Made by a program: the position numbers and the translations under genes. 64,000 nt of DNA. Source: Tortispora ganteri (taxonomy: Eukaryota). Under the pieces are notes generated by a model. That model did not search any database. It saw only the letters and a list, made by a program, of their open reading frames with translations, and was not told the origin of the DNA. The DNA lies in assembly GCA_003707115.1 (NCBI GenBank), contig PPNB01000002.1, positions 124,001 through 188,000 of the forward strand, read 5' to 3'. Of the stretch, positions 1 to 64,000 are shown piece by piece (the first letter of the stretch is position 1; the number at the start of each line of letters is the position of its first letter).

Positions 1-791
1 CCACATGGGAGTGGTTTGATGTGACCCCTAGTAAGCGAAGAGAGTTCTTGCCTGAAAACAAACAAGTTCTGATAACGCGGCTCGTTCCTTCATATATGCG
101 GGCGAATAATGACGAAGGGAATAAGCTTGCAGAGGTACTTTTAGGTGAAGATAGCTTAGAGGCTGAAAACGATGGTGGCTGGACAGAAATAGAATCAGCG
201 ATAAAGTCCAAAGCGGCGGCGGTCGATGAAAAGAGGAATGACGCTATAGCAGATATAGAAGCAGTTGATGCAGACGAAGTAGATGACTTTGATGCAGCTG
301 GACCGGCTGAGTCTAACAATGACCATGATCTGTCTCAAAAACGCACATACAACTTGTACATCACGTACTCGTTATCCTACAGAGTCCCTAAGATGTACCT
401 TTCGGGGTTCAACGCGGATGGTATGCCGCTTTCTGCAGACGAAATGGCTGAAGACGTTATCGGCGAATATAAGGACAAGACCGTGACAATTGAGAAGGCG
501 CCGTTTATGGAAGATCAAACTATGATCTCTATTCATCCGTGCAAGCACGCAAATGTCATGAGAGTGTTACTCGGCAAGGCAGAAGACAAATTTATAGAGT
601 CTCAGAAACCGGAAGATTTGGCAGAAGGAATAAAAAACTTGTCTGTTGGCGAGGATAACGAATGGGAACAGATTGATGACTCTCATGCTGAAAGCGCTGT
701 TCCCGTAACGCACTATATGATTTATTTTTTGAAATTTATTTCAAGTGTTACCCCGGGTATTGAGCATGACTACACTATGGGTGCTTTATAG
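1..791 (+). CDS. ATG3: Autophagy E2-like conjugating enzyme Atg3 (5'-partial; ORF open to window start)
   Basis: Frame is open from nt 3 (TWEWFDVTPSKRREFLP). Motifs RTYNLYITYS..YRVPKMYLSG, catalytic SIHPCKHA, and C-terminal FLKFISSVTPGIEHDYT. Confidence 0.95.
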   Translation, partial: TWEWFDVTPSKRREFLPENKQVLITRLVPSYMRANNDEGNKLAEVLLGEDSLEAENDGGWTEIESAIKSKAAAVDEKRNDAIADIEAVDADEVDDFDAAGPAESNNDHDLSQKRTYNLYITYSLSYRVPKMYLSGFNADGMPLSADEMAEDVIGEYKDKTVTIEKAPFMEDQTMISIHPCKHANVMRVLLGKAEDKFIESQKPEDLAEGIKNLSVGEDNEWEQIDDSHAESAVPVTHYMIYFLKFISSVTPGIEHDYTMGAL

Positions 792-828
792 GTAATTAGA
801 ATATTTATGCTAGTAAAATGATATTCCG

Positions 829-1686
829 TTAAACCATATTATCAACAGCCGATATGACTTCTGGTGGGGGTTCTTGTAAGATGATTTGCTCCATTCTGCG
901 GGCACGGTAGTATTGGTAAAGCGCTCTAAATAATATGAATGAGCCAAGAGCTATTAGACCCCAAGATAACGCTATATTGTGCAGGACGGGTTGCTCAGTA
1001 GCAGTGACTTGCGAAGCTATTGCATGAGCGGTAGATTCGGATATGTCGAAATTATTAGGATCTGAAGGATTCGAGACTGAAGGATCGGAATGAGGATCAG
1101 TTGGTTGCGGCATTTTCCGTATAGAAATACCGTATTGAAGGATACAAAGTCCGAAACCAGCCCATGAGCCATTTTTTGATGAATGTGACGTATGAAGGGC
1201 GTAAGTAAACAAAAAGCCTACAAATTCGAACGAGTACGAGACTGCGAAGTTCCAAATAAACGATAGGACTGTTCCCACAGGCATTCCATCGACTAATATT
1301 TCATTGTAAATACCGGAAGAGAGCACGGTTGTTTCCCAATAAGGAGGGGCGGCGTCTGCAGCAGCTTGTTCGTAAGGTGGAAGTTCGTCATCGCGCTGCG
1401 TGCTGCCGGATCCTTCAGGCTTGGCCGGAATGTTAGCAAATACGCCATCATTCGAATTAAGAACAGGGGGAACTACATGGCAAATTCGCTCGTCAAGTGA
1501 GTTTGAAGACGCGAGCGTATCTGAGTCAGAAGGGTCGTCAAAAGCGGCAGATAGAGGATCTAAAGACTCTATGAGGTCAGTATGGTCATCATCGTCAGAA
1601 TCTAGGGTATATGCAGATGGATTTAGTAATTCCTGTGAGTTTCTTCGAGATTCAGGCTCAGAAATTGGCAGATAATGCTGCGGCAT
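829..1686 (-). CDS. BSD2: Bsd2/NDFIP-family Rsp5 adaptor (metal homeostasis membrane protein)
   Basis: NDGVFANIPAKP, PY motifs (LPPYE, APPYWETT), DGMPVG, and three hydrophobic segments with HSSKNGS. Confidence 0.9.
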   Translation of the reverse strand: MPQHYLPISEPESRRNSQELLNPSAYTLDSDDDDHTDLIESLDPLSAAFDDPSDSDTLASSNSLDERICHVVPPVLNSNDGVFANIPAKPEGSGSTQRDDELPPYEQAAADAAPPYWETTVLSSGIYNEILVDGMPVGTVLSFIWNFAVSYSFEFVGFLFTYALHTSHSSKNGSWAGFGLCILQYGISIRKMPQPTDPHSDPSVSNPSDPNNFDISESTAHAIASQVTATEQPVLHNIALSWGLIALGSFILFRALYQYYRARRMEQIILQEPPPEVISAVDNMV

Positions 1687-1820
1687 TGTTGATGTGCTAG
1701 GGTGGCCACAGTGTCGAGTATATGGTTGTGGAAAGAGGGCTAAGGGGTTATATAGTTTATACTCGTATTTGGGAAGTTTAGGCGGATACTAAGCCGGCAG
1801 AAAGAAGCACCGCGAAAACA

Positions 1821-2543
1821 ATGAACGTCGGTGATATCGTCGAAAGAAATGATTTCGAAGAGAGCAGCGATGAAGAGATCACAGTTGTAGAGGCTCCGCG
1901 GAGCGCATGGAAGAGCAAAAGTAAGGTAGGTCAAGATATATACGAGGCAATTGTGAAGACCCAACCTGAACCAGAGGAGAATGAAGGAGGGATTCACTTC
2001 CCGCAGCCAGTCGATGTCGAAATTGATTTAAACCGGTCGGATTGGAAAGAACAATTGCATGAAAAATATTTCCCGAATTTACCTATGGAAAGCGATAAAC
2101 TAAAATGGATGGAGCCTGTAACGGAAGAAGAAGATGCGCAGTACTCACCGATGCTACGATTCGTTGCACCCAGCGAGCTACGATTTGATTTTCAGGGAAG
2201 ACTCATAACGCCCAAAGCGTCAGTAATGATCGATTCATCAGAAGGTCTGCATCACCATTCAGATGCGCCTGGAGCAGCAGGCTACACTTTAGCGGAACTT
2301 TCACATTTGAGTAGATCCACAGTGCCGTCGCAAAGGTGCATAGCGATATCTTCTATAGGCAAAGTTCTTTACAGGGCTAAGCATAACCGGTTTGGCAACG
2401 AAATCAGTAAAAGCATTAGGGATCTTGTTGAGCCTACGGGTGTTATTGGAAATTTATTAGACGCCTCAGACGAAAAAAAGACGAAGCACTTGGCCACAAG
2501 GACTATGGCTGTGGAAGCGCTTTGGCTGTGGAATTCGACATAA
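1821..2543 (+). CDS. RBA50: RNA polymerase II assembly factor Rba50/RPAP1-like
   Basis: LHEKYFP..KLKWM, LRFDFQG, GLHHH..GYTLAELSHLSRSTVPSQRCIA (RPAP1 C-terminal domain). Confidence 0.88.
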   Translation: MNVGDIVERNDFEESSDEEITVVEAPRSAWKSKSKVGQDIYEAIVKTQPEPEENEGGIHFPQPVDVEIDLNRSDWKEQLHEKYFPNLPMESDKLKWMEPVTEEEDAQYSPMLRFVAPSELRFDFQGRLITPKASVMIDSSEGLHHHSDAPGAAGYTLAELSHLSRSTVPSQRCIAISSIGKVLYRAKHNRFGNEISKSIRDLVEPTGVIGNLLDASDEKKTKHLATRTMAVEALWLWNST

Positions 2544-2565
2544 TACTTTTTACTAGCTTAATCGA

Positions 2566-2877
2566 TCACGAACCCCAGCGAAAGAAAGTCCTTAAAGAGC
2601 GTTTAACCAACTCAGTATTGCTAAGCATTCCTTGCTTTACATTCTCGTAATATTTCGGATCCATTTTTGGTTTCATTATAACATCTGACAGTGGGAAATC
2701 TTTGGAGTATTGATCTTCCATCAGCTTGATCGCGTAGGGAATTTGTTTTTTTGCAATTTGGTCATTTGGGTAGCGCTTTATATGTTCTCCAACGATAGTA
2801 TTGAAATCCACAATTCTTTTCACTGGCGGCTTAGGCCACTTTTCAATAATCTGAACGAGTCGGTTTATAGCACTCAT
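2566..2877 (-). CDS. CBP6: Cytochrome b translation/complex III assembly factor Cbp6/UQCC2-like
   Basis: 103 aa basic protein with IEKWP and L.EDQYSKDFPLS..IMKPKMDPKYYE pattern. Confidence 0.75.
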   Translation of the reverse strand: MSAINRLVQIIEKWPKPPVKRIVDFNTIVGEHIKRYPNDQIAKKQIPYAIKLMEDQYSKDFPLSDVIMKPKMDPKYYENVKQGMLSNTELVKRSLRTFFRWGS

Positions 2878-3047
2878 TGGACGGTACTCTGCAATTGCCG
2901 TTTTTTCCTTACTTTATAATTCGTGGTTCTTGATAGAAAATTACTCTAATTCGCAGGACGGCCCCACGCATTTAAAGTTTTCCACAAACACCAACGTGAC
3001 CTTGATTGTCCTCTTTACATCCTCGTCAGCTGTTTCTTTTCTCATAT

Positions 3048-4166
3048 ATGGAGATACCAGAAACACCGAAACCGGCAAAGTCGCCTGTACAAACTCCTAA
3101 TGCAAGCCCAATTGCTGCTAACGTTATAGAGCCGTTGAAGAATCCAGCCAAGGTGCTCGCCTCTTCCGAACCAAAACCTAAATCGAAATCTCCAAAGAAA
3201 TTGCTACCGAAAACACGCGATATAGATATATTAGATAACGATCATACTTCGAAAATACCAGATATTGTGATTGAAGTAACGCTAAACCAATCAGACGGAA
3301 CAATCATTGACTTCTCGCAACTATGCGATAACAAATACGGGTGGGAAGCTCTGCATCCAGGTCAAACTGCTCCAGGAGACATAATTGACGACGATGAAGA
3401 TGAAGAGTCTGACAACGAAGATAAACCGCAACATCAGGCCGGACCGGGTGCAAATTCAAATGGATCAAATCGTCGTAGAGTTGATAAACGCTACGATTTA
3501 GCTGATCCTTTCATAGATGACTCAGAAGTGCAATGGGAAGAGCGGGCGGTGTCTACACAAGATGGATTCTTTGTATATGCAGGACCGCTAGTCACCGATC
3601 AAGTAGATGAGCAAACAGCCTCTAGTAAGAAAAGAAAAAAAGTGTCTGAAACTCCTACCTCTTTGTCAGGGGCCACGAAGAAGTCTAAAGTAGGATCAGA
3701 AGGTAAAGCTACTACAAAGAGAAAATACACACGAAAGAAACCAGTTGATGAAGAGGATAAAAAAGCAGAAGAGAATGGCTCTAGCTCAAATATCAAAACT
3801 GAAAACGAAGACGACACTCAAGTGGTTACCTCAAAAAAGAAAAACGCAAACGACTCTGAATCAAATAATGAGGTCAAATCATCCTCAGATCCACCTCAAA
3901 AGAAAACCAAACCTAAGCAACCCTCAAAAAAGAAGACTGAATCTAGCAAGTCTGAACTGGTTAAACAACCTGCTGCATCTGAACCTACTGTGTCTGAGGC
4001 TGTGGAAACGACAACTAAAGAGACGGTTGAAGAAACCCGCGTAGATGCTGAAAAAGTAACTTCTAAACCGCCTCCAGAGCAAGAAACAGATGCGGCTACC
4101 AAAACTCCTACCCCTAAGACCACCCCTCCAAGCGCACTGTCTATATCTGCGCTCATTTCAGATTAA
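3048..4166 (+). CDS. HPC2: HIR complex subunit Hpc2/ubinuclein-like (HUN domain)
   Basis: YDLADPFIDDSE...GFFVYAGPL HUN motif and lysine-rich low-complexity tail. First ATG is at 3048 (the track start is TTG). Confidence 0.85.
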   Translation: MEIPETPKPAKSPVQTPNASPIAANVIEPLKNPAKVLASSEPKPKSKSPKKLLPKTRDIDILDNDHTSKIPDIVIEVTLNQSDGTIIDFSQLCDNKYGWEALHPGQTAPGDIIDDDEDEESDNEDKPQHQAGPGANSNGSNRRRVDKRYDLADPFIDDSEVQWEERAVSTQDGFFVYAGPLVTDQVDEQTASSKKRKKVSETPTSLSGATKKSKVGSEGKATTKRKYTRKKPVDEEDKKAEENGSSSNIKTENEDDTQVVTSKKKNANDSESNNEVKSSSDPPQKKTKPKQPSKKKTESSKSELVKQPAASEPTVSEAVETTTKETVEETRVDAEKVTSKPPPEQETDAATKTPTPKTTPPSALSISALISD

Positions 4167-4881
4167 GTGATATCACGTTCTCTATTGAACTAATTGGGGT
4201 GAACAAAATGTCGCCTTGAGGTTCTTTTGTCCAGCTCTCATCGACCTTGAAATTATGCGAGTCGGTAGGACATGAAAAGTCCAAGATCTCTCTTAAACTC
4301 TGATCTCGATCTTTCGATGTGAATATTATATTTGTTGATGATTCAATAACAGCTGTTGACTTGATGTCTACGCACAACCTGATGTTGTTGCAATTCACAG
4401 CCCTAAACTGCTGAGTGCTTCCTATTATAATACCGTCATGAACATTCTCCAGATATAAAGCGCCTGATGTATTTAACTCAATTATAATAAAATTTGAATC
4501 TTTTATGCTAGCGCCGATAGCTTGACCTGTCAGTTTGCGAATTGCATGAGTTGCGCTGGATATGCTAACTGATCTACCGTCCACTGCGATCTTCTTATTA
4601 GTATATGATTCAGAATCAGTAACAATGGTATCACTCTGCTCAGGTTCAAAAAGTTTAGATGGTTTATTTGATGGACCAGTAGAAGAAACTGACAATTTTA
4701 ATTTACCACGCTTCGGTTTAGCCTTGTTTCTGAGCGCGTTCAATTTCGTTGAATAGCGTTCAAGATCGTAAGAGGTCAGAACGGTTTGTGCCACCAATTC
4801 TTCGATGTGCTGTATATCATCATAGGTAGGGATCTCAATATTGCATATACGATCAAATTCTGAATTAATTAGATCAGACAT
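4153..4881 (-). CDS. Tubulin-binding cofactor C (TBCC/Cin2-like)
   Basis: N-terminal helical LTSYDLERY segment, then C-CAP beta-helix with QQFRAVNC...AVIESSTNIIF and VDF-like LDFS motif. Confidence 0.8.
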   Translation of the reverse strand: MSDLINSEFDRICNIEIPTYDDIQHIEELVAQTVLTSYDLERYSTKLNALRNKAKPKRGKLKLSVSSTGPSNKPSKLFEPEQSDTIVTDSESYTNKKIAVDGRSVSISSATHAIRKLTGQAIGASIKDSNFIIIELNTSGALYLENVHDGIIIGSTQQFRAVNCNNIRLCVDIKSTAVIESSTNIIFTSKDRDQSLREILDFSCPTDSHNFKVDESWTKEPQGDILFTPISSIENVISLNLK

Positions 4882-5290
4882 TAGGCGTGACTACCACCGA
4901 ATTTTGGCCAGTTAATGTCGTGTAGAGAACGGAGGTTGAGGTTGAGGGTGGGTCCCACACATAAGTGCAAATACCAAATGCACATTGGCTTAGGTACTGT
5001 GTAACAGAGGCGCAGGGCACATAATATATAGACGAATGACAATCGCAACAATATTGCATGTCGCTGCTAAGAATTGTAACGTCTGCATTACAATGCGAAT
5101 CATACGTAGTGTACACGGCTGTTTTGGTCACCTGACAGAAAGTGTAGTCGTATAGTGTGGTAGTTGTAAGTGGTGGAATAGAAGGTTGCGTTACCGTTAA
5201 TGTTAATGTTAGAGTATTGTTAAAAGCTATAGTTGGCAGTTCTATGCCAGCAATTGAAATAATTTGTCGTAATAATGGACCTATTTTCAT
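4874..5290 (-). CDS. Hypothetical small Cys/Thr-rich, possibly secreted protein
   Basis: ORF extends to ATG 5440; internal ATG 5290 gives a moderately hydrophobic N-terminus (MKIGPLLRQIISIAGI). Eight Cys and many Thr. No recognised family. Confidence 0.45.
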   Translation of the reverse strand: MKIGPLLRQIISIAGIELPTIAFNNTLTLTLTVTQPSIPPLTTTTLYDYTFCQVTKTAVYTTYDSHCNADVTILSSDMQYCCDCHSSIYYVPCASVTQYLSQCAFGICTYVWDPPSTSTSVLYTTLTGQNSVVVTPNV

Positions 5291-5472
5291 TGGTTTTGAA
5301 AGTTGAGAAAAGCAGCTGCCGATCAAGGTCGGATCGGAAAAAGGTTTGGGAATATAAAAGGAAGCTCTAGAAAAAATGAGGTTATACAAAGGAGATCCGT
5401 GCAATGGAACCAGTTCTTTTTGAGGTTCTTCGTTGCACATATTTGGAAATATTCCGCAAGGAAGGTCAGTTC

Positions 5473-6042
5473 CTATTCAACTTTAGCAGAAATACCTCTC
5501 CCTTCACCTAGCTCGCTAATAGTTTGTGATAGAGGTCGACGGTGAACGATTTCCCAGAATCCTTGTTTCTCATACTTAGTATCTAGTACAGAATCAGGTG
5601 CATACATCGGCGCACGTTCTCCCATTGACAATTTTCCTCCGGTCCATTGAAGCAATCCTATTGTGGTGGCAAAAAGCAGCGGGTAGCCAAATAGCGCTCC
5701 AATAGTGCGGCGTTTGAAAGCTACAACACAGCCGGCAGCTGCACCGCCAATAGTCTCATTCCAGCCGTCTTCTTTCTCTCGCAAGTTAGCAGAACACGAA
5801 GAGATGAATTGAAATGAAGTGCCAAGTGCAGCAAAGTATCCAATCGACCCTCCATATGTAGTAAAAACGCCTAGCGGACCGTTTCTGGTTTTAGACATAC
5901 TATTCTCGATAGAAGCGACCATAAGGCCTACAAACGTAGACAAACCGAACATTTTTGACGTGTCGCTTTTAGTGTTTCGCGGGTGAAACTCCCGGGTTGG
6001 AGTCAACGTAAGATCAGGCACATGTATTTTTACCTCGCTCAT
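5473..6042 (-). CDS. Complex I accessory subunit NDUFA11/B14.7 (21.3 kDa, Tim17 family)
   Basis: GPLGVFT..G, SANLREKEDGWN..IGG...G, and C-terminal RRPLSQTISELGEGRGI. ATG at 6042. Confidence 0.88.
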   Translation of the reverse strand: MSEVKIHVPDLTLTPTREFHPRNTKSDTSKMFGLSTFVGLMVASIENSMSKTRNGPLGVFTTYGGSIGYFAALGTSFQFISSCSANLREKEDGWNETIGGAAAGCVVAFKRRTIGALFGYPLLFATTIGLLQWTGGKLSMGERAPMYAPDSVLDTKYEKQGFWEIVHRRPLSQTISELGEGRGISAKVE

Positions 6043-6313
6043 TTTCAAATCAATGTCCAATAACCGTCTATTGCAGAATCAACAGTGCCGTCTTGAACAG
6101 ATAAGTTCAGGTGCTATTGCATGTAACACATTTTCCGTCTATTACAATTGGTTGCTCACTTGTTGTCATGCCAATATGAGATATCCAATTAGCAGACCCA
6201 ATGCCACACCTTCTCCACAGACCTCGAACGTGTTGCGCATTGATCGTGCAGCTAACACGACGATCTGCTGTACTTTATAATATAATTCATAAGTATCAAA
6301 AACGGGATCATAA

Positions 6314-9300
6314 ATGCCCGGTTTTTCACTACCTGCATTGGCTACCTTAGTTGCTGAATATGGCATATCGTTCCCCGAAATACCCGATTACCAAGACCAA
6401 ACGGCTGTACAACAGTTTGCTACCAATTACTGGAAGAAACGCTTCCTTGTCACTTACAAGCGTTATTCTTCTCCCAATTTTTACACATTAAAATCGGTCT
6501 GCATTTCTACTCGTGAGAGTTTATATATTTATGTCTCATGGGACTCGTCGATTCATATACCTCCGGATGATGACCAATCCTCGTCACAGATTCCGCCTTC
6601 TTTGACAGATTGGTTCACTAATCCAGCTCTTTTCAACAAAACGGATAGCCCACCTATATTGGTACATTATGTTTCAGTGAATTTAGATATTGTTCAAGAT
6701 TTAGAAGCTAATTCATCATTGGAGTCGGCCACGTACACCGCCCCTGGCGTTACAATATCTTTCTTTCTCTATCCACCTAGACTCTCAGACTCGATGCTAG
6801 AGCAGTTTTCCGTTGAGTCAATTCAAAGTCGCAGAAATTCTATACTTCAAAATTTGTCAGAGAATAATGATCCTTCCAAAATACCATCCTTCTCGCCATC
6901 TCGATGTCTAAACAATTTCGGCAAATTGGTATGGGACACCCTGTCTGGCACTTCACGCCCAATTAATTTCGCGAACCACAATGTCGCTTTGTCATTCACC
7001 CCAAGTCTAGCCTCACTCATAGGCTTTTCCCCAGATAGTTCTGGTTCATCGTCTCGATGGGTTCCCCCGCGCGCTGACTCATATTCCGCTCAATTACTAC
7101 GAGAAATTGGAACCGAGGTTGCAATTATCGGCGCCAACTCTTTGAATGAAGATGAGTCTATAGAGTCTTATTCGTCTTTAATGATCCCTAATGATGATGC
7201 TTATGATGTACTGTTTAACGACATGCGCATTAGATCATACCCTAATCATTCTCAAAGTAGATTGTGCCCGATTACGCAGAAAGTGCTATATTATTCCCTA
7301 GGCTGCGTATCTGATTTCTCTGATTCCCTGATATCTACTTATTTTGATTTACAGTGTTTAGCCGACACGAAACGAAGTCCCTACTATTTTCAATGTTTGG
7401 CTGAAATAGCTCAATACAGAACCTCGGATGTTTTGCAAATGCTCATCGTCCAACTTCGCTCTCAAGGTTTTACGACTCTCCAGGAAATGCAAGGAGCTTA
7501 CAGCCGCTTAAACATTACAGAGGACGAAATTCCTATGATTGATGATGACTTTATAATACAGCGATATAAATCTTTGCTCTCTTCTGGAAATGAAAGTGAC
7601 CTAATGAGCTGTCTGAAGGTGCTTGCGACCCTGAGAGAATCTGAAAAGTTACAGAATTTTATTGACCTCAGCACCATGTCTGTGGATATGGCGTACAAAG
7701 TTATTGATGTCTCGCCGGATACTATTGACGACGAAATATTGGGTAAAGTGCTCGCTCTGAAAGAAACTGAACAGGCCGAAACGTTTGCAATAGAACAAAT
7801 TGAACAGGCATTGAAGGTTATAGCAATAGAAAGAAAGTCTTCACTCTTACTTGACTATTATGAAACCTCCATATTGAATATTGAGGACAACGACCCAACT
7901 AGCGACCCTTATGATCTTCTAGGTGCCTCTAAAGAAATGAATGAGGATAACATTATTATGATATTTCAGATTCGCCTTGAAGACTCTCCTGAGGAGCTCT
8001 TATCGCTGCGCAGAATGCTGCGATTGATTGCTATTAGATCTCAATCACGTCTTATCCCACCATACTTGAAGCTGGGATCTCTTGATGCTGCAAACACATA
8101 CCTAATAGCTAATTGCACTGAAAAGGTTCCTGCAGGAATACGAAATATTGGAAACACATGCTATCTGAACTCTTTACTTCAATTTTATTATTCAGTGATC
8201 CCGTTCAGAAAGTTAGTTCTAGAGTTTGATTCTAATCCCGACCTTCACGAAGATTTGAACACTCGCAAAAGAGTAGGTGGGCGAATCGTGACTTCAAATG
8301 AAATACTACGAAGTCAGCATTTTATCACTAATTTGGCTGAACTATATAAAGTTATGTCTGGATCTAATGGTGGATCTGTTGAGCCGAAAAAAGAACTTGT
8401 TTATCTGACGCTTGTGGACCCTCGAAATGATGTTCAATTAATTGATGAGAATCTGGAGGCAGAGTCTGAGTCCACGTCTGATATTAATATGGGTTCTGAT
8501 ACTGATTTTGTGGAAGATGTTAAAGAAGTGGTTCCTAGAAAAAGAAGTGCTCGGAGACCGTCTATCAAATTTGATTTCCAAGCTAGCATTGACGCTGGTC
8601 AGCAGCAAGATGTTGCCGAGTGTATCCAAAACGTTCTTTTTCAAATTGAGGCTGCAATAAAAGCAGATAGCTTTGATGATGATGGTGAGCAAGTTGACGT
8701 GATTAAAAAGCTGTTTTTTGGGAAAACGAAGCAAATAATTGACTTTGAATCCAATTCTGAAGTCAGATATAAGACTGAGAGATTTTCCAATTTGATTGTC
8801 GATGCCGCTACTGGACCTCGTTCCCTATATGATGCTTTAGATGCTTACTTTGATGCAGACATTGTATCTTTGGATGGTGGACTAGCTCGGCGGTACCTAA
8901 CAATTCAGACTTTGCCAGAATTTGTACAAATTCAGGTACAACGAGTACAATATGATCGTGTTCGAGGGATGCCTTTTAAGACCACTTACCACCTTGGTCT
9001 ATATCCTGAGATTTACCTGGATCGCTATTTAGATGTGGACGTTAAATCGACACTGCATTTTAGAGAGAACTTGTGGGCTAAGAAAAGAGCACTTTCTGAG
9101 TTAAGAAAACGGAGAGAAATTCTCGGCCTTGAAATATCGTCATCTCAACAACCGAAAGTTGAGCCATTTCATGAAACTAATCCTTTTGCAAACTACGGAC
9201 CCTCAATATCCATTGAAAAATCTCCTGAATCTCTCAAATCTGCGGATATCCTGGCCAAGACTGCGGACTGGTTACAGTATGGCGCAACATTTGCCCATGA

Positions 9301-9676
9301 AGATGCAGTTCCGCTGGCTATGAAACTCAGAACTGCTCAGAAAACACTGGAAGATGAATACATAAAATGTCAGGAATCTATAGAAAAGCTGGAGAAGGAG
9401 CTAGATGAAGTACTTAATGATAAAGAATTTCAGAAACATCCTTACAGGTTGCATTCAGTATTCATTCACAGAGGACAGGCAACCTTTGGTCATTATTGGA
9501 TATATATCTACGATTTTGAGAATGACATTTTCCGATCATATAATGATGAAACTGTCACTAATGTGGCTGATATACAATCCGCAATCTACGATGACGTTCC
9601 TGGCAATACAGCTACGCCATACTTTGTGGTTTATGTTCGCGCAGACGCAGCAATAGAATTGTGCGGTGTCTTCTGA
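6314..9676 (+). CDS. UBP2: Ubiquitin C-terminal hydrolase Ubp2 (USP family)
   Basis: Cys box GIRNIGNTCYLNSLLQ, QQQDVAECI, His box HRGQATFGHYWIYI..YNDE, and Ubp2-type internal repeats. Confidence 0.92.
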   Translation: MPGFSLPALATLVAEYGISFPEIPDYQDQTAVQQFATNYWKKRFLVTYKRYSSPNFYTLKSVCISTRESLYIYVSWDSSIHIPPDDDQSSSQIPPSLTDWFTNPALFNKTDSPPILVHYVSVNLDIVQDLEANSSLESATYTAPGVTISFFLYPPRLSDSMLEQFSVESIQSRRNSILQNLSENNDPSKIPSFSPSRCLNNFGKLVWDTLSGTSRPINFANHNVALSFTPSLASLIGFSPDSSGSSSRWVPPRADSYSAQLLREIGTEVAIIGANSLNEDESIESYSSLMIPNDDAYDVLFNDMRIRSYPNHSQSRLCPITQKVLYYSLGCVSDFSDSLISTYFDLQCLADTKRSPYYFQCLAEIAQYRTSDVLQMLIVQLRSQGFTTLQEMQGAYSRLNITEDEIPMIDDDFIIQRYKSLLSSGNESDLMSCLKVLATLRESEKLQNFIDLSTMSVDMAYKVIDVSPDTIDDEILGKVLALKETEQAETFAIEQIEQALKVIAIERKSSLLLDYYETSILNIEDNDPTSDPYDLLGASKEMNEDNIIMIFQIRLEDSPEELLSLRRMLRLIAIRSQSRLIPPYLKLGSLDAANTYLIANCTEKVPAGIRNIGNTCYLNSLLQFYYSVIPFRKLVLEFDSNPDLHEDLNTRKRVGGRIVTSNEILRSQHFITNLAELYKVMSGSNGGSVEPKKELVYLTLVDPRNDVQLIDENLEAESESTSDINMGSDTDFVEDVKEVVPRKRSARRPSIKFDFQASIDAGQQQDVAECIQNVLFQIEAAIKADSFDDDGEQVDVIKKLFFGKTKQIIDFESNSEVRYKTERFSNLIVDAATGPRSLYDALDAYFDADIVSLDGGLARRYLTIQTLPEFVQIQVQRVQYDRVRGMPFKTTYHLGLYPEIYLDRYLDVDVKSTLHFRENLWAKKRALSELRKRREILGLEISSSQQPKVEPFHETNPFANYGPSISIEKSPESLKSADILAKTADWLQYGATFAHEDAVPLAMKLRTAQKTLEDEYIKCQESIEKLEKELDEVLNDKEFQKHPYRLHSVFIHRGQATFGHYWIYIYDFENDIFRSYNDETVTNVADIQSAIYDDVPGNTATPYFVVYVRADAAIELCGVF

Positions 9677-9898
9677 GACATTTAACGAATACCATAATCG
9701 TTCAACATGTGATTTATTTCCCTTGCAGGTAATTAAGGAAGGAATATATAAAGAAAGGAGAAGGTAATGTAAGCGGAATGAAGACTATTAACTGGAAATG
9801 AACACTTCAGGTACCTATCTCACTGCAAAAAAAAAAGCCCTCGCAATCGATGTAAACCTACAATATTCATTTATGTAACAGCATAACAAGCTTATATC

Positions 9899-10939
9899 TC
9901 AGAGTATTGAATCAAGTCTTGTAAAAACTGATAGAACCGCAGCGATAAGCTCGAGTTGCAATTCGTTGTTCGGGTTCTCTTCGAGTTCTTTCAGTATTTC
10001 TTCCGCAAAAGGGACTGAACCTGAACCTGGACCCGAAGATCCTGCCGAAGAGGCGATTGTTGGATCAGATGACGATCCAGTTTGAATGTTAAAAGGCCAC
10101 TGAGAGAAATCTGCAAGTAAGTCATCAACGCGAACAAAGGCATGGTCGCGGTTATCAATAGATAACGATAACAATGCATTTTCCAGAACGTTTGCAGCGT
10201 AACATACGCATAGAAGACATACGGTGCGCAGATAACGGAAAGGAATGTCATTCGGTAATAGGGAGGAGTTCGAGGAGTTGAGAACAAAGTGTCTGGACGT
10301 AAGCGCGTCGACTATACGTCGGACGATCTCATCTTTCACTTTAGTATCAGAGACGGGATGAGTAGCCATGTCGAAAAGGAGAAAATTTCGTTTTTCCGTA
10401 CGAAGAATACCCTTGTCTACTAGACCTTTGAGCAGACGCTCTCGTACCTGCTTGAGTTGATAGGAAATTTTCATAAGATTCCAAGTTTCGCCTGAGAGGA
10501 GGTCAATCCATGAACCAACCGACTGAGGTTCAGAGGATTTTATAAGTTTCAACGCTTCATCGAGCAGAGTTTCACCCGTTTCTTTAGCATTGATTACCTC
10601 TATGTCACGATCAGGCAAGGCCAACCTCCTTCGAGCAGGGTCTTGAGTCATTGCGATACGACCACGAAACGCCAACTCAATGAGGATGCAGCCTCTGAGC
10701 GTATAAGAGATATTATCATTCCAAAAGCTGAGATACCCCTGAGTATCTTTCAGCCCTATAAGAAGGACTTCTTCCATGATTGTTAGTCGAGGATCTTTAG
10801 ATTTTTCTGGCGAGTCTTCGATGTCACGAGGGTCATAGGCAACGCGGTGGCCGGAATCCTCATCAAGACGAGGAGTTACAGACTGTCTTGGAGTACTGTC
10901 GCTTGCATTGTGCACTCTGCGACGTTGAAGACCAGACAT
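9899..10939 (-). CDS. VPS74: Golgi phosphoprotein Vps74/GOLPH3
   Basis: LQRRR N-terminus, LTIMEEVLLIGLKD..GYLSFWND, NFLLFDMATHP. Confidence 0.97.
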   Translation of the reverse strand: MSGLQRRRVHNASDSTPRQSVTPRLDEDSGHRVAYDPRDIEDSPEKSKDPRLTIMEEVLLIGLKDTQGYLSFWNDNISYTLRGCILIELAFRGRIAMTQDPARRRLALPDRDIEVINAKETGETLLDEALKLIKSSEPQSVGSWIDLLSGETWNLMKISYQLKQVRERLLKGLVDKGILRTEKRNFLLFDMATHPVSDTKVKDEIVRRIVDALTSRHFVLNSSNSSLLPNDIPFRYLRTVCLLCVCYAANVLENALLSLSIDNRDHAFVRVDDLLADFSQWPFNIQTGSSSDPTIASSAGSSGPGSGSVPFAEEILKELEENPNNELQLELIAAVLSVFTRLDSIL

Positions 10940-11603
10940 AGATATTATAAGTTTCTTCTAAAATTAAAGTAAACAAGGAATTTAGCTATGTAAGGTCAAC
11001 TGCAGAGAATGATAACTTCGTGTTTTCTTCGCACAGCGCTCAGTGCTGAATGGGCAGGGTTAAACGCAAAAAACCTCAGAATAACAAACCACCAATCCGG
11101 CGTAAACCTGCTATTTGACTATCTATATGCAAAAATAGCAAACTCTCGAAAATCACGTATCGAAATAGATCGAATTAAGATGTCCGGCGACTGAATTTAG
11201 AGGCTGAAGTTATGAGAGGTATAAAAAGACAAATATGTCTAGTGGAATCGGCTTAGTTAATTGTATTAAGGGTGTAGGGTACTACCTAAAGTTGAGCAGT
11301 GGTGCCGAATGCGGTTGGAATTACGTGTAAAGCTGCTGCATTAATCATGTGAAAGAAGAGCTCACTAACGACACCTGGAAACTCTCATTCTGGCAAAAAA
11401 AAATAGTAAAAATGGTTAGAGAATATGTCGCAATTAATACTAATAAAGTATGGTAATCCAATGGCAAACTGCGGCAGTACGAACACATGAAACAATATAC
11501 ACTGCTTGTCGTATATCTTACAGAGGCTAATTGCATACAGTTGAAAAAACAGAAGAGAAAGCTTCTAGACGATACATTTGGGTAATGCCAGCTGTATTTT
11601 TGT

Positions 11604-12014
11604 TTAAACAGCATCGGACTGAGCCAGTATATATTCGACCGCTTTGGGTACAGATTTGATTTCATCGGCCTCCTTGTCGGGGATTTCAATGCTGAATTCC
11701 TCCTCGATGGCCATGACGACTTCGACGACATCAAGAGAGTCGAGACCTAAGTCAGTAGCAAATTCGGCAGTAGGAGTTATCTTAGCAGGGTCGGCGACCT
11801 TGTCGAAGGTCTTAATGACATCAATTATACGGTTTTCGACTTCAGATTTGTCGAGAGACGATGAGTAGAATCTAAGGCCATTGAAGGGAGTCACAAATTG
11901 TGCGCGAAGAAGAGCTGGGCGAGCGATAGAACGGGTAGAAGCGGCAACAGCTTTTGTACTCAGTCCACGACAAGCGATAGCAGAGAGGTTCCTTTTAAGT
12001 ACGGTGCGCAGCAT
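11604..12014 (-). CDS. ACP1: Mitochondrial acyl carrier protein (NDUFAB1)
   Basis: [26 protein letters not shown]. Basic presequence from ATG 12014. Confidence 0.96.
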
Positions 12015-12360
12015 TATAGAGTGATTAAATCGCAAAAATGATGGAAAAATGGGCAAAATGTGTAAGAACGGCGAAAAAGATGTAGTTTCTTTAAAACGAA
12101 GAAAAAACTACTCAAAACAGTAAGTTATTTGAGTGGCAATAATAGGTCCAGATCAATTATAGTCTATGAAATTAACAATTGCAAGATCGAATAATCACCT
12201 ACAAATTCTTGGATCAGCTAGAGGATATTTTCAAGCCGGCTTAATAGACGATTGAATCTCGAAATTGAAGTATAGCAGTAGTAACTGGGTGAAGGTTGGC
12301 GAAGAAATAGGTGGGAAAGCCCCGTACAAGGCGAGAAAAGTCAGTCGAATAAAGGCTATT

Positions 12361-12438
12361 ATTGGTTGACCTTTCTGTTTCTATAACAACGGTGCTGGTA
12401 ATATTAAGACCAGTGCAGTAGTAATAATTTCATCCAAT
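12361..12438. promoter_or_regulatory. Two opposed CCAAT boxes in the ACP1/NDUFS8 bidirectional promoter
   Basis: ATTGG at 12361-12365 and CCAAT(CA) at 12434-12438, between two respiratory genes. Function is inferred. Confidence 0.35.
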
Positions 12439-12577
12439 CAGAGCCGCTCTAAAACTCCAGTAGATGGACCTTTAGATTAAACGGTTTTGCACACAGCGAT
12501 TCGATACCTTCGACAAACGCTTTCAAAGCAGTTGCCTCCTTTCTTTATTCGCATTTCTTTGCTTACTTAGTCGAACA

Positions 12578-13204
12578 ATGCTTAACGCAATGCAAATTAG
12601 AAGGTCCAGTGGTCTTTTGCGTCAGCAGCGGAGACGTATGTTTTCTGTGTCTGTACTAGCAAGGCAAGCTCCACCTGCCGGATTCCGACCAGCTCCTCAA
12701 CCGGAATGGACTTCTGAATCTACTATGGACAAAGCCGGTCACACATTTCTTTTAGCAGAGATGTTCCGAGGAATGTATATTTGTTTAGAACAATACTTCC
12801 GTGCTCCATACACTATATACTATCCATTCGAAAAAGGCCCTATTTCACCACGATTTAGAGGTGAGCACGCGCTACGACGATATCCTACTGGCGAGGAGAG
12901 ATGCATTGCATGCAAACTCTGTGAGGCTATCTGTCCTGCTTTAGCGATTACTATTGATGCGGAAGAGCGAATTGACGGGTCTCGCAGAACTACGAAGTAT
13001 GACATTGATATGACCAAATGCATCTATTGCGGTTACTGCCAAGAATCCTGTCCTGTCGATGCCATAGTTGAATCAACTAATGTTGAGTACGCCACTGAGA
13101 CTCGCGAAGAGTTGCTTTACAACAAAGAGAAACTGTTGGCTAATGGCGATAGATGGGAACAAGAATTACAGAATGCAATCAACGCCGATGCTCCATACCG
13201 CTAA
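12578..13204 (+). CDS. Complex I Fe-S subunit NDUFS8/TYKY (23 kDa)
   Basis: Two 4Fe-4S motifs, [12 protein letters not shown] and [12 protein letters not shown], plus [10 protein letters not shown]. Confidence 0.98.
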
Positions 13205-13354
13205 TTTTCTCACCTCTACTCTGTCTGCCTCCACTAATCTTATGACTTTTATTCCTTCTAAACCATATACAAAACAATGATAAACGTGGTACAATTCCAT
13301 ATAACAATGGTTGTGTCTTTAGTTTCGGTAATTCGTAGCTCATTATCTTCGTAA

Positions 13355-14359
13355 TTAATACAACATTCTGTTAGCCTTATCTTCAATTGAGATTTGAAGA
13401 TTGTTTAGCACCTTCAACATATTTTTATCTTCGTAGTTGAAAAATTTAGCGCCGTTCACATTCTTTTGCGAGGAAATATCATTAATGATGCCTTTCAGGA
13501 TCTTGGCTGTTTCTTGTGCACTTTTTCGTTTCGTTGTGTTAGATGCTGTGGCTTCTAGTACAGCATACTGCTGCATTTGGTCAGCTAGCTTGTACAGTTG
13601 ATATACATCGCCGCTTGCTTCCCATGATATTCTTAGCATCTGGTTGAAAACTTTCATGGTGCATCCCAGTGTATAAGAGTCTGTTCCAAGTTCTTTTGCC
13701 CGTTCAAATAAGGCTTCAGCACTTGAAAAGCTAGAGAATTTGTCATACATAATCTCAATTGCAGCTGCTAGTAAATCGCCATATGCAGCCTCAAAAGTTT
13801 CCCGTTCCTGTAGTTCTGGGTCAAATAATGCACGAAATACGTGCTCTTCCATATAAGCATGAACAGCTAACCTGTCAGATAGAGACTCCATCTGATCTCT
13901 ATGGTACTTGACGAGGTTCTCAACTTTAGAGCTAAGAGCATGTTGCTCTGCACTAAGTTCTGAGGCCTTTTCGAACATTCTAGGACCTTTCAGTTGGTGC
14001 TTACCTTGCTCCCAGTCTTTCATGATCATACTGAGTAGTTCCTCTGGAGCTGTTGCTTCGACGGATTTTGGTGGTTTTGCTGGTGCTGACTCTAGTGCCT
14101 TAATCGAAGATAATATAGCATCAGAATAGCGCTTTTTTATACCTGTATCGCTAAATTTTCTAGATTCTTTTGAATCGGTCAGATTTGCAGCGTTATTTGC
14201 GGGTTCAATATCGTTGATAAGTTCTTTAAGCGATTTCTCTTGTCCCGGTTCTCCACCAGTGTCGGAACCGTCTTCCTTACGTTTGATTCTAGTAGTAGAG
14301 AGCTGTCTATTTAATATTCGAGTTAGAATTCGAGATCGTACTATATGTAACTGAATCAT
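13355..14359 (-). CDS. Mitochondrial Mtf2/Nam1-like protein
   Basis: Basic presequence from ATG 14359. C-terminal LFERAKELG.DSYTLGCT.KVFN.ML..SW pattern. Confidence 0.65.
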   Translation of the reverse strand: MIQLHIVRSRILTRILNRQLSTTRIKRKEDGSDTGGEPGQEKSLKELINDIEPANNAANLTDSKESRKFSDTGIKKRYSDAILSSIKALESAPAKPPKSVEATAPEELLSMIMKDWEQGKHQLKGPRMFEKASELSAEQHALSSKVENLVKYHRDQMESLSDRLAVHAYMEEHVFRALFDPELQERETFEAAYGDLLAAAIEIMYDKFSSFSSAEALFERAKELGTDSYTLGCTMKVFNQMLRISWEASGDVYQLYKLADQMQQYAVLEATASNTTKRKSAQETAKILKGIINDISSQKNVNGAKFFNYEDKNMLKVLNNLQISIEDKANRMLY

Positions 14360-14430
14360 TAATAGTGTGTTAAAAGATAAATACGTTTTATGCAAATATA
14401 ATTAATAAATGGCATGTAAGGTGGGTGTGG

Positions 14431-14438
14431 CCGGGTAA
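14431..14438. promoter_or_regulatory. Reb1-type site CCGGGTAA
   Basis: Exact match to the yeast Reb1 consensus in the 96-bp gap between the monooxygenase stop and the Mtf2-like start. Confidence 0.45.
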
Positions 14439-14455
14439 GCCCACCCTGAAAGCTA

Positions 14456-15748
14456 TCACTTGTAATGATCCACAATATCTTCAACGACATCATTTCCTGT
14501 AATGGCTAGCACAGATAAAAGGCTATCACTTAATCCGTGGGTCGATTCATTGCATCCTAAGAGCCAAACCCCAACTCCTGGAGCGATTTTGGCTTCGTTT
14601 CGCGGTGTCAGCTGGTAATTTCTTGTAACCGGCAGAGTTTCTAGGTCATATATAGTTTCGCAACCTTTCAACAGGTTTCTCACAGCAGTAATGCGGTCGT
14701 AGCCTGTAGCACACACTACTACATTATATATGTTCTCAACACTAGAGTTATTTGACTTCAATGAGAGGGTTACGTCTTTTCCAGTGAGACGCGCATCAGA
14801 AACTTCACTTAAGTTCAGCACTCTTCCTCGGTTGGTCTGACCAGGAAGCTTTTGCTGATACAAATGTTCGTATATCTGATCTATTAGATGTGGACGCACG
14901 ACGCTATAATTAGTGGACTTCAAGCTTTTAACCAAATAGTCCCTTGTCTTCTGGGACTGATTGTAGAAAGCGGTTGTAGATTCTGGGTCAAAAATCTCGT
15001 TAACGAAAGGAGAATCGTCGGATGGTCGAAGTGCATATCCTCTAATTATTAAGTCAACCTTGGCATTAGGAAACCTTTCAAGCAAATCCATGAATATCTC
15101 AGCTGCAGACTGGCCTGATCCAACTATAGCCACAGATCCACCCCCGCAAAGACGATCATTTATATGATCAAGGCTGTACATGTATTCACTAGAATGCAAA
15201 ATTGATCTATTAGAAGATCTTATTTTCTGCAGACAGTCTGGGAAACTCGGCTCTCCACCTATGCTAATTGTGATATTTCGAGCGGCTCGGTCGTGCGCCT
15301 TTCCTTCCTTGGAATACGAATGAACTCGAAACCCGGTAAGCGTCCCATTGTCCAGAATTGGCACTATCTCGTTGCACTTTAGTCCGTAATTTACTTTTTG
15401 TTTGACTCTACTTGCACACCATCGCATGTAGTCTTCATACTCTACCCGATAAGGTAAGAAAGTTGACATGTTGATGAATGGCACGAGCTTTTGATTCTCG
15501 AATAGATAGTTCAAAAAAGTGAAAGACGATTTTGGATCTCGAAGTGTAGCAAAGTCTTTCAGAAAAGATATTTGCATCCTTGCAGAAGGAATTAACATTC
15601 CCGAATGCCAGCAAAAAGTATCTTGAGCCTCTATGAACTCGACATACTTCAAGGATTTCGGATTGGTCTCTGTCAAATAAATGGCGAGTGCTAGGCCTGC
15701 AGGCCCGAAACCTACACCTATTAAATCAAGGCAGTCTTCAGTATTCAT
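14456..15748 (-). CDS. L-ornithine N5-monooxygenase (SidA/Sib2 family), first step of hydroxamate siderophore synthesis
   Basis: FAD motif GVGFGPAGL, WHSGMLIP..RMQISFLKD, NADPH motif VGSGQSAAE, PSDDSPFVNEIF, TNYSVV, CATGY, HGLSDSLLS. Confidence 0.96.
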   Translation of the reverse strand: MNTEDCLDLIGVGFGPAGLALAIYLTETNPKSLKYVEFIEAQDTFCWHSGMLIPSARMQISFLKDFATLRDPKSSFTFLNYLFENQKLVPFINMSTFLPYRVEYEDYMRWCASRVKQKVNYGLKCNEIVPILDNGTLTGFRVHSYSKEGKAHDRAARNITISIGGEPSFPDCLQKIRSSNRSILHSSEYMYSLDHINDRLCGGGSVAIVGSGQSAAEIFMDLLERFPNAKVDLIIRGYALRPSDDSPFVNEIFDPESTTAFYNQSQKTRDYLVKSLKSTNYSVVRPHLIDQIYEHLYQQKLPGQTNRGRVLNLSEVSDARLTGKDVTLSLKSNNSSVENIYNVVVCATGYDRITAVRNLLKGCETIYDLETLPVTRNYQLTPRNEAKIAPGVGVWLLGCNESTHGLSDSLLSVLAITGNDVVEDIVDHYK

Positions 15749-15912
15749 AGTCGGGGATCAATTAGTCGTGCGCCACTCTAAAACCTTCCAAAAAACACAG
15801 CTGCTTGTATATTCACTTTATTATGACGTATGGCTAGTCTTCCGAGAGTAATATGGTCTATGCTTAAGGTTCATACTGCTAAAATTGTTAGATCACCCGA
15901 ACGAGTTTTAGA

Positions 15913-16007
15913 CCAATAGAAGACTCCCATTCCATCTGATAGCTCCCCTTTACCTTGTAACATCAAAAGTCTATTATTTCTCGGGGATTTCCTGCTTAAA
16001 TTTATCT
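15913..16007. promoter_or_regulatory. Iron-GATA-like and CCAAT elements in the siderophore bidirectional promoter
   Basis: CCAAT at 15913-15917, ATCTGATAG at 15934-15942 (resembles the SreA/Fep1 ATCWGATA element), and TTATCT (AGATAA on the minus strand) at 16002-16007. Confidence 0.55.
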
Positions 16008-16038
16008 ACAGAGTATTCGCCTTCATAACTCAATTATT

Positions 16039-19000
16039 ATGTCTTCTAACGTAAGTGCCTCTCTATTGCCATTTAATCGACATTTGCTAACATTTTAAGT
16101 GCACCTCATTTCCATCATTGGTCAGTTCATGGGATCGCAGAGCTCCTAGTTATACCGCGTCGTCTCGCGTCCGGTCTATAGCCGCGAATAGATCTGCCGT
16201 GTTGACTACATGGAGCCAATTCCTAAGAAGACACACATATTTCGATGATGTATCATTTATAGAGTATTTTAGTAATGAATACTATTACTGTACATCATGT
16301 CACGACTCAAGTTCTGTCACTGAAACTCCAATTACAAATCTGCCTTCACACGGTTATACTTGCATTTCATGGAACAGAGAATTCGAGCATTCAGGGTCGC
16401 ATCTGACTCTCAATATCTCTTCGAATTCGGTTTTGTTGTCTTCATCCTCGGAAATAGTCACTGAATTGCTGATTAATGATCTCCTTGACCAGTTCCTCTT
16501 CTTATATGGTCAACAAACATCCCCAATGTTGTCTATAGTCAACAGCAATCCTCCGATTCTACCATTTGAACACCTAGTACATCAAAAGATTTTAGCTAAT
16601 AATTCTTCTGACGTTGCATACAAGCACTTATGGTATAATCACTCTCTATTTCAGCTTTCCTTTAGTGAACTAAATGCTATATCAACTTCCTTAGCGGCAC
16701 TCATACCCGAGAATTGTGCTACTCCTATTCCAATTATGATTCCTCAATGTCCCGCTTATTACCTTTCTCTAATTGCAACTTTGCAAGTTGGTCTAGCTTT
16801 TTGCCCCGTTCGGACAGACTCTCCGCAGACCCGCGTTCACTTTATTTGCAACGACGTTAAAGCTACAGTGGCTTTTTGTACCCCTGCATACCGTTCTCTC
16901 TTTCCCTCGCATATCCATATTATAGAACTAGATGAAACCCTCAACGACTTTCAACATTTCCTTACTAAAAAAACTTCTTCTGTGCCTAAATCTGTCTCAC
17001 CAGATTCGTGCGCGTACGTGATGTACACATCAGGCTCTACAGGTGACCCTAAGGGTGTCCAAGTATCTCACGAGAATATAGTGCAAACCTTTATAGGACA
17101 TGATAGCTTTGTTCCTGGCTTTAAAACTATGTTGAATTTTGCTGCTCCTACATTTGACGTCTCTGTATTCGAAATACTATATCCACTGTGGAAAGGCAGA
17201 ACACTTGCTTCGTGCGATCGGTCACTGATGCTTACAGATCTTGAAAACATCATTAATACCTTAGAAATTGATGCAGTAGAGCTCACACCTACTGTTGCTA
17301 GCATGCTTGATGCGAAGAAAGTACCTAACCTGAAGGCCCTACTGACTATCGGAGAGAAGCTCAATGACAAAGTCATCGCAGAATTTGGTGATTCATGCCT
17401 TTACAATTGTTACGGCCCGACCGAAACTACAATTCAGTGTATTGCTACTTTCAACCCGGTCTTAAAGGAATCTAGCGGGTCGGAAATTGGTACTGTCTTA
17501 CCTGCAGTAGGTGCTCTGATTATAGATCCGAACGATTCGTCAATTCTTCCCTTGCCCTTAGGCTGGGTAGGAGAACTAGCAATTATAGGCCCACAGGTGT
17601 CTATGGGCTATTTAAATCGACCACAACTGAATGCTGAGGCATTCATATGCCATCCTACCTACGGAAAGGTGTATCGCACAGGCGATCTATGTCGACTAGG
17701 CGAGCATGAACAAATGTTTTATCAGAGACGCAAGAATGAAGATCAAGTGAAACTGAGAGGTCAACGAATAGAGCTTGGAGAAATTGAAAGTGCTATAAAT
17801 TCATCTATGAAAGGTTTGAAACTCGTCGAGAACTGCAATGGAATATCAGCTGTCTCAGTTATAGATGGGAACCTGTATGCTATTGTTGAGACCCACGATA
17901 CTGCAACAATCACATCTCGGATATCCAAAGTTCTTCCTTCCTATATGATTCCTTCTAAACTAATTACCGGTAAGGTTCCTTTGCTCCCTTCAGGTAAGCT
18001 TGACCGAAAGGGCGTCGTGGCTGCCTTAAAACAAATGACACCTGCACCTAGAGGTGATCATTCGGAGGAGAATCATTCTAGCGAAGATTCAATATGGTCT
18101 TTAGTGTCTACTGAAGCTTATAAACTTGGTGGAGTTTTTCCAACCAGGAGAAATTCGCTGATAGCATGTGGAATTGACTCTATACGGACTATCCGCCTTG
18201 CTCGCCAACTGAAATTACACGGAATACCTATCAGTTCCTTTGCAAAACTTTACAGTTGTAATACTTTTGATGATCTTTATTGTTTATTAAAGAGTTCGGA
18301 ACTTAAAGATACTGATCCTTCACCGAATCATTCAGATAATTGTTCTCCAATTCAAACGGGATTATTACTTCAGACCGTCTCTGATGAGACCTTATATTGG
18401 AATGTTTGTTCTTTTGAAATATCTTTAAAATATATGGTATCCGATATTGTTAAAGCTATTTTGCATATATTTAATGCAAATTCTATATTTCGCACAGGTT
18501 TTAATGTTTCTCTTGATGACTTATGCATACGAAGGATTGTTCATGAGACGTTTCCTGATAAATATATTAATGTTGTTGATATTAAAGATATTGATTCAGT
18601 TGTACAGAGTACTCTGCATTATCTCAGAAGTCAAAATTTTAATTGTGGACCAGCAGCGAGGGTTATACTTTCAAAAGGAGCGAACTCCTATCGCTTGGAA
18701 TTCATAGCACATCATGCTTTATATGACGGTTGGAGTTTGGAGCTTTTAGTTTCAGACTTGACTAGTCTTCTAAGCAACGATGAAGTTTTTATTCGTCCTC
18801 AGTACAATGAATTGCTGTTCTCAGAAATTTATAGTGTTGCTGATGATTCTTATTGGGAAAGTCTTATGAAAGGATACTCGAGCAGCCTTCCTCTTAAGAA
18901 TCTGTTAACCGATCAGCACCTTAACAACAGATTTAGTATTGTTACATATCCGCTTGCTGAAAATTTGGCTGAGACTCTAGCTAAAACAGCGAACGATTTG

Positions 19001-22000
19001 CAAACATCTAGACAAGTCTTATATTATTATGCCTGGTGGCGTGTCATGACTTCACACTATCAGATCAAAGACTTAGCCTTAGCTATTGTGGCCACTGGAC
19101 GAAATATTCCTGTACCAGATATAGACTCCATCTATGGTCCTTTTGCTTCTGTTTTGCCGTTGCGTTATAGCGCGCAAGGCGGCAATGATATCTTTAGCGC
19201 AATTCGCCAGTTTCATATACAATGTCAGGAAATGAAACTGCGACATCGACCTTCGACTCAAGTCGCCTATATAATGCGACACCTGGATATAATATTGGCC
19301 TGGCAAGAGAATATTCTCGGAATAGACTCTGAATTGGTGTCTTTAGTGAGTTCAAATGATCATTTGGAGTATCCATTATTTATAGAGATAATGGTCTCTG
19401 AAAAGCAATTATCGAACAAGATAACATTTAATCAGGAAGTTTTTTCTCGAGAGACGGTAACGAAGTTTATTAAGAACTTTCATACTGCACTTCTAGAGAT
19501 CTGTGAAATGGGTTCTGGCTCTTCGACAACAGGAATGACTAATACTCTGAAGAAGAATGAAGATCGTGCATATCCTGCCATATACTCTCCAGCTCTGACA
19601 TCTACCCCTAGTCAGAATAACTCGAATGGATTTGACATATCTGAAGCTCGTTTTCATACTAGCTTGCAGTACAAGAGGCAGGTTACTATCAGAATTATCT
19701 CTGAAGTTCTCAACTTGAACCAGAATACTCTTGATTATTATGTTCCTTTGAAATATCTGGGCTTCAGCTCTTTTTCTGCTGTCTCTGTGGTTAGAAAACT
19801 ACGGCTGGAAGGAATAGCCAACTTATCTCTTCTTGATGTACTACGAGCTGAGTCATGCCAAAACATTATTGATCTTGTTTTGGGGTCAGGTGTACCTACA
19901 TCATTTAAACTGCCATCTATTCCACTGAAGGAGGATTTATTTTGCAATGAATCCAGTTCCTTGACATATGACATGGTTTTTAAGACCTTTTCCGATGAAA
20001 ATTGCATTGAAGCAATCTATCCCTTGACTTCAATACAAAAGGCAATGCTCGCCAGGTACCTAATAGATAACCGAATCTACATCAATAAAGCATCTTTGGA
20101 ATTTGATGAACCTGTTCAGCTCTCTCGATATATGAATGCATTGGATTTGGTTTCTTCTATTTTCACTGTATTAAGAAGCAAATTTACCGTCTACAATGAT
20201 ATGGTTCACCCCTTTCTTCAAATCGTCTATAAACAAAGGAGTCTGAAATTACTCGATTCAGATGTATTTTCCTTATCTGAGTGGGATTTCATGGAACATC
20301 CTTTAGTATTTGTCTCGAAATGCAGTTTAGCTCCAGATACGAATTTTAATGAGCTTGTGTGCTACTTTCACCACTCCTTGTTGGATGCAGGATCTTTTCA
20401 TAAGATAATAGATACTATCAATTTGGCTCTTTCTAACAAAGAACTACCTGTTATTGATGACGAATACGTTCCTGCTTTGAATCTGGTACTTAACCTAGAC
20501 AGCGTGAACCACTTAGAGCCTTATGCTTTAATTGCTGACAAACTCTCGCCTACTTTAATTGAAGAGTGCAAATATGCTCAAATTTCCAACTCTAACAAAG
20601 ATCCAATTGATTATATTGAGTTTTTCATTGATAAATCAATTGTTGACACAGTTCTTAAACGTCTTTCTACGTCTTTGACTGACGTTGCAATTCTCTTATG
20701 GACATGTGTTCTTCAACAAGTTCTTGATAAAGAGCATGTCACATTTGGCCTAGCTCATTCTTTAGATTATCTATCCGAAGAAATATCTTCACCTGTTGGT
20801 TGTTTTTTGAACATGTTATCTCTTTCAACCGAGATTGAAATGGGACAATCTATACCTGATTTTTGTGACTCAGTGAATAAGCAGATATCGGAATTGTTAG
20901 CTGCTTTTCCAGTCTCCAAGAACACATTGCAGCAGTATTTAGCTGTCTCGAACCTTTATGATACTGCAATAATCGTTCAACCTCTTCAGGCTTCTATGCA
21001 TCCCGCAAATGTGAATTCTATTGAGGGAATAACTGATTTCAAGGCTTTATTTGAAATAGAACCCTTAGAGGATAATGTAAAGTTTACTCTGCAATTAGAT
21101 ACATCTATCGGGTTGAGTTTCTTGTTTGAGATTGTCAAGCAGTTCACCATTAATTTCTTTGATCTATGGTTTACCAAAGTTAATGTCTATGACTTGTTAA
21201 CTGTTCTTGAATCTCTTATAGAACATAACGTCCCTGATACTAGTATTCCCGAGTCAACTGGACCATCCATAGAAGCTAATAGCTTTCTTATATCTGATAA
21301 TCAAGTATACAGAGACATTTTCCATGCAACTAAAGGTATTTCAAAGTTACCTGATGAGTATTTCACTCCCGAAATCACTTTCAAAGAGCTTGGAATTGAT
21401 TCAATTCTGATGGTATCACTTTATTCACGCCTAAAGGTTTCTTATTCTCATATTTTGCCTAATACTGTTTTGTCTGCAAAGACTATATCTGAGTTATGTT
21501 GGCTAATTTCTCAGAACAGCGATCTACCGGTACATAATCGTCATGTTTCTGACAATTTGGCAAGTGTTGTTGTGGAAGAAACAGAAACCTCTTTGTCTTA
21601 TGCTACTCATTCTGTATCGCAAGGTTTGCTTTATGACTTTCTGAAGTCAGAAGGTAGGTATGGTTATGCGCTCTTTAACTGTTCATTGAAGCTTCCTCTT
21701 GGATCTACTATTTCAGCGAAGGATAAATTACTAGACTCATTGGTCGAATTATGTAAGTTGCATCCAATCTTGCGGACAGGGTTCCTTGTTGGTGAAAGGT
21801 TCAAGGAGCCGTTATTTAGTGTGGCTAAAGCAATTTCAAGAACTGAAATCTCCTCTTTAATACACTGGGTTTCTCTTACGGATGAAAATAACGATTATGA
21901 ATTGCTATCTGTGTATAATTCCATTATTGAGGATCTTTCTGGTCCTCAGTGGCGAATTTTAGCTGATATGACATGTCTAAATCCTTTGAAATTTATATGG

Positions 22001-25000
22001 TATGTCAATCATGCTATAATGGATGCTCATTCTTTTAGCGTGATTTTACAAGACTTTAGTCTACTTGATCAAGGACTGATTGAGAAAAAGTACGATATTG
22101 GACACGGAGCTATATACTTTTCTGAGAATTTTGACCGGCAAGTTGATTCTGCAGATGCTTACGAATGGTGGAAAGAGTATTTGAATCCTAATAGCTTTAC
22201 TGTTTTTCCAACTCTTACCCCCACTTTCAAGCAGAATGGATTTAATCAGGTTTCAGGGAATTTGGATATTCATGTGTCTATGCTCTCAAGTGTTTCTTCT
22301 GGTATACCGGCTAGTGCTATTCTAGCCACATCATGGGCATTGACTCTCGGTCATTTACTTGGAACAGACCTGGTCTGTTTTGGATTCTTGCAGAATTTTC
22401 GAAGTTCTGCAGTGGTATTAGACAACTGTGAGTTACCTTGCTTCAAGGTTCTTCCTTTTGTTTTGTCGCTAGAAGGACAAAATAAGGAAATTCTCCAGCG
22501 AGCGAGTGACAATCTCTCTTCACTAGCTGATCATGGCAGGGACTCCCTTTCACACGTGTTAAAGCATATTGGATTGGGTTCTGAGGTTCTTTTTGACACA
22601 CTTCTAACTATACAAATAGACGAGCTACTCGGTCAAGATAATGCTACAGTCCAAAGCAGTTTCCGATGTCACTCCTCCGGTAGTCGTGACAAATTTCCTA
22701 TCTCTATTGAGCTCTATCTGCGTTCGAGTGGCTCTATGAAATGCAATATATTTTTTAATATGGAGAAACTTTCGGAGGATAACGCCAATGTTATCATGAG
22801 CATATTCGAGAATATCGTGAAGCATATTGTCGCTAAGCCAAACGAGTTAGGACTTACTGTTTTTCCTGAACTTTCTCTTTCGATAGTTCCACCACAAATA
22901 AAAATGTATGATACATCTTGTACGTATCTCCCTGGATTGCTTCTTGACAGTTTTACAACTAAAAGGAAAGAAGTGGCACTTGAGATGGTGTACGACTTTT
23001 CTGAGAAGAGCGTGGCTATGGAGTATTGGACTTATAGTCAGTTGTACCTTGAGTCATTAAAAGTTGCAAACTTTCTGGTCTCCCTTGGACTCCCTAGAAA
23101 TAGTCCTATTGCTCTTTGCTTTGAAAAATGTCCTTATGCGTCATTTGCTATGGTTGGTGTTTTGTTGGCAGGACATGCTATTGTTCAACTGGATGCTAAA
23201 GCCCCAGATGAGAGGAAAAAGTACATAATTAGCGACGTTGGTTGTAACTTATTGCTAACATGTACTAACCTTTACGAAAATTTGAGCAATTTAGACGTCT
23301 CCGTGGTAAACATTGAAGCAGATCAAAATGTACTTCGAAGCTCCACTACAATTCCTACTGTTAATGCAAGACTTAACGATATCTGCTACATTCTTTATAC
23401 GTCTGGATCTACAGGGAACCCTAAAGGATGTATTATATCTAACGAAAATGCTATTCAAGGGCTGCTGGCATTTGAGGATCAGTTTAAATCTCGCACTAAT
23501 TCCGAATCGCGACTTCTAGCATTTGCTTCTTACCATTTTGACGTCAGTATTCTTGAACACTTTTGGTCTTGGATGACGGGTATTGTACTAGTTACCTGTT
23601 CGCATGATTTAATTTTAAGAGATTTGTCAGAGACCTTAAAGACTTTAAGAATTAGTCATGTTGATCTGACACCTTCATTGGCGTCTACATTAAGCCCTGT
23701 AGGGCTCAGAAACCTACAAAATGGAATATTCATTACTGGAGGTGAGATGTTAAAACGTGAAATTCTTGAAAATTGGGGCTCTTTTGGCTGCATATACAAC
23801 GCATATGGACCTACTGAGGCTACAATTGGTGTAACTGTCAGAAAACATGTGTCATGCGGAGCTAATCCAAATAATGTGGGTCATCCATTTGCTAATGTTG
23901 GCCTTCTGATACTCAAGCCTGGTACAACTGATATAGTCCCTCGGATGGCTGTTGGTGAAGTGTGTCTATTTGGCCCTCTTGTTGGTCAAGGTTACGTTAA
24001 TCGCCTTTCGGAAACAAAAAAATCCTTTGTGCAACTAGATCTGGCAGACTCTACAGTGTATCGTACTGGTGATATTGGAAGGATACTTGCTGATAACTCT
24101 TTGTGCATAATTGGTCGTATAGACTCTCAAATCAAATTAAGAGGCCAACGATTGGAGGCATCAGAAGTGGAAAGTGTTATCAAATCCTCACGGAATGATA
24201 TAACAGATGTATGCGTACAAACTGTGCGCAAAGGTTTGTCTGACCAGTTAGTGGCGTATATTGTTCTTGGCACTGCTAGTTCTAGCGATCCAGAGATATT
24301 AAGCATGAATCAAGAACTTACATTTATTGCTGATTATGTTAAAGATGTTTGCTCGAAAGCTCTGCCACCCTACATGATTCCGTCCTATGTTGTATTTTTG
24401 ACACGTTTGCCCATTACACGAAACAACAAGACCGACAAAAAGCTTCTCAATGAGATGTTTCTTTCATTAAACAGCTCTTTTTTTAATAAATCAGAGAGCA
24501 TGTCTAGTGCTCACGATTCATTTACGTTGACCGATACTGAGGCTAAAATTCTTGAATGTTCAAGTTCTCTGCTTGATATTTCTACTGAATCGATTAGTTC
24601 ACGTACAGTATCTTTGTTCGAACTCGGTTTAGACTCTATACTGGCAATCTCTCTAGCTAACAGATTAAAACCACATTTCAAAAATGCGTCTGTTCCTGTT
24701 ATAATGTCCAATCCGAGACTTTGTGATCTATCTGCAGCATTAACCTCAGACATTGGTTTCAACGAATTGGAGAATATTGACATTGAAGTTACAGATTCTG
24801 ATATAGAACTAAACAATGATTTTACGGTGGACTATATAATGCGGTGCTCAGCTGTACAGGAAAACATTCTGGCACACTACTTTATATCAGACTCATCTGG
24901 TTACAATACACTATTTGAGTATTCTTTGCATGAATCTATTGACCTTGAGAAGCTAAATCGAGTCTTTTCTATTCTAGCTAAACGGTGTGAGATCCTAAGA

Positions 25001-28000
25001 TCAGGGTTTACTGTAACTTCAACTGGTCCCGTTCGAGTGGTGTACAAGGATTACAGTCCTTCAGTGTGGTTGGTAAATTCTTCTCAAGGCGAGGTTAATC
25101 AGTTTCAAGGTTTCTCAAATCTTGAGCTCCCTCCTTATAGAATTGAAGTTGTTCAATATTTGGAATCAGAAAAGATTTTAAGAATTTACTTATTTCATGC
25201 ACTATTTGATGCAGGCACTGTGCAACTTCTAGAGCAACGCATATGTGGTTTGTACCATGATCTCAATTACGATTTCCAAGACACTTATCAAACTGCATTG
25301 AAATCTGCTTTGAGCTATAATACTCATGCGTCAAAGAAATTTTGGTCATCTTGTTTAGCTGAAACCCCGTTACTAAATTTCAAGAACTTTGCCGCTGCAG
25401 GTGATAATTCGGAGTTTCTGACTAGTACAGTGGATATCAATATCAATTCACTGCGTAAAAAAGCCAGAGATTTCTCGACTACATCTAACATTATGCTCCA
25501 TGCAATTTGGACGTTATATTTAGGAATTCTGTGCAATGGTAGTATGGTATCGTATGGAACCATATTTTCCGGAAGACATGGTGAGAGAGTATTTGACGCT
25601 GAAGAAGCTTGTGGACCTTTGTTTAATATTTTACCAATGTCTATAGGTTCTTTAGATGGTGCATCTTTGGCTTCTTTATGTTCAAAGATTCACAATTATA
25701 TGAGTTCATGCTATCCATTTTATGCTACCAAACCTGCAGATATAAAGAGATGGATTGGAATTGATATGAATATCAGACTTTTTGATATTTTATTCACTGT
25801 TATTCCAGATTATAAGGTGCCCGATGATTTTAGTATCTGGAACTCACGCCGATCAGTTTCGTTTTCGTCAACGTTCCCTCTTGCAATAGAGATTTGTATA
25901 GGAGAGGTCTTAGAGGTTACAATCTCTATAAACAGCTCTCTATGCGACAAAAAAATTGGTATTATTATATTGGAGGATTTCACTGCTCTTTTAAAGCAAA
26001 TAATTCTATGTGAATCTATTAAACCGCTCGATGTGTCACTGCCTAATAGTAAAGGTTTACTCTCTCCTTTACTAACTATCCATAATAACACACACCAAAC
26101 AAATACTGAAAACTACCTGGAAAAGAATGAAGCACAATTGTCTATGACTTTATCTCCTTCATTGATCAAGATTATCAAAGCTATTGCTGATTGTCCTGAA
26201 ACTATTGGGCCTGCTACAACACTAATCAGCCTTGGCTTTGATTCTTTGTCCCTAGTCACTCTCTGCGCCCGAATCAGACGTACTCTCAGTATAAATATTC
26301 CTTTGAAAGAAGCTTTGTCATTCAAAGTGCTTGCCCATTTTCAGCAGTACTTGAACACACACTATGATTCCGGTTCAGTGCCTGGTGAAACCTTGGCGAA
26401 GAGGATTTCCTCGCTCGACAAGATACCATGCACGCCTATGCAGGCCTTTATGGTGTCAGAGATGCAAAAATCTCTCAATCACAATTATGTTACGCATGTC
26501 ACTTTTTCTATAAAGAGAAATATCGATATAGGGCTCCTGGAAAACTCATGGAGGACGGTTATTAATACTAATTCCATTTTGCGAACCTCTGTATCTGAAT
26601 TTGGTTATGATGATTTAGATATTTACAGTTCAGGTTACTACCTTAAAGTCGGTGCTCAGTTTGGTGAGAATAGTCCTATATTTAGGCGAATTTACTGTTC
26701 TGCAGATAACATTGAGTGGTTCAGGTCGAGCCTTATCGAATCTGAAAGCATAGTATTCCATGATGACGCACCTTTGTTAACTTTATGGCTTCTTGATACT
26801 GGGGATAGCTACCATCTTCATTTAAGAATGTCTCATGTAATATATGATGCTATTTCATGGAACTTAATGTTCTCTGACGTTGAAAAGTGCTACTATAATA
26901 CATGTGAAACCTACAAGTCACCTGATTTTTCGCCCCTTCTTGCACGAATACTAATTGAAAATGCATCTACTGATATTAATGAAGGATTAGACCTATTTGC
27001 AAACGCTCATGTTATCTCATTTCCGAAACTTGCCGAAATAGATCGAATTCCTCTTGCTGGTCATTATAAGGTCAGCATGGTTTCCAATGTCTCTTCAACG
27101 TCTCTGAAGAACTTTGCACGAGTATCTGATGTTTCGATTCAAGTTATTGCTTATTGCTGCTGGTCAGTGGTGCTGAAATCAATCTGTTGTGATTATAAAG
27201 ATCAGTTTTCGCCGATCTTTATGACAGTATTAGCCAATCGAACCACTGAAGAGGAAATGAATATGATGTTTCCGGCTATGAAATCATCAGTTCTTTATGG
27301 AGAAACTGGTGGTACAGTCAAAAGTATGCTCTGCTTTATGCAAAATCTAGTAGATGTCACAAGGCAGGGCAATATCGATATCCGGGAGATTATGAAGAAA
27401 TATACCACTGATAATTCGGCTGAAGTTGATACTCTGTTTTTATACCAGGCTCCTATATCTGTGAAACAAGCTGAAAGTAGTCTTTGGACAGAATCATTTA
27501 GCAATTCTGAAGTGCAGTACGCTGTTGCTGCTGAAATGCAGATAGTTGGTAATCAGATCATGTGGAGAGCAGCTGCGAATGCACTGTATTTAACTGAAAC
27601 TGACTTGAATATTCTGGTCAGGCAGCTTGATGCTGTTTTGCATAATATTATATCAATAGACAATGACCTTGGTGTTGACTCTCTAACTGACTATGATACT
27701 TCACTGCTATCTATTTTCAATCCAATAAAAAGTGATCAAGATCAAAATTTTATTATAGATTTTGACGCTATGAATGAGCACAGAAATGAGACAGCTTGTT
27801 TGGAAGTATCAAATGCGATTGGCTGTGAAGATCTACATTCATTTGGTGATATTCTGCAAGATGTGGATTTAATCAGCAAAAACATAAACATTGCTATGTC
27901 TAATAAACACGTGAACCAAATTATAATTATTTGCTCAAGTGTTTATCGCCAATGTATTCTTTCTCTTGCTTTATTACAGAGCAATATCGAGAATATATTC

Positions 28001-30700
28001 ATTGCTGACGAGAAATGTGACTTTTCTGTCATTGAAAGTTTAGACGACTCTTGTCTGTTTGTGACAGACTCATTAGAAGTTTGTGAATTACTGAATGAAC
28101 GTGTTCTGAATTATACTAGTTTATTGCATGAGAATGAATATGCAATCCCTGCCCCGCAGTTGCGCAACTTGAATCAAAAATTCTATATTGCACCCCTAGG
28201 CCATGATTTTTCTCAGATTAATCCTGTATTAAGCAGTGATTTGATAGCTACAATCAAAGAGTTACGCTCATCTCTCAGCGAGATTAATGTTAAAGTGGGA
28301 TTGCCTTTTGAATTAAGAATACTTATGACTTTGGCCATGTGGAGTATAGGCATGAAGGTGATTCACACTTCTTGGAAATTTGATGCACGAATATTGAATG
28401 AACTAATCGTGGAATACGATGTTAAGGCTTTATCTTGTTCATCTGAAGTATCAGCGTGTCTGAAATTTGCCAATATACAACAATTGAACTTTCTTATCTG
28501 CGACAATAAAGTGCCATATTCATGGCAATTGTATCGATTACCCGCAAATGAGCGCCATTCTTTTTGGCTTTGTCATAGTTTGAATCAGTGGCCGACGCTA
28601 TTTGGTAATATCGCATTGGAACAATGCAACTGGGTTTATTTGAATTCTGTTTTGCCGAAACCATATAGCATAAGGTCGTCTGATGGGCCTAGTGAAATGA
28701 TTATGCCGATGTTTACTGAAGGAAAGTTTTATTACAACTCTCTTCCTTTAGATTGGAATCTTAGAATGACTAGTAAGAGTTTAGTAGCTCGACCTGAAGA
28801 ATCTGCGGAAAGTTCGATTCAGGCTATGCTTCTTAGTTCATTGTCAGACCTTGACTCGATGTGTTGTTTGATCAATGAGCAGTGTGATGAATTGTTTATA
28901 TATTTTACTTTGAAAAACCATAAGGATGACTTGGATGAAGTAATTCATGCTATGAATGAAGTACTTATAAGAATTTCTGAATTGGTTTTGAAACGTGTTC
29001 CGAAGAAAGTGACTTATTCTTTCGTTGATTTTATAAGGCCGTTAACTGGAGGCTATGAGTTTGATTATATAAGCAATAATTTTGGAAGCCGAGAAGTATT
29101 TCTTGATGATTTGGTTTGCTCTTTTGATAAATCTGAACGGAAATACTGGGATTCAAAGCTAAAGTCATTAATAGCTGCCGTGATTCCTGAATTTCGCTTG
29201 ACAGACATGACCGATAACATTAGTGTATTTGATCTAGGACTTGATTCTATACGAATTCTCAGAATTGCGTCCAAATTGACTGACGATGAATGCCCAATAT
29301 CCGCCAGCGAATTGATAGGTTGCAGATATGTTACCAAAATGGTATCTCTAGCACATTCCAGATACTTACAGAAACCTGGATTGTCTCACACAATCATTCC
29401 TGCTGCTGAAAGTGCATTTGCACAACTTGCTACCAGTTGTAATATAAGTGAGTTTTGCTCGCACGTCCTGCCACTATATGCTGGGCAAGTATACACTCTT
29501 TCTTGCTGGGAATGGAGCAATCACGAAGTTTTCCTCTACAAATTTGAGTATTTCATAAAGAATATAACTCCATCGGCGCTAGAACGAGCATGGTATGAGC
29601 TTGTTAATTGTCGAGCTATTCTGCGCACACTGATCTGCAATAGCTTATCTGTGCGAAATCCAGTTGTGCAAGGAGTGCTAAAGCAAGGTCAATATGTAAA
29701 AGGGAAACCGAATTTGAAGAATCCATTCTGTGAGTTTGAAATCATTAGAAGTGACAACAATGGAACCACATTTAGCATTATTCTTCATCATGCGCTATAC
29801 GATGCATGGTCACTTCATAGCTTACTGACTGACCTTGAGAAGTTATGCAATAACGAGTCTGTCAAAGACGATATTGATACAACTCTTGTGCTTGCTTCTC
29901 AACGCATGTTTCGAGATAGTAAATCAAGGCTATTCTGGAAAAACTATTTGAGTGGGACGTGTGCAATTAGCTTTGAATGTTCCAAAGGTTCCCCTATGAC
30001 TAGAGTAGGTCTTTTCAAAGAGCTTGGAATACCCAGGTTGCGTCAGATCGAAAAACTGGTACAGGAAAAACGCGTTTCGGTCCAGGCCTATATCATGGTA
30101 TGTATAGGAAGAGTTCTGTTGCATTATTCTTCATCATTTGAGCCGCAACTATCAGCTGATAATATTATCATTGGACTGTATTACTCTGGACGGTTTGGAC
30201 AAACGGTCAATAATGTGGATGCATCAGGCATCCCCACTATGAACGTTCTACCGTTGGTCGTGCAAACGAAAAACAATGTGTTTAATGCTAGTTCCTCAAT
30301 TGATGACTTCTTAGCAGAAATATCTGGGAAGGAGTTTTTCGATATACAAGAGTTAAAAGAATGTGCAAACATTACTGGGCCTATGATCTGTGTGACTGTC
30401 AATTTCCTTCCGGAGACGCTAGGAAGCCCACACTCATCTGTCAAACATTTACGTACTGAAGTGCACAAACTGAATTATATTAACGGGAATGATTCTGCTA
30501 TTGGTGAAGTCGCGCACTTAGAAGACTTAACGGCTAACGATGCAGTAAGGATGGATCTCGATATTGAAATTAAGATAGATCGCGATCAAGATGGGCTCGC
30601 TGTTGGCCTTTTCAGCTGGGAAGAAGTTTGCAACAAACAGGAATTGGAAATATTAACGGAGAAGATTAACGAAGAGGTCTTTAAGGAACTACATACTTAA
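16039..30700 (+). CDS. Ferrichrome-type siderophore NRPS (SidC/Sib1/NPS2 family), ~4870 aa; exons 16039-16050 and 16100-30700
   Basis: Two A domains (YTSGSTGDPKG, YTSGSTGNPKG; YGPTE; YRTGD), six T motifs (GIDS, GFSS, GIDS, GLDS, GFDS, GLDS) and six C motifs (xHxxxD). Ends in a C domain with no TE. Lies divergent to the ornithine monooxygenase. Confidence 0.93.
16051..16099 (+). other. Spliceosomal intron (49 nt, phase 0) in the NRPS 5' end
   Basis: GTAAGT donor at 16051, GCTAAC branch at 16086-16091, AAG acceptor at 16097-16099. Splicing joins ATG TCT TCT AAC in frame to the long ORF. Confidence 0.85.
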
Positions 30701-30830
30701 AAACTGAATATATACTGGATCAATGATTTAGGCCTGCTTTCATTTTAGCTTTGTATTTAAAGTTCACGTCCCCGAAACCCGCACCCACTTCCTCCCGGCT
30801 TTTTTAACTGTTCAACAACGCATCGCAAAT

Positions 30831-31856
30831 ATGAGCGCTTTTTTAACCAGCTTTTCGCAACTAGCTGAAACAAATATTTGGCTCACAGTGTGTGCGTCAG
30901 TTGGAATTATTGTCTTAACGCGCGTTCTGTTGACGTTTGTGTCGTTCTTCCAAGACTTTCTCACACCTGGCACCAGCCTAGTAAAGTATGGCGCTGGTAA
31001 AGGTTACTGGGCCGTAATCACTGGATGCACGAGTGGTATAGGTGAAGAATTTGCACTTCAATTGGCTAAAGCGAAATTTAATGTACTTTTGATCTCGCGT
31101 TCTGAATCAAAACTGCAAAGCATGGCGGCCCTTATCGACTCTGAGGTCTCGGTAGAGACTGGGTATCTTCCAATTGACTTTAACAACGCGTCCGAAGACG
31201 ATTGGGAAACGCTCAAACAAAGAATTACCGAACTAGATGTTGCGGTCTTGATAAATAACGTCGGAGTATCACACAGCATTCCAGTACCGTTCTTAGAGAC
31301 TTCAATTGAGGAGATGGAAAGCATAATTAATGTTAACAATACTAACACATTAAGAATCACCCAAATTGTCGCGGAAAGAATGCTCTCTTTGAAGACCAAA
31401 GGCGTTCGTGGACTCATTTTGACAATGGGATCATTTGCCGGCTTGTATCCTACACCGTTACTTGCAACTTATTCCGGTTCTAAAGCATTTTTGCAGAACT
31501 GGTCATCTGCCCTCGCTTATGAGCTCCAACCGTACAATATCGATGTCCAGTTGGAAGTCTCATACCTTGTTACTTCTGCTATGTCGAAAATTCGACGTCC
31601 TTCTCTCAGTATTCCTAACCCTAACACCTTCGTTCGTGCTACGTTGAGCAGTCTTGGACGGCGTCGTGGCGCCGTCGGTAGATGGTGCTCTTCTACTCCC
31701 TATTGGGCGCATGCGGTCATGGAATTAGCTATTGAACAGCTATTTAGCGCGTACAGCTGGGTTGTAATTAGCATTAATGGACGTCTACATGAAGATATTC
31801 GAAAGCGTGCCCTTAAAAAGCGTGCACAAAAGCAGGCTGCCTCTAAATCGGAATGA
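30831..31856 (+). CDS. IFA38: Very-long-chain 3-oxoacyl-CoA reductase (SDR)
   Basis: WAVITGCTSGIGEEFA, LINNVG.SHSIP, PTPLLATYSGSK, H.DIRKRALKK. Confidence 0.93.
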   Translation: MSAFLTSFSQLAETNIWLTVCASVGIIVLTRVLLTFVSFFQDFLTPGTSLVKYGAGKGYWAVITGCTSGIGEEFALQLAKAKFNVLLISRSESKLQSMAALIDSEVSVETGYLPIDFNNASEDDWETLKQRITELDVAVLINNVGVSHSIPVPFLETSIEEMESIINVNNTNTLRITQIVAERMLSLKTKGVRGLILTMGSFAGLYPTPLLATYSGSKAFLQNWSSALAYELQPYNIDVQLEVSYLVTSAMSKIRRPSLSIPNPNTFVRATLSSLGRRRGAVGRWCSSTPYWAHAVMELAIEQLFSAYSWVVISINGRLHEDIRKRALKKRAQKQAASKSE

Positions 31857-31971
31857 CGAGAAATAGTACAAGTCAGTCCTGCAATGAAAAGAAAGAGTAA
31901 TACTGCTACCGAACAAAAATATATCATAATTAATCCTCCTTATGCGCGAACATTCCTCCATGATTATGTGT

Positions 31972-32784
31972 CTAAAACTCCAAAGCCCAACCGTTTTCTT
32001 CGCAAAACTTCTCTGCAGCCTGTCTCAACGCGATGTTCGGCACTATGTCATTAACTGTAGCGTTTTGTCGAGTCATGGGATCCTTGCCGTATTGTCTCAA
32101 GACATCTATAATTGCCGAACGTTCATAAGAATGACCTGATTTGGTGCAGATTACGGGATCATGAAATATCGTAAATGTAATTGGACAAACTAAGTAGCCA
32201 GGTACTTCCTGTCGATAAGAAATATCGCTCTGTTGTGCAGATTCAAATATTTTTATCAACTTAGCTCTTTTATCCACATATTGTTCATGAATTTCATTTT
32301 CTCGCAACCTGTCTGCGTCGACTTCGGCCTGCTCCTGGTGGCGCAATGTATCCAACAGATGTTTGAGCAGTTCGTTTTGATCGGCAGCACGACGAGCTTC
32401 CAGGTTCTTCCATCTTCTTTGCTTACATTGTAGAATTGTTTCAAAAATTAAATTTAGCGAATTCGAATTCTGTTTCAGGCCCAAACTGTACGCTTTCTCG
32501 CAATCGGCCAATGCCTCGTTCGGTCGACCAAGTGCCAGCAACGCTTGGCCTTTCAAATAATACGCCTTCAACGAGCTTCTATTGATATTCAACGCCATTT
32601 CGCAATCCAAAAGCACATCTTCGTACTTACTTAGCTTCAAATGGCACATCGCTCTATTTGTGTACAGCGTAGAATCACGAATATCCTGAAGCAGTGCTGC
32701 ATTGTACATCTTTATTGCACCCTCATAATCCCCATTCTTGTACAGATTATTTCCGCTTTCTTTCAGCCCCTCAGCTGACCCCAT
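31972..32784 (-). CDS. TPR/U-box E3 ligase CHIP/STUB1-like
   Basis: Three N-terminal TPRs (LKESGN..Y, YTNRAMC, KAYYLKG) and a C-terminal U-box (VPGYLVCPIT..IFHDPV..SGHSYER..DPMTR..VPNIALR). Confidence 0.9.
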   Translation of the reverse strand: MGSAEGLKESGNNLYKNGDYEGAIKMYNAALLQDIRDSTLYTNRAMCHLKLSKYEDVLLDCEMALNINRSSLKAYYLKGQALLALGRPNEALADCEKAYSLGLKQNSNSLNLIFETILQCKQRRWKNLEARRAADQNELLKHLLDTLRHQEQAEVDADRLRENEIHEQYVDKRAKLIKIFESAQQSDISYRQEVPGYLVCPITFTIFHDPVICTKSGHSYERSAIIDVLRQYGKDPMTRQNATVNDIVPNIALRQAAEKFCEENGWALEF

Positions 32785-33213
32785 AGTTGATATTGTAGCT
32801 GATATCTATTACGCAAAATGTAACAACAATAGTGTTAACACTAAGCCTTCCTCAACTATTCGTTGTATTCTTACGCTCCTTTACAGAACTGATTCGAAAT
32901 AGAATCGAATGGAAACTGTCCCTTAAACCTAATCATTTATTATCCCACTTTAGGAAACGGTACATCTCAATTTGAACCTTAACAGCCGCATGTTTTATGG
33001 TAACAAAAAAAATCCGTTGCTGTGGGAATTTTACTACACCGGTTTTTGTTTGTGTTCGTCGAATTAGCAGACCGACAGACAAGCTAAGAAGACCGACTTT
33101 ATATTCTCTTTTCGACAAGTACTCCGGCCTCTTTCTTCTCCCCGTATTTTTTACGATTTCTGATTCTTTTGTTTGGGTACTGCTTTCTTTGACTCTGGGC
33201 ATTTCTACCGCGA

Positions 33214-36200
33214 ATGTCGTTGTCTACCGCATCCGAACAGGTCGCGACATCCTCTAGGCCCACAATTGCTTCCTCCTCTAGCAATGCGGCTAACAACCTA
33301 TCACCTGTCGCTCTGGGAAACAAAATTATTTCACAGTATATACAAAGAGATGCTCAATTCCCCGAACTGGATAGAATCATCCAGCAATCATCTGTAAACG
33401 ACTACATCTTCTCTCCCGATCCTGAATCTCTAGGCGCCTTTATCCCTTTTGAGCGCTCAGAAACACTTGTCCTCCCCGATGTTGTCTTTGAGCAATACAA
33501 CAGTACTGAATGCTATACGCGTATGGGTCTCTTGCCCGAAATTAATCGCGCTTGGATCTCTGTAGACAATCGTCTTTTTTTCTGGAACTACCTCAACGGT
33601 GAAGACTTCCTATCCTTCGACTCCCTTGATCAGACAATTCTATCAGTCTCTCTATCAAAACCAAAAACTGACATGTTTATAAGTTCAGTAGAACATTTGC
33701 TCTTGATCTCCACTCCAACACAATTTGTTATATTAGCTATTTCAATAGTTGATGGAGAGCTCGAGTTATTCGATACCGGTATGTCAACTTCAATACAGGG
33801 ACTGCATGCTGGCCATATATGTGCTTTTAACTCTGGAAGGATATTTATAGGTTCTGCCTCTTCCACAGATATTTGGGAAATAGTATACAAAAAGCGCGAG
33901 GGTTGGTTCTCTGGTAAGTGCTACAAAATTTGTCAAACCTCATCTTCGCTCTCTCATTATATGCCCTCTTTTGATGGTATATCTGGACTGTTCTCCTCCA
34001 AACCTGAAGGGCACTCTTTAACTGATCTATTTCATCATAAGTCAGCGGAATATATAATTCAAATGAAAGTGGATAACACAAGGTCTACTTTGTATACGTT
34101 ATCAAATAAGTCTACAATCCGCGCTTACTCTATTGGCAAGAAAGGTGAATTTCAAGCGATGTATACCTATACTTATCGATCAATGGTCACTCATGCACAA
34201 CTTCTAAATGTTCCTGCTGCTCTTCTCGATCCATACAAGGTATCCTTGGTATCTATTCATCCTATTCCTGTTCAACAATCTCAAATGATCAACTTGGTCG
34301 CAGTCACTACAACAGGCGTCCGCCTATACATGCGTATTTCTCGCTCTTTTTTCTCATTTCAAAATGAAAATTCTGCTTCGGGGATCCAAGTCGTTCAGTG
34401 CAGATTCCCACCTAATTCAACAAGACTTCCGGGTCGTCCTTTGGACTCAGACACGCCTGCTGCAAGGTTAACTTCAACCGCTCTGAAATCTAGTGTTGCA
34501 TCGTATATGGTTTCCCCAGGTTATTTTTTTGACGTTGTTTCTGGTGAAACAAAAGATAGGCTATTTGTCTCTGTTTTAGATGCTGGCCAAATTCTGTCAA
34601 GAAATGAGCCCCCTATTGGCCCTCCAATCATGTCAGAAATAGCCTCATTTCTTGATATAGAAGGGTTCGTTCAAGATATAGCCGTGATAACGCCGCCCTA
34701 CTCGTCATCTAATACACCTCAAGGGTACTTGAATGAGCTGGCTTCTCAGTACGTGTTACCTGCTCCAAAAATAGTCGTTTTGACAAACACTGGTCTTTAC
34801 TACTACACTCGTCGTATGCCTTTCCAGGTGCTGCAGTATCTAGGTACCGATATACGGCCTTTCAGAATGTTATATGGCAGGAAAGAGCTTTGTTCCGCCG
34901 CTTTAAGCATTGCATCAAGCTCCGCCACTGATATATCTCTACAAGATGTTGCTCGTAGAGTATATCTCGAAATGGGTGGCCGACCTCACATGAAAGAAGA
35001 TGGTTTGGTAGTTGGTTCTCATGCTGGAAACTCTGATAATGAGGCAGTTTTAAGTGGAAGATTTGAAGGACTTGCAATTTTCCTTTCACGCCTTGCGCGA
35101 GATATCTGGAAACGCAAAGTTGTTGTTACTACACCTTCCAGTAAATTTGTGACTAATATTCCTTTAAGCGTTTTGCGGGACATCCAACTGAAACTCTTTG
35201 ACCTTGACGAATTTCTGAGGAGAAATGCTACATTCATTGACGGCATGATTGGTCGTTCAACTGAAGGTAGTATCGCTATCCCTCCTACAAGCTCTGAAGA
35301 AACTGCTCTCTTTGAAGAACACAGGGCTCTGCATGCAGTTACGAGTTTACTTACTAATATCAGGGAGGCTCTTGACTTTGTCACCATCCTTGCTGAAAAC
35401 CAGAACCTTGAAAAGTGTATGCCTTATGTGTCAGAGAGTGCTAAAAGCAATTTGCTGAAGCTCACATTTGATGAATTTTTTGACCCTACCAGAAATGCTT
35501 CGCTAGTTCGTGAACTTGTTGCAGGCGTGGTCGATTCTCATATTGCCTCAGGATATTCTGTAGATAACATTACAGATATACTAAGAGAGCGTTGTGGATC
35601 ATTCTGTTCTGCCGGAGATGCACTAGTTTTTAAAGCTTTGGAATGTCTGCACAAAGCAGAATCATATCAAAAAACAGACTTAGACTTGAAATCTCAATGG
35701 TTACAAGAAGGAGTGCGCGTTCTAAAACGCTCTGGTGATACTATAAGTTTGTCTGCTTTGAAAGCAACCACTTCGGAACTTGTGAAGTTTGGAAACCTTC
35801 CAGAAGCTGTGGATGTTATACTTACAGCTGCTCATGGTCACGACCGAGGCAACCAGGCTTTAGGATATTTTTCTGAAGGCAAGCCTGGTCAGGGAACCGG
35901 CACCGATAATCGAGAAAGCTTGTATAACTTTCGCATTGCATGCTATAATATGGTGTTTGAAATTCTAGATAAAGCAGGAAAAGATTTGGAAAGCATTGGA
36001 GACTCTTTGGAAGTTTCGAGGATTCAGAATGAAGTATTTAAGGTGGTATTTTCTTCAATGGATGAGTTGTTCCATTACTGCTATTATGATTGGTTAGTAT
36101 CTATGGATCTTGCTGACCGATTATTAGAATTTGATTCACCATTCGTGGCATCTTATCTTGAGAAAAATGCAGCTACTAGTCTCTATCAAGCCGATCTACT

Positions 36201-37098
36201 TTGGCGATATTTTGCTAAGAAAGAAGATAGCTTGAAAGCTTCGCAACAACTATTGGCTTTAGCTAGTAGTGATTTTGATCTCAGCCTGGAGGATCGTATT
36301 GAGTTTTTATCGCGAGCTCGTGGATTTGCTAGCGGTTCATGGCCTGTTGGGCAACGTCAGGCTATGTCAGATATATATAGAACGGTACAAGAGACTCTTG
36401 ATATTGCGAATATTCAAGCTGACATACTGCTAGAGGTTCATGCTGATAAAAGGTTTGCAAATGAGGAAAAACGACAAATATGCATTGACCAATTGAGCAA
36501 GCGCATTTTACCTATTTCCGATTTGTTTAATCTATACGCTGATCCTTTTGGCTATGGTGAGATTTGCTTAGCTATTTTCCAAACATCTGATTTTCGCCGT
36601 ACAGATGAGATAATGAGATGCTGGGAACGCATTATTTCTAAAGCTCATTCTCAGGCTAATGAAGATAACTCACCGGAACCGTATCAATATGTGGCATCAG
36701 CAATAAGGCACCTTGGAGAAAGGTTTCGACTTACAGAATTTATATTCTCTTCCGACAGACTGGTTCCAATGCTGGAGAGATACCAATTTGTCAATGGTAG
36801 TGGATCTACGCCTGGTTGGATTGTTGATGCTTTTTTGGATGCAGGTGTTGTACATGAACAACTCTTCCGGGTGATTGATTCTCTATTTGATCGACGAGAA
36901 CATCCATTTGACGAAACCGCTGGCTTAAGGCAGTTGGCCCAAGATGCTATTCACACGGTAGAACGATGGTTCTCTGATTCACGGGGATCTGCGCGAGTTG
37001 GATCACCGTTGGACGTTTTGAATGGAGAGACACTGAAAAAATATGAGCCATATGTGGCTGCGGACCAGTTTGCCAAGATCATGCGACGTTTTACATGA
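33214..37098 (+). CDS. NUP170: Nucleoporin Nup170/Nup155
   Basis: MGLLPEINRAWISVDNRLFFWNY, LRERCGSFCS, DELFHY..YDWL, L.LEDRIEFLSRA. Confidence 0.95.
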   Translation: MSLSTASEQVATSSRPTIASSSSNAANNLSPVALGNKIISQYIQRDAQFPELDRIIQQSSVNDYIFSPDPESLGAFIPFERSETLVLPDVVFEQYNSTECYTRMGLLPEINRAWISVDNRLFFWNYLNGEDFLSFDSLDQTILSVSLSKPKTDMFISSVEHLLLISTPTQFVILAISIVDGELELFDTGMSTSIQGLHAGHICAFNSGRIFIGSASSTDIWEIVYKKREGWFSGKCYKICQTSSSLSHYMPSFDGISGLFSSKPEGHSLTDLFHHKSAEYIIQMKVDNTRSTLYTLSNKSTIRAYSIGKKGEFQAMYTYTYRSMVTHAQLLNVPAALLDPYKVSLVSIHPIPVQQSQMINLVAVTTTGVRLYMRISRSFFSFQNENSASGIQVVQCRFPPNSTRLPGRPLDSDTPAARLTSTALKSSVASYMVSPGYFFDVVSGETKDRLFVSVLDAGQILSRNEPPIGPPIMSEIASFLDIEGFVQDIAVITPPYSSSNTPQGYLNELASQYVLPAPKIVVLTNTGLYYYTRRMPFQVLQYLGTDIRPFRMLYGRKELCSAALSIASSSATDISLQDVARRVYLEMGGRPHMKEDGLVVGSHAGNSDNEAVLSGRFEGLAIFLSRLARDIWKRKVVVTTPSSKFVTNIPLSVLRDIQLKLFDLDEFLRRNATFIDGMIGRSTEGSIAIPPTSSEETALFEEHRALHAVTSLLTNIREALDFVTILAENQNLEKCMPYVSESAKSNLLKLTFDEFFDPTRNASLVRELVAGVVDSHIASGYSVDNITDILRERCGSFCSAGDALVFKALECLHKAESYQKTDLDLKSQWLQEGVRVLKRSGDTISLSALKATTSELVKFGNLPEAVDVILTAAHGHDRGNQALGYFSEGKPGQGTGTDNRESLYNFRIACYNMVFEILDKAGKDLESIGDSLEVSRIQNEVFKVVFSSMDELFHYCYYDWLVSMDLADRLLEFDSPFVASYLEKNAATSLYQADLLWRYFAKKEDSLKASQQLLALASSDFDLSLEDRIEFLSRARGFASGSWPVGQRQAMSDIYRTVQETLDIANIQADILLEVHADKRFANEEKRQICIDQLSKRILPISDLFNLYADPFGYGEICLAIFQTSDFRRTDEIMRCWERIISKAHSQANEDNSPEPYQYVASAIRHLGERFRLTEFIFSSDRLVPMLERYQFVNGSGSTPGWIVDAFLDAGVVHEQLFRVIDSLFDRREHPFDETAGLRQLAQDAIHTVERWFSDSRGSARVGSPLDVLNGETLKKYEPYVAADQFAKIMRRFT

Positions 37099-37352
37099 GT
37101 AGATAACTAACGATAAAATACTAATTATATAACAATATATTAGAAATGATTAAGAACAACATTATGTTCTGACAGTGTGCACTGGAGAGGAGCGTGCGTA
37201 CATAAATGATGGCTAATGATGCGTGTCTAATAGGCCCAAGCGGAGAGTCAGAAAAACCGTGCAGAAGTGATACTATGTATTATTTTAGGTCAGTAAGTCG
37301 TCAGTGTGCAAACAAATTGTAAACCAAAGAAAGTACAAAGGTAAGAACACTA

Positions 37353-38129
37353 TTAGTCGGAATCACCTGAGTCGTCTATGCGGTAAACAAGATCGACCCA
37401 GGTTTGACCAGCATGGTCACAGTTTGAGGTGCCGCAGTCTGTGAATCCATTTTTTATGTAAAATGGAGCGACTTCTGGGTGCGCTATTAATATTACTTTG
37501 TCAGCAACAGAGTGCATACCCATTCGCTTGGTGTACTCGTTGAGCAAAGAAGATCCTATATGGGCACTCTGATAGTCGGGATGGACAGCAAGAGAATGGA
37601 TTGCAATGGATGTACCGCCATTTATATGCCCTCTGTAGTCGCCCTTAACGGGTCTTCCGTCAACAAGGTCGGGGATCTCCATTGATTCATTGGTAATGGT
37701 GTCTTTGTCAGACTGCGTAGCGATTAAATGAGCAATAAGTTTTTCCTCTCTGTCGATCTCGGAAGGATAAGCGGCTGCGTAAATGTCAGATGAGTTTATC
37801 TTTAAAGATATAGAATTTCCTGAATCACGGTTATTATTTTCAGTTTCACTTGAGTCGGTGTAGGCACCGAACTGATCGTCTGATGTGTCGTGGTTTTCTT
37901 CAGAGTCTGCGTTCCTAGAATCGGTGTAAAATTTAGCATCTTGAGGCTGCAGAGACTGATTACGCAAGAAGACTCCTAGAGATAATTCGCTACATACGCT
38001 CAGACGGTACTGAATTTTAGCTTTTGAAGCTCTTTCGGCGGGATTCGTGAAAGCGAGAGTCTCTAGCTCAGCTGCCTTATCTGCGTCCGATCTCAATAAA
38101 GGGCGTACAACGGCGTGTTCGGGTAGCAT
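37353..38129 (-). CDS. PAA1: Polyamine/arylalkylamine N-acetyltransferase (GNAT, Paa1-like)
   Basis: VRPL, ERAS..KIQYRLSVCSELSLG, GH..GGTSIAIHSLAVHPDYQ, LIAH..V.PFY.KNGF. Confidence 0.85.
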   Translation of the reverse strand: MLPEHAVVRPLLRSDADKAAELETLAFTNPAERASKAKIQYRLSVCSELSLGVFLRNQSLQPQDAKFYTDSRNADSEENHDTSDDQFGAYTDSSETENNNRDSGNSISLKINSSDIYAAAYPSEIDREEKLIAHLIATQSDKDTITNESMEIPDLVDGRPVKGDYRGHINGGTSIAIHSLAVHPDYQSAHIGSSLLNEYTKRMGMHSVADKVILIAHPEVAPFYIKNGFTDCGTSNCDHAGQTWVDLVYRIDDSGDSD

Positions 38130-38200
38130 GTCGTGATAAGTGTAGAGGCGAGCTTGTAAGTAACTTGCAAATAACGTCTAACAGTATATAATATAATAAT

Positions 38201-38208
38201 TTACCCGG
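38201..38208. promoter_or_regulatory. Reb1-type site TTACCCGG
   Basis: Exact consensus about 70 bp upstream of the PAA1 start. Confidence 0.45.
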
Positions 38209-38436
38209 AAAATCAGGTAACAATAATTTCTTTTGAGCGAAGAGCTCTTAAAAGGAACTAATGGCAGATTGTAATAACGTTAATGGCGTTAGACAAGTAT
38301 AAAGGTGTCTGTCGCCTTCTGGGTTTTGGGACCTACCGCTTGTTTGGAAAGATTAAAAGTAGATTTTAATAGTCAAGTTCTACTATTTGTTGAAGGATAA
38401 AAAATGTTCAAATAAATTATAAGACCATACCAGTAG

Positions 38437-38799
38437 TTATATTGAATGCAGTGTCATTGAAAATCTGAGCCAATCGTTGATATTAACCCATTCGTTCTCT
38501 TCTTCTGGACCGTGTATCCACAGCTGAACCTGGTCGAATTGTCCGTTTGCCTCAACAACTTTAGAGTCATAGTCATCCGTTTCTTCAAGTACTAATCCGA
38601 TGTAATTGCTCGGAATGTCGATTTTCTTGAGTTTCAGTTTTCGACCGCGCAAGTATATGTGATCTAAGCCTTCTGGCGGCTGAAAATAGTCTGCTGTGTG
38701 GTAGTGTCCGTCGTGTTCAACATTACATGGTAGGACATGAAGTTTGACATCGTCTATACTGTTACTGCTCTCGCTACCGCATTTTAACCGTACAGTCAT
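38437..38799 (-). CDS. RNH203: RNase H2 subunit C
   Basis: LHVLPCNVEHDG, YF, LRGRKL, IPSNYIGLV, F..V.LW.H, and terminal W..FS.TLH. Confidence 0.88.
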   Translation of the reverse strand: MTVRLKCGSESSNSIDDVKLHVLPCNVEHDGHYHTADYFQPPEGLDHIYLRGRKLKLKKIDIPSNYIGLVLEETDDYDSKVVEANGQFDQVQLWIHGPEEENEWVNINDWLRFSMTLHSI

Positions 38800-38986
38800 G
38801 GCTCTACGTAAAGCTCCTGAGCGGCAGTGTTACAAGTTGAAGAAGGTCGCGACCTCAATTTAACCCTCGATGCGTTGCTATGTAAAAGCTCCCTCATTCC
38901 AAAGTCTGTCAGTTACGTTGCACTAGAGACGACTAGGAAATACTTCCACTTGAATCCAATTAACCAATTGTATCCTCACGAAAAAT

Positions 38987-39583
38987 ATGGAAAAATTAAT
39001 AGATTTGACTCAGTCTAGCTTCTATTTAAGCTTGGCTTCAATAGCATTTAATCCTATTTTCTGGAACATCGTCGCGAGATTTGAATACAAGAACAAAGTG
39101 CTCACTAAAATTGCCGGCGGTAACCCCTACCTTGGATGCTACGGCCTTGCTGCAACTATCTTCTCTTTAGGAATTGTCAGGGATTTGCTCTTCGAAAAGG
39201 CATTGCGTGCACAGCCTAGTTATTCGTTGCTGCAGACTGGCGCTGTGAAGGCTGCTGCCGCAGCATTGTTCATCTACGGACAGGTCCTCGTAGTATCATC
39301 AATGTGGGCCTTGGGCGTTACGGGCACGTATTTGGGCGACTACTTTGGCATTCTTATGGACGAACGTGTGACCGGGTTCCCCTTTAATATAACCAATAAC
39401 CCAATGTATTGGGGATCTACGCTTGCATTCTTCGGAACCTCTCTTTGGTATGGAAAGCCTGCCGGTCTTGCTATTTCTGCCTTTGTCTTCGTCATGTACA
39501 AAATAGCCCTGCTCTTCGAAGAGCCTTTCACCGCTGCAATCTACGCGAAACGCGATAATGCTAAGAAATCAAAAAAAAAGTAA
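38987..39583 (+). CDS. OPI3: Phospholipid (PMME/PDME) methyltransferase
   Basis: FNPIFWNIVARFEY, LGVTGTYLGDYFGILM, FPFN..NNPMYWGS, EEPFT. Confidence 0.97.
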   Translation: MEKLIDLTQSSFYLSLASIAFNPIFWNIVARFEYKNKVLTKIAGGNPYLGCYGLAATIFSLGIVRDLLFEKALRAQPSYSLLQTGAVKAAAAALFIYGQVLVVSSMWALGVTGTYLGDYFGILMDERVTGFPFNITNNPMYWGSTLAFFGTSLWYGKPAGLAISAFVFVMYKIALLFEEPFTAAIYAKRDNAKKSKKK

Positions 39584-39756
39584 AATATTTAGATCCTACT
39601 CCTACTAAGAGCTCCCTATTCAAAAGTTATAGATATTCTGTTCTGTTATTGTTCACTAAATGTACTTCAATTCTGAAGTGGACGCCCAATATATCTGTAA
39701 TGAATATCGAAAGCAAGAAAATAAACATATCCGAGTTCGTCTTTTGTCATCTTATG

Positions 39757-42700
39757 TCATTGATAATAGCCGCTTTTTGGATTGAGTTTTTTCTTCGATC
39801 CCACAGTCCGAGGTTTTCGACTGCCCTTAGCACTTCCAGATCCGTACCCACCAGGTGTTGGCCCGCTTACAGCGTAGCCTAATCCGCTTCCCGGTCCATA
39901 AGACATCATTTTCCTAATCCTTGTTTCATGCTTTGAAGGAGGATATAGATACTTCGATTTGTCGTATTCTATGGGTACAAACTTCGCACTTTGTCCCGGA
40001 ATGTATATCTTATAAGAACGGCCAGCGACTGCTTCTTCTTCGGGTTTCATAGCAATTCCATAATAAGAAGGTGTGTGTATCGGGCTCACTGTCGAAAAAT
40101 TAATAGGCAGCGGCTTCACATGAAATACAATATTCCTTTCGTCCAGTATACTCTCCTCACTGATATCTTTGATCCCAGTATTTATATGCACAGGATAATA
40201 GGAGAAATCAGTTTGAGCAAAGAGACTATCTTGATCTATCCCTTCGCTACGCATTTCCATTAATGCTGCAGGATTCGATGCTTCTTCGTGACGTAAACCT
40301 GCATAAGCTGGAATAGCAGTCCCCGCATATAATTCCGCTACCTTGCTTGACGCTTTTTCAACCGCCTTGTTTGCAGAATTCCCCTCGTACGTTTGAGGTC
40401 CTACTGCAACATAATAATTTTGTTGGTTGGCAGCTAAGACATCTTGATCTCCCGCAGATAAAAACAATCCTGCATTGGGATCAACAGTCCCAGGAATAAT
40501 CGATGTAATCTGACTAGCACCTTGAGCATGACCCATAGGGATACCGCGAAAAGGACCACTTCCGCCAAAGTCAGCAACTCCACTAGCAGGACCCATCCTA
40601 GGCAAAACAACTCTTGGGATTTGGTGATCCTCGCCTGTAATAGCAGCAGAACCGGACATAAACGCTTGATTAGAAGTCGACGAATTCGTAATACGACTTT
40701 GAGGGCCAGCAACCAAAGCAGGAATAGATTCCGCACTCACGTTACCGCTGGATCCAGTAGATACAAATGTCGGCTGTTCAGGGGCATCGGACCGCATACC
40801 CGTGGGGAAAAATCGAGAAGCCCCTCTACTTGCCACACTTTGAGAAGAAGGATCTTGCGTTGGTAGAAAGGGGTTTTGGTGCGTAGGTTGCCTAGAATGA
40901 TGGTCGTGACCAGATGAGGCAACAAATGAGTTAGCATTTGTTTGAATGTTCGAGAAAAACTGCTTTGCATGAGCGCCATCGCCTCTGTGTTGAATATCAT
41001 GATCTGGTCTTTTGCCATCAAACTTGTGCAGCCGGCTCCATGATTCTTCAAATTTAGAACCTGTTTGTTTTCGAAAATCCCGGTCTAGAATCATTTTTCT
41101 ATCACCAGTACTACCACTTCCCGAGAAGCGCCTTCGTTCAAATGGGCCACGATGAGAAGCACTATGACGAGATGCGGAATCTAAAGGACCGTATCGACCA
41201 TGCGCATCTTTTCCTGAATCCATCTCATGCCTTTCACCATGCTTGTTGGCCGCATTATAGCCCCATAGTTCTTTTGATGCCTTTTCGTGATGTGTTGCTC
41301 CAGTAGCAAGAGCCTGCTTCCAGCTAGGACTATCTTTTGAGGTAGCTCCCTTAGGTCCATGGCCAAATATTGATCTGACAGCTTCAAAATTGGCGGCATT
41401 TTGAGAAGAGGTCGTGCTGGATGTCATTGAGGTTTCAGCCACTGTATTGGTCTCTACAGAAGTAGGGCTAGCGTTTTGCTTGGGCTGTTGCTGCTCTAGG
41501 CGTTTCTCGAGTTCTTCAAGTCGTTTTTTACGCACTTCTTCTTGATGTGCTTTTTCTTTAGCCCATTCCTCCTCTTTCCTTCGCCTGGCTTCTTTCTGTG
41601 CTTCTTTCATTTCCTTTTGCTGTTGAATAGCCATCTCGGCGAGTGACATATCCTTAGGGACTGCGTAATGATCTGCCAGAGATTCAAAGGAGCTCTTTAT
41701 CGGAGAATGGTGCTCTCTGAACCTGCGAGCTTCCAATCGCTCCTCTCTAGAGTTTGCTGACGAGTTTCGTCTGTTCTTAAACTCCCTTGGCGATATGCTG
41801 CGGCCCTGAAGTTGGCTCCGATCTTTGGTAACAAAACCGTCCCCTCTAGTGGAGTTATTTCTATCAGCAGCATCATTGTACAGAGGTCTGTGTCCATGGT
41901 TATAATCCCGATCGTACTCATGTTTTAACTGATAAGGTTTTTGTTTTGTAGCAAGTTGATGGAGCTGCTTTGTTGGAGGTTGAGCTGCATTCACAACTGT
42001 CTCGGGCGAAAATATAGACTTTGGTTTTGGAATAGTAGGAATGGAGTTCCATACCGGTTCCGAAGGATCTCTGGTCGCTTTCGCCTCGATAATAGAAGGT
42101 TCTTTGGGCACGATTGGGGATGTTATATCCGGGACTATAACTTTAGTGCCATCTGCGAACTCGATAGTGTTGTCCCATTCGTCGTCATCATCTTCAGCGG
42201 AATCCCAAGTTAAGTGTTGATGATGCGAAGTAGCCGCTGCAGTAGATGGCGAAGCGGTAAATGCGGAGTCTGTGCTATCTTTTGATTTGTTCTGAGTAGT
42301 TTTAAGCTCTGATTGCAATACCGGTTTAATAAGCGGCTGCTGAGAATCCGGTGTTAACTCTTTTGCTGCTGATTTTGGGGATTTCCATGCACTTTCTTCA
42401 GCTGGGGGTTTAGGTTTCGACAAAGAATCGTGACGCATAGGAGATAATCTGTAATGACCAGTTGCAATTATTGAGCCAGTTGGATTCAGTGGCTTGGCAT
42501 TTAAGGAGCCAGGGTGCAGTGCAGAAGGAGAAGCTGATAGTGTAGCGTGAGCCATTGCGGGACTTGGGCTAGGAGATGCAGATTTGGGTGATTTTGAACC
42601 AGACTGCGAATTCGCCAAGAATATCTGATTAACGGAGGCGGGTTTGAATTTCTTTGAGCCGGGTTTGGGAATGCCGGCTACAACACTCGAGCCTGCGGTT

Positions 42701-42798
42701 ATTGCAGCATTGGAAGTGGAACCAGGATCATGTTTAGGTTCACTTTCAGAGGTAGGAGCCGGGTTATCCTTAACATCGTGTGCCATACCTGAGGACAT
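39757..42798 (-). CDS. Large low-complexity protein with coiled coil, possibly PRRC2/BAT2-like
   Basis: ~1013 aa from ATG 42798. KKFKPASVNQIFL, WD..EDDDDEW..TIEFADGTKV, and an E/K/R-rich coiled coil. Family call is tentative. Confidence 0.5.
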   Translation of the reverse strand: MSSGMAHDVKDNPAPTSESEPKHDPGSTSNAAITAGSSVVAGIPKPGSKKFKPASVNQIFLANSQSGSKSPKSASPSPSPAMAHATLSASPSALHPGSLNAKPLNPTGSIIATGHYRLSPMRHDSLSKPKPPAEESAWKSPKSAAKELTPDSQQPLIKPVLQSELKTTQNKSKDSTDSAFTASPSTAAATSHHQHLTWDSAEDDDDEWDNTIEFADGTKVIVPDITSPIVPKEPSIIEAKATRDPSEPVWNSIPTIPKPKSIFSPETVVNAAQPPTKQLHQLATKQKPYQLKHEYDRDYNHGHRPLYNDAADRNNSTRGDGFVTKDRSQLQGRSISPREFKNRRNSSANSREERLEARRFREHHSPIKSSFESLADHYAVPKDMSLAEMAIQQQKEMKEAQKEARRRKEEEWAKEKAHQEEVRKKRLEELEKRLEQQQPKQNASPTSVETNTVAETSMTSSTTSSQNAANFEAVRSIFGHGPKGATSKDSPSWKQALATGATHHEKASKELWGYNAANKHGERHEMDSGKDAHGRYGPLDSASRHSASHRGPFERRRFSGSGSTGDRKMILDRDFRKQTGSKFEESWSRLHKFDGKRPDHDIQHRGDGAHAKQFFSNIQTNANSFVASSGHDHHSRQPTHQNPFLPTQDPSSQSVASRGASRFFPTGMRSDAPEQPTFVSTGSSGNVSAESIPALVAGPQSRITNSSTSNQAFMSGSAAITGEDHQIPRVVLPRMGPASGVADFGGSGPFRGIPMGHAQGASQITSIIPGTVDPNAGLFLSAGDQDVLAANQQNYYVAVGPQTYEGNSANKAVEKASSKVAELYAGTAIPAYAGLRHEEASNPAALMEMRSEGIDQDSLFAQTDFSYYPVHINTGIKDISEESILDERNIVFHVKPLPINFSTVSPIHTPSYYGIAMKPEEEAVAGRSYKIYIPGQSAKFVPIEYDKSKYLYPPSKHETRIRKMMSYGPGSGLGYAVSGPTPGGYGSGSAKGSRKPRTVGSKKKLNPKSGYYQ

Positions 42799-43348
42799 GA
42801 CTGAAAGGTTATAAAAAAAAAGCTCTGATATGTAGAGAAAGTCTAGCTGCAAAGTAATTAGCGGTCAACCAAGGAAAAAAGAGATCGATCAATGATCTAA
42901 AGGTTAGGCAGCTCCCAGAGAATGACTTTTCCCTCTAATACTTCTGATTACGATCCTTGACAAGACACCAGTAAAAAAAAAATCAAATACAATCGCTTAA
43001 AGTAAAGCTTTCGATTCTTTTCTGTAGGATTTAGCTGAACTTGTCCAGCGTGTTATTCAGAAAGTGAAGATTGCCGCCGCAAAAAGCAGAAAAAAAAAAA
43101 TAGGCACACCTATAACGGGTGGGTGACTTTGCAGAAGTGTAAAGAATCTGAGACGAGGATTCACCACCCTCTGTCTTAGCAAACGCCTAGTTAACTTTAT
43201 GCGTCAGAAGAACGTGTAAGAAAGCTTTGCGCGTGATTCTACGCTTCTTTCTTGGTTTTTAAATCGCCCTGATTATCGATCAGTGCGCCAGAACCTCCTT
43301 GTGAAAAGAGATGAGATGCGTGATGGTTGCTATGCAATAATTATGTAG

Positions 43349-43708
43349 GGCTGAGGGTGCTATACTTGTGAGCAGGCAAGGGAAGAAGCCCTTTCAATGC
43401 TTGGATCTGCTCCGCGGACTACTTCGAAAGGTGTTTCAAGACCTACAAGGGGGGCTTTGGAGAGAATATAATTAGTTCTAATGGATATTTCGGGTCCAGA
43501 AGATATAAGACGTCTTTTTTTGGCCTTTACTAATGGCGAGGATCGCGACATAATGTACGAGGATCTAGAAAGATATTCAAAAGATATTGGGGACAAAGCT
43601 ACTGCTGCAGAGCTAAAAGATATGATATGGGTGGCTACAGATAGTCATGATCGTAAATCAGTATCGTACGAAGAATTTGAGCAATTCGTTTTAAGTATCA
43701 TTGACTAG
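43349..43708 (+). pseudogene. Centrin/calmodulin-like EF-hand protein; only the C-terminal lobe (43481-43708) is intact, upstream is interrupted
   Basis: EDIRRLFLAFT....I.YEDL.R....IGD......LKDMI..A......VSYEEF pattern. In-frame TAA at 43469-43471 and TGA at 43352-43354 upstream. Could instead be a short or spliced gene. Confidence 0.45.
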
Positions 43709-43720
43709 CCGTCTGACTGC

Positions 43721-44368
43721 TCAGATAATGTGCTTGGAGCGGAAATAATGACGAAGGTATGTTACTTGCCACGCACCCAATGCCAGTAGACTTATAAGAG
43801 ATAACAATGAGAAGTACTTGACCCGATCATTGGTCGATTCGTTAGTGTCACGCATTCTTGTCTCTCTTGCTTGTAAATACTCGTTTGAGCGAATTACTTC
43901 GTCGAGGGTATCTTCGACTTTTTTTAGCTCTTGCTCAAGAGGTTTTAGTTTCTCCTTGACTTCCATGGCCTTATTCTCGCGATGTTCATCACCAATTTCA
44001 ACGTCAAGTTCAACATCACGACGAACACCTTCTGGTATGTTGCCCGGCCTTGTCCAAACGTTTTCCATACACACGTCGAACATTTGATCGTCATGCATAG
44101 TAAATGCTAGTCTTCGGGTGTCGAACACGTCCTTGGCCCTGCCATACTCGTTACCCAATGCATCTATAATGCGAACATTCACTGACTGTCCGTCGGACTG
44201 GGTTCCCCCGTATACTTTTATTTTAACAACAACCAGTGAGTCCTTCGTCACATAGTTCCTGATGCATTTTTCATGGATGTTAGGCGCGACCTGTGGAAGC
44301 ATATCAAACCTCAGTGCTGAAACCACCCTGGCCATCAAGCTCAGTAATGTAAGCACCTGCACAATCAT
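43721..44368 (-). CDS. ERV25: p24 delta cargo receptor Erv25/TMED10
   Basis: Signal peptide, GOLD domain (CIRNYV..CMEN), RMRDTNESTNDRV, TM segment, YLRHYFRSKHII tail. Confidence 0.95.
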   Translation of the reverse strand: MIVQVLTLLSLMARVVSALRFDMLPQVAPNIHEKCIRNYVTKDSLVVVKIKVYGGTQSDGQSVNVRIIDALGNEYGRAKDVFDTRRLAFTMHDDQMFDVCMENVWTRPGNIPEGVRRDVELDVEIGDEHRENKAMEVKEKLKPLEQELKKVEDTLDEVIRSNEYLQARETRMRDTNESTNDRVKYFSLLSLISLLALGAWQVTYLRHYFRSKHII

Positions 44369-45478
44369 TATTCCTTATGTGTTCCTCGTCTCTTTTTCGT
44401 TTACGATTAGCTCTCTGATTCTGTACACTATACTCACGCAGATACTGCCTTCTAACCGATTAATTCAATCCTCTGCCTCGAAGTAATCGTTCGTCTGTTA
44501 CGAAGGGGTGGAATTTCTCATGTTGCACTTAGTCGCGTAGGTAGGGTAATTTTTCTTTGTCCGAACCCTAAGGATCGCCTAACTATCTGTTACCATTTTA
44601 CCAAACGATGTTGTCTCTCTGATGCGTCCAAAATGCCACCCATTTTCTATTTCCTAATCGTATTTTAGGTACTTAATGTGCTATTGGATTATACCGTTGT
44701 TTATTGCTGCATTCTATTTATACCTTCTATACTTCAAGTCCTTAGTATTGTCCTGGTTGTAGGTACCACGATGATCCACTACCAATACTTCCACTATATT
44801 TGGTCTTTTAGACGCAATCACTGACGTCTTTCCGATCTAACCATAAATTTTAGCAACCAATCCTCAACAAGGCTTCTTTCTATTCTTTACTTTCTACCAG
44901 AAACGCGTCTTTTTTGGTTATTTCGGTCACTTTTGCCCGTTTGATTCCCGCTAATGTCATTTCGAGCTCGTTCGCCAATAGCACGAGAGACTATCACACA
45001 TTATATTCTTCTTTCTAGTATAAAAGTCTTCAGTATACAACTCAAGAACTGGACGTTAAAGTGTGTTCTGCTGCACAAATATATACATATATTGGAACAT
45101 ACTTTTCAGGCCACACGCTCTGCCGTTTGACCCTATACTTCTAGCCTTTCCACACAGCACTATGTCGGTTGCATCTTTGAACATGATTTACAATTAGCAA
45201 CGGTTCTACGTAGAATCACTAGTTACTCGAATATTCTCTGCGATAGGAACGTTTGAGAACCTTCTCTATACAACCATAATTTCATCTAGTTTATGATCGT
45301 TCAAGTTATAGCTTCATTGACGGTGCTAGCTATGCTTGTCTCAGTGTAGCCCCAACTATAATGGTGTAAGACTAACTACTTGTAAGCTCCCCCAAAGTGA
45401 ATATATAGTGTCATCTAGCCCTACTTCAGCATTTTACATAGCCAATTGGTCATGTAGCTCGTATCTTGAGGGTTAGGA

Positions 45479-46074
45479 GCCAAGGATTCTAGATATCATG
45501 TCGTCTTTTAAGCTGCTTAAGAATTTATAAAGCAACGTAGTATTATTATTGTCTTACATGACGAGAATTACATTCACCGGTTTAGTTAATTTTCTGCATA
45601 CAATCTCCTGGCTAGAAACTCATTGTATTCACAAATCAAATAAGTATATAAAATGGAGTTTGTTAGTAATCGATACATGTGCAGGAACCAAAAGTATATA
45701 GCATAATTCTTCTTCATCCGAATCGCAGTTTGCTTTCTAGAACCTTCTTATCTAATACATTGTAACAAATAATAATAAACTATTGTTCTTTTGTGTGATT
45801 GTAATGACCTCATAGTTATTTCAGATAAGTTGTAGCAGGTTGCATTACGCCAATATATGGTTATGTCAATCGAACGTTAAATAGTAAGGTATGGTGCTAT
45901 TGGCTATATAAATGCTATGGCTCCTTGGCAAATTACTACCTTTTGCCCCACAAGTTAGCCTCAGATTGGTGTGCAATCACGGCCACACGTACCTTAAAGC
46001 CAACGTTTTAGTCATGATTTAATCTAAAGTCACTTTAGGCTTTTTTTAGTCTAATATTTGATATAGCGGCCAAG
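45479..46074. promoter_or_regulatory. Cluster of four PacC/Rim101-type GCCARG sites
   Basis: GCCAAG at 45479, CCTGGC at 45607, CTTGGC at 45924, GCCAAG at 46069. Confidence 0.4.
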
Positions 46075-46740
46075 CTGTATATTATTTCCAGCATATAGGC
46101 CTCAATTTAGCTCCATTGGCATTGGCGGTGCCAGCCCGCGTAATCTTGTACCTGTCCAGCGGCCAACTATACATTCGTTCTTTATGGGCATTATTCTGCC
46201 GCAGAATAGTTTATATTTGTTGCATCTTGGAAATAGTAATGCTTATACCACCTTTGCAATGCGGCATTTAACATAGAGAAGATATAGCCGGTGGCATAGC
46301 GTTAGGAATATTTGCTCGAAGAACGACTGGTGTTTAAAAGATGCAGTGTGTATACTACCAGATCTAGTTCAATACATTTGTGTACATATAACCGAAAAAC
46401 TCTTGGTACAGTTACAAAGCAGCTTTATTTGTGAAATAGTGGATCCTCATTGGTGTACGAAAGAGAAACTGCAACTGTTTCGAAGTTACGTGGTAATACA
46501 GCAACCTTAACTTAAATGAGGTATTAAAAGACGCGAATTACCCAAACTCTATCGATCTAGTGTGACATTAGCAGCAAATGAGGATGCCAAAACTGCTTTG
46601 AAATATGAATAGCAATAGATCAATGACACCATGTTTTATTATAAATATGTGTAGTTTTTCCTTCTTTTTTACTATCAATTCATCTATTGAACATTCTCAT
46701 CTAATCTTCAAATCGATTTAATAACTATTTTTTTTTAACA

Positions 46741-47229
46741 ATGAAATTCGCTACTCTTTCCGCTGTCGCTGCTATCGCCACTGCCGCCCCTGCCTCAAGC
46801 GCTGGTCAATACACTCTTTCCATTCAATCTGATATTGAAGAGCTTGACGGTTTGCCTGTCGCTGCTTTCCATGAAGGTGCTGGTCTCAACTTCCTCTTCC
46901 TCGGAGACAGAACAATCTCCCCTCTCAATGTTAGCTTCGACGGCGTTAATTCTGTTTCCTGGGTCGTAAACGATCAGTACACCTTTTACATGTCTGTCCC
47001 TGGTGAGAGTTATTTCACTCTTTCGCCTGGTGATTCTATTGACAAAGATGTTGGCATCTACGATAACCATCTTTTCGCAAAAGCCACTGATAACTTTTAT
47101 GCTTGCCGTGGTCCTTCTGACAATATCGACCCTTACCGCTACTCTTTGACCTCCTATGCTCTCACTCTCGAGCAATTCACTGACGACTGCCACCCTGTTC
47201 AGGTTGTTGCCTCTCCTGTTGGTATTTAA
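46741..47229 (+). CDS. Secreted cell-wall protein, Pga29(Rhd3)/Pga30/Pga31-like, without GPI tail
   Basis: Signal peptide MKFATLSAVAAIATA, HEGAGLNFLFLG, FYAC....NIDPYRYS, terminal C.PV. Strong T/C third-position codon bias. Confidence 0.7.
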   Translation: MKFATLSAVAAIATAAPASSAGQYTLSIQSDIEELDGLPVAAFHEGAGLNFLFLGDRTISPLNVSFDGVNSVSWVVNDQYTFYMSVPGESYFTLSPGDSIDKDVGIYDNHLFAKATDNFYACRGPSDNIDPYRYSLTSYALTLEQFTDDCHPVQVVASPVGI

Positions 47230-47241
47230 AGAGTTGCACTC

Positions 47242-47294
47242 GCATTTAGCATTTAGCATTTAGCATTTAGCATTTCGCATTTCGCATTTCGCAT
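47242..47294 (+). repeat. 7-bp tandem repeat (GCATTTA)x4 (GCATTTC)x3 GCAT
   Basis: Read directly; begins 12 nt after the stop of the cell-wall gene. Confidence 0.95.
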
Positions 47295-47404
47295 ATTACG
47301 TAGTTAATTATTGATCCGTATATAATACAACGCATCATTTCACCTTCACTCGTAGCTAATTTTAAGTATCCCTTCCGGTATTATGTACTGAATAATGCCC
47401 ATCT

Positions 47405-48826
47405 CTATGAGCTTCCTTTCGTAGCTGCTTCGCTCGTATCAAAAGGCTTCCGGCGTCGCCTGTCGTTCCAACCTAGTGTCTCAGAAAGTGAAACAAACCA
47501 ATCTTCCTGGTCAATGCCATTGTGTATAAGCGGGAAAGGAAACGGCGATGCCGAGACCACTAGATAATCCCCTTGACAAAGTTCGACTCTCTCGCGGCCA
47601 TCGAAAGAACACCATGCAGTTGTTCGTGAGTTAAATGGTACCCCGACTTTCAACACAAGCGCATCAGGTACAACGAACGGACGAAATGAAAGAGTGTGCG
47701 GGCAGATAGGAGTTACAAGCATAGCTGGAAGCTCGGGATGAACCAGAGATCCGCCAGCTGATAGCGAATATGCAGTTGATCCTGTAGGTGTGGATATCAC
47801 TACTCCGTCAGCCTCGATGGCTGTAAGATGCTGATTGTCGCCATATAAGTCACATGACGACATTGTTGGGTTCGGTCCGCGGTCTAATACCACTTCGTTT
47901 AACACGGAATAAGTTGCGTGCGTAGAATGCGTCTTTTCTTCCGATATTAGCTCCTCGTCAAGGTTCCTGTTACCTTGCAGCTTTCCTGAAATATTGAGAG
48001 CTTTCATGAGCGTGACTTGGAATCGCATACGTAGCGAGCAGCGGACACCTTTGGCGAGAATGTCACTTATAACGGTTTCATGTTGTGCAAAGGAGTACTT
48101 GTTTAAGAATCCTAGAGATCCCATGTTAAATGTGAGTATCGGCGGTACAATTTCTTGGAACAGCCATGAGGTAAATAAGACAGTTCCGTCCCCACCAAGC
48201 GTAATGACCATATCTATAGGCTTCTGAAGCTTTGCCTGGAAGTCATCGATACTGTAGAGAATTATCTGTATGTCGTCTGATAGATCTCCTTGAAGACTTT
48301 TATGATCAAAAGAAGGATGGTCCCACACTTTGTCCTGTAACCATATTCTAAGTGGAGGAACGATATTTTGGAGCTGAGATGACAAGTAACGCACGAGTGT
48401 AGCTGTAGCCGCTATTGGTTGTGTATCGTATATTTTTGTGACCACCATGATTTGAGAGGCTTTGAGGTTTACTCTGCTGGCAGACAGGAGTCTGTTTAAA
48501 GATCTGATCTCGACTGTTAGTTGAGCCAGTTCCTTTCTGGTTAAGCTTCGAGAGCTTTTGCGAGCCGGCAAAATTGCATCAAGGCTGGCCAATTCCTTTC
48601 GATCGGAAGCTCTTCCACGCAAATCTATAGTGTGTTCGTTATTGTCTTCAAAGTCGGCGTCTTCTGATACAAAGCTAGATACAGAAGCACGGCGGTCTTT
48701 AATGCCTTTCATCGTTTCATCGGCATCGCGTTCCCAGTTAGCGACGTCCTGCATTGCCTTCTGCTGATGCCGCTCAAATAGCGAGTGTAACTGGCATTCA
48801 GGCGAAGTGGTGTTTTCTCCTTTCAT
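47405..48826 (-). CDS. NAD(+)/NADH kinase (Utr1/Yef1-like)
   Basis: ITLGGDGTVL, GSLGFL, LNEVVLDRG, ADGVVISTPTGSTAYSLSAGG, TPICPHTLSFRP. First ATG at 48826. Confidence 0.93.
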   Translation of the reverse strand: MKGENTTSPECQLHSLFERHQQKAMQDVANWERDADETMKGIKDRRASVSSFVSEDADFEDNNEHTIDLRGRASDRKELASLDAILPARKSSRSLTRKELAQLTVEIRSLNRLLSASRVNLKASQIMVVTKIYDTQPIAATATLVRYLSSQLQNIVPPLRIWLQDKVWDHPSFDHKSLQGDLSDDIQIILYSIDDFQAKLQKPIDMVITLGGDGTVLFTSWLFQEIVPPILTFNMGSLGFLNKYSFAQHETVISDILAKGVRCSLRMRFQVTLMKALNISGKLQGNRNLDEELISEEKTHSTHATYSVLNEVVLDRGPNPTMSSCDLYGDNQHLTAIEADGVVISTPTGSTAYSLSAGGSLVHPELPAMLVTPICPHTLSFRPFVVPDALVLKVGVPFNSRTTAWCSFDGRERVELCQGDYLVVSASPFPFPLIHNGIDQEDWFVSLSETLGWNDRRRRKPFDTSEAATKGSS

Positions 48827-49071
48827 CGCTATTGGCGGTTGTAATGCAAGGGCGGTACGCTGTAGAATAGCACAGGCACAATAGCACAGGCAGAAAGGGG
48901 GCAATTGCGTTTCTTAATTCCTAAGCGTAAGTTCTGGCTCTAGATTATAAAGCCGCACAACGGTTGGTGGGAGAGCCCACCTACATAACGACAGCCGAGT
49001 ATTTGCCTACAATAGAGAGGTGGGGTGTAACATTACATTTAACTTAAGAGACTGCTATTTAGTATACTGAG

Positions 49072-49494
49072 ATGCTGCGAATATTCGTTAAGAGAGCAGC
49101 TTTTAGCTGCGTCGCACGCCGACCACTGATCTGCATTCGTTTCGCAACCTCCTTGAGTGCCACTGGCGAGGTTATGCCGATCGACCGGTCTCATGAAACA
49201 CTCTCCGCCAAAAGAGCCCGGCTGCTGTACCAGAGCCGAAAACGTGGCATACTGGAGACAGACCTAATTCTTTCAACTTTTGCAAAAAAACACTTGGACT
49301 CTATGAGTGCCAAACAGCTGGAAGATTATGACAAGCTCCTTGACGAACAAGACTGGGATATATACTATTGGATTACGGACTCTTCTTATGCCAAACCTCT
49401 ACCTGAAAAATGGATTAACAATGATGTATTTTTGTTACTGAAGAAGCACGTAAACAGCGGCGGGAAGGGGGTTCTTCGCATGCCTGATCTCTGA
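49072..49494 (+). CDS. SDH5: Succinate dehydrogenase flavinylation factor Sdh5/SDHAF2
   Basis: RARLLYQSRKRGILETDLILSTFA, DWDIYYW, RMPDL. Confidence 0.97.
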   Translation: MLRIFVKRAAFSCVARRPLICIRFATSLSATGEVMPIDRSHETLSAKRARLLYQSRKRGILETDLILSTFAKKHLDSMSAKQLEDYDKLLDEQDWDIYYWITDSSYAKPLPEKWINNDVFLLLKKHVNSGGKGVLRMPDL

Positions 49495-49690
49495 CGTGTG
49501 ATTCATGTATGGTGTGAAAGATGGGGGCCTATTTAGCTGTGGTATATACTATTACGCGAAATATCAAACTAAAGACGATCATAGTTTACTATTTACATAC
49601 ATAAAGAGAATAGAATCTAGTGCGTTTACAACTGACCGTTCTTTTTAAAATTGTGTAAGATTCCTGCAGAGTGCTCTGCTTCTCTTGAAT

Positions 49691-50008
49691 TTACTCGTCC
49701 TTGATTCGGGCAAGGATCTCAGAGTCACGGAAAAGAAGGTAATCTTCATCTCCGACCTTGACAGTGGATCCACCAAAGGGAGGTATAAGCACGCGATCAC
49801 CTACTTTAACAGCAGGGCTCACAATGTTACCTTCAGGAGTAGTGCGTCCAGGACCTACTGCCAAAACAGATGCCTCCGAAAGCTTCTCGACGTTCTTCTC
49901 GGGGATATACAGACCCGATGCGGTCTTGTTCTCGGCCTTGAGGCGTTGGACGAGGACGCGATCCATCAAAGGGGTAATTGACTTGACATTTCTCAACTTG
50001 GTGGCCAT
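49691..50008 (-). CDS. HSP10: Mitochondrial co-chaperonin Hsp10
   Basis: PLMDRVLVQR, KTASGLYIPE, VLAVGPG, VKVGDRVLIP.FGG, FRDSEILA. Confidence 0.98.
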   Translation of the reverse strand: MATKLRNVKSITPLMDRVLVQRLKAENKTASGLYIPEKNVEKLSEASVLAVGPGRTTPEGNIVSPAVKVGDRVLIPPFGGSTVKVGDEDYLLFRDSEILARIKDE

Positions 50009-50092
50009 TTTTCTTTTCGTGAACTGTGAGACAATGAATTAGATAATCGGTAAAGTAGTCAAGTCCGGTTTAAATTTTAACTGGTCTGGTGC

Positions 50093-50110
50093 TTCGAGAG
50101 AATTCTCGCA
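50093..50110. promoter_or_regulatory. Imperfect heat-shock element upstream of HSP10
   Basis: TTCgaGAGaaTTCtcGCA, alternating nTTCn/nGAAn-like pentamers about 85 bp upstream of the ATG. Confidence 0.35.
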
Positions 50111-50609
50111 AAACCTTATTCTCACTTACTCCCCGCTTAAACCTTAAACTTGTCATCTGGTTTCCTCGGACCCATTCTCAAAAAAGCTACTATGTAGCTG
50201 CGTAGTAGTGTTCAAATGTAGAATCTTTGATTTAATATGGCTTGACTTATGTTGGTATAGCTCGGTGATCGGTCATACTCTGTAATGCTTCTTCCATATA
50301 AGGTACGTCGATGCTATGCATCGGCTCGCTTCCTTAGCAGCTTATAGGTCCCAGTAATCGTCAGACCCGTTCATAATGAGTATCTATTATATCTTTTATC
50401 AGTTAGCTTTGTAGTATATTGTATCCTTATCTATCATCACTAGTGTGCTTCTGAATCTAGGTCTGATTTATGAACTGTTTCTGGTTACTTTGTATGGTTT
50501 GAATGCATGATCTGAATCTACAATATTTCGAAAAATGTTATCCTATTCCCCAGATTTCCCAATTGAACCTACCTATTCTTATCATTGCATTTCCAAGTAA
50601 GGTATTTGC

Positions 50610-51437
50610 ATGATACCAAAATCACACATATCATCAATAGTATCGAAAACAATACGCAGAAAAATGCACATATGGCCCATAAAAATGCGATGGGGTACTG
50701 GTGATAACTATGCCTATGTAATTGCTGATTATCCTGGTACCAATGAAGCTGTCATTATCGATCCTGCCGAGCCAAAGGACTGTTTTACGCCACTCGACAA
50801 ACTCATCGCCAACTATAGCCTGAAGCTAATCGCAGGAATCAATACACACCACCATTACGATCATTCAGGAGGAAACAAAGATTTCAAGAAAAAGTTCCCA
50901 AACCTGCCTTTAATTGGCGGCAAAGACTCCCCACTTGTCGAGAAAGTCCCCGCACATGGTGAGAAATTCAAAATCGGCGACTTACAGGTCACGGCTCTGC
51001 ATACGCCTTGCCACACACAGGACTCTATCTGCTACTATGTAGAAGACAAAAAGAAAGATGAACGTGCTGTCTTTACTGGTGATACGCTTTTCATTGCTGG
51101 TTGCGGTCGCTTCTTTGAAGGAACCCCAACTGAGATGGACAAAGCCCTGAACGAGGTCCTTGCTTCGTTGCCTGATGATACTAAAGTATATCCTGGTCAC
51201 GAGTATACTGCTGGAAATCTCAAGTTTGCCAAAACTATACTGAACAATTCGAGCATAAAGGCACTGGATGAATTCACCAAAAGGAACGAAGTCACCGCAG
51301 GCGCCTTTACAATTGGCCAAGAGAAGAAACACAACCCTTTCATGATGCTGGAAGATAGCGAAGTTAAATCGAAACTTGGTCTTGATGATCGTGAGCAGAT
51401 AATGGCCCAATTGAGAGAGCTGAAGAACAAAATGTGA
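50610..51437 (+). CDS. GLO2: Hydroxyacylglutathione hydrolase (glyoxalase II)
   Basis: THHHYDHSGGN, HTPCHT.DSICY, FTGDTLFIAGCGRFFEG, PGHEYT, NPFM. Confidence 0.96.
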   Translation: MIPKSHISSIVSKTIRRKMHIWPIKMRWGTGDNYAYVIADYPGTNEAVIIDPAEPKDCFTPLDKLIANYSLKLIAGINTHHHYDHSGGNKDFKKKFPNLPLIGGKDSPLVEKVPAHGEKFKIGDLQVTALHTPCHTQDSICYYVEDKKKDERAVFTGDTLFIAGCGRFFEGTPTEMDKALNEVLASLPDDTKVYPGHEYTAGNLKFAKTILNNSSIKALDEFTKRNEVTAGAFTIGQEKKHNPFMMLEDSEVKSKLGLDDREQIMAQLRELKNKM

Positions 51438-52059
51438 TTATTATACCTCAAGGGCGATTACTGCTACACACGCTACAGATTGCCACTACGAACATATCGC
51501 ATTGTAAGTATATATGATATATATGGTAAATGTAGTACAACTGAAACAACAAATACTGAAGCATAGAGCTAGCAGTTTTCGTAAAAAATTTCAATAAAAT
51601 ACAAACGTCGCTCTTCCTCTGTTGTCCACACTCAGGCACGTCTTACGTTCGATTACCCAAGCTCTAGCTATTTCAGAGGTGTAAAAAACTTCGACTACAA
51701 ATACATCATACAAGAATTATGACAGACACCAGCCTACCATTGCTATCTACAACAGCGTCAAGTACATCGTGCTCGACGATGATTAATTGGTGAGTAATAA
51801 ATTCTCGCTTATATAGTTATAGGGTCCAGGGTATATAATGACTGAACCAAACACCTGAGGTAAACCAGAATGTCATATAGTACTTCTATGTTCGCATACA
51901 TGGCATATATAATTGAAATAAGGCGGTGTTAAACCTAATAAGCGCACAGAGTACTTTAATATATGTTATTATTAGAATTGTAAAAGATAAAATGACAATG
52001 TAGAGCGTGTAATTCTAACCTTGTTTACAGTATATATAGCTTAAACTATAATTACTTTC

Positions 52060-52179
52060 GGTTGCGGCCATATCCAGCAGAAAACACCGTTCCCCGTCCG
52101 ATCAACTGTAGTTAAGCTGCTGAGAGCCTGCTTAGTACTCTGGTGGGAGACCACAGTGGAATCGTAGGTGCTGCAATCT
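52060..52179 (+). rRNA. 5S rRNA gene, copy 1
   Basis: 120 nt, GGTTGCGGCCATATC...CCGTCCGATCAACTGTAGTTAAGCTG...GGTGCTGCAATCT, closely resembling S. cerevisiae 5S. Followed by T-runs; TATATATA at 52031-52038. Confidence 0.97.
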
Positions 52180-52266
52180 TTTTGTGTTTTTGGCATAAAT
52201 TGTATTATTTTTAATATGAAATTATTCAGCGGAGCATCTTCTATTCCATAAATCGCAGTTACTTGC

Positions 52267-52386
52267 GGTTGCGGCCATATCCAGCAGAAAACACCGTTCC
52301 CCGTCCGATCAACTGTAGTTAAGCTGCTGAGAGCCTGCTTAGTACTCTGGTGGGAGACCACAGTGGAATCGTAGGTGCTGCAATCT
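52267..52386 (+). rRNA. 5S rRNA gene, copy 2
   Basis: Identical 120-nt sequence, followed by ATTTTTGCTTTTT (Pol III terminator). Confidence 0.97.
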
Positions 52387-52508
52387 ATTTTTGCTTTTTG
52401 ACATATTTGCCGCATCTTATTTACATTTTTGGCCTTCGTTTATCGCCACGGACGCGTAATCGTTTCCAACTATAACTATACTCACGTAATATATTAGCTG
52501 CCTTAGAT

Positions 52509-54251
52509 ATGAAGGTGAACTTATACGTCTATGATCTCTCAAACGGGCTAGCGAGACAATTATCGCAAAGTCTTATTGGCAAACAAATTGAGGGAATCTG
52601 GCATACTAGTGTGGTTGTTCATGGGTCAGAAATCTTTTTTGGACAAGGTATTCAACAGTGTAGTCCTGGAACTACACATCATGGCAAACCCGTGCAAATA
52701 ATAGACATGGGTGAAACTGAATTGCCTCAAGAGTTACTTATCGAGTACCTAGATTCGCTGCGTTCTGAATATTCGCCTGACTCTTATGATCTATTCGAAC
52801 ATAACTGTAATCATTTTTCGCAAGAGCTACTGCAATTTTTAGTCGGGAAAGACATTCCATCTTTTATCAAGGACCTACCAGAAGATGTTCTTAATACTCC
52901 GTTCGGACAATCACTGCGGCCAATGATAGAGCAAACCATGAGACCTATTGTGACTGCGCCGGTGCCTGCAGAATCTAGTCGACCCGCTAATGCACAGCTG
53001 CCTGCACAACCTTTTTACATCAATCACAATAATCCCGCTAATGTTAGTTCGGAAGTGGAAACAGTCTTGACCGAAACTGCCCTGAATCAGATACTGACTA
53101 AGCACACCGCAACTGTCGTGTTTTTCACCTCTGTTACTTGTGGACCCTGCAGAGCACTTTATCCAAAATACGATGATCTGTCGCTAAAGTATTCTGGATC
53201 AGTCAAATTTGTCAAAGTGGACGTAAGCAAAGCGCAGCCACTTAGCCAGAAATTCAGAATCACAGCAACCCCCACGTTTGTCACATTCATAGAGCGCTCT
53301 CAATTTGATACTTGGAAAGGCGCAAATCCGCAAGAACTTGATTCAAAGATCAAACTACTAATACATGCAGCCTTCCCGCCTCACCCGCATACTTCTCTTA
53401 ATCTCACGCACTTACTGCGCTTATCCACACAACCAATCCTCTATCACAAAATACCGCCACTACCAAAGGTACGCGAAAAAGTTTCCTCTATTATAAATAA
53501 CGACAGTCCTCTGTTTTCATTGATAAATTTCATAGAAGAAAAGATCTCGAATGCTCGATCAAGCACTGCTGTCCCTCAGCTGTCGCTTGCCGCTCAAGCA
53601 TCTGTCCAGCTGATGGCAGAAAATACGCCAGAGAATGTATTTGTCGTAATTGACATCTGGAGAATCGCATGCATCGAAAAAGCTGTAGCTTCTTGGTTAT
53701 TGGATGACAAAAAGATTAACCTTCTAGGTGCTGCCATGGACAAATGCCTCTCCGCCGACAGCAGCGCGTTCCAGCTCACACTAGTGACTCTTCAACTGTT
53801 GTGCAATCTTTTCACGTCACCCGCTGTAGTGAATAGACTTGAGAATGATGAAAGCATCAATATAAAACTACCGGATCTTATCACTGAAGGGTTACTTAGC
53901 GATCGCAGTAACATCAAACTTGCGGCCTCAAGTTTGTGCGCCAATGTTGCATCTCGTATACAAACTATGCGAGAAGAACGTAATGCCGAAATACTGAAGC
54001 CTATCTCTGCCGCATTGATACCTCCAATTGTGGAAGGGCTTGCAAATGAGAAAGACTCATCTCAAATTGTGGACAGGCTTGTCACCGCCCTGACGTTCTT
54101 AGTATACCGCGTGCCTAAGGACAGTGATATTGTATCCATTGTTGAAGTACTGGAAGTTAAAAATACAGTTTCTAGCATAGCAGATAAGCTGTGCGATACA
54201 AAAGTTCGTAGAGAGCTTACAGAGATATTGCTGGCTAACATATCAACATAA
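52509..54251 (+). CDS. PPPDE (DESI-type) peptidase-thioredoxin-PUL domain protein
   Basis: VNLYVYDLS, GIWHTSVV, YDLFEHNCNHFS (PPPDE His/Cys dyad), Trx CGPC...TPTF, and a helical PUL-like C-terminus. Confidence 0.88.
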   Translation: MKVNLYVYDLSNGLARQLSQSLIGKQIEGIWHTSVVVHGSEIFFGQGIQQCSPGTTHHGKPVQIIDMGETELPQELLIEYLDSLRSEYSPDSYDLFEHNCNHFSQELLQFLVGKDIPSFIKDLPEDVLNTPFGQSLRPMIEQTMRPIVTAPVPAESSRPANAQLPAQPFYINHNNPANVSSEVETVLTETALNQILTKHTATVVFFTSVTCGPCRALYPKYDDLSLKYSGSVKFVKVDVSKAQPLSQKFRITATPTFVTFIERSQFDTWKGANPQELDSKIKLLIHAAFPPHPHTSLNLTHLLRLSTQPILYHKIPPLPKVREKVSSIINNDSPLFSLINFIEEKISNARSSTAVPQLSLAAQASVQLMAENTPENVFVVIDIWRIACIEKAVASWLLDDKKINLLGAAMDKCLSADSSAFQLTLVTLQLLCNLFTSPAVVNRLENDESINIKLPDLITEGLLSDRSNIKLAASSLCANVASRIQTMREERNAEILKPISAALIPPIVEGLANEKDSSQIVDRLVTALTFLVYRVPKDSDIVSIVEVLEVKNTVSSIADKLCDTKVRRELTEILLANIST

Positions 54252-54267
54252 TAATCATTAATTGTCA

Positions 54268-57200
54268 CTATTTGCAATAGGTCATTGAGTAAGCATGTGC
54301 TACTACTGCAGTGGCTGTTTGAATATTCATAGATCGGACCACACCAACCTGCTTGATTTCAATGCAGAAGTCCACTTCAGCAAGTATACGCGCAGGGATA
54401 CCTTCGCGTTCCTTACCGAGAACCAAAACAGACTTTTCAGGGAAAACCGTATCCTTATTCAACTCGATGCTATCATCCGTTTGCTCAAGGCCAATAATAG
54501 TATACCCTTCTTTGCTTTTCGTCGACAAGAATGGTATAATTGATTCAGGTGCAACTTCTTCCATGGGCATCCACAAATCAGCCGTGACTGCAACGTTACG
54601 GAAGTCGTGATGTTTGACTACCTGCATGCTCGGTACCGTCATCAACTCAGCTCCAAGGACATCGCACAAGCGGCATATTCCTCCGAGGTTATGAGTGTTC
54701 TCAACCAAGCTAGCAACAATAATCAGATGCCCTCTTTTACTTGAAGCTTCTCTACTGCCACCTTCAGCCTCAAATACTGTGTTCCAGTTACCACTTTTCG
54801 TCTGTAAGGTGATAGATGCATCCATCAACGGCTGTGATACAACCATGGTATCATGATTAACCAGAGGGCTTTCGTCTGGTATGCTAAGAGTCCACTTATT
54901 CTTCATGTCAGTACCAATTTCAACCTGGAGATCATTAGGCATTATATCCTGAAGCTGATGAAAACATGCTGCAGGAATAAACCCATATACCGGATCAGCA
55001 ACAGCACACAAAACACCACCTGCAATACCGCAAAGAGTATAATCGTCATACACATCCCATAAAAGTGCTTCACCGCTTCTGAACTGCTTATATTGCGGGG
55101 CAGCGCGAATATGCTTATCCAAATTTGCAAGACCATTCATAAATGAGTCTTCAGAAATGCCTAAGCGCTTTGCATGGGGAAGTAATGCTGGCATAAGAGA
55201 TATCGTGAAGTGTCGAACGCCCGCTCTATTACTAGCAGCAAACGGCAAAACTGCGGCGTAGAATTTTGGTATAAGTTTCTTTTGCAGATCTTTAGTAAAG
55301 GAGAGAATAGCAAGAAGCGCTATCATTTGAAGAGATCCAGTGTACTTTGGAATATTCTCTGGAATGGATAACTCTTTCCATACTATATCTAGAAAATCCT
55401 CATGCCGACTTGCTATTCGAGAGCAAAGCCATTCTAGGTAAGTTCTGACAGAGGGAAAAGGTTCATTATGAAGATCTTCCAGGGATAAAAAAAACAATTT
55501 TTTTGATAACTCTTTTGTAAAGAATCGGTCTAGGGCAAGCAGCATTTGAACAGCAGCCAACCTGACCTGCTCACAATCGCTGACACATCGTACAGGATTC
55601 CAAAAATCGATTTCCTTGGATTCTAGAATATAAGAAATTATGCTATTGGCAAACTTTATGCACCGACTCTCGTTTATCTTGAGAGAGCCAATAAGCAAAA
55701 GAACACCAGCACGCCCAACGCCTTCATCATATGAAAAATATTCCGAATAGATATCATATCCTGTCCTTTTGCTGATATAAGCACTGAGAACATCATCCAT
55801 CACAAAATAAGCAGTTGCAGGATGATATGAGACGTATAGATCAACCAAGATTGCAGATATCCATGGAATTTCAAGAAATGAAGGGTAGTCGGTAAACAAT
55901 AGCAACAGCTTGCGCGATAATGCAGGCCAAATACCACGACGATTTTTTCCCTGTTTAACGTAAGTATGTGCTATTTCTTGTAATCTTTCCTGAAAAGCAT
56001 CTAAAGCGAGAACCTTAGGATGAAAAGCGATATCAATGAAACGCACTTCGAGGGTTAATTCGGACGAAGGAAACCTATCATCCACAAGAACCGTAAGCCA
56101 AACAGATTCAACAATCTGTTTCAATAAATCTGCACTTATAGTGGATTTTGTGATCCAGAGACTTAAGTATTCTACAGCACATAGTCTGGTGTCGTAGGAA
56201 TCAAAATCGAAAGTACTAATCAGTGACCTTACAAACACCTCCTGATGAGCAGGAAAAAGTCCAATTTCTGCAAATGACTTAAGAACGAGTACCGAAGAAC
56301 GAATACAAAGATCTTTGATAGAAAGCGTATCCTTCAATGAATGCACGTTGGTTGACTTGGGAGGCAATCCAATTTGTTTTATAATGCAGACCAGTTCTTC
56401 GATGATTGTTTTGTATTCAGTTACTCTCAGATGAGTGAGTGCCTCTAGAGATATTTTCAAAGCATTAATGTCTTTGTTGTTTGAGTTCAGATAGTCACGT
56501 ACCACTTTAGTGGCCAGGTCCATGAAATGGGCATTATTAGCATCCGATATCACTGTTTTAGAAACATCTGCCGAGCATTCAGCAAGCCATGATTCTCCTT
56601 GGACAGCCAATATCGAGTTGAAGATATCCTTGAAGTTGATTCCGACTTCAAGTGTGGCGACAGAGTCTAAGTAGGATAAAATTGCAATGGTATGAGTGAT
56701 ATCAATGTCCGGACGCTTCAAGAGGGATTTTATGCAATTATAAAACAACTCAGATTTTCCTTGATGTCTCAATAAACTAAATATAAGTCTAGTTTCTGAA
56801 TCACGAGAAACAGTATCAGTCACAGATGACTCTAGTATCGTCAAGAGGCTGCGATCCAAAGCGTCTGATGACCCCTTTAAATCCTTTAAGGAATTGTAAG
56901 TATTAGACAGTAGACTTTCACATATTTCTTTGCTGGTAAGTTCATGGAACAAGGAAGAGAGAAGGGCAAAATAGGAATCAAATGCAGAGCGGACGTCGCA
57001 CCACAGGAAAATCTTCAAGCAACTAGTTCGAATAGAGAAAGCTCTTAATTCACCTTCAAATGGGGCTTGCATAACACCTAAAAGAATTTGATATATAGCC
57101 GGGGACATTATTCTACGGCCATCCAACCCGTCTGAAAGTCCCGAAAATGCGTAAAGGCGCGAAGCATCGTAAGTATAGCGCGATTCATATAAGTATCGTA

Positions 57201-58515
57201 AAGAGTTAGCAATAAACTGTTCCGCTTTAGTGTCGCTAAGCACAGATATTACTTTAAAAAAGAAATTAGCAAGAGAAACACCATACGGACAAGTACAGTT
57301 ACCCGATTTGTCTATTTTAGTCTGGAAAAACTGAGCAGAGAAACACAGCGTAAAGAAAGGAGTCATGACGCCCTGAAAGTCTTCAACTAAGGATGGCAAA
57401 TACTTCGCTTCAAGGTTGAGAATAGTGTTCGATATGTACTTACGTACAGACTCTACAGGGGCGTTCAGAGCCAACACAAAAAGCTTTCGTACCCAGACTA
57501 TGCTCACTAGCGACTCTGGCTCCATAAGACGCAAAATATCAGGCACAGTTGCTTCAACTTGATTTGCAGAAGTATCTATACCTATTAATTCAGCGATAGT
57601 AAGAAATTTCAACCAGTAAGACCTATAATCTGAATCGTTAGATATCTCAAATACAAATAAGGGCGTGTGTACATCGTATGAGATTTTTGACAATGCTAGT
57701 CCCATTGAGCATATTACATATTTGCGAATTTCAAATGAAGGAGCAGTCAAGTTATCAAGCATAATTTGCCAGAAAGATTCAGAAGATAGCATAGAACGGA
57801 AACTAGAGGCGGGTTGGTCAGAGTCCATGAGACGCATGCAGAGAAGGAGCGCCCGTTTTCGACAATCTTCAAAGGATATAAGGAACTGAACATAGTTCCA
57901 GATATCGTCAGTTAAAAGAAGTCCATTTGAGCGAGAAATAATTTTTGACGAAACATGCAATGATAGTGTAGAAAGAGTTTTGTCAGACAGGCCGAGGCCG
58001 ATGAGCGAATTGATGAATGTTGATCTGAGTAGATCAAAATCAAGGATATTAGAGGTGCAAGTGAAAACAGATTTTTGAAATTCTAGTATATTGAGCAAAT
58101 CTATTTCAGAAATAGTGTTTATATGAGCTTCAGATCTAGTCGACAACGATAAGATGGGATTATCTTCAGAGAGGAATCGAAAATGTACGAAAAGTTGATA
58201 AGTAGTTGAAGCAAAGAAAGCAGAGATCCAGTTGTTCGATTGTCGCAATAACTTAGAACAAAGATCAGGAATATTCGAGCACAAAAAAATTGCTGTTCTA
58301 GAATCGCTTCCATTAAATATTATCGATTTGCAGTAATCTAGAAGGACCTCTAGACAGTCATGGGAATTAGACAGTCTCGGCCACGAGAAAACAATAAGAT
58401 CGCGCACACTGTTGATTTTATCTTCAGGAGTAGATGACAGATATTTACATGCAGTCAAGGTAACAGAATCTAAAGATTTTGTGTCTATGGAATCGTAAAG
58501 CGAGGATTCTGTCAT
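54268..58515 (-). CDS. TRM3: tRNA (guanosine-18 2'-O)-methyltransferase Trm3/TARBP1
   Basis: C-terminal SPOUT domain: VASLV...NLGGICRLCDV, GLEQT, VLGKEREGIP, EIKQVGVVRSMNIQTA. Start is ATG 58515 or 58596. Confidence 0.93.
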   Translation of the reverse strand: MTESSLYDSIDTKSLDSVTLTACKYLSSTPEDKINSVRDLIVFSWPRLSNSHDCLEVLLDYCKSIIFNGSDSRTAIFLCSNIPDLCSKLLRQSNNWISAFFASTTYQLFVHFRFLSEDNPILSLSTRSEAHINTISEIDLLNILEFQKSVFTCTSNILDFDLLRSTFINSLIGLGLSDKTLSTLSLHVSSKIISRSNGLLLTDDIWNYVQFLISFEDCRKRALLLCMRLMDSDQPASSFRSMLSSESFWQIMLDNLTAPSFEIRKYVICSMGLALSKISYDVHTPLFVFEISNDSDYRSYWLKFLTIAELIGIDTSANQVEATVPDILRLMEPESLVSIVWVRKLFVLALNAPVESVRKYISNTILNLEAKYLPSLVEDFQGVMTPFFTLCFSAQFFQTKIDKSGNCTCPYGVSLANFFFKVISVLSDTKAEQFIANSLRYLYESRYTYDASRLYAFSGLSDGLDGRRIMSPAIYQILLGVMQAPFEGELRAFSIRTSCLKIFLWCDVRSAFDSYFALLSSLFHELTSKEICESLLSNTYNSLKDLKGSSDALDRSLLTILESSVTDTVSRDSETRLIFSLLRHQGKSELFYNCIKSLLKRPDIDITHTIAILSYLDSVATLEVGINFKDIFNSILAVQGESWLAECSADVSKTVISDANNAHFMDLATKVVRDYLNSNNKDINALKISLEALTHLRVTEYKTIIEELVCIIKQIGLPPKSTNVHSLKDTLSIKDLCIRSSVLVLKSFAEIGLFPAHQEVFVRSLISTFDFDSYDTRLCAVEYLSLWITKSTISADLLKQIVESVWLTVLVDDRFPSSELTLEVRFIDIAFHPKVLALDAFQERLQEIAHTYVKQGKNRRGIWPALSRKLLLLFTDYPSFLEIPWISAILVDLYVSYHPATAYFVMDDVLSAYISKRTGYDIYSEYFSYDEGVGRAGVLLLIGSLKINESRCIKFANSIISYILESKEIDFWNPVRCVSDCEQVRLAAVQMLLALDRFFTKELSKKLFFLSLEDLHNEPFPSVRTYLEWLCSRIASRHEDFLDIVWKELSIPENIPKYTGSLQMIALLAILSFTKDLQKKLIPKFYAAVLPFAASNRAGVRHFTISLMPALLPHAKRLGISEDSFMNGLANLDKHIRAAPQYKQFRSGEALLWDVYDDYTLCGIAGGVLCAVADPVYGFIPAACFHQLQDIMPNDLQVEIGTDMKNKWTLSIPDESPLVNHDTMVVSQPLMDASITLQTKSGNWNTVFEAEGGSREASSKRGHLIIVASLVENTHNLGGICRLCDVLGAELMTVPSMQVVKHHDFRNVAVTADLWMPMEEVAPESIIPFLSTKSKEGYTIIGLEQTDDSIELNKDTVFPEKSVLVLGKEREGIPARILAEVDFCIEIKQVGVVRSMNIQTATAVVAHAYSMTYCK

Positions 58516-58689
58516 TATTTGCAGTTCTATTAAGTGCAGAAAATCATTACCTTCCTCGGAAAGCCCAATAAAAAAAAAACTCCTCCAAATATTCATTCTC
58601 CCAACTTATTTTTATTTACCTAAAAGGTACAACTAAGTAAACAACGAGATCATTAGCCAATCATTCTAAAAATACCACATATCAATAAA

Positions 58690-60225
58690 ATGTATTCTGA
58701 AAATAAAGCTAGAATTAATGAAGATAATGGTACTATTCAAGTAATTGTGCGGTTAAGGCCACAATTGCAAAGGGATAAGAAGAATGTTTACTTCGCAGCT
58801 GATAGCGCGAATGGGATCATCACAGCAGTGCCACCAACAGAAGAGAAATTAAAGCAAAAATCTCATTCAAGAGAATTTGTCTTTGACCATGTAATTGAAC
58901 CAAATGACAGAAAATTGAATATAGGCAAATCTGATCAAGAACGCTTATATGATCTTGTAGGTAGGCCGCTATTGGATCATAATTTTGAAGGTTACAATTC
59001 TTGCATATTTGCTTATGGCCAAACTGGTTCTGGGAAATCGCATACTATGACAGGATCAAATCAAGACGAAGGCCTAATACCTAAAACATGTCAAGATTTG
59101 TTTTACAGGATTCAATATCTGCAGAAATCAGACGTCCTCGCCCACGTGTACTGCTCCTACTTTGAGATATACAACGAGCAGATAAGAGATCTGTTAAATG
59201 ACGGAACCAAATCCGCCTTGAAAGTAAGAGAATCTCCTTCTGAAGGTATACACGTAAAAGGCCTGCAAGAGTTCCACGTCGAAAACTACAGTCAGGTTAA
59301 AGCTCTATTGGATCGAGGAAATAGAGCTCGAGCAACTGCCGCTACTAACATGAACGACACCTCGAGTCGCTCACACGCTGTGTTGACATTAAAACTCCAC
59401 CAAACTCGCTATATTCCCGAAACAGATGAAACAAGCGAAACAATATCAAACATTAGAATGGTGGATTTGGCCGGATCTGAGAGAGCAACATCCACCGGAA
59501 CAACAGGCATTAGACTGCGAGAAGGTGGTAACATTAACAAATCTCTAACAACGTTAGGCAGAGTTATCGTAGCCCTATCAAAGAATGAGCTCAAAAAGAA
59601 TCCAAATCAGAGAAAAGAGCTCATTCCATACAGAGACTCCATATTGACCTGGGTGCTAAAGGAAAATTTAGGAGGCAATAGTAAAACTGCGATGATCGCC
59701 TGCCTCTCTCCAACTGATTATTTCGAAGGAATGTCGACTTTGCGCTATGCTGACCAGGCAAAGAGAATAAGAACACGTGCCATAGTAAACCAGGGCCCTT
59801 TATCGTCACAGGAAGCAAATAAAGTCATAGAAGAGTTGCAGGCACAAATATCTATTCTGGAAAAGAGCATGTCTACTCTCAAACACTCTGCAGAAAAGAA
59901 TCACTCTGACAACAACAGTCAAAATAGTGAACAAACTCAGAAACTCGAAGTTTTAAAGTCTAGCTTATCGTTCTTAGAACTAAAAATTTCTATCGAAGAA
60001 AATATCAAAAAATCTCTTCGAAATGAAAATCAACATTTGACAGAACACAATCAGATTCTCATTTCTACACTTTCATCAACTATGAACAGACTATCAGGAG
60101 ATATGCAAACAGGAGTAGCCAAGTTCGAAGAGCTCAAAAAAGAACAAGAGTCGTTGCTCGCTGATATACACTCTTTCAGGTTAGATATGGAAAATGATCC
60201 GGTTCAATTCGTCAAGAGGCAATAG
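58690..60225 (+). CDS. Short kinesin-3-like motor with coiled-coil tail
   Basis: FAYGQTGSGKS, SYFEIYNE, TNMNDTSSRSHA, DLAGSER, kinesin-3-type PYRDSILTWVLKENLGGNSKTAMIA, STLRYADQAK. Confidence 0.88.
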   Translation: MYSENKARINEDNGTIQVIVRLRPQLQRDKKNVYFAADSANGIITAVPPTEEKLKQKSHSREFVFDHVIEPNDRKLNIGKSDQERLYDLVGRPLLDHNFEGYNSCIFAYGQTGSGKSHTMTGSNQDEGLIPKTCQDLFYRIQYLQKSDVLAHVYCSYFEIYNEQIRDLLNDGTKSALKVRESPSEGIHVKGLQEFHVENYSQVKALLDRGNRARATAATNMNDTSSRSHAVLTLKLHQTRYIPETDETSETISNIRMVDLAGSERATSTGTTGIRLREGGNINKSLTTLGRVIVALSKNELKKNPNQRKELIPYRDSILTWVLKENLGGNSKTAMIACLSPTDYFEGMSTLRYADQAKRIRTRAIVNQGPLSSQEANKVIEELQAQISILEKSMSTLKHSAEKNHSDNNSQNSEQTQKLEVLKSSLSFLELKISIEENIKKSLRNENQHLTEHNQILISTLSSTMNRLSGDMQTGVAKFEELKKEQESLLADIHSFRLDMENDPVQFVKRQ

Positions 60226-60273
60226 TGCTAATGGGGGGAATAAGCAGCTGATAATGAACAACATATAAAGCCT

Positions 60274-62730
60274 TCATAATTCTCTTAGCATGCCAGATAG
60301 CTCCGAATTAGTAACTCCGCGAGTCATTGATACAATACGGGATAACAAGTCCTTATTCTTGTTCTTATAAGCTTCTTCCCCGGCTTCTTGAAAATGTTCA
60401 GCCTTAATCCACAATTCAGCACGTGCCTCTCTAGACAATTTCACGCACTTTGGAATAAACAGAGCAGCTAGATCTTTTTTACCTGCATTTAGACATGCAT
60501 TAACATATGGCTCAAAACCTATAGGTGATTTTTTATCTCGTGATATCTTTTCCAGTTCTTGCCAATTTCTAGCGTTACATAAGGATCGTAATTTAATCCA
60601 GGCGTACATTTTCGCAGAAGTTTTGAACTCATGACTTAAAGAATTAGCACGAGAAACTTGTCCAAGGCTTATAAGTTCTGAAAGAGTATCATAGAGGGAA
60701 AGACCTAAGAACTTATGGTCATAATCATTCTCCAGTTTCTGTTGGGTATTGAGCAAGTTGCAATATTCAGATAAATTCTTAGAGGTTAAAGAACTGATCT
60801 TAACATCTGCTAGCACTTTACTGGCTACCATTGCCTTCTCAAGACGTGAGTCCACAGAATCCTGTTCTAAAGCATCTGCGAACAATGTTAATGCACCTCC
60901 AATCAGATTGTCCCCTTGGTAGTAATAATCCTTGAGCAAGCTCGATTCTTCAATTTCGCCTAGCATGCGTACAACATTAGAAGCCAACGGTCGGCTATTG
61001 ATTAGGCGGAAAAATTCAGCAAGTGATAGTTTCTTCCACAATATAAGCACGGTATATAAGATAAGATCTGTGTTCTTCGACTCTTCAGCTCTTTGCAACG
61101 CAATGTCATCTTCTTCCATTTTCAATAGCAGGGGAATCTGCATTTCGTTTCTAGGTTCATGCTTTAACAGGATGGATGATAATTTTATGCGTCCTTCATC
61201 AAATGCAGTTTCTGCAATGTCACTGTATGGTATGCCACGGAAATCCTTGATACGGTCAAAGATATAATCGCACGCCTCTTGGTCAGAAAGAGTTGTAGAC
61301 TTCACAACTTCACATGCCCACCGTACACAAATCCTATCCACGGGAAGGTTCAAGTATTCGGATATTTTCAAAGCTAAGCCATACTGTCTCCTGTTCATCA
61401 GTCTGTCGATCAGAGAATCTGGGCCGATAGTGGTGTACTGGTTATAAGTGAGCCATATTCCGACCGAAGAATCTCTAACAGAGTTAAGCACACGAATTGC
61501 ACAACAAGTGTCGTAAAAGTCGTCAGAATTGTAGAGTGGAATGACAGATTTGCCAAAACTGGCTGCTTTTAGCAGACGCTTCTGCCAGTAGCCGTCAAAT
61601 ATGCATAGAGAAACGTGTAATACATCATCCACGGCCTCATTAATTTTGTCACCAATTATGCGGATGTTTTCATCTGCCTTTAATGATTTTTTTTCCAATT
61701 GGTCGACACAGTCGAGCAAAATAGCTGATGGTTCAGTAGAGCCTATTCTAAATGTGGAGACGGTAGGGCTATCAAGCTTGTAAATAAAGTCATTCGTTGT
61801 ATCAGAAATGATCCGACATCCATCTTTTTCTGGCAAGAAAGCAACAGCGGAGTCGTAGTAAAGCGTAGCAGATGATCCTTGTAGGTCAATAATTCTCACA
61901 TCCTCTTGGTTAGTAAGGACGACGGCGTCATCGCCAATCCAAGAGAGCAGCAAATTCTGGCCTTCCATATCAGTAGTAACTTCACATACAGTACGGTCAA
62001 TCTGCAAGGAGTGGATAGAGACTAATCCGCTCGGAGAGGCTGCAGCGAAGTACTTGGAGGAAGGGGAGGCATGCATGGAGCAGACAGTAGATTGTTGGAG
62101 TGGATGTTTTTTAGCCGCGTAAGCGTCAATAATATACAAAGAGCCAGAAGCAAATACAGCAATATCAATTGAGCTGGATGATGATCGCCTGATGCACCAG
62201 GAAGAAATTTCTGGGTTCTGTATGTTTAAAGAGAGGATGCGAGGTACTGGATCGGAAAGTTTAGGGACAGATACAAATGTGTTGTCAATAAGACGAGCGA
62301 TGAGTCCTTTTGAAGTAAATTGGACATCTATTACGCCAATTGCTGAAGCCTCAGGTCCTAGCGAGGATTCGGAGAAGTTGCCAAAGACGTCTCTGTAAAA
62401 ACGAATGTCGCCTGTAGCAGAGACGAGAGTGAGAGATTCGTCATCAGTCCAACCCACGCCACGAAGTATAGTATGAGGCCATGTAATTGTGCTAATTAAA
62501 GAGCCAGAATTAGAGAAAATTCGAACACTCATTGCCGTTTGGTAGGCTTGCTGAATCGAGTATGAATGAGTGCCGGTAAGTTTACGACACACGGCAATGG
62601 AACCTCCATTTGGCGCAGCTACGACATGGCTATGAGCTATTTCAACATTAGTCCATTCTAAAGAGTATGCTTGATGTCTCGAGTAGTATTCTTTTCCTAA
62701 TTTTGTCCATTCCTTTGATGGAGATTTCAT
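60274..62730 (-). CDS. VPS16: HOPS/CORVET subunit Vps16
   Basis: PSKEW, VAAPNGGSIA, QKRLLKAASFGKS, IRVLNSVR, KKSPIGFEPYV. Confidence 0.95.
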   Translation of the reverse strand: MKSPSKEWTKLGKEYYSRHQAYSLEWTNVEIAHSHVVAAPNGGSIAVCRKLTGTHSYSIQQAYQTAMSVRIFSNSGSLISTITWPHTILRGVGWTDDESLTLVSATGDIRFYRDVFGNFSESSLGPEASAIGVIDVQFTSKGLIARLIDNTFVSVPKLSDPVPRILSLNIQNPEISSWCIRRSSSSSIDIAVFASGSLYIIDAYAAKKHPLQQSTVCSMHASPSSKYFAAASPSGLVSIHSLQIDRTVCEVTTDMEGQNLLLSWIGDDAVVLTNQEDVRIIDLQGSSATLYYDSAVAFLPEKDGCRIISDTTNDFIYKLDSPTVSTFRIGSTEPSAILLDCVDQLEKKSLKADENIRIIGDKINEAVDDVLHVSLCIFDGYWQKRLLKAASFGKSVIPLYNSDDFYDTCCAIRVLNSVRDSSVGIWLTYNQYTTIGPDSLIDRLMNRRQYGLALKISEYLNLPVDRICVRWACEVVKSTTLSDQEACDYIFDRIKDFRGIPYSDIAETAFDEGRIKLSSILLKHEPRNEMQIPLLLKMEEDDIALQRAEESKNTDLILYTVLILWKKLSLAEFFRLINSRPLASNVVRMLGEIEESSLLKDYYYQGDNLIGGALTLFADALEQDSVDSRLEKAMVASKVLADVKISSLTSKNLSEYCNLLNTQQKLENDYDHKFLGLSLYDTLSELISLGQVSRANSLSHEFKTSAKMYAWIKLRSLCNARNWQELEKISRDKKSPIGFEPYVNACLNAGKKDLAALFIPKCVKLSREARAELWIKAEHFQEAGEEAYKNKNKDLLSRIVSMTRGVTNSELSGMLREL

Positions 62731-62828
62731 GTTGATCGAGTGTCTAAAGGATTTAAAAGTGATTGTTTAAGTGGAAGGCATTAAAGCGCTGCCTCTCCCA
62801 CTTTCAACAACCCTGTATCAGACAAGTT

Positions 62829-63836
62829 ATGCAATTCAATGATGCTATTGATAAAGTGTCAGAACTTGGGTTTGATGTCAACTTATTTCTGGCATTTGCT
62901 ATAGCAATTTCTGGTCGTGGAAATTTGCTTGTAACTGTGTCAGAGACCAAAATCGAACAAATATCTCAGGAACTAGACCGTTTCGCCTATATAATCAAAT
63001 GCGCGTCTACTGTTGTTAATGTTTCTAAAAACCCTACAGCTGAGAGATTTATACAAATCATAAAATCATTAAACACTAAAATGAACCATGTTATTATTCT
63101 AAAGAAATTGGATCAAGGAAGCGCTGCACTGCAGGCTACAGTCGCTGATCTGATTCAAACCAAATCAATCAAATGGCAGAACAATCTCGTGCCTCTCCCA
63201 TCGCGTGTGTGCATCGTGACATTATGCCTACCCGGGTTTGTTTGGCTGCGATCTCTAAATGACCTTTTCTTCATTGGCCACGATATACCAGACGACGAAT
63301 GCGATTCTGATGATAATGAAGACTGCAATAGCAACTACAGCAATACTAATTCATCTACTGACCTCACAGGTTCCTCAACTACTACCGTGAAACTAGTAAG
63401 ACCGTCTACTCGCAGGCCGACAAGATCAAAAAGTTCTTTAATACAGATAGATATATCTGTCATAGATAAGCTGCATAGTGCCGCTAAGGAAGTTACTATA
63501 GCTGCTGACCTGAAGCGGTATATGCAAGATCTCATAGTATTCTTGCGTCTCCACAGAGCAGTCTTACCTAGAGGCGTTTCAATGAGAGCTTCTAGAGACT
63601 TCGACAAACTAACCCGTATGTTGTGTTTGATACATAACATAAATTACGCTACTCCAGCTATAGTGGCAATTGCATTCAGAAAGGTATACACACACCGCAT
63701 GATACTCGCATCCGCAAACACTGATCGTTCCATAATGTGGGGCACCGACGTCGAAGCAACACGCGCATGGCTATCCCTATGGACCTCCGAAATGGTCATA
63801 GAAGACACTATAAATACAGTCATGTCACCGCTCTAA
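62829..63836 (+). CDS. Mtc2-like protein (degenerate MoxR/Mg-chelatase-type AAA fold)
   Basis: VIILKKLD..S..LQA..., V.I..DLKRYMQDLIVFLRLHRAV..GVS.RA, YATP.IV..A.RKVY.HR, DRSIMWGTD. ATG at 62829. Confidence 0.7.
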   Translation: MQFNDAIDKVSELGFDVNLFLAFAIAISGRGNLLVTVSETKIEQISQELDRFAYIIKCASTVVNVSKNPTAERFIQIIKSLNTKMNHVIILKKLDQGSAALQATVADLIQTKSIKWQNNLVPLPSRVCIVTLCLPGFVWLRSLNDLFFIGHDIPDDECDSDDNEDCNSNYSNTNSSTDLTGSSTTTVKLVRPSTRRPTRSKSSLIQIDISVIDKLHSAAKEVTIAADLKRYMQDLIVFLRLHRAVLPRGVSMRASRDFDKLTRMLCLIHNINYATPAIVAIAFRKVYTHRMILASANTDRSIMWGTDVEATRAWLSLWTSEMVIEDTINTVMSPL

Positions 63837-64000
63837 AGATTCGCTAGCAATTTCTTCGATCGGTCAACTGCGATTTCACACATTGCATCAATAGCTTCCA
63901 GCTTTTCAAGATCAATCCGTCCGCGATCGATCCTTTTTCGCATATTCTTCATAATTTCCTCCCTACTTCGGCCGTTCACAAACACCACATATATCATTCC
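63833..64000 (-). CDS. OHCU decarboxylase (urate degradation), 3' end only
   Basis: Own translation of the minus strand: GMIYVVFVNGRSREEIMKNMRKRIDRGRIDLEKLEAIDAMCEIAVDRSKKLLANL*. Matches the fungal YVVFVNGR...AMCDIA.DR C-terminus. Not in the ORF track. Confidence 0.82.
   Translation of the reverse strand, partial: GMIYVVFVNGRSREEIMKNMRKRIDRGRIDLEKLEAIDAMCEIAVDRSKKLLANL

Follow-up and report, generated by a model that had tools for sequence, protein, structure and literature searches.

The locus and its host

In the window, i.e. the whole 64-kb stretch of DNA that was analysed, a gene for a SidA-type monooxygenase (14456-15748, minus strand) and a gene for a 4870-aa nonribosomal peptide synthetase (NRPS; 16039-30700, plus strand) form a divergent pair. 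A preliminary description of this DNA had given the same head-to-head layout, with 290 bp between the genes and a synthetase of about 4870 aa, and an ORF check combined with Pfam searches reproduced it exactly, to the base. Annotation of the flanks across the window also bore out that the pair is embedded in housekeeping genes. The main features are as follows:

13355-14359: Mtf2-family ORF, flanking the pair on the SidA side
14456..15748, minus strand: SidA/Sib2-type monooxygenase, predicted to act on L-ornithine at N5; 430 aa, without intron; PF13434 match
15749..16038: divergent promoter spacer, 290 bp, between the two start codons
15913-15917: CCAAT, single copy in the spacer
15934-15942, plus strand: ATCTGATA(G), single copy in the spacer
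16002-16007, minus strand: AGATAA, single copy in the spacer
16039..16050, plus strand: NRPS exon 1 (MSSN), ATG at 16039, then TCT TCT AAC
16051..16099, plus strand: 49-nt intron, GTAAGT...GCTAAC...AG, read from the sequence and the N-terminus of the ortholog
16100..30700, plus strand: NRPS exon 2, 4866 codons and stop
30831-31856: short-chain dehydrogenase, flank beyond the NRPS
52060-52179 and 52267-52386: two 5S rRNA genes

The monooxygenase matches the L-lysine 6-/L-ornithine 5-monooxygenase family PF13434 at full length (E 2.3e-107, 359.5 bits versus a cut-off of 21.3), its residues 6-351 spanning positions 2-338 of the 339-position profile. Its translation carries GVGFGPAG, GSGQSAAE and CATGYDR, which we take to be the defining motifs of the family: the glycine motifs that bind the dinucleotides FAD and NADPH, and ATGY.

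In the NRPS gene, the plus-strand frame is open from 16091 to 30700 (4869 codons), and the coding sequence is join(16039..16050, 16100..30700), i.e. 4 + 4866 = 4870 aa. The splice of 16051-16099 is confirmed by the N-terminus of the ortholog from Tortispora caseinolytica, MSSNCTSF.

Three proteins, SidA (85% identity), the NRPS (81%) and Nup170 (95%), found their best matches in T. caseinolytica, whose orthologs of all three lie on a single 3.11-Mb contig. Tortispora belongs to the Trigonopsidales, and these matches place the host in that genus as a sister species of T. caseinolytica, in line with its earlier placement among the early-branching Saccharomycotina. The orthologs in T. caseinolytica NRRL Y-17796 (CANCADRAFT_99623, SidA-like, and CANCADRAFT_1757, NRPS) align with the present proteins over their full length. 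SidA has 430 aa in both species and shares the three motifs, while the NRPSs (4853 versus 4870 aa) have identical domain order and motifs; the public NRPS model of T. caseinolytica misses 16 residues inside the second adenylation domain, which is continuous here. The pair had been expected to be possibly catalogued already, and the available text of Kominek et al. (bioRxiv 10.1101/399394) does count the T. caseinolytica genes as SidA/SidC homologs, giving their presence alone, without architecture or product. Thus, the homologs in the sister species are already known; what is unusual here is the NRPS domain layout.

The 290-bp spacer holds one ATCWGATA site versus 0.05 expected per 291 bp (expectation from the window), which fits the SreA/Fep1 motif (PMC2610380). 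HGATAR occurs twice versus 1.1 expected, and both plain GATA and HGATAR are at chance level; no Aft1-type sites were found in the spacer. In Schizosaccharomyces pombe, sib1 and sib2 likewise form a divergent pair with a common promoter, according to the published description of Sib1, and this intergenic promoter is repressed by the GATA factor Fep1, as stated in the accessible part of PMC9344042. The common promoter of the Tortispora pair is probably iron-repressed via a GATA factor in a similar way.

The 64-kb window contains no SidL/SidF/Sib3-type N5-hydroxyornithine transacylase, siderophore transporter or regulator. A GNAT gene at 37353-38129 was considered as the pathway transacetylase and rejected, as it has only generic GNAT Pfam matches, no PF13523 match and Paa1-like look-alikes. 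The S. pombe transacetylase is, in the description available, also a separate gene and is differently regulated.

Domain organization and predicted product

The domain map was obtained by searching 19 overlapping pieces of the NRPS against Pfam (AMP-binding, PP-binding and Condensation domains were found) and with home-made HMMs. The order is A-T-C-T-C-T-C-A-T-C-T-C-X-T-C, with two working adenylation (A) domains, six T domains, six C domains and a domain without a Pfam match (X):

16589..18019, plus strand: A1, A domain of module 1 with the pocket code DVFELICIQK, for which Gly is predicted (Pfam/HMM, tree, pocket mapping, Table 2 of PMC2644324)
18104..19516, plus strand: T1 (Ser in GIDSI) and C1 (HHALYDG; C1 clade, support 100)
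19679..21229, plus strand: T2 (GFSSF) and C2 (HHSLLDA), without A domain
21314..22843, plus strand: T3 (GIDSI) and C3 (NHAIMDA), without A domain
22967..24448, plus strand: A2, A domain of module 4 with the AHO-type pocket code DVLDIGAIGK (Pfam/HMM, tree, pocket mapping)
24539..26014, plus strand: T4 (GLDSI) and C4 (FHALFDA)
26153..27664, plus strand: T5 (GFDSL) and C5 (SHVIYDA; C5 clade)
27665..29149, plus strand: X, 495 aa, unmatched in Pfam and interpreted as the degenerate A domain of module 6 (dA6)
29150..30697, plus strand: T6 (GLDSI) and terminal C6 (HHALYDA), presumed cyclising (C6 clade, support 99)

Both A domains keep motifs A3, A4, A5, A7 and A8, all six T domains keep the serine and all six C domains keep xHxxxD(G/A), and the same is true of T. 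caseinolytica. Module 3 has no remnant of an A domain, since the gap between C2 and T3 is only 28 residues. The layout matches none of types I-VI as far as these are described in the accessible part of Bushley et al. (PMC2644324).

Substrates were predicted from the binding pockets after the column mapping had been checked on orthologs of ChNPS2 and FgNPS2, for which it reproduced the published rows. A2 is identical to FgNPS2 AMP3, which is specific for N5-acyl-N5-hydroxyornithine (AHO), at 17/17 pocket positions of Table 2 of PMC2644324. A1 agrees with ChNPS2 AMP1 (Gly) at 13/17 pocket positions and 8/10 code positions. Compared with the published Gly rows it deviates at positions 243, 320, 322 and 331; at 331 it has Q in place of H, as do the Lipomycetaceae.

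Trees of the A and C domains, proposed in the preliminary description, were run against NPS2-lineage and early-fungal homologs. The module-1 clade (support 99) includes A1 and the module-4 clade (100) includes A2; in both cases the Lipomycetaceae are the sister group (92 and 93), followed outward by Pezizomycotina, Taphrinomycotina and Basidiobolus. C1, C5 and C6 lie in the matching C clades, whereas C2, C3 and C4 group together on long branches, apart from their positional counterparts, so that the expected module-by-module correspondence was recovered for five domains (A1, A2, C1, C5 and C6) but not for C2-C4. As NPS1/SidC-lineage sequences were left out of both trees, only the pocket codes separate the NPS2 from the NPS1/SidC lineage.

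The earlier assignment of the pathway holds: a SidA-type monooxygenase is found together with a ferrichrome-type NRPS bearing an AHO-type A-domain code. In our view the two genes are very probably the core of a ferrichrome-type hydroxamate siderophore pathway that was passed down vertically to this early-branching budding yeast. Because the pocket codes match the module-1 (Gly) and AHO codes of the NPS2/Sib1 lineage, ferrichrome is predicted as the product. In the proposed pathway the 430-aa flavin monooxygenase would hydroxylate L-ornithine at N5, and an unlinked transacylase encoded outside the window would yield AHO. The NRPS would then assemble a cyclic hexapeptide non-linearly, with glycine charged onto T1-T3 by A1 and AHO onto T4-T6 by A2; cyclisation of the chain to ferrichrome, cyclo(Gly3-AHO3), would fall to the terminal C domain.

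Such a scheme has a precedent in S. pombe Sib1, which makes ferrichrome via another pattern of A-domain loss. According to the accessible text of PMC2644324, Sib1 (type III) does so with the same inventory as the Tortispora NRPS: besides six T and six C domains it contains three A domains, of which two work and one is dead. Its AMP1 and AMP3 codes, DVFEIIAIHK and DVLDIGFIGK, are of the same lineage as those found here. However, in Sib1 (A-T-C-T-C-dA-T-C-A-T-C-T-C-T-C) the dead A domain belongs to module 3, whereas in Tortispora the degenerate domain is that of module 6, between C5 and T6, and the type III architecture is therefore not matched.

The ferricrocin synthetases NPS2 of Pezizomycotina (types IV and V; Cochliobolus heterostrophus and Fusarium graminearum) are similar in that A1 and A2 join their module-1 and terminal (AHO) A clades, three of the C domains match and the AHO code equals that of FgNPS2 AMP3. 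They differ in that the A domain of module 2 (Ser) is kept, in type V together with that of module 3 (Gly), in that C5 is joined to T6 by just a linker of about 48 aa, and in an overall identity to the Tortispora NRPS of only 24-28%. Within Saccharomycotina the nearest A-domain relatives are the NRPSs of the Lipomycetaceae (Lipomyces japonicus and Limtongia smithiae), which share Q331 in A1 but contain four A domains. The family makes ferrichrome according to a review (PMC10833146); the accessible literature on Lipomyces and ferrichrome yielded no study of the synthetase.

The product might instead be another member of the ferrichrome family, if A1 loads Ser or Ala, or if the acyl group is not acetyl. 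The four pocket positions at which A1 is off, including Q331 with its parallel in the Lipomycetaceae, would be consistent with this, as would the missing transacylase candidate in the window, and in the portion of Bushley et al. available the 10-residue code is called an unreliable predictor of fungal substrates, including Gly, Ser and Ala. On the other hand, with only one non-AHO A domain present, all three variable positions would hold the same residue, and at least one Gly is present in every known ferrichrome covered by the accessible part of PMC2644324. A1 also falls in the module-1 clade, assigned to Gly. We therefore consider a different product rather unlikely and retain ferrichrome as the predicted one. 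That the product is uncharacterised in this lineage, as supposed earlier, agrees with the literature searched, in which nothing was found on Tortispora and NRPS.

The domain between C5 and T6

X has no Pfam match at E<=1. In a phmmer search of 1.84 billion representative sequences its sole match was the T. caseinolytica ortholog, to which it is 75.9% identical, similar to the C domains, and its best phmmer match among 119 NRPS homologs (E 0.12) was not significant. These results, along with an unusable single-sequence AlphaFold2 model (pLDDT 34.8), would also be expected of a lineage-specific domain of other origin and function. Nevertheless, X occupies exactly the site between C5 and T6 at which the homologs of Basidiobolus, Saitoella and Lipomyces carry an A domain (A6), and it shows two colinear local similarities to A domains, e.g. 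to the C-terminal subdomain of A2 by BLASTP (E 0.009).

When X was aligned with an A-domain profile by hhalign, the probability was just 24%, but the P value was 8.4e-4 versus 0.039-0.53 for the controls. The score of 35.1 exceeded that of the C-profile control (21.2), the reversed query (14.2) and all 30 column shuffles (best 19.8). Furthermore, the language-model look-alikes of X were all AMP-binding clusters among the matches listed (scores 0.92-0.94). Another origin and function of X thus seem improbable to us, and on these similarities X most likely represents a sixth adenylation domain that is dead, a catalytically inactive remnant that may have been retained as a folded spacer.

Across the homologs, the A6 site is intact in Basidiobolus and Saitoella, eroded in Lipomyces (in L. 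japonicus an A-like domain follows C5) and occupied by the full-size X in Tortispora, while shorter forms are found in Limtongia (240-aa stub), Neolecta (116-aa stub) and Pezizomycotina NPS2 (bare linker).

Retention and origin of the gene pair

It could be argued that the pair is a relic nearing loss, silent or without a useful product, as elsewhere in the subphylum. SidA has diverged by 15% and the NRPS by 19% between T. caseinolytica and the present species, three to four times faster than Nup170 (5%). Contigs from two DNA runs span 14000-31000 and differ by substitutions only. Of the 40 differences listed (there are 14 further ones), 38 fall in the NRPS gene, 14 being synonymous and 24 non-synonymous. 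These two observations indicate that the siderophore proteins are less constrained than Nup170. In addition, the text of Kominek et al., as far as available, reports a strong O-CAS signal only for five species with the ent operon, and for T. caseinolytica, which was included in the panel, no strong signal.

However, the 14.6-kb frame is open in both species, the 38 listed NRPS differences include no stop and no indel, and all catalytic motifs are conserved in both species. Identity between the species is about 90% in the A domains versus 66% in the linkers, and the overlay assay would presumably miss an intracellular siderophore. For these reasons a decaying pair appears quite improbable, and we regard the genes as retained and predict that they are expressed.

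The preliminary description had left the origin as ancestral or transferred; the A-domain and SidA trees favour the first and not the second. In the SidA tree (32 rows) the two Tortispora proteins cluster with the ornithine monooxygenases of fungi. They are placed with Dipodascopsis outside monophyletic Pezizomycotina (support 99) and, on a long stem (2.18), on the Ascomycota side of a split (98) from bacteria, a chytrid and Basidiobolus.

Horizontal acquisition from a filamentous ascomycete or a bacterium is hardly credible: SidA is short, like bacterial proteins of about 431 aa, and nearly equidistant from Pezizomycotina (43-46% identity) and Pseudomonas (42-43%), and the NRPS has no close relative beyond Tortispora (next matches 24-28% identical), but the SidA tree parts Tortispora from both candidate donors, both A domains are sister to the Lipomycetaceae in species-tree order, the NRPS gene has a spliceosomal intron, the GC content of the pair is near that of its flanks, and the conserved housekeeping neighbours lie on the same T. 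caseinolytica contig.

Vertical inheritance is supported by the A-domain and SidA trees, as both follow the species tree, and the sequence evidence thus supports ancestral retention. Kominek et al., in the text available, likewise regard as ancestral the SidA/SidC/SidD/SidF/SidL homologs that they report for T. caseinolytica and Lipomyces starkeyi. Current views are not overturned, since both the presence of the genes and their ancestral origin are already in print for T. caseinolytica. The whole of Saccharomycotina is said to be without siderophore synthesis in recent reviews (PMC10500206; bioRxiv 10.1101/2024.08.20.608788); the genes of Tortispora and the Lipomycetaceae show that this lack arose later, by loss, and does not characterise the entire subphylum.

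We tentatively put forward a broader reading, which as a whole we hold to be possible rather than probable. The Tortispora NRPS would represent a seventh, undescribed architecture of ferrichrome synthetases (A-T-C-T-C-T-C-A-T-C-T-C-dA-T-C), the dead A6 would be a fossil of the postulated hexamodular ancestor, selected as a scaffold that helps the A domain of module 4 to charge T5 and T6, and Tortispora would be a second budding-yeast lineage making ferrichrome. If this is true, the A6 series from Basidiobolus and Saitoella to Pezizomycotina records a stepwise loss of A domains. Apart from this reading, the presumed dead sixth domain offers a direct handle on how ferrichrome synthetases shed A domains while retaining six T-C units, and the small, compact genome of a yeast with a two-gene core could be convenient for studying the non-linear programming of NRPSs.

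The divergent gene pair and its setting

The preliminary description placed a SidA-type monooxygenase and an NRPS of about 4870 aa head-to-head, 290 bp apart, among the housekeeping genes of an apparent budding yeast, and each of these points held. The features of the window considered here are as follows.

12578-13204, plus strand: ORF with two 4Fe-4S ferredoxin motifs
14456-15748, minus strand: SidA (ornithine N5-monooxygenase) ORF, 430 aa
16039-16050 joined to 16100-30700, plus strand: NRPS coding sequence, 4870 aa
16051-16099, plus strand: NRPS intron, GTAAGT...GCTAAC...AG
16100-16588, plus strand: NRPS N-terminal extension
37353-38129, minus strand: GNAT acetyltransferase, 258 aa
39757-42798, minus strand: ORF, 1013 aa
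52060-52179 and 52267-52386, plus strand: two tandem 5S rRNA genes, 87 bp apart
62829-63836, plus strand: ORF, 335 aa

SidA matched the L-lysine 6-/L-ornithine 5-monooxygenase family (PF13434) in Pfam over its full length (E 2.3e-107). The NRPS frame is uninterrupted from 16091 to 30700; translation starts at ATG 16039 and proceeds through three further codons to the intron, the frame being rejoined at 16100. This splice was confirmed by the ortholog of the sister species, T. caseinolytica, whose N-terminus reads MSSNCTSF. A 290-bp spacer separates the start codons of the two genes. The N-terminal extension, i.e. the first 163 exon-2 residues preceding the first adenylation (A) domain, is 83.5% identical to that of T. 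caseinolytica; it matched no family, zf-CHY appearing at E 0.011 only.

Within the spacer there are single copies of ATCTGATAG, AGATAA and the CCAAT box. The extended ATCWGATA motif, described in PMC2610380 as marking the targets of SreA, Fep1 and Urbs1, occurs once against 0.05 expected per 291 bp, whereas plain GATA is about as frequent as chance predicts. As described in PMC9344042, the sib1-sib2 intergenic region of S. pombe serves both genes as a promoter and is repressed by Fep1. By analogy, the Tortispora pair may be under GATA-factor control through the spacer sites, which is a lead and not a demonstration.

All the remaining ORFs of at least 120 aa with a Pfam match in the window are housekeeping genes, among them the immediate neighbours of the pair, an Mtf2-family ORF on one side and a short-chain dehydrogenase on the other, as well as Nup170, NAD kinase, Vps16 and a kinesin. 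The best matches of SidA, NRPS and Nup170 were proteins of T. caseinolytica NRRL Y-17796 (85%, 81% and 95% identity, respectively), all encoded on a single 3.11-Mb contig, and the next-best Nup170 matches came from Lipomycetaceae and other budding yeasts (38-43%). None of these matches reached 100% identity, so the window derives from a sister species of T. caseinolytica, in a genus placed in Trigonopsidales, Saccharomycotina.

Both 5S rRNA genes (91.7 bits each in Rfam) lie amid protein-coding genes, therefore 5S is not confined here to the rDNA repeat. The ferredoxin-motif ORF resembles the complex I subunit NDUFS8/TYKY and would presumably fit a yeast retaining respiratory complex I. The ORFs of 1013 and 335 aa matched nothing in Pfam at E<=1e-5; at E<=1 their matches were at chance level only.

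Contigs of two DNA runs span positions 14000-31000 and differ from the window by substitutions only, with no indels. Among 40 differences listed (there are 14 further ones), 38 fall within the NRPS gene, 14 synonymous and 24 non-synonymous, with no stops. Measured against T. caseinolytica, the divergence of the siderophore proteins is three to four times that of Nup170, which indicates weaker constraint. Nevertheless, the NRPS gene is not a pseudogene, as its 14.6-kb frame is open in two species and all motifs are kept. The contigs of both runs carry about 50 substitutions over these 17 kb, and at 15719-15831 they split into two alternative versions of 113 nt, with 0 or 4 differences and depths of 76 and 57. 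This pattern points to heterozygosity in a diploid, or to two strains.

Domain architecture and substrate codes of the NRPS

The A, thiolation (T) and condensation (C) domains were mapped by scanning 19 overlapping 500-aa pieces against Pfam, and by searches with HMMs derived from the domains of this NRPS itself. The resulting order is A1-T1-C1-T2-C2-T3-C3-A2-T4-C4-T5-C5-X-T6-C6, where X is a 495-aa domain (residues 3856-4350 of the exon-2 translation). None of the architecture types I-VI, as they are presented in PMC2644324, has this layout. Core motifs A3, A4, A5, A7 and A8 are present in A1 and A2, the phosphopantetheine serine in all six T domains (T2 reads GFSSF) and xHxxxD(G/A) in all six C domains; all are likewise kept in T. 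caseinolytica.

Identity of NRPS segments to T. caseinolytica
A domains: ~90%
T domains: 80-87%
C domains: 77-82%
X: 75.9%
C1-T2 linker: 66%

Substrate pockets were read from A4, A5 and A10 motif anchors at the 17 positions of Table 2 of Bushley et al. 2008 (PMC2644324). The mapping was validated on Exserohilum and Fusarium orthologs, where it recovered the published ChNPS2 and FgNPS2 rows. The A2 pocket, FADVLEWDTIGYATIGK (10-residue code DVLDIGAIGK), is identical at 17/17 positions to FgNPS2 AMP3, assigned in that source to N5-acyl-N5-hydroxyornithine (AHO). The A1 pocket, FADVFEYETLIYCTIQK (10-residue code DVFELICIQK), matches ChNPS2 AMP1 at 13 and Sib1 AMP1 at 12 of the 17 positions, both assigned to glycine in PMC2644324, where A-domain codes are also described as weak substrate predictors in fungi. 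Q331 of A1 is common to Lipomyces and Limtongia. The public NRPS model of T. caseinolytica lacks 16 A2 residues opposite exon-2 residue 2373, a stretch that is continuous in the window; the gap is probably a wrongly predicted intron.

A probable decayed adenylation domain in module 6

X had no match in Pfam at E<=1 and no significant phmmer match among 119 NRPS homologs, and its sole match among 1.84 billion representative proteins was the T. caseinolytica ortholog. The slot that it occupies is filled differently in other fungi.

Content of the C5-T6 slot
Basidiobolus: intact A6
Saitoella: A domain with A3-A5 motifs and an AHO-like code
Lipomyces japonicus: eroded A-like domain
Limtongia / Neolecta: 240-aa / 116-aa stubs
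Pezizomycotina NPS2: ~48-aa linker

In BLASTP, residues 379-494 of X aligned with the A2 C-terminal subdomain (E 0.009). In hhalign, a two-species X profile scored 35.1 (P 8.4e-4) against a 59-sequence A profile, with the FD-x-S helix region colinear, versus 21.2 against a C profile, 14.2 with the query reversed and a maximum of 19.8 over 30 column shuffles. The greedy alignment covers the whole domain, each catalytic motif being replaced. All the listed clusters of language-model look-alikes were AMP-binding families (scores 0.92-0.94) with few shared features, which is what a distant relationship would produce. The AlphaFold model computed from the single sequence could not be used (pLDDT 34.8). 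Taken together, the slot position, the BLASTP similarity, the profile comparison and the language-model features make it very probable that X is a dead, decayed module-6 adenylation domain (dA6).

The post-C5 A copy of Lipomyces japonicus lacks the A3 motif and has FE in place of FD. The public NRPS models of this species (residues 4918-5254) and of Saitoella complicata (4279-4634) are probably truncated, as both end inside the A domain after C5. The 6834-aa NRPS of Basidiobolus meristosporus is related to ferrichrome synthetases and has a fully colinear (A-T-C)x6 layout. Its modules branch basally within every module clade of the domain trees, which makes it an extant instance of the postulated hexamodular form.

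Origin and predicted product of the pathway

The preliminary description left open whether the pathway was ancestral or transferred. In the SidA tree (32 rows), the Tortispora pair stands on a long stem (2.18) adjoining Dipodascopsis (Lipomycetaceae), outside monophyletic Pezizomycotina (99) and split from bacteria, the chytrid and Basidiobolus (98). A- and C-domain trees, suggested in the same description, were built by a quick search without a mixture model. In the A-domain tree (32 rows), A1 grouped with the module-1 domains (99) and A2 with those of module 4 (100), both clades being ordered as Tortispora with Lipomycetaceae (92 and 93), then Pezizomycotina, Taphrinomycotina and Basidiobolus. 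C1, C5 and C6 also fell in matching clades (100, 81 and 99). C2-C4 formed a long-branched group of their own, a pattern that could be artefactual or could point to gene conversion. The trees, the intron, the ordinary GC content of the locus and the conserved housekeeping neighbours jointly support vertical descent of the gene pair, and hence the ancestral alternative.

After the models of Sib1 and SidC, A1 would supply T1-T3 with glycine and A2 would do the same for T4-T6 with AHO, after which C6 would cyclise the hexapeptide to ferrichrome. The Sib1 loading is Schwecke's model, as summarised in PMC2644324, and inter-module loading is described as demonstrated for SidC in PMC10192304. The transacylase would necessarily be encoded outside the window. 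The only GNAT acetyltransferase in the window, 6.6 kb downstream of the NRPS gene, was rejected for this role: it looks Paa1-like, resembles polyamine N-acetyltransferase clusters and does not match PF13523. It is probably unrelated to the siderophore pathway.

Lipomycetaceae are reported to produce ferrichrome (reviewed in PMC10833146), and recent texts still call the whole subphylum free of siderophore synthesis (PMC10500206; bioRxiv 10.1101/2024.08.20.608788). Kominek et al. [quoted passage not shown] In their account, with a panel that included T. caseinolytica, a strong O-CAS signal is given only for five ent-operon species. In the literature searched, no paper pairs Tortispora with an NRPS. 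The locus is real and ordinary in kind: with ferrichrome as its predicted product, it adds one more species to a budding-yeast retention of the pathway that has already been reported. What is added is modest: a gene model, pocket codes, trees that back vertical descent, and a non-canonical domain layout in which the module-6 A domain is very probably dead.

Follow-up and report, generated by a model that had tools for sequence, protein, structure and literature searches.

The question raised by this locus is how an NRPS with six carrier (T) domains, six condensation (C) domains and only two intact adenylation (A) domains could make its product. The gene lies in the window analysed, i.e. 64,000 nucleotides of Tortispora ganteri DNA. 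The reading preferred here, to which we give a probability of roughly 0.8, is that it encodes a ferrichrome synthetase of the NPS2 lineage, in which two working A domains each load three carriers to give a Gly3-AHO3 ring (AHO, N5-acyl-N5-hydroxyornithine), and in which a block of residues between C5 and T6 (X) is a dead sixth-module A domain.

The NRPS is encoded by a single 14.6-kb gene, running from an ATG at 16039, through a 49-nt intron, to a stop at 30700 (Table 1). The start given in the initial annotation is correct, but only if the intron is spliced; the N terminus of the Tortispora caseinolytica orthologue, MSSNCTSFPSLVSS, agrees with the predicted splice and so backs the intron model. 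The promoter region shared with the neighbouring gene has one WGATAA (GATA) site (16002-16007) against ~0.5 expected, which is about chance level.

Table 1. Features of the NRPS locus in window coordinates; a number after a motif is the position of that motif, from a regular-expression (regex) scan of the translated reading frame
Feature	Position	Strand	Basis
L-ornithine N5-monooxygenase gene (SidA/Sib2-like), divergent, intact	14456..15748	-	Pfam Lys_Orn_oxgnase PF13434, 359.5 bits, E=2.3e-107
Shared divergent promoter region, 290 bp	15749..16038	.	Between monooxygenase gene and NRPS
Exon 1 (ATG TCT TCT AAC)	16039..16050	+	Sequence reading; T. caseinolytica orthologue starts MSSNCTSF
Intron, 49 nt (GTAAGT ... 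GCTAAC ... AAG)	16051..16099	+	Exon 2 in frame with long ORF
Exon 2, up to stop codon	16100..30700	+	Exons 1+2 give ferrichrome-type NRPS, about 4870 aa
A1, intact adenylation domain (DVFELICIQK), Gly-type clade	16577..18067	+	Pfam AMP-binding 178.5 bits; A3, A5, A7, A10 motifs
T1 (GIDSI; 18170)	18074..18298	+	Local HMM; Pfam 15.5 bits, sub-cut-off; core conserved in T. caseinolytica
C1 (HHALYDG; 18710)	18317..19519	+	Pfam 91 bits; top matches NPS2 C1 domains
T2 (GFSSF, S for D before Ser; 19757)	19667..19888	+	Pfam 15.9 bits; local HMM; T. caseinolytica comparison
C2 (HHSLLDA; 20369), most diverged C domain	19955..21247	+	Pfam 43.3 bits; positional orthology ambiguous
T3 (GIDSI; 21389), directly after C2 without A between	21299..21517	+	Pfam; local HMM
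C3 (NHAIMDA; 22007)	21596..22846	+	Pfam; top matches NPS2 C3
A2, intact adenylation domain (DVLDIGAIGK), AHO-type	22970..24487	+	Pfam 198.6 bits and AMP-binding_C; pocket 17/17 with FgNPS2 AMP3
T4 (GLDSI; 24623)	24530..24751	+	Pfam; local HMM
C4 (FHALFDA; 25193)	24824..26020	+	Pfam; top matches NPS2 C4
T5 (GFDSL; 26231)	26144..26362	+	Pfam; local HMM
C5 (SHVIYDA; 26831)	26408..27667	+	Pfam; top matches NPS2 C5
X, 491 aa, probable decayed module-6 A (dA6), catalytic motifs all lost	27668..29140	+	Position, length, profile match, ESM, homologues
Sole part of X still A-like, A4-to-A5 stretch (A-profile 187-251, collinear)	28307..28501	+	hhalign, hmmsearch
T6 (GLDSI; 29234)	29141..29362	+	Pfam; local HMM
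C6 (HHALYDA; 29786), terminal, presumed cyclising	29432..30697	+	Pfam; groups with NPS2 C6 domains

The domain order originally proposed, with X as the degenerate block, i.e. A1-T1-C1-T2-C2-T3-C3-A2-T4-C4-T5-C5-X-T6-C6, holds by Pfam, regex scan and local HMM. In the whole protein Pfam recognises two AMP-binding, six Condensation and four PP-binding stretches, and when the protein is cut into 15 segments every domain named in the initial annotation is matched, T1 and T2 lying under the Pfam cut-off of 20.8 bits. The positions previously given for the His motifs of the six C domains and the Ser motifs of the six carriers are exact; both P-loops are present, but 9 nt from where they had been put (YTSGSTGDPKG at 17024, not ~17015; YTSGSTGNPKG at 23396, not ~23387). 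That there are just two intact A domains is borne out by the A3, A5 and A7 motifs, each of which occurs twice in 4860 residues, and T-C units outnumber A domains in the enzyme. Between the end of C2 (residue 1703-1710) and the start of T3 (1728-1742) there is no space for another domain, and C6 extends to the last residue, without a thioesterase. The sequence LGVDSL at 27668, considered as a seventh carrier Ser motif, is taken as chance, since nothing there matches a carrier domain and T. caseinolytica has K in place of the D.

By its sequence, the enzyme is a ferrichrome-type siderophore NRPS of the NPS2 lineage. A1 falls within the NPS2 module-1 clade (support 0.993, 14 leaves) and A2 within the terminal-A clade (support 1.0, 15 leaves), and for C1, C3, C4, C5 and C6 the highest score among NPS2 homologues is with the C domain of the same number, the placement of C2 being ambiguous by such scores. 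In the C-domain tree C2, C3 and C4 cluster together on long branches outside the expected clades; their positions are unreliable owing to the long branches, and the cluster is read as long-branch attraction. A recent internal duplication of T-C units was rejected, because the C domains of the enzyme barely match one another, whereas C1 and C3-C6 match their positional NPS2 counterparts.

The pocket mapping, validated by recovery of all four published 17-residue sets of C. heterostrophus NPS2, reproduced exactly the codes read by eye for both A domains. The A2 set, FADVLEWDTIGYATIGK, agrees at all 17 positions with the one published for FgNPS2 AMP3, for which AHO is the predicted substrate, upholding the AHO-type assignment, and is likewise identical to those of Lipomyces starkeyi and Limtongia A4. 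The resemblance of A1 to Gly-type pockets also stands: it shares 13 of 17 residues with AMP1 of ChNPS2/FgNPS2 (DVFELIMIHK) and 12 of 17 with Sib1 AMP1 (DVFEIIAIHK), both assigned to Gly, and we infer that Gly is the A1 substrate.

In the assembly proposed, A1 would load T1, T2 and T3, and A2, with its AHO-type pocket, would load T4, T5 and T6, i.e. its own carrier and the carriers of the next two modules downstream. A linear hexapeptide would be put together by C1-C5 and closed into a ring, on release, by the terminal C6. We predict ferrichrome, cyclo(Gly3-AHO3), as the product, with hydroxyornithine presumably supplied by the divergently transcribed ornithine N5-monooxygenase. X would be what is left, now inactive, of the A domain that a hexamodular ancestor had in its sixth module, retained as a folded spacer.

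The alternative that survives best, though we consider it unlikely, is that the substrate of A1 is Ser or Ala, or that A1 is promiscuous, either of which would give another ferrichrome-family ring, or that A1 makes the Gly stretch by forming amide bonds repeatedly on a single carrier instead of loading three. Position 331 is Q in A1 and in the Lipomycetaceae, where Sib1, ChNPS2 and the chytrids have H, and the published Gly assignment of the A1 clade was made by elimination, its authors having first weighed Ser; both points favour a substrate other than Gly. Against them stand the 13 of 17 pocket residues held in common with the AMP1 set and the clear difference of A1 from the family's Ser-type pocket (DVFSVAGNIK) and from its second Gly-type one (DMYDYIS.CK). 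A different product, or synthesis on one carrier, would find a parallel in SidC, for which the available text of Jenner 2023 reports that the supply of substrates decides between ferricrocin and ferrichrome, and that one A domain is capable of poly-amide formation. The one-carrier variant, however, sits poorly with the three carriers, each with a conserved Ser, that come after A1.

Loading of three carriers by one A domain has been proposed before. The available text of Bushley 2008 (PMC2644324) attributes to Schwecke 2006 a proposal of one A domain per three carriers in Sib1, and describes Sib1 as a Type III enzyme that makes ferrichrome, with three A domains (one dead), six T and six C domains in the order A-T-C-T-C-dA-T-C-A-T-C-T-C-T-C. 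So far as that description goes, the two enzymes are alike in having six T and six C domains, two functional A domains (Gly-type first, AHO-type in module 4), a dead third A domain, no thioesterase, an ornithine monooxygenase partner, proposed 1-to-3 loading and ferrichrome as product, here as a prediction. Thus the minimal design claimed in the initial annotation is real as a layout of two A domains and six carriers, but is not new in principle, since Sib1 already provides it. By contrast, the dead A domain of Sib1, as described, lies in module 3, with nothing between C5 and T6, whereas here T3 comes directly after C2, without a degenerate A domain between them, the putative dead A domain is in module 6, and there is no plain T-C-T-C tail; the A1 pocket differs from the published Sib1 residues at 5 of 17 positions. 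The comparison with Sib1 suggested earlier hence gives, with Sib1 taken by description, the same two-A logic in a different domain order.

The present enzyme is of the same lineage as the Type V NPS2 enzymes of C. heterostrophus and the Lipomycetaceae (A-T-C x4 then T-C-T-C), with A1, A2 (equivalent to A4), C1 and C3-C6 as positional orthologues. The Lipomycetaceae enzymes are its nearest sisters, sharing Q331 in A1 and an A-domain remnant between C5 and T6. By contrast, the present enzyme lacks the Ser-type A2 and the second Gly-type A3 found in Type V, and its putative remnant, at 491 aa, has kept the full length but can no longer be recognised, whereas the Lipomycetaceae retain 212-232 recognisable residues. 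A. nidulans SidC (Type II) is also a non-linear ferrichrome-family NRPS, the AHO-specific A domain of which loads downstream carriers in experiments; the available text of Jenner 2023 gives loading of T4 by A3, shown by intact-protein MS, and n+2 loading, proposed and tested. SidC, however, belongs to the NPS1/SidC lineage, has three intact A domains and five T-C units, and has an AHO pocket of the DPLSTGAIGK-like set.

The region between C5 and T6 had been called a degenerate A domain; it is real as an interdomain block, but its decay is far greater than that wording implied. X matches no Pfam family and 0 PDB sequences at E<=10, gives best BLASTP E-values of 15 and 3.3 against A2 and A1, respectively, and lacks the A3, A5, A7, A8 and A10 Lys motifs, for which regex matches occur in A1 and A2 only. 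A word-indexed search yielded 1 match among 2860 candidates and a full HMMER scan of 1.84 billion representatives 1 match, the sole relative among 5.8 and 1.84 billion proteins being the T. caseinolytica orthologue. With phmmer the best E-value against 12 module-6 remnants is 0.29, and hhalign does not relate X to the remnant in the Lipomycetaceae (E=0.27). An AlphaFold2 model, from a 2-sequence alignment, has a mean pLDDT of 30.4, too low for any use of the model. Relics discerned by eye in X are YTS, NQWPT, LKNHKDDLDEV and PLTGGYEFD.

Residues 214-278 of X (65 residues), however, align collinearly with positions 187-251 of the A-domain profile in both species. The hmmsearch scores are 14.8 bits for X of the window and 6.9 bits for that of T. 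caseinolytica, neither of which is reached by any of 2000 shuffles, and hhalign against the A profile gives E=7.2e-4, but a probability of 26%. The outer thirds are at shuffle level, with 916 of 2000 (N-terminal) and 133 of 2000 (C-terminal) shuffles reaching their scores. Clade-specific A-domain HMMs score 3.9, -0.2, 5.1 and 1.3 bits, weaker than the general HMM, so X is not assignable to the AHO clade by such matching. The nearest ESM clusters are all AMP-binding (0.92-0.94). Position, length, the 65-residue collinear match and the language-model neighbours indicate that X is a badly decayed A domain, the support for this origin being weak outside the 65 residues.

Homologues differ at the same site. 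Chytrid and Basidiobolus enzymes are (A-T-C)x6, those of Basidiobolus and Spizellomyces being intact; Saitoella has, following C5, an A domain in which the A3 and A5 motifs are intact; ten Lipomycetaceae have there a remnant of 212-232 aa that matches the C-terminal A profile (99.1% probability, E=6e-19); and in the Pezizomycotina C5 and T6 are joined by a linker of 39-50 aa (132 in Ascodesmis). It is improbable that X instead has no relation to A domains and is an insertion or a novel domain that serves its own function: such a domain would account for the lack of Pfam, PDB and BLAST matches, for the single relative and for the shuffle-like scores of two thirds of X, but not for X lying where an A domain would and being as long as one, the significant match collinear in both species, the AMP-binding neighbours or the graded A remnants at this site in Saitoella, L. 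japonicus and the Lipomycetaceae. It is more improbable still, and by some way, that the whole gene is a decaying, non-functional leftover in a lineage losing siderophore synthesis since, although the available literature text has most budding yeasts without such synthesis, two A domains have been lost, a third is dead, and C2 is highly diverged, the reading frame is uninterrupted over 14.6 kb, every domain is 75-90% identical to its T. caseinolytica counterpart, the catalytic motifs of A1, A2, T1-T6 and C1-C6 are all conserved (with all six T cores and C His motifs kept in T. caseinolytica) and the neighbouring monooxygenase gene is intact.

Within the preferred reading, that of a two-A ferrichrome synthetase with a dead A domain in module 6, a further proposal is made tentatively, as possible rather than probable: Tortispora and fission yeast may have cut a hexamodular ferrichrome synthetase down to the two-A logic independently, via different deletions, with X maintained by selection as a pseudo-adenylation scaffold. 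X is conserved about as well as the C domains (75% identity to the T. caseinolytica orthologue compared with 77-82%). As a scaffold it may hold T6 for charging by A2, two modules away, or for cyclisation by C6. If this is true, X, the (A-T-C)x6 enzymes and the graded remnants together would be direct evidence for the hexamodular ancestor of ferrichrome synthetases hypothesised in 2006/2008.

That two A domains can feed six carriers is a known principle; with the Sib1 model in print and inter-modular loading shown for SidC, no new mechanism is opened. What is new, as read from the protein sequence, is the domain order, in which modules 2 and 3 have lost their A domains and a putative relic remains in module 6, a module-6 A domain being present in none of the six published types. 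In the literature searched, homologues of SidA/SidC/SidD/SidF/SidL were noted for T. caseinolytica, with nothing further in the available text, the available text of a second paper held no statement on Tortispora siderophores, and no paper was found on a ferrichrome NRPS in Lipomyces or a ferrichrome synthetase in Saccharomycotina. The present enzyme would add a seventh domain order for ferrichrome synthetases, in a budding yeast, a group long believed to be without siderophore synthesis, and may represent an independent route to the same minimal two-A logic. With three carriers per A domain and no other A domain to interfere, it would be a clean test bed for n+1 and n+2 loading. The putative sixth-module relic, with the remnants in the Lipomycetaceae and Saitoella and the hexamodular enzymes of early-diverging fungi, would make the ancestor hypothesis directly checkable.

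A single very long ORF (16118-30700, + strand; 4860 codons) encodes the NRPS, and the ATG at 16039 proposed as its start, although out of frame with this ORF, is joined to it via a 49-nt intron. The spliced N terminus (MSSN-CTSFPSLVSS) is the exact start of the orthologue from Tortispora caseinolytica (CANCADRAFT_1757, P0002; 4853 aa), which is the sole close relative and is 75-90% identical domain by domain; the window therefore stems from a near relative of this budding yeast. Within A2, 16 residues (about 2380-2395 of the window protein) are missing from annotated P0002, by either a 48-nt mis-called intron in the annotation or a real deletion.

The adenylation (A), carrier (T) and condensation (C) domains are ordered A1-T1-C1-T2-C2-T3-C3-A2-T4-C4-T5-C5-X-T6-C6, where X is a 491-aa block. 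A motif scan located the six C-domain His motifs and six carrier Ser motifs exactly where the initial annotation had placed them, with the P-loops of A1 and A2 at 17024 and 23396 (initially ~17015 and ~23387). Pfam analysis of the whole protein gave 6 Condensation, 4 PP-binding and 2 AMP-binding stretches, i.e. just two intact A domains, as claimed, and every domain then listed was recovered when the protein was cut into 15 overlapping segments. T1 and T2 are weak in Pfam (15.5 and 15.9 bits versus a cut-off of 20.8); the Ser cores of both, GFSSF in T2, are kept in the T. caseinolytica orthologue. In all six C domains the HHxxxDG motif retains its second His and its Asp, and these residues are conserved across both Tortispora species. 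A further carrier-like Ser motif, LGVDSL (27668-27685), where C5 meets X, shows no match to a carrier domain, has K for D in the orthologue, and is probably due to chance.

A MAFFT alignment covering 81 A domains was used to read off the 10- and 17-residue pockets, a mapping validated by its reproduction of 4/4 published 17-residue sets for C. heterostrophus NPS2, of the ferrichrome synthetase lineage (Bushley et al. 2008, Table 2). This extraction returned both codes previously read by eye, DVFELICIQK for A1 (17-residue set FADVFEYETLIYCTIQK) and DVLDIGAIGK for A2 (FADVLEWDTIGYATIGK), and the suggested resemblance to glycine-type and N5-acyl-N5-hydroxyornithine (AHO)-type domains, respectively, holds. 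All 17 pocket residues of A2 coincide with those published for F. graminearum NPS2 AMP3, for which AHO is the predicted substrate, and also with those of A4 from L. starkeyi and Limtongia. The A1 set has 13/17 residues in common with ChNPS2/FgNPS2 AMP1 and 12/17 with AMP1 of S. pombe Sib1; the account in Bushley 2008 (PMC2644324) assigns these sets to glycine, by elimination, because Sib1 makes ferrichrome. H331Q in A1 is common to the window enzyme and Lipomycetaceae.

A FastTree phylogeny of the A domains assigns A1 to the NPS2 module-1 clade (support 0.993, 14 leaves), where it joins A1 of Lipomycetaceae (0.964), and A2 to the terminal-A clade (1.0, 15 leaves), where it joins A4 of the same family (0.903). 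The C domains gave a tree in which C1, C5 and C6 take their own positional clades, with C2, C3 and C4 together on long branches, a grouping resolved by best-hit scores, which place all but C2, the only ambiguous case. C1, C3, C4, C5 and C6 score ~2x higher against same-numbered NPS2 C domains than against other positions, and hardly match one another, so that a recent T-C duplication can be dismissed as the origin of the arrangement. The enzyme is therefore a derived synthetase of the NPS2 lineage, from which the A domains of modules 2 and 3 have been lost.

With E<=10, X matched no Pfam family and no PDB sequence; BLASTP gave no similarity to A1 or A2, and its AlphaFold2 model is a failed prediction (pLDDT 30.4). 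Its sole relative in searches of both 5.8-billion and 1.84-billion protein libraries is the T. caseinolytica orthologue. The two X blocks are 75% identical, versus 77-82% for the C domains, and X is therefore constrained. Among 91 homologues with a T-C-(x)-T-C ending, the C5-T6 gap is 22-50 aa in 67, 109 aa in Neolecta, 132 aa in Ascodesmis, 212-232 aa in 10 Lipomycetaceae, 488-491 aa in the two Tortispora proteins, and 542-593 aa in 10 that have an intact A domain ahead of the last T.

An A-domain HMM (76 sequences) scores X at 10.1 bits, reached by 0/3000 shuffles, and the T. caseinolytica block at 2.4 bits (12/3000). For X 206-290 only, these rise to 14.8 and 6.9 bits, respectively, with neither reached in 2000 shuffles; X 214-278 aligns to A-profile 187-251, the A4-to-A5 stretch, in its collinear place. 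Comparison by hhalign agrees (E=7.2e-4, probability 26%), and an ESM-Atlas feature search returned AMP-binding clusters only (0.92-0.94). By contrast, the outer thirds of X score no better than shuffles, clade-specific A HMMs are weak on X, and there is no match between X and the Lipomycetaceae remnant described below, all of which count against a dead A domain. The degenerate A domain initially annotated between C5 and T6 exists as an interdomain block, but its decay goes well beyond what that term implies. On position and length, remnants in relatives, the profile match, ESM-Atlas and constraint, X is very likely (roughly 85% probability) a dead module-6 A domain.

The relatives include several stages of module 6. 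The C5-T6 remnant of Lipomycetaceae (P0018, P0019, P0028, P0030, P0037, P0041, P0055, P0060, P0064, P0065) matches the C-terminal half of the A profile (hhalign probability 99.1%, E=6e-19), indicating a truncated dead module-6 A domain in otherwise Type V enzymes (A-T-C x4, then T-C-T-C). An A domain following C5 in Saitoella complicata (P0008, 4232-4676) keeps its A3 and A5 motifs intact, has a pocket resembling the AHO type, and gives way to low-complexity sequence; that in Lipomyces japonicus (P0009, 4893-5262) is degraded. Both gene models terminate within this A domain and look truncated or mis-spliced. Spizellomyces sp. (P0003, 7021 aa) and Basidiobolus meristosporus (P0004, 6834 aa) have complete (A-T-C)x6 proteins. 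The Basidiobolus pockets are, in order, Gly-type, Ser-type, a second Gly-type and three AHO-like (DVFDVGAIGK, DVCAVGAIGK, DVFAVGAIGK), which makes this a collinear, hexamodular synthetase of ferricrocin-like type, matching the postulated ancestral form.

Three carriers lie after A1 and three after A2, and on the simplest scheme each A domain serves its own three. A1 would load Gly onto T1, T2 and T3, and A2 would load AHO onto T4, T5 and T6; C1-C5 would elongate the chain, with C6 closing the ring and releasing the product. Cyclisation is a known role of terminal C domains in fungal NRPSs. Loading of carriers +1 and +2 modules downstream was proposed for Sib1 by Schwecke, as summarised in Bushley 2008 (PMC2644324), and loading one and two modules downstream by A3 of A. 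nidulans SidC is described as demonstrated or tested using intact-protein MS (Jenner et al. 2023). Hydroxyornithine is predicted to be supplied by the divergent Lys_Orn_oxgnase gene beside the NRPS. No acyl donor enzyme was found within the window, where a GNAT gene is a weak candidate for the N5-acetyltransferase; the short-chain dehydrogenase is probably housekeeping. Complex I genes, if the ferredoxin-type protein is one, would speak against an origin in fission yeast.

Features of the NRPS locus and its surroundings
Feature	Position (nt)	Strand	Description
ORF like mitochondrial acyl carrier protein	11604-12014	-	By eye; adjoins ferredoxin-type gene
2x[4Fe-4S] ferredoxin-type protein	12578-13204	+	Pfam Fer4 families; resembles complex I TYKY subunit
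Lys_Orn_oxgnase gene	14456-15748	-	Pfam 359.5 bits; divergent from NRPS
Intron	16051-16099		49 nt, GTAAGT ... GCTAAC ... AAG; connects ATG 16039 to long ORF
X	27668-29140		Residues 3851-4341; between C5 and T6
Short-chain dehydrogenase gene	30831-31856	+	adh_short, 120 bits; begins 130 nt past NRPS stop
GNAT acetyltransferase gene	37353-38129	-	258 aa; Acetyltransf_10/7/1; 6.6 kb downstream of NRPS

The initial annotation is confirmed as an observation, and its interpretation is supported in its essentials. Sib1 (Type III), as described in Bushley 2008 (PMC2644324), is A-T-C-T-C-dA-T-C-A-T-C-T-C-T-C, where dA is a dead A domain. By this description, the comparison suggested at the outset reveals the same functional logic in both enzymes, but a different tail and place of the dead A domain, which in Sib1 is in module 3, ahead of a plain tail, and in the window enzyme in module 6. 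The arrangement A-T-C-T-C-T-C-A-T-C-T-C-dA-T-C is absent from the six published ferrichrome synthetase architectures, as given in Bushley 2008 (PMC2644324) and the Fig. 5 legend of Jenner 2023. Homologues of SidA/SidC/SidD/SidF/SidL in T. caseinolytica are noted in the preprint of Kominek et al., the examined passages of which give no account of the synthetase architecture; literature searches turned up no other work on ferrichrome synthetases from Saccharomycotina. The two-A-domain principle is already known; what is new, and of modest interest, is how the domains are ordered and the presence of a relic in module 6. The relic is chiefly evidence for the hexamodular-ancestor hypothesis, and the enzyme offers a clean system in which to study inter-modular loading.
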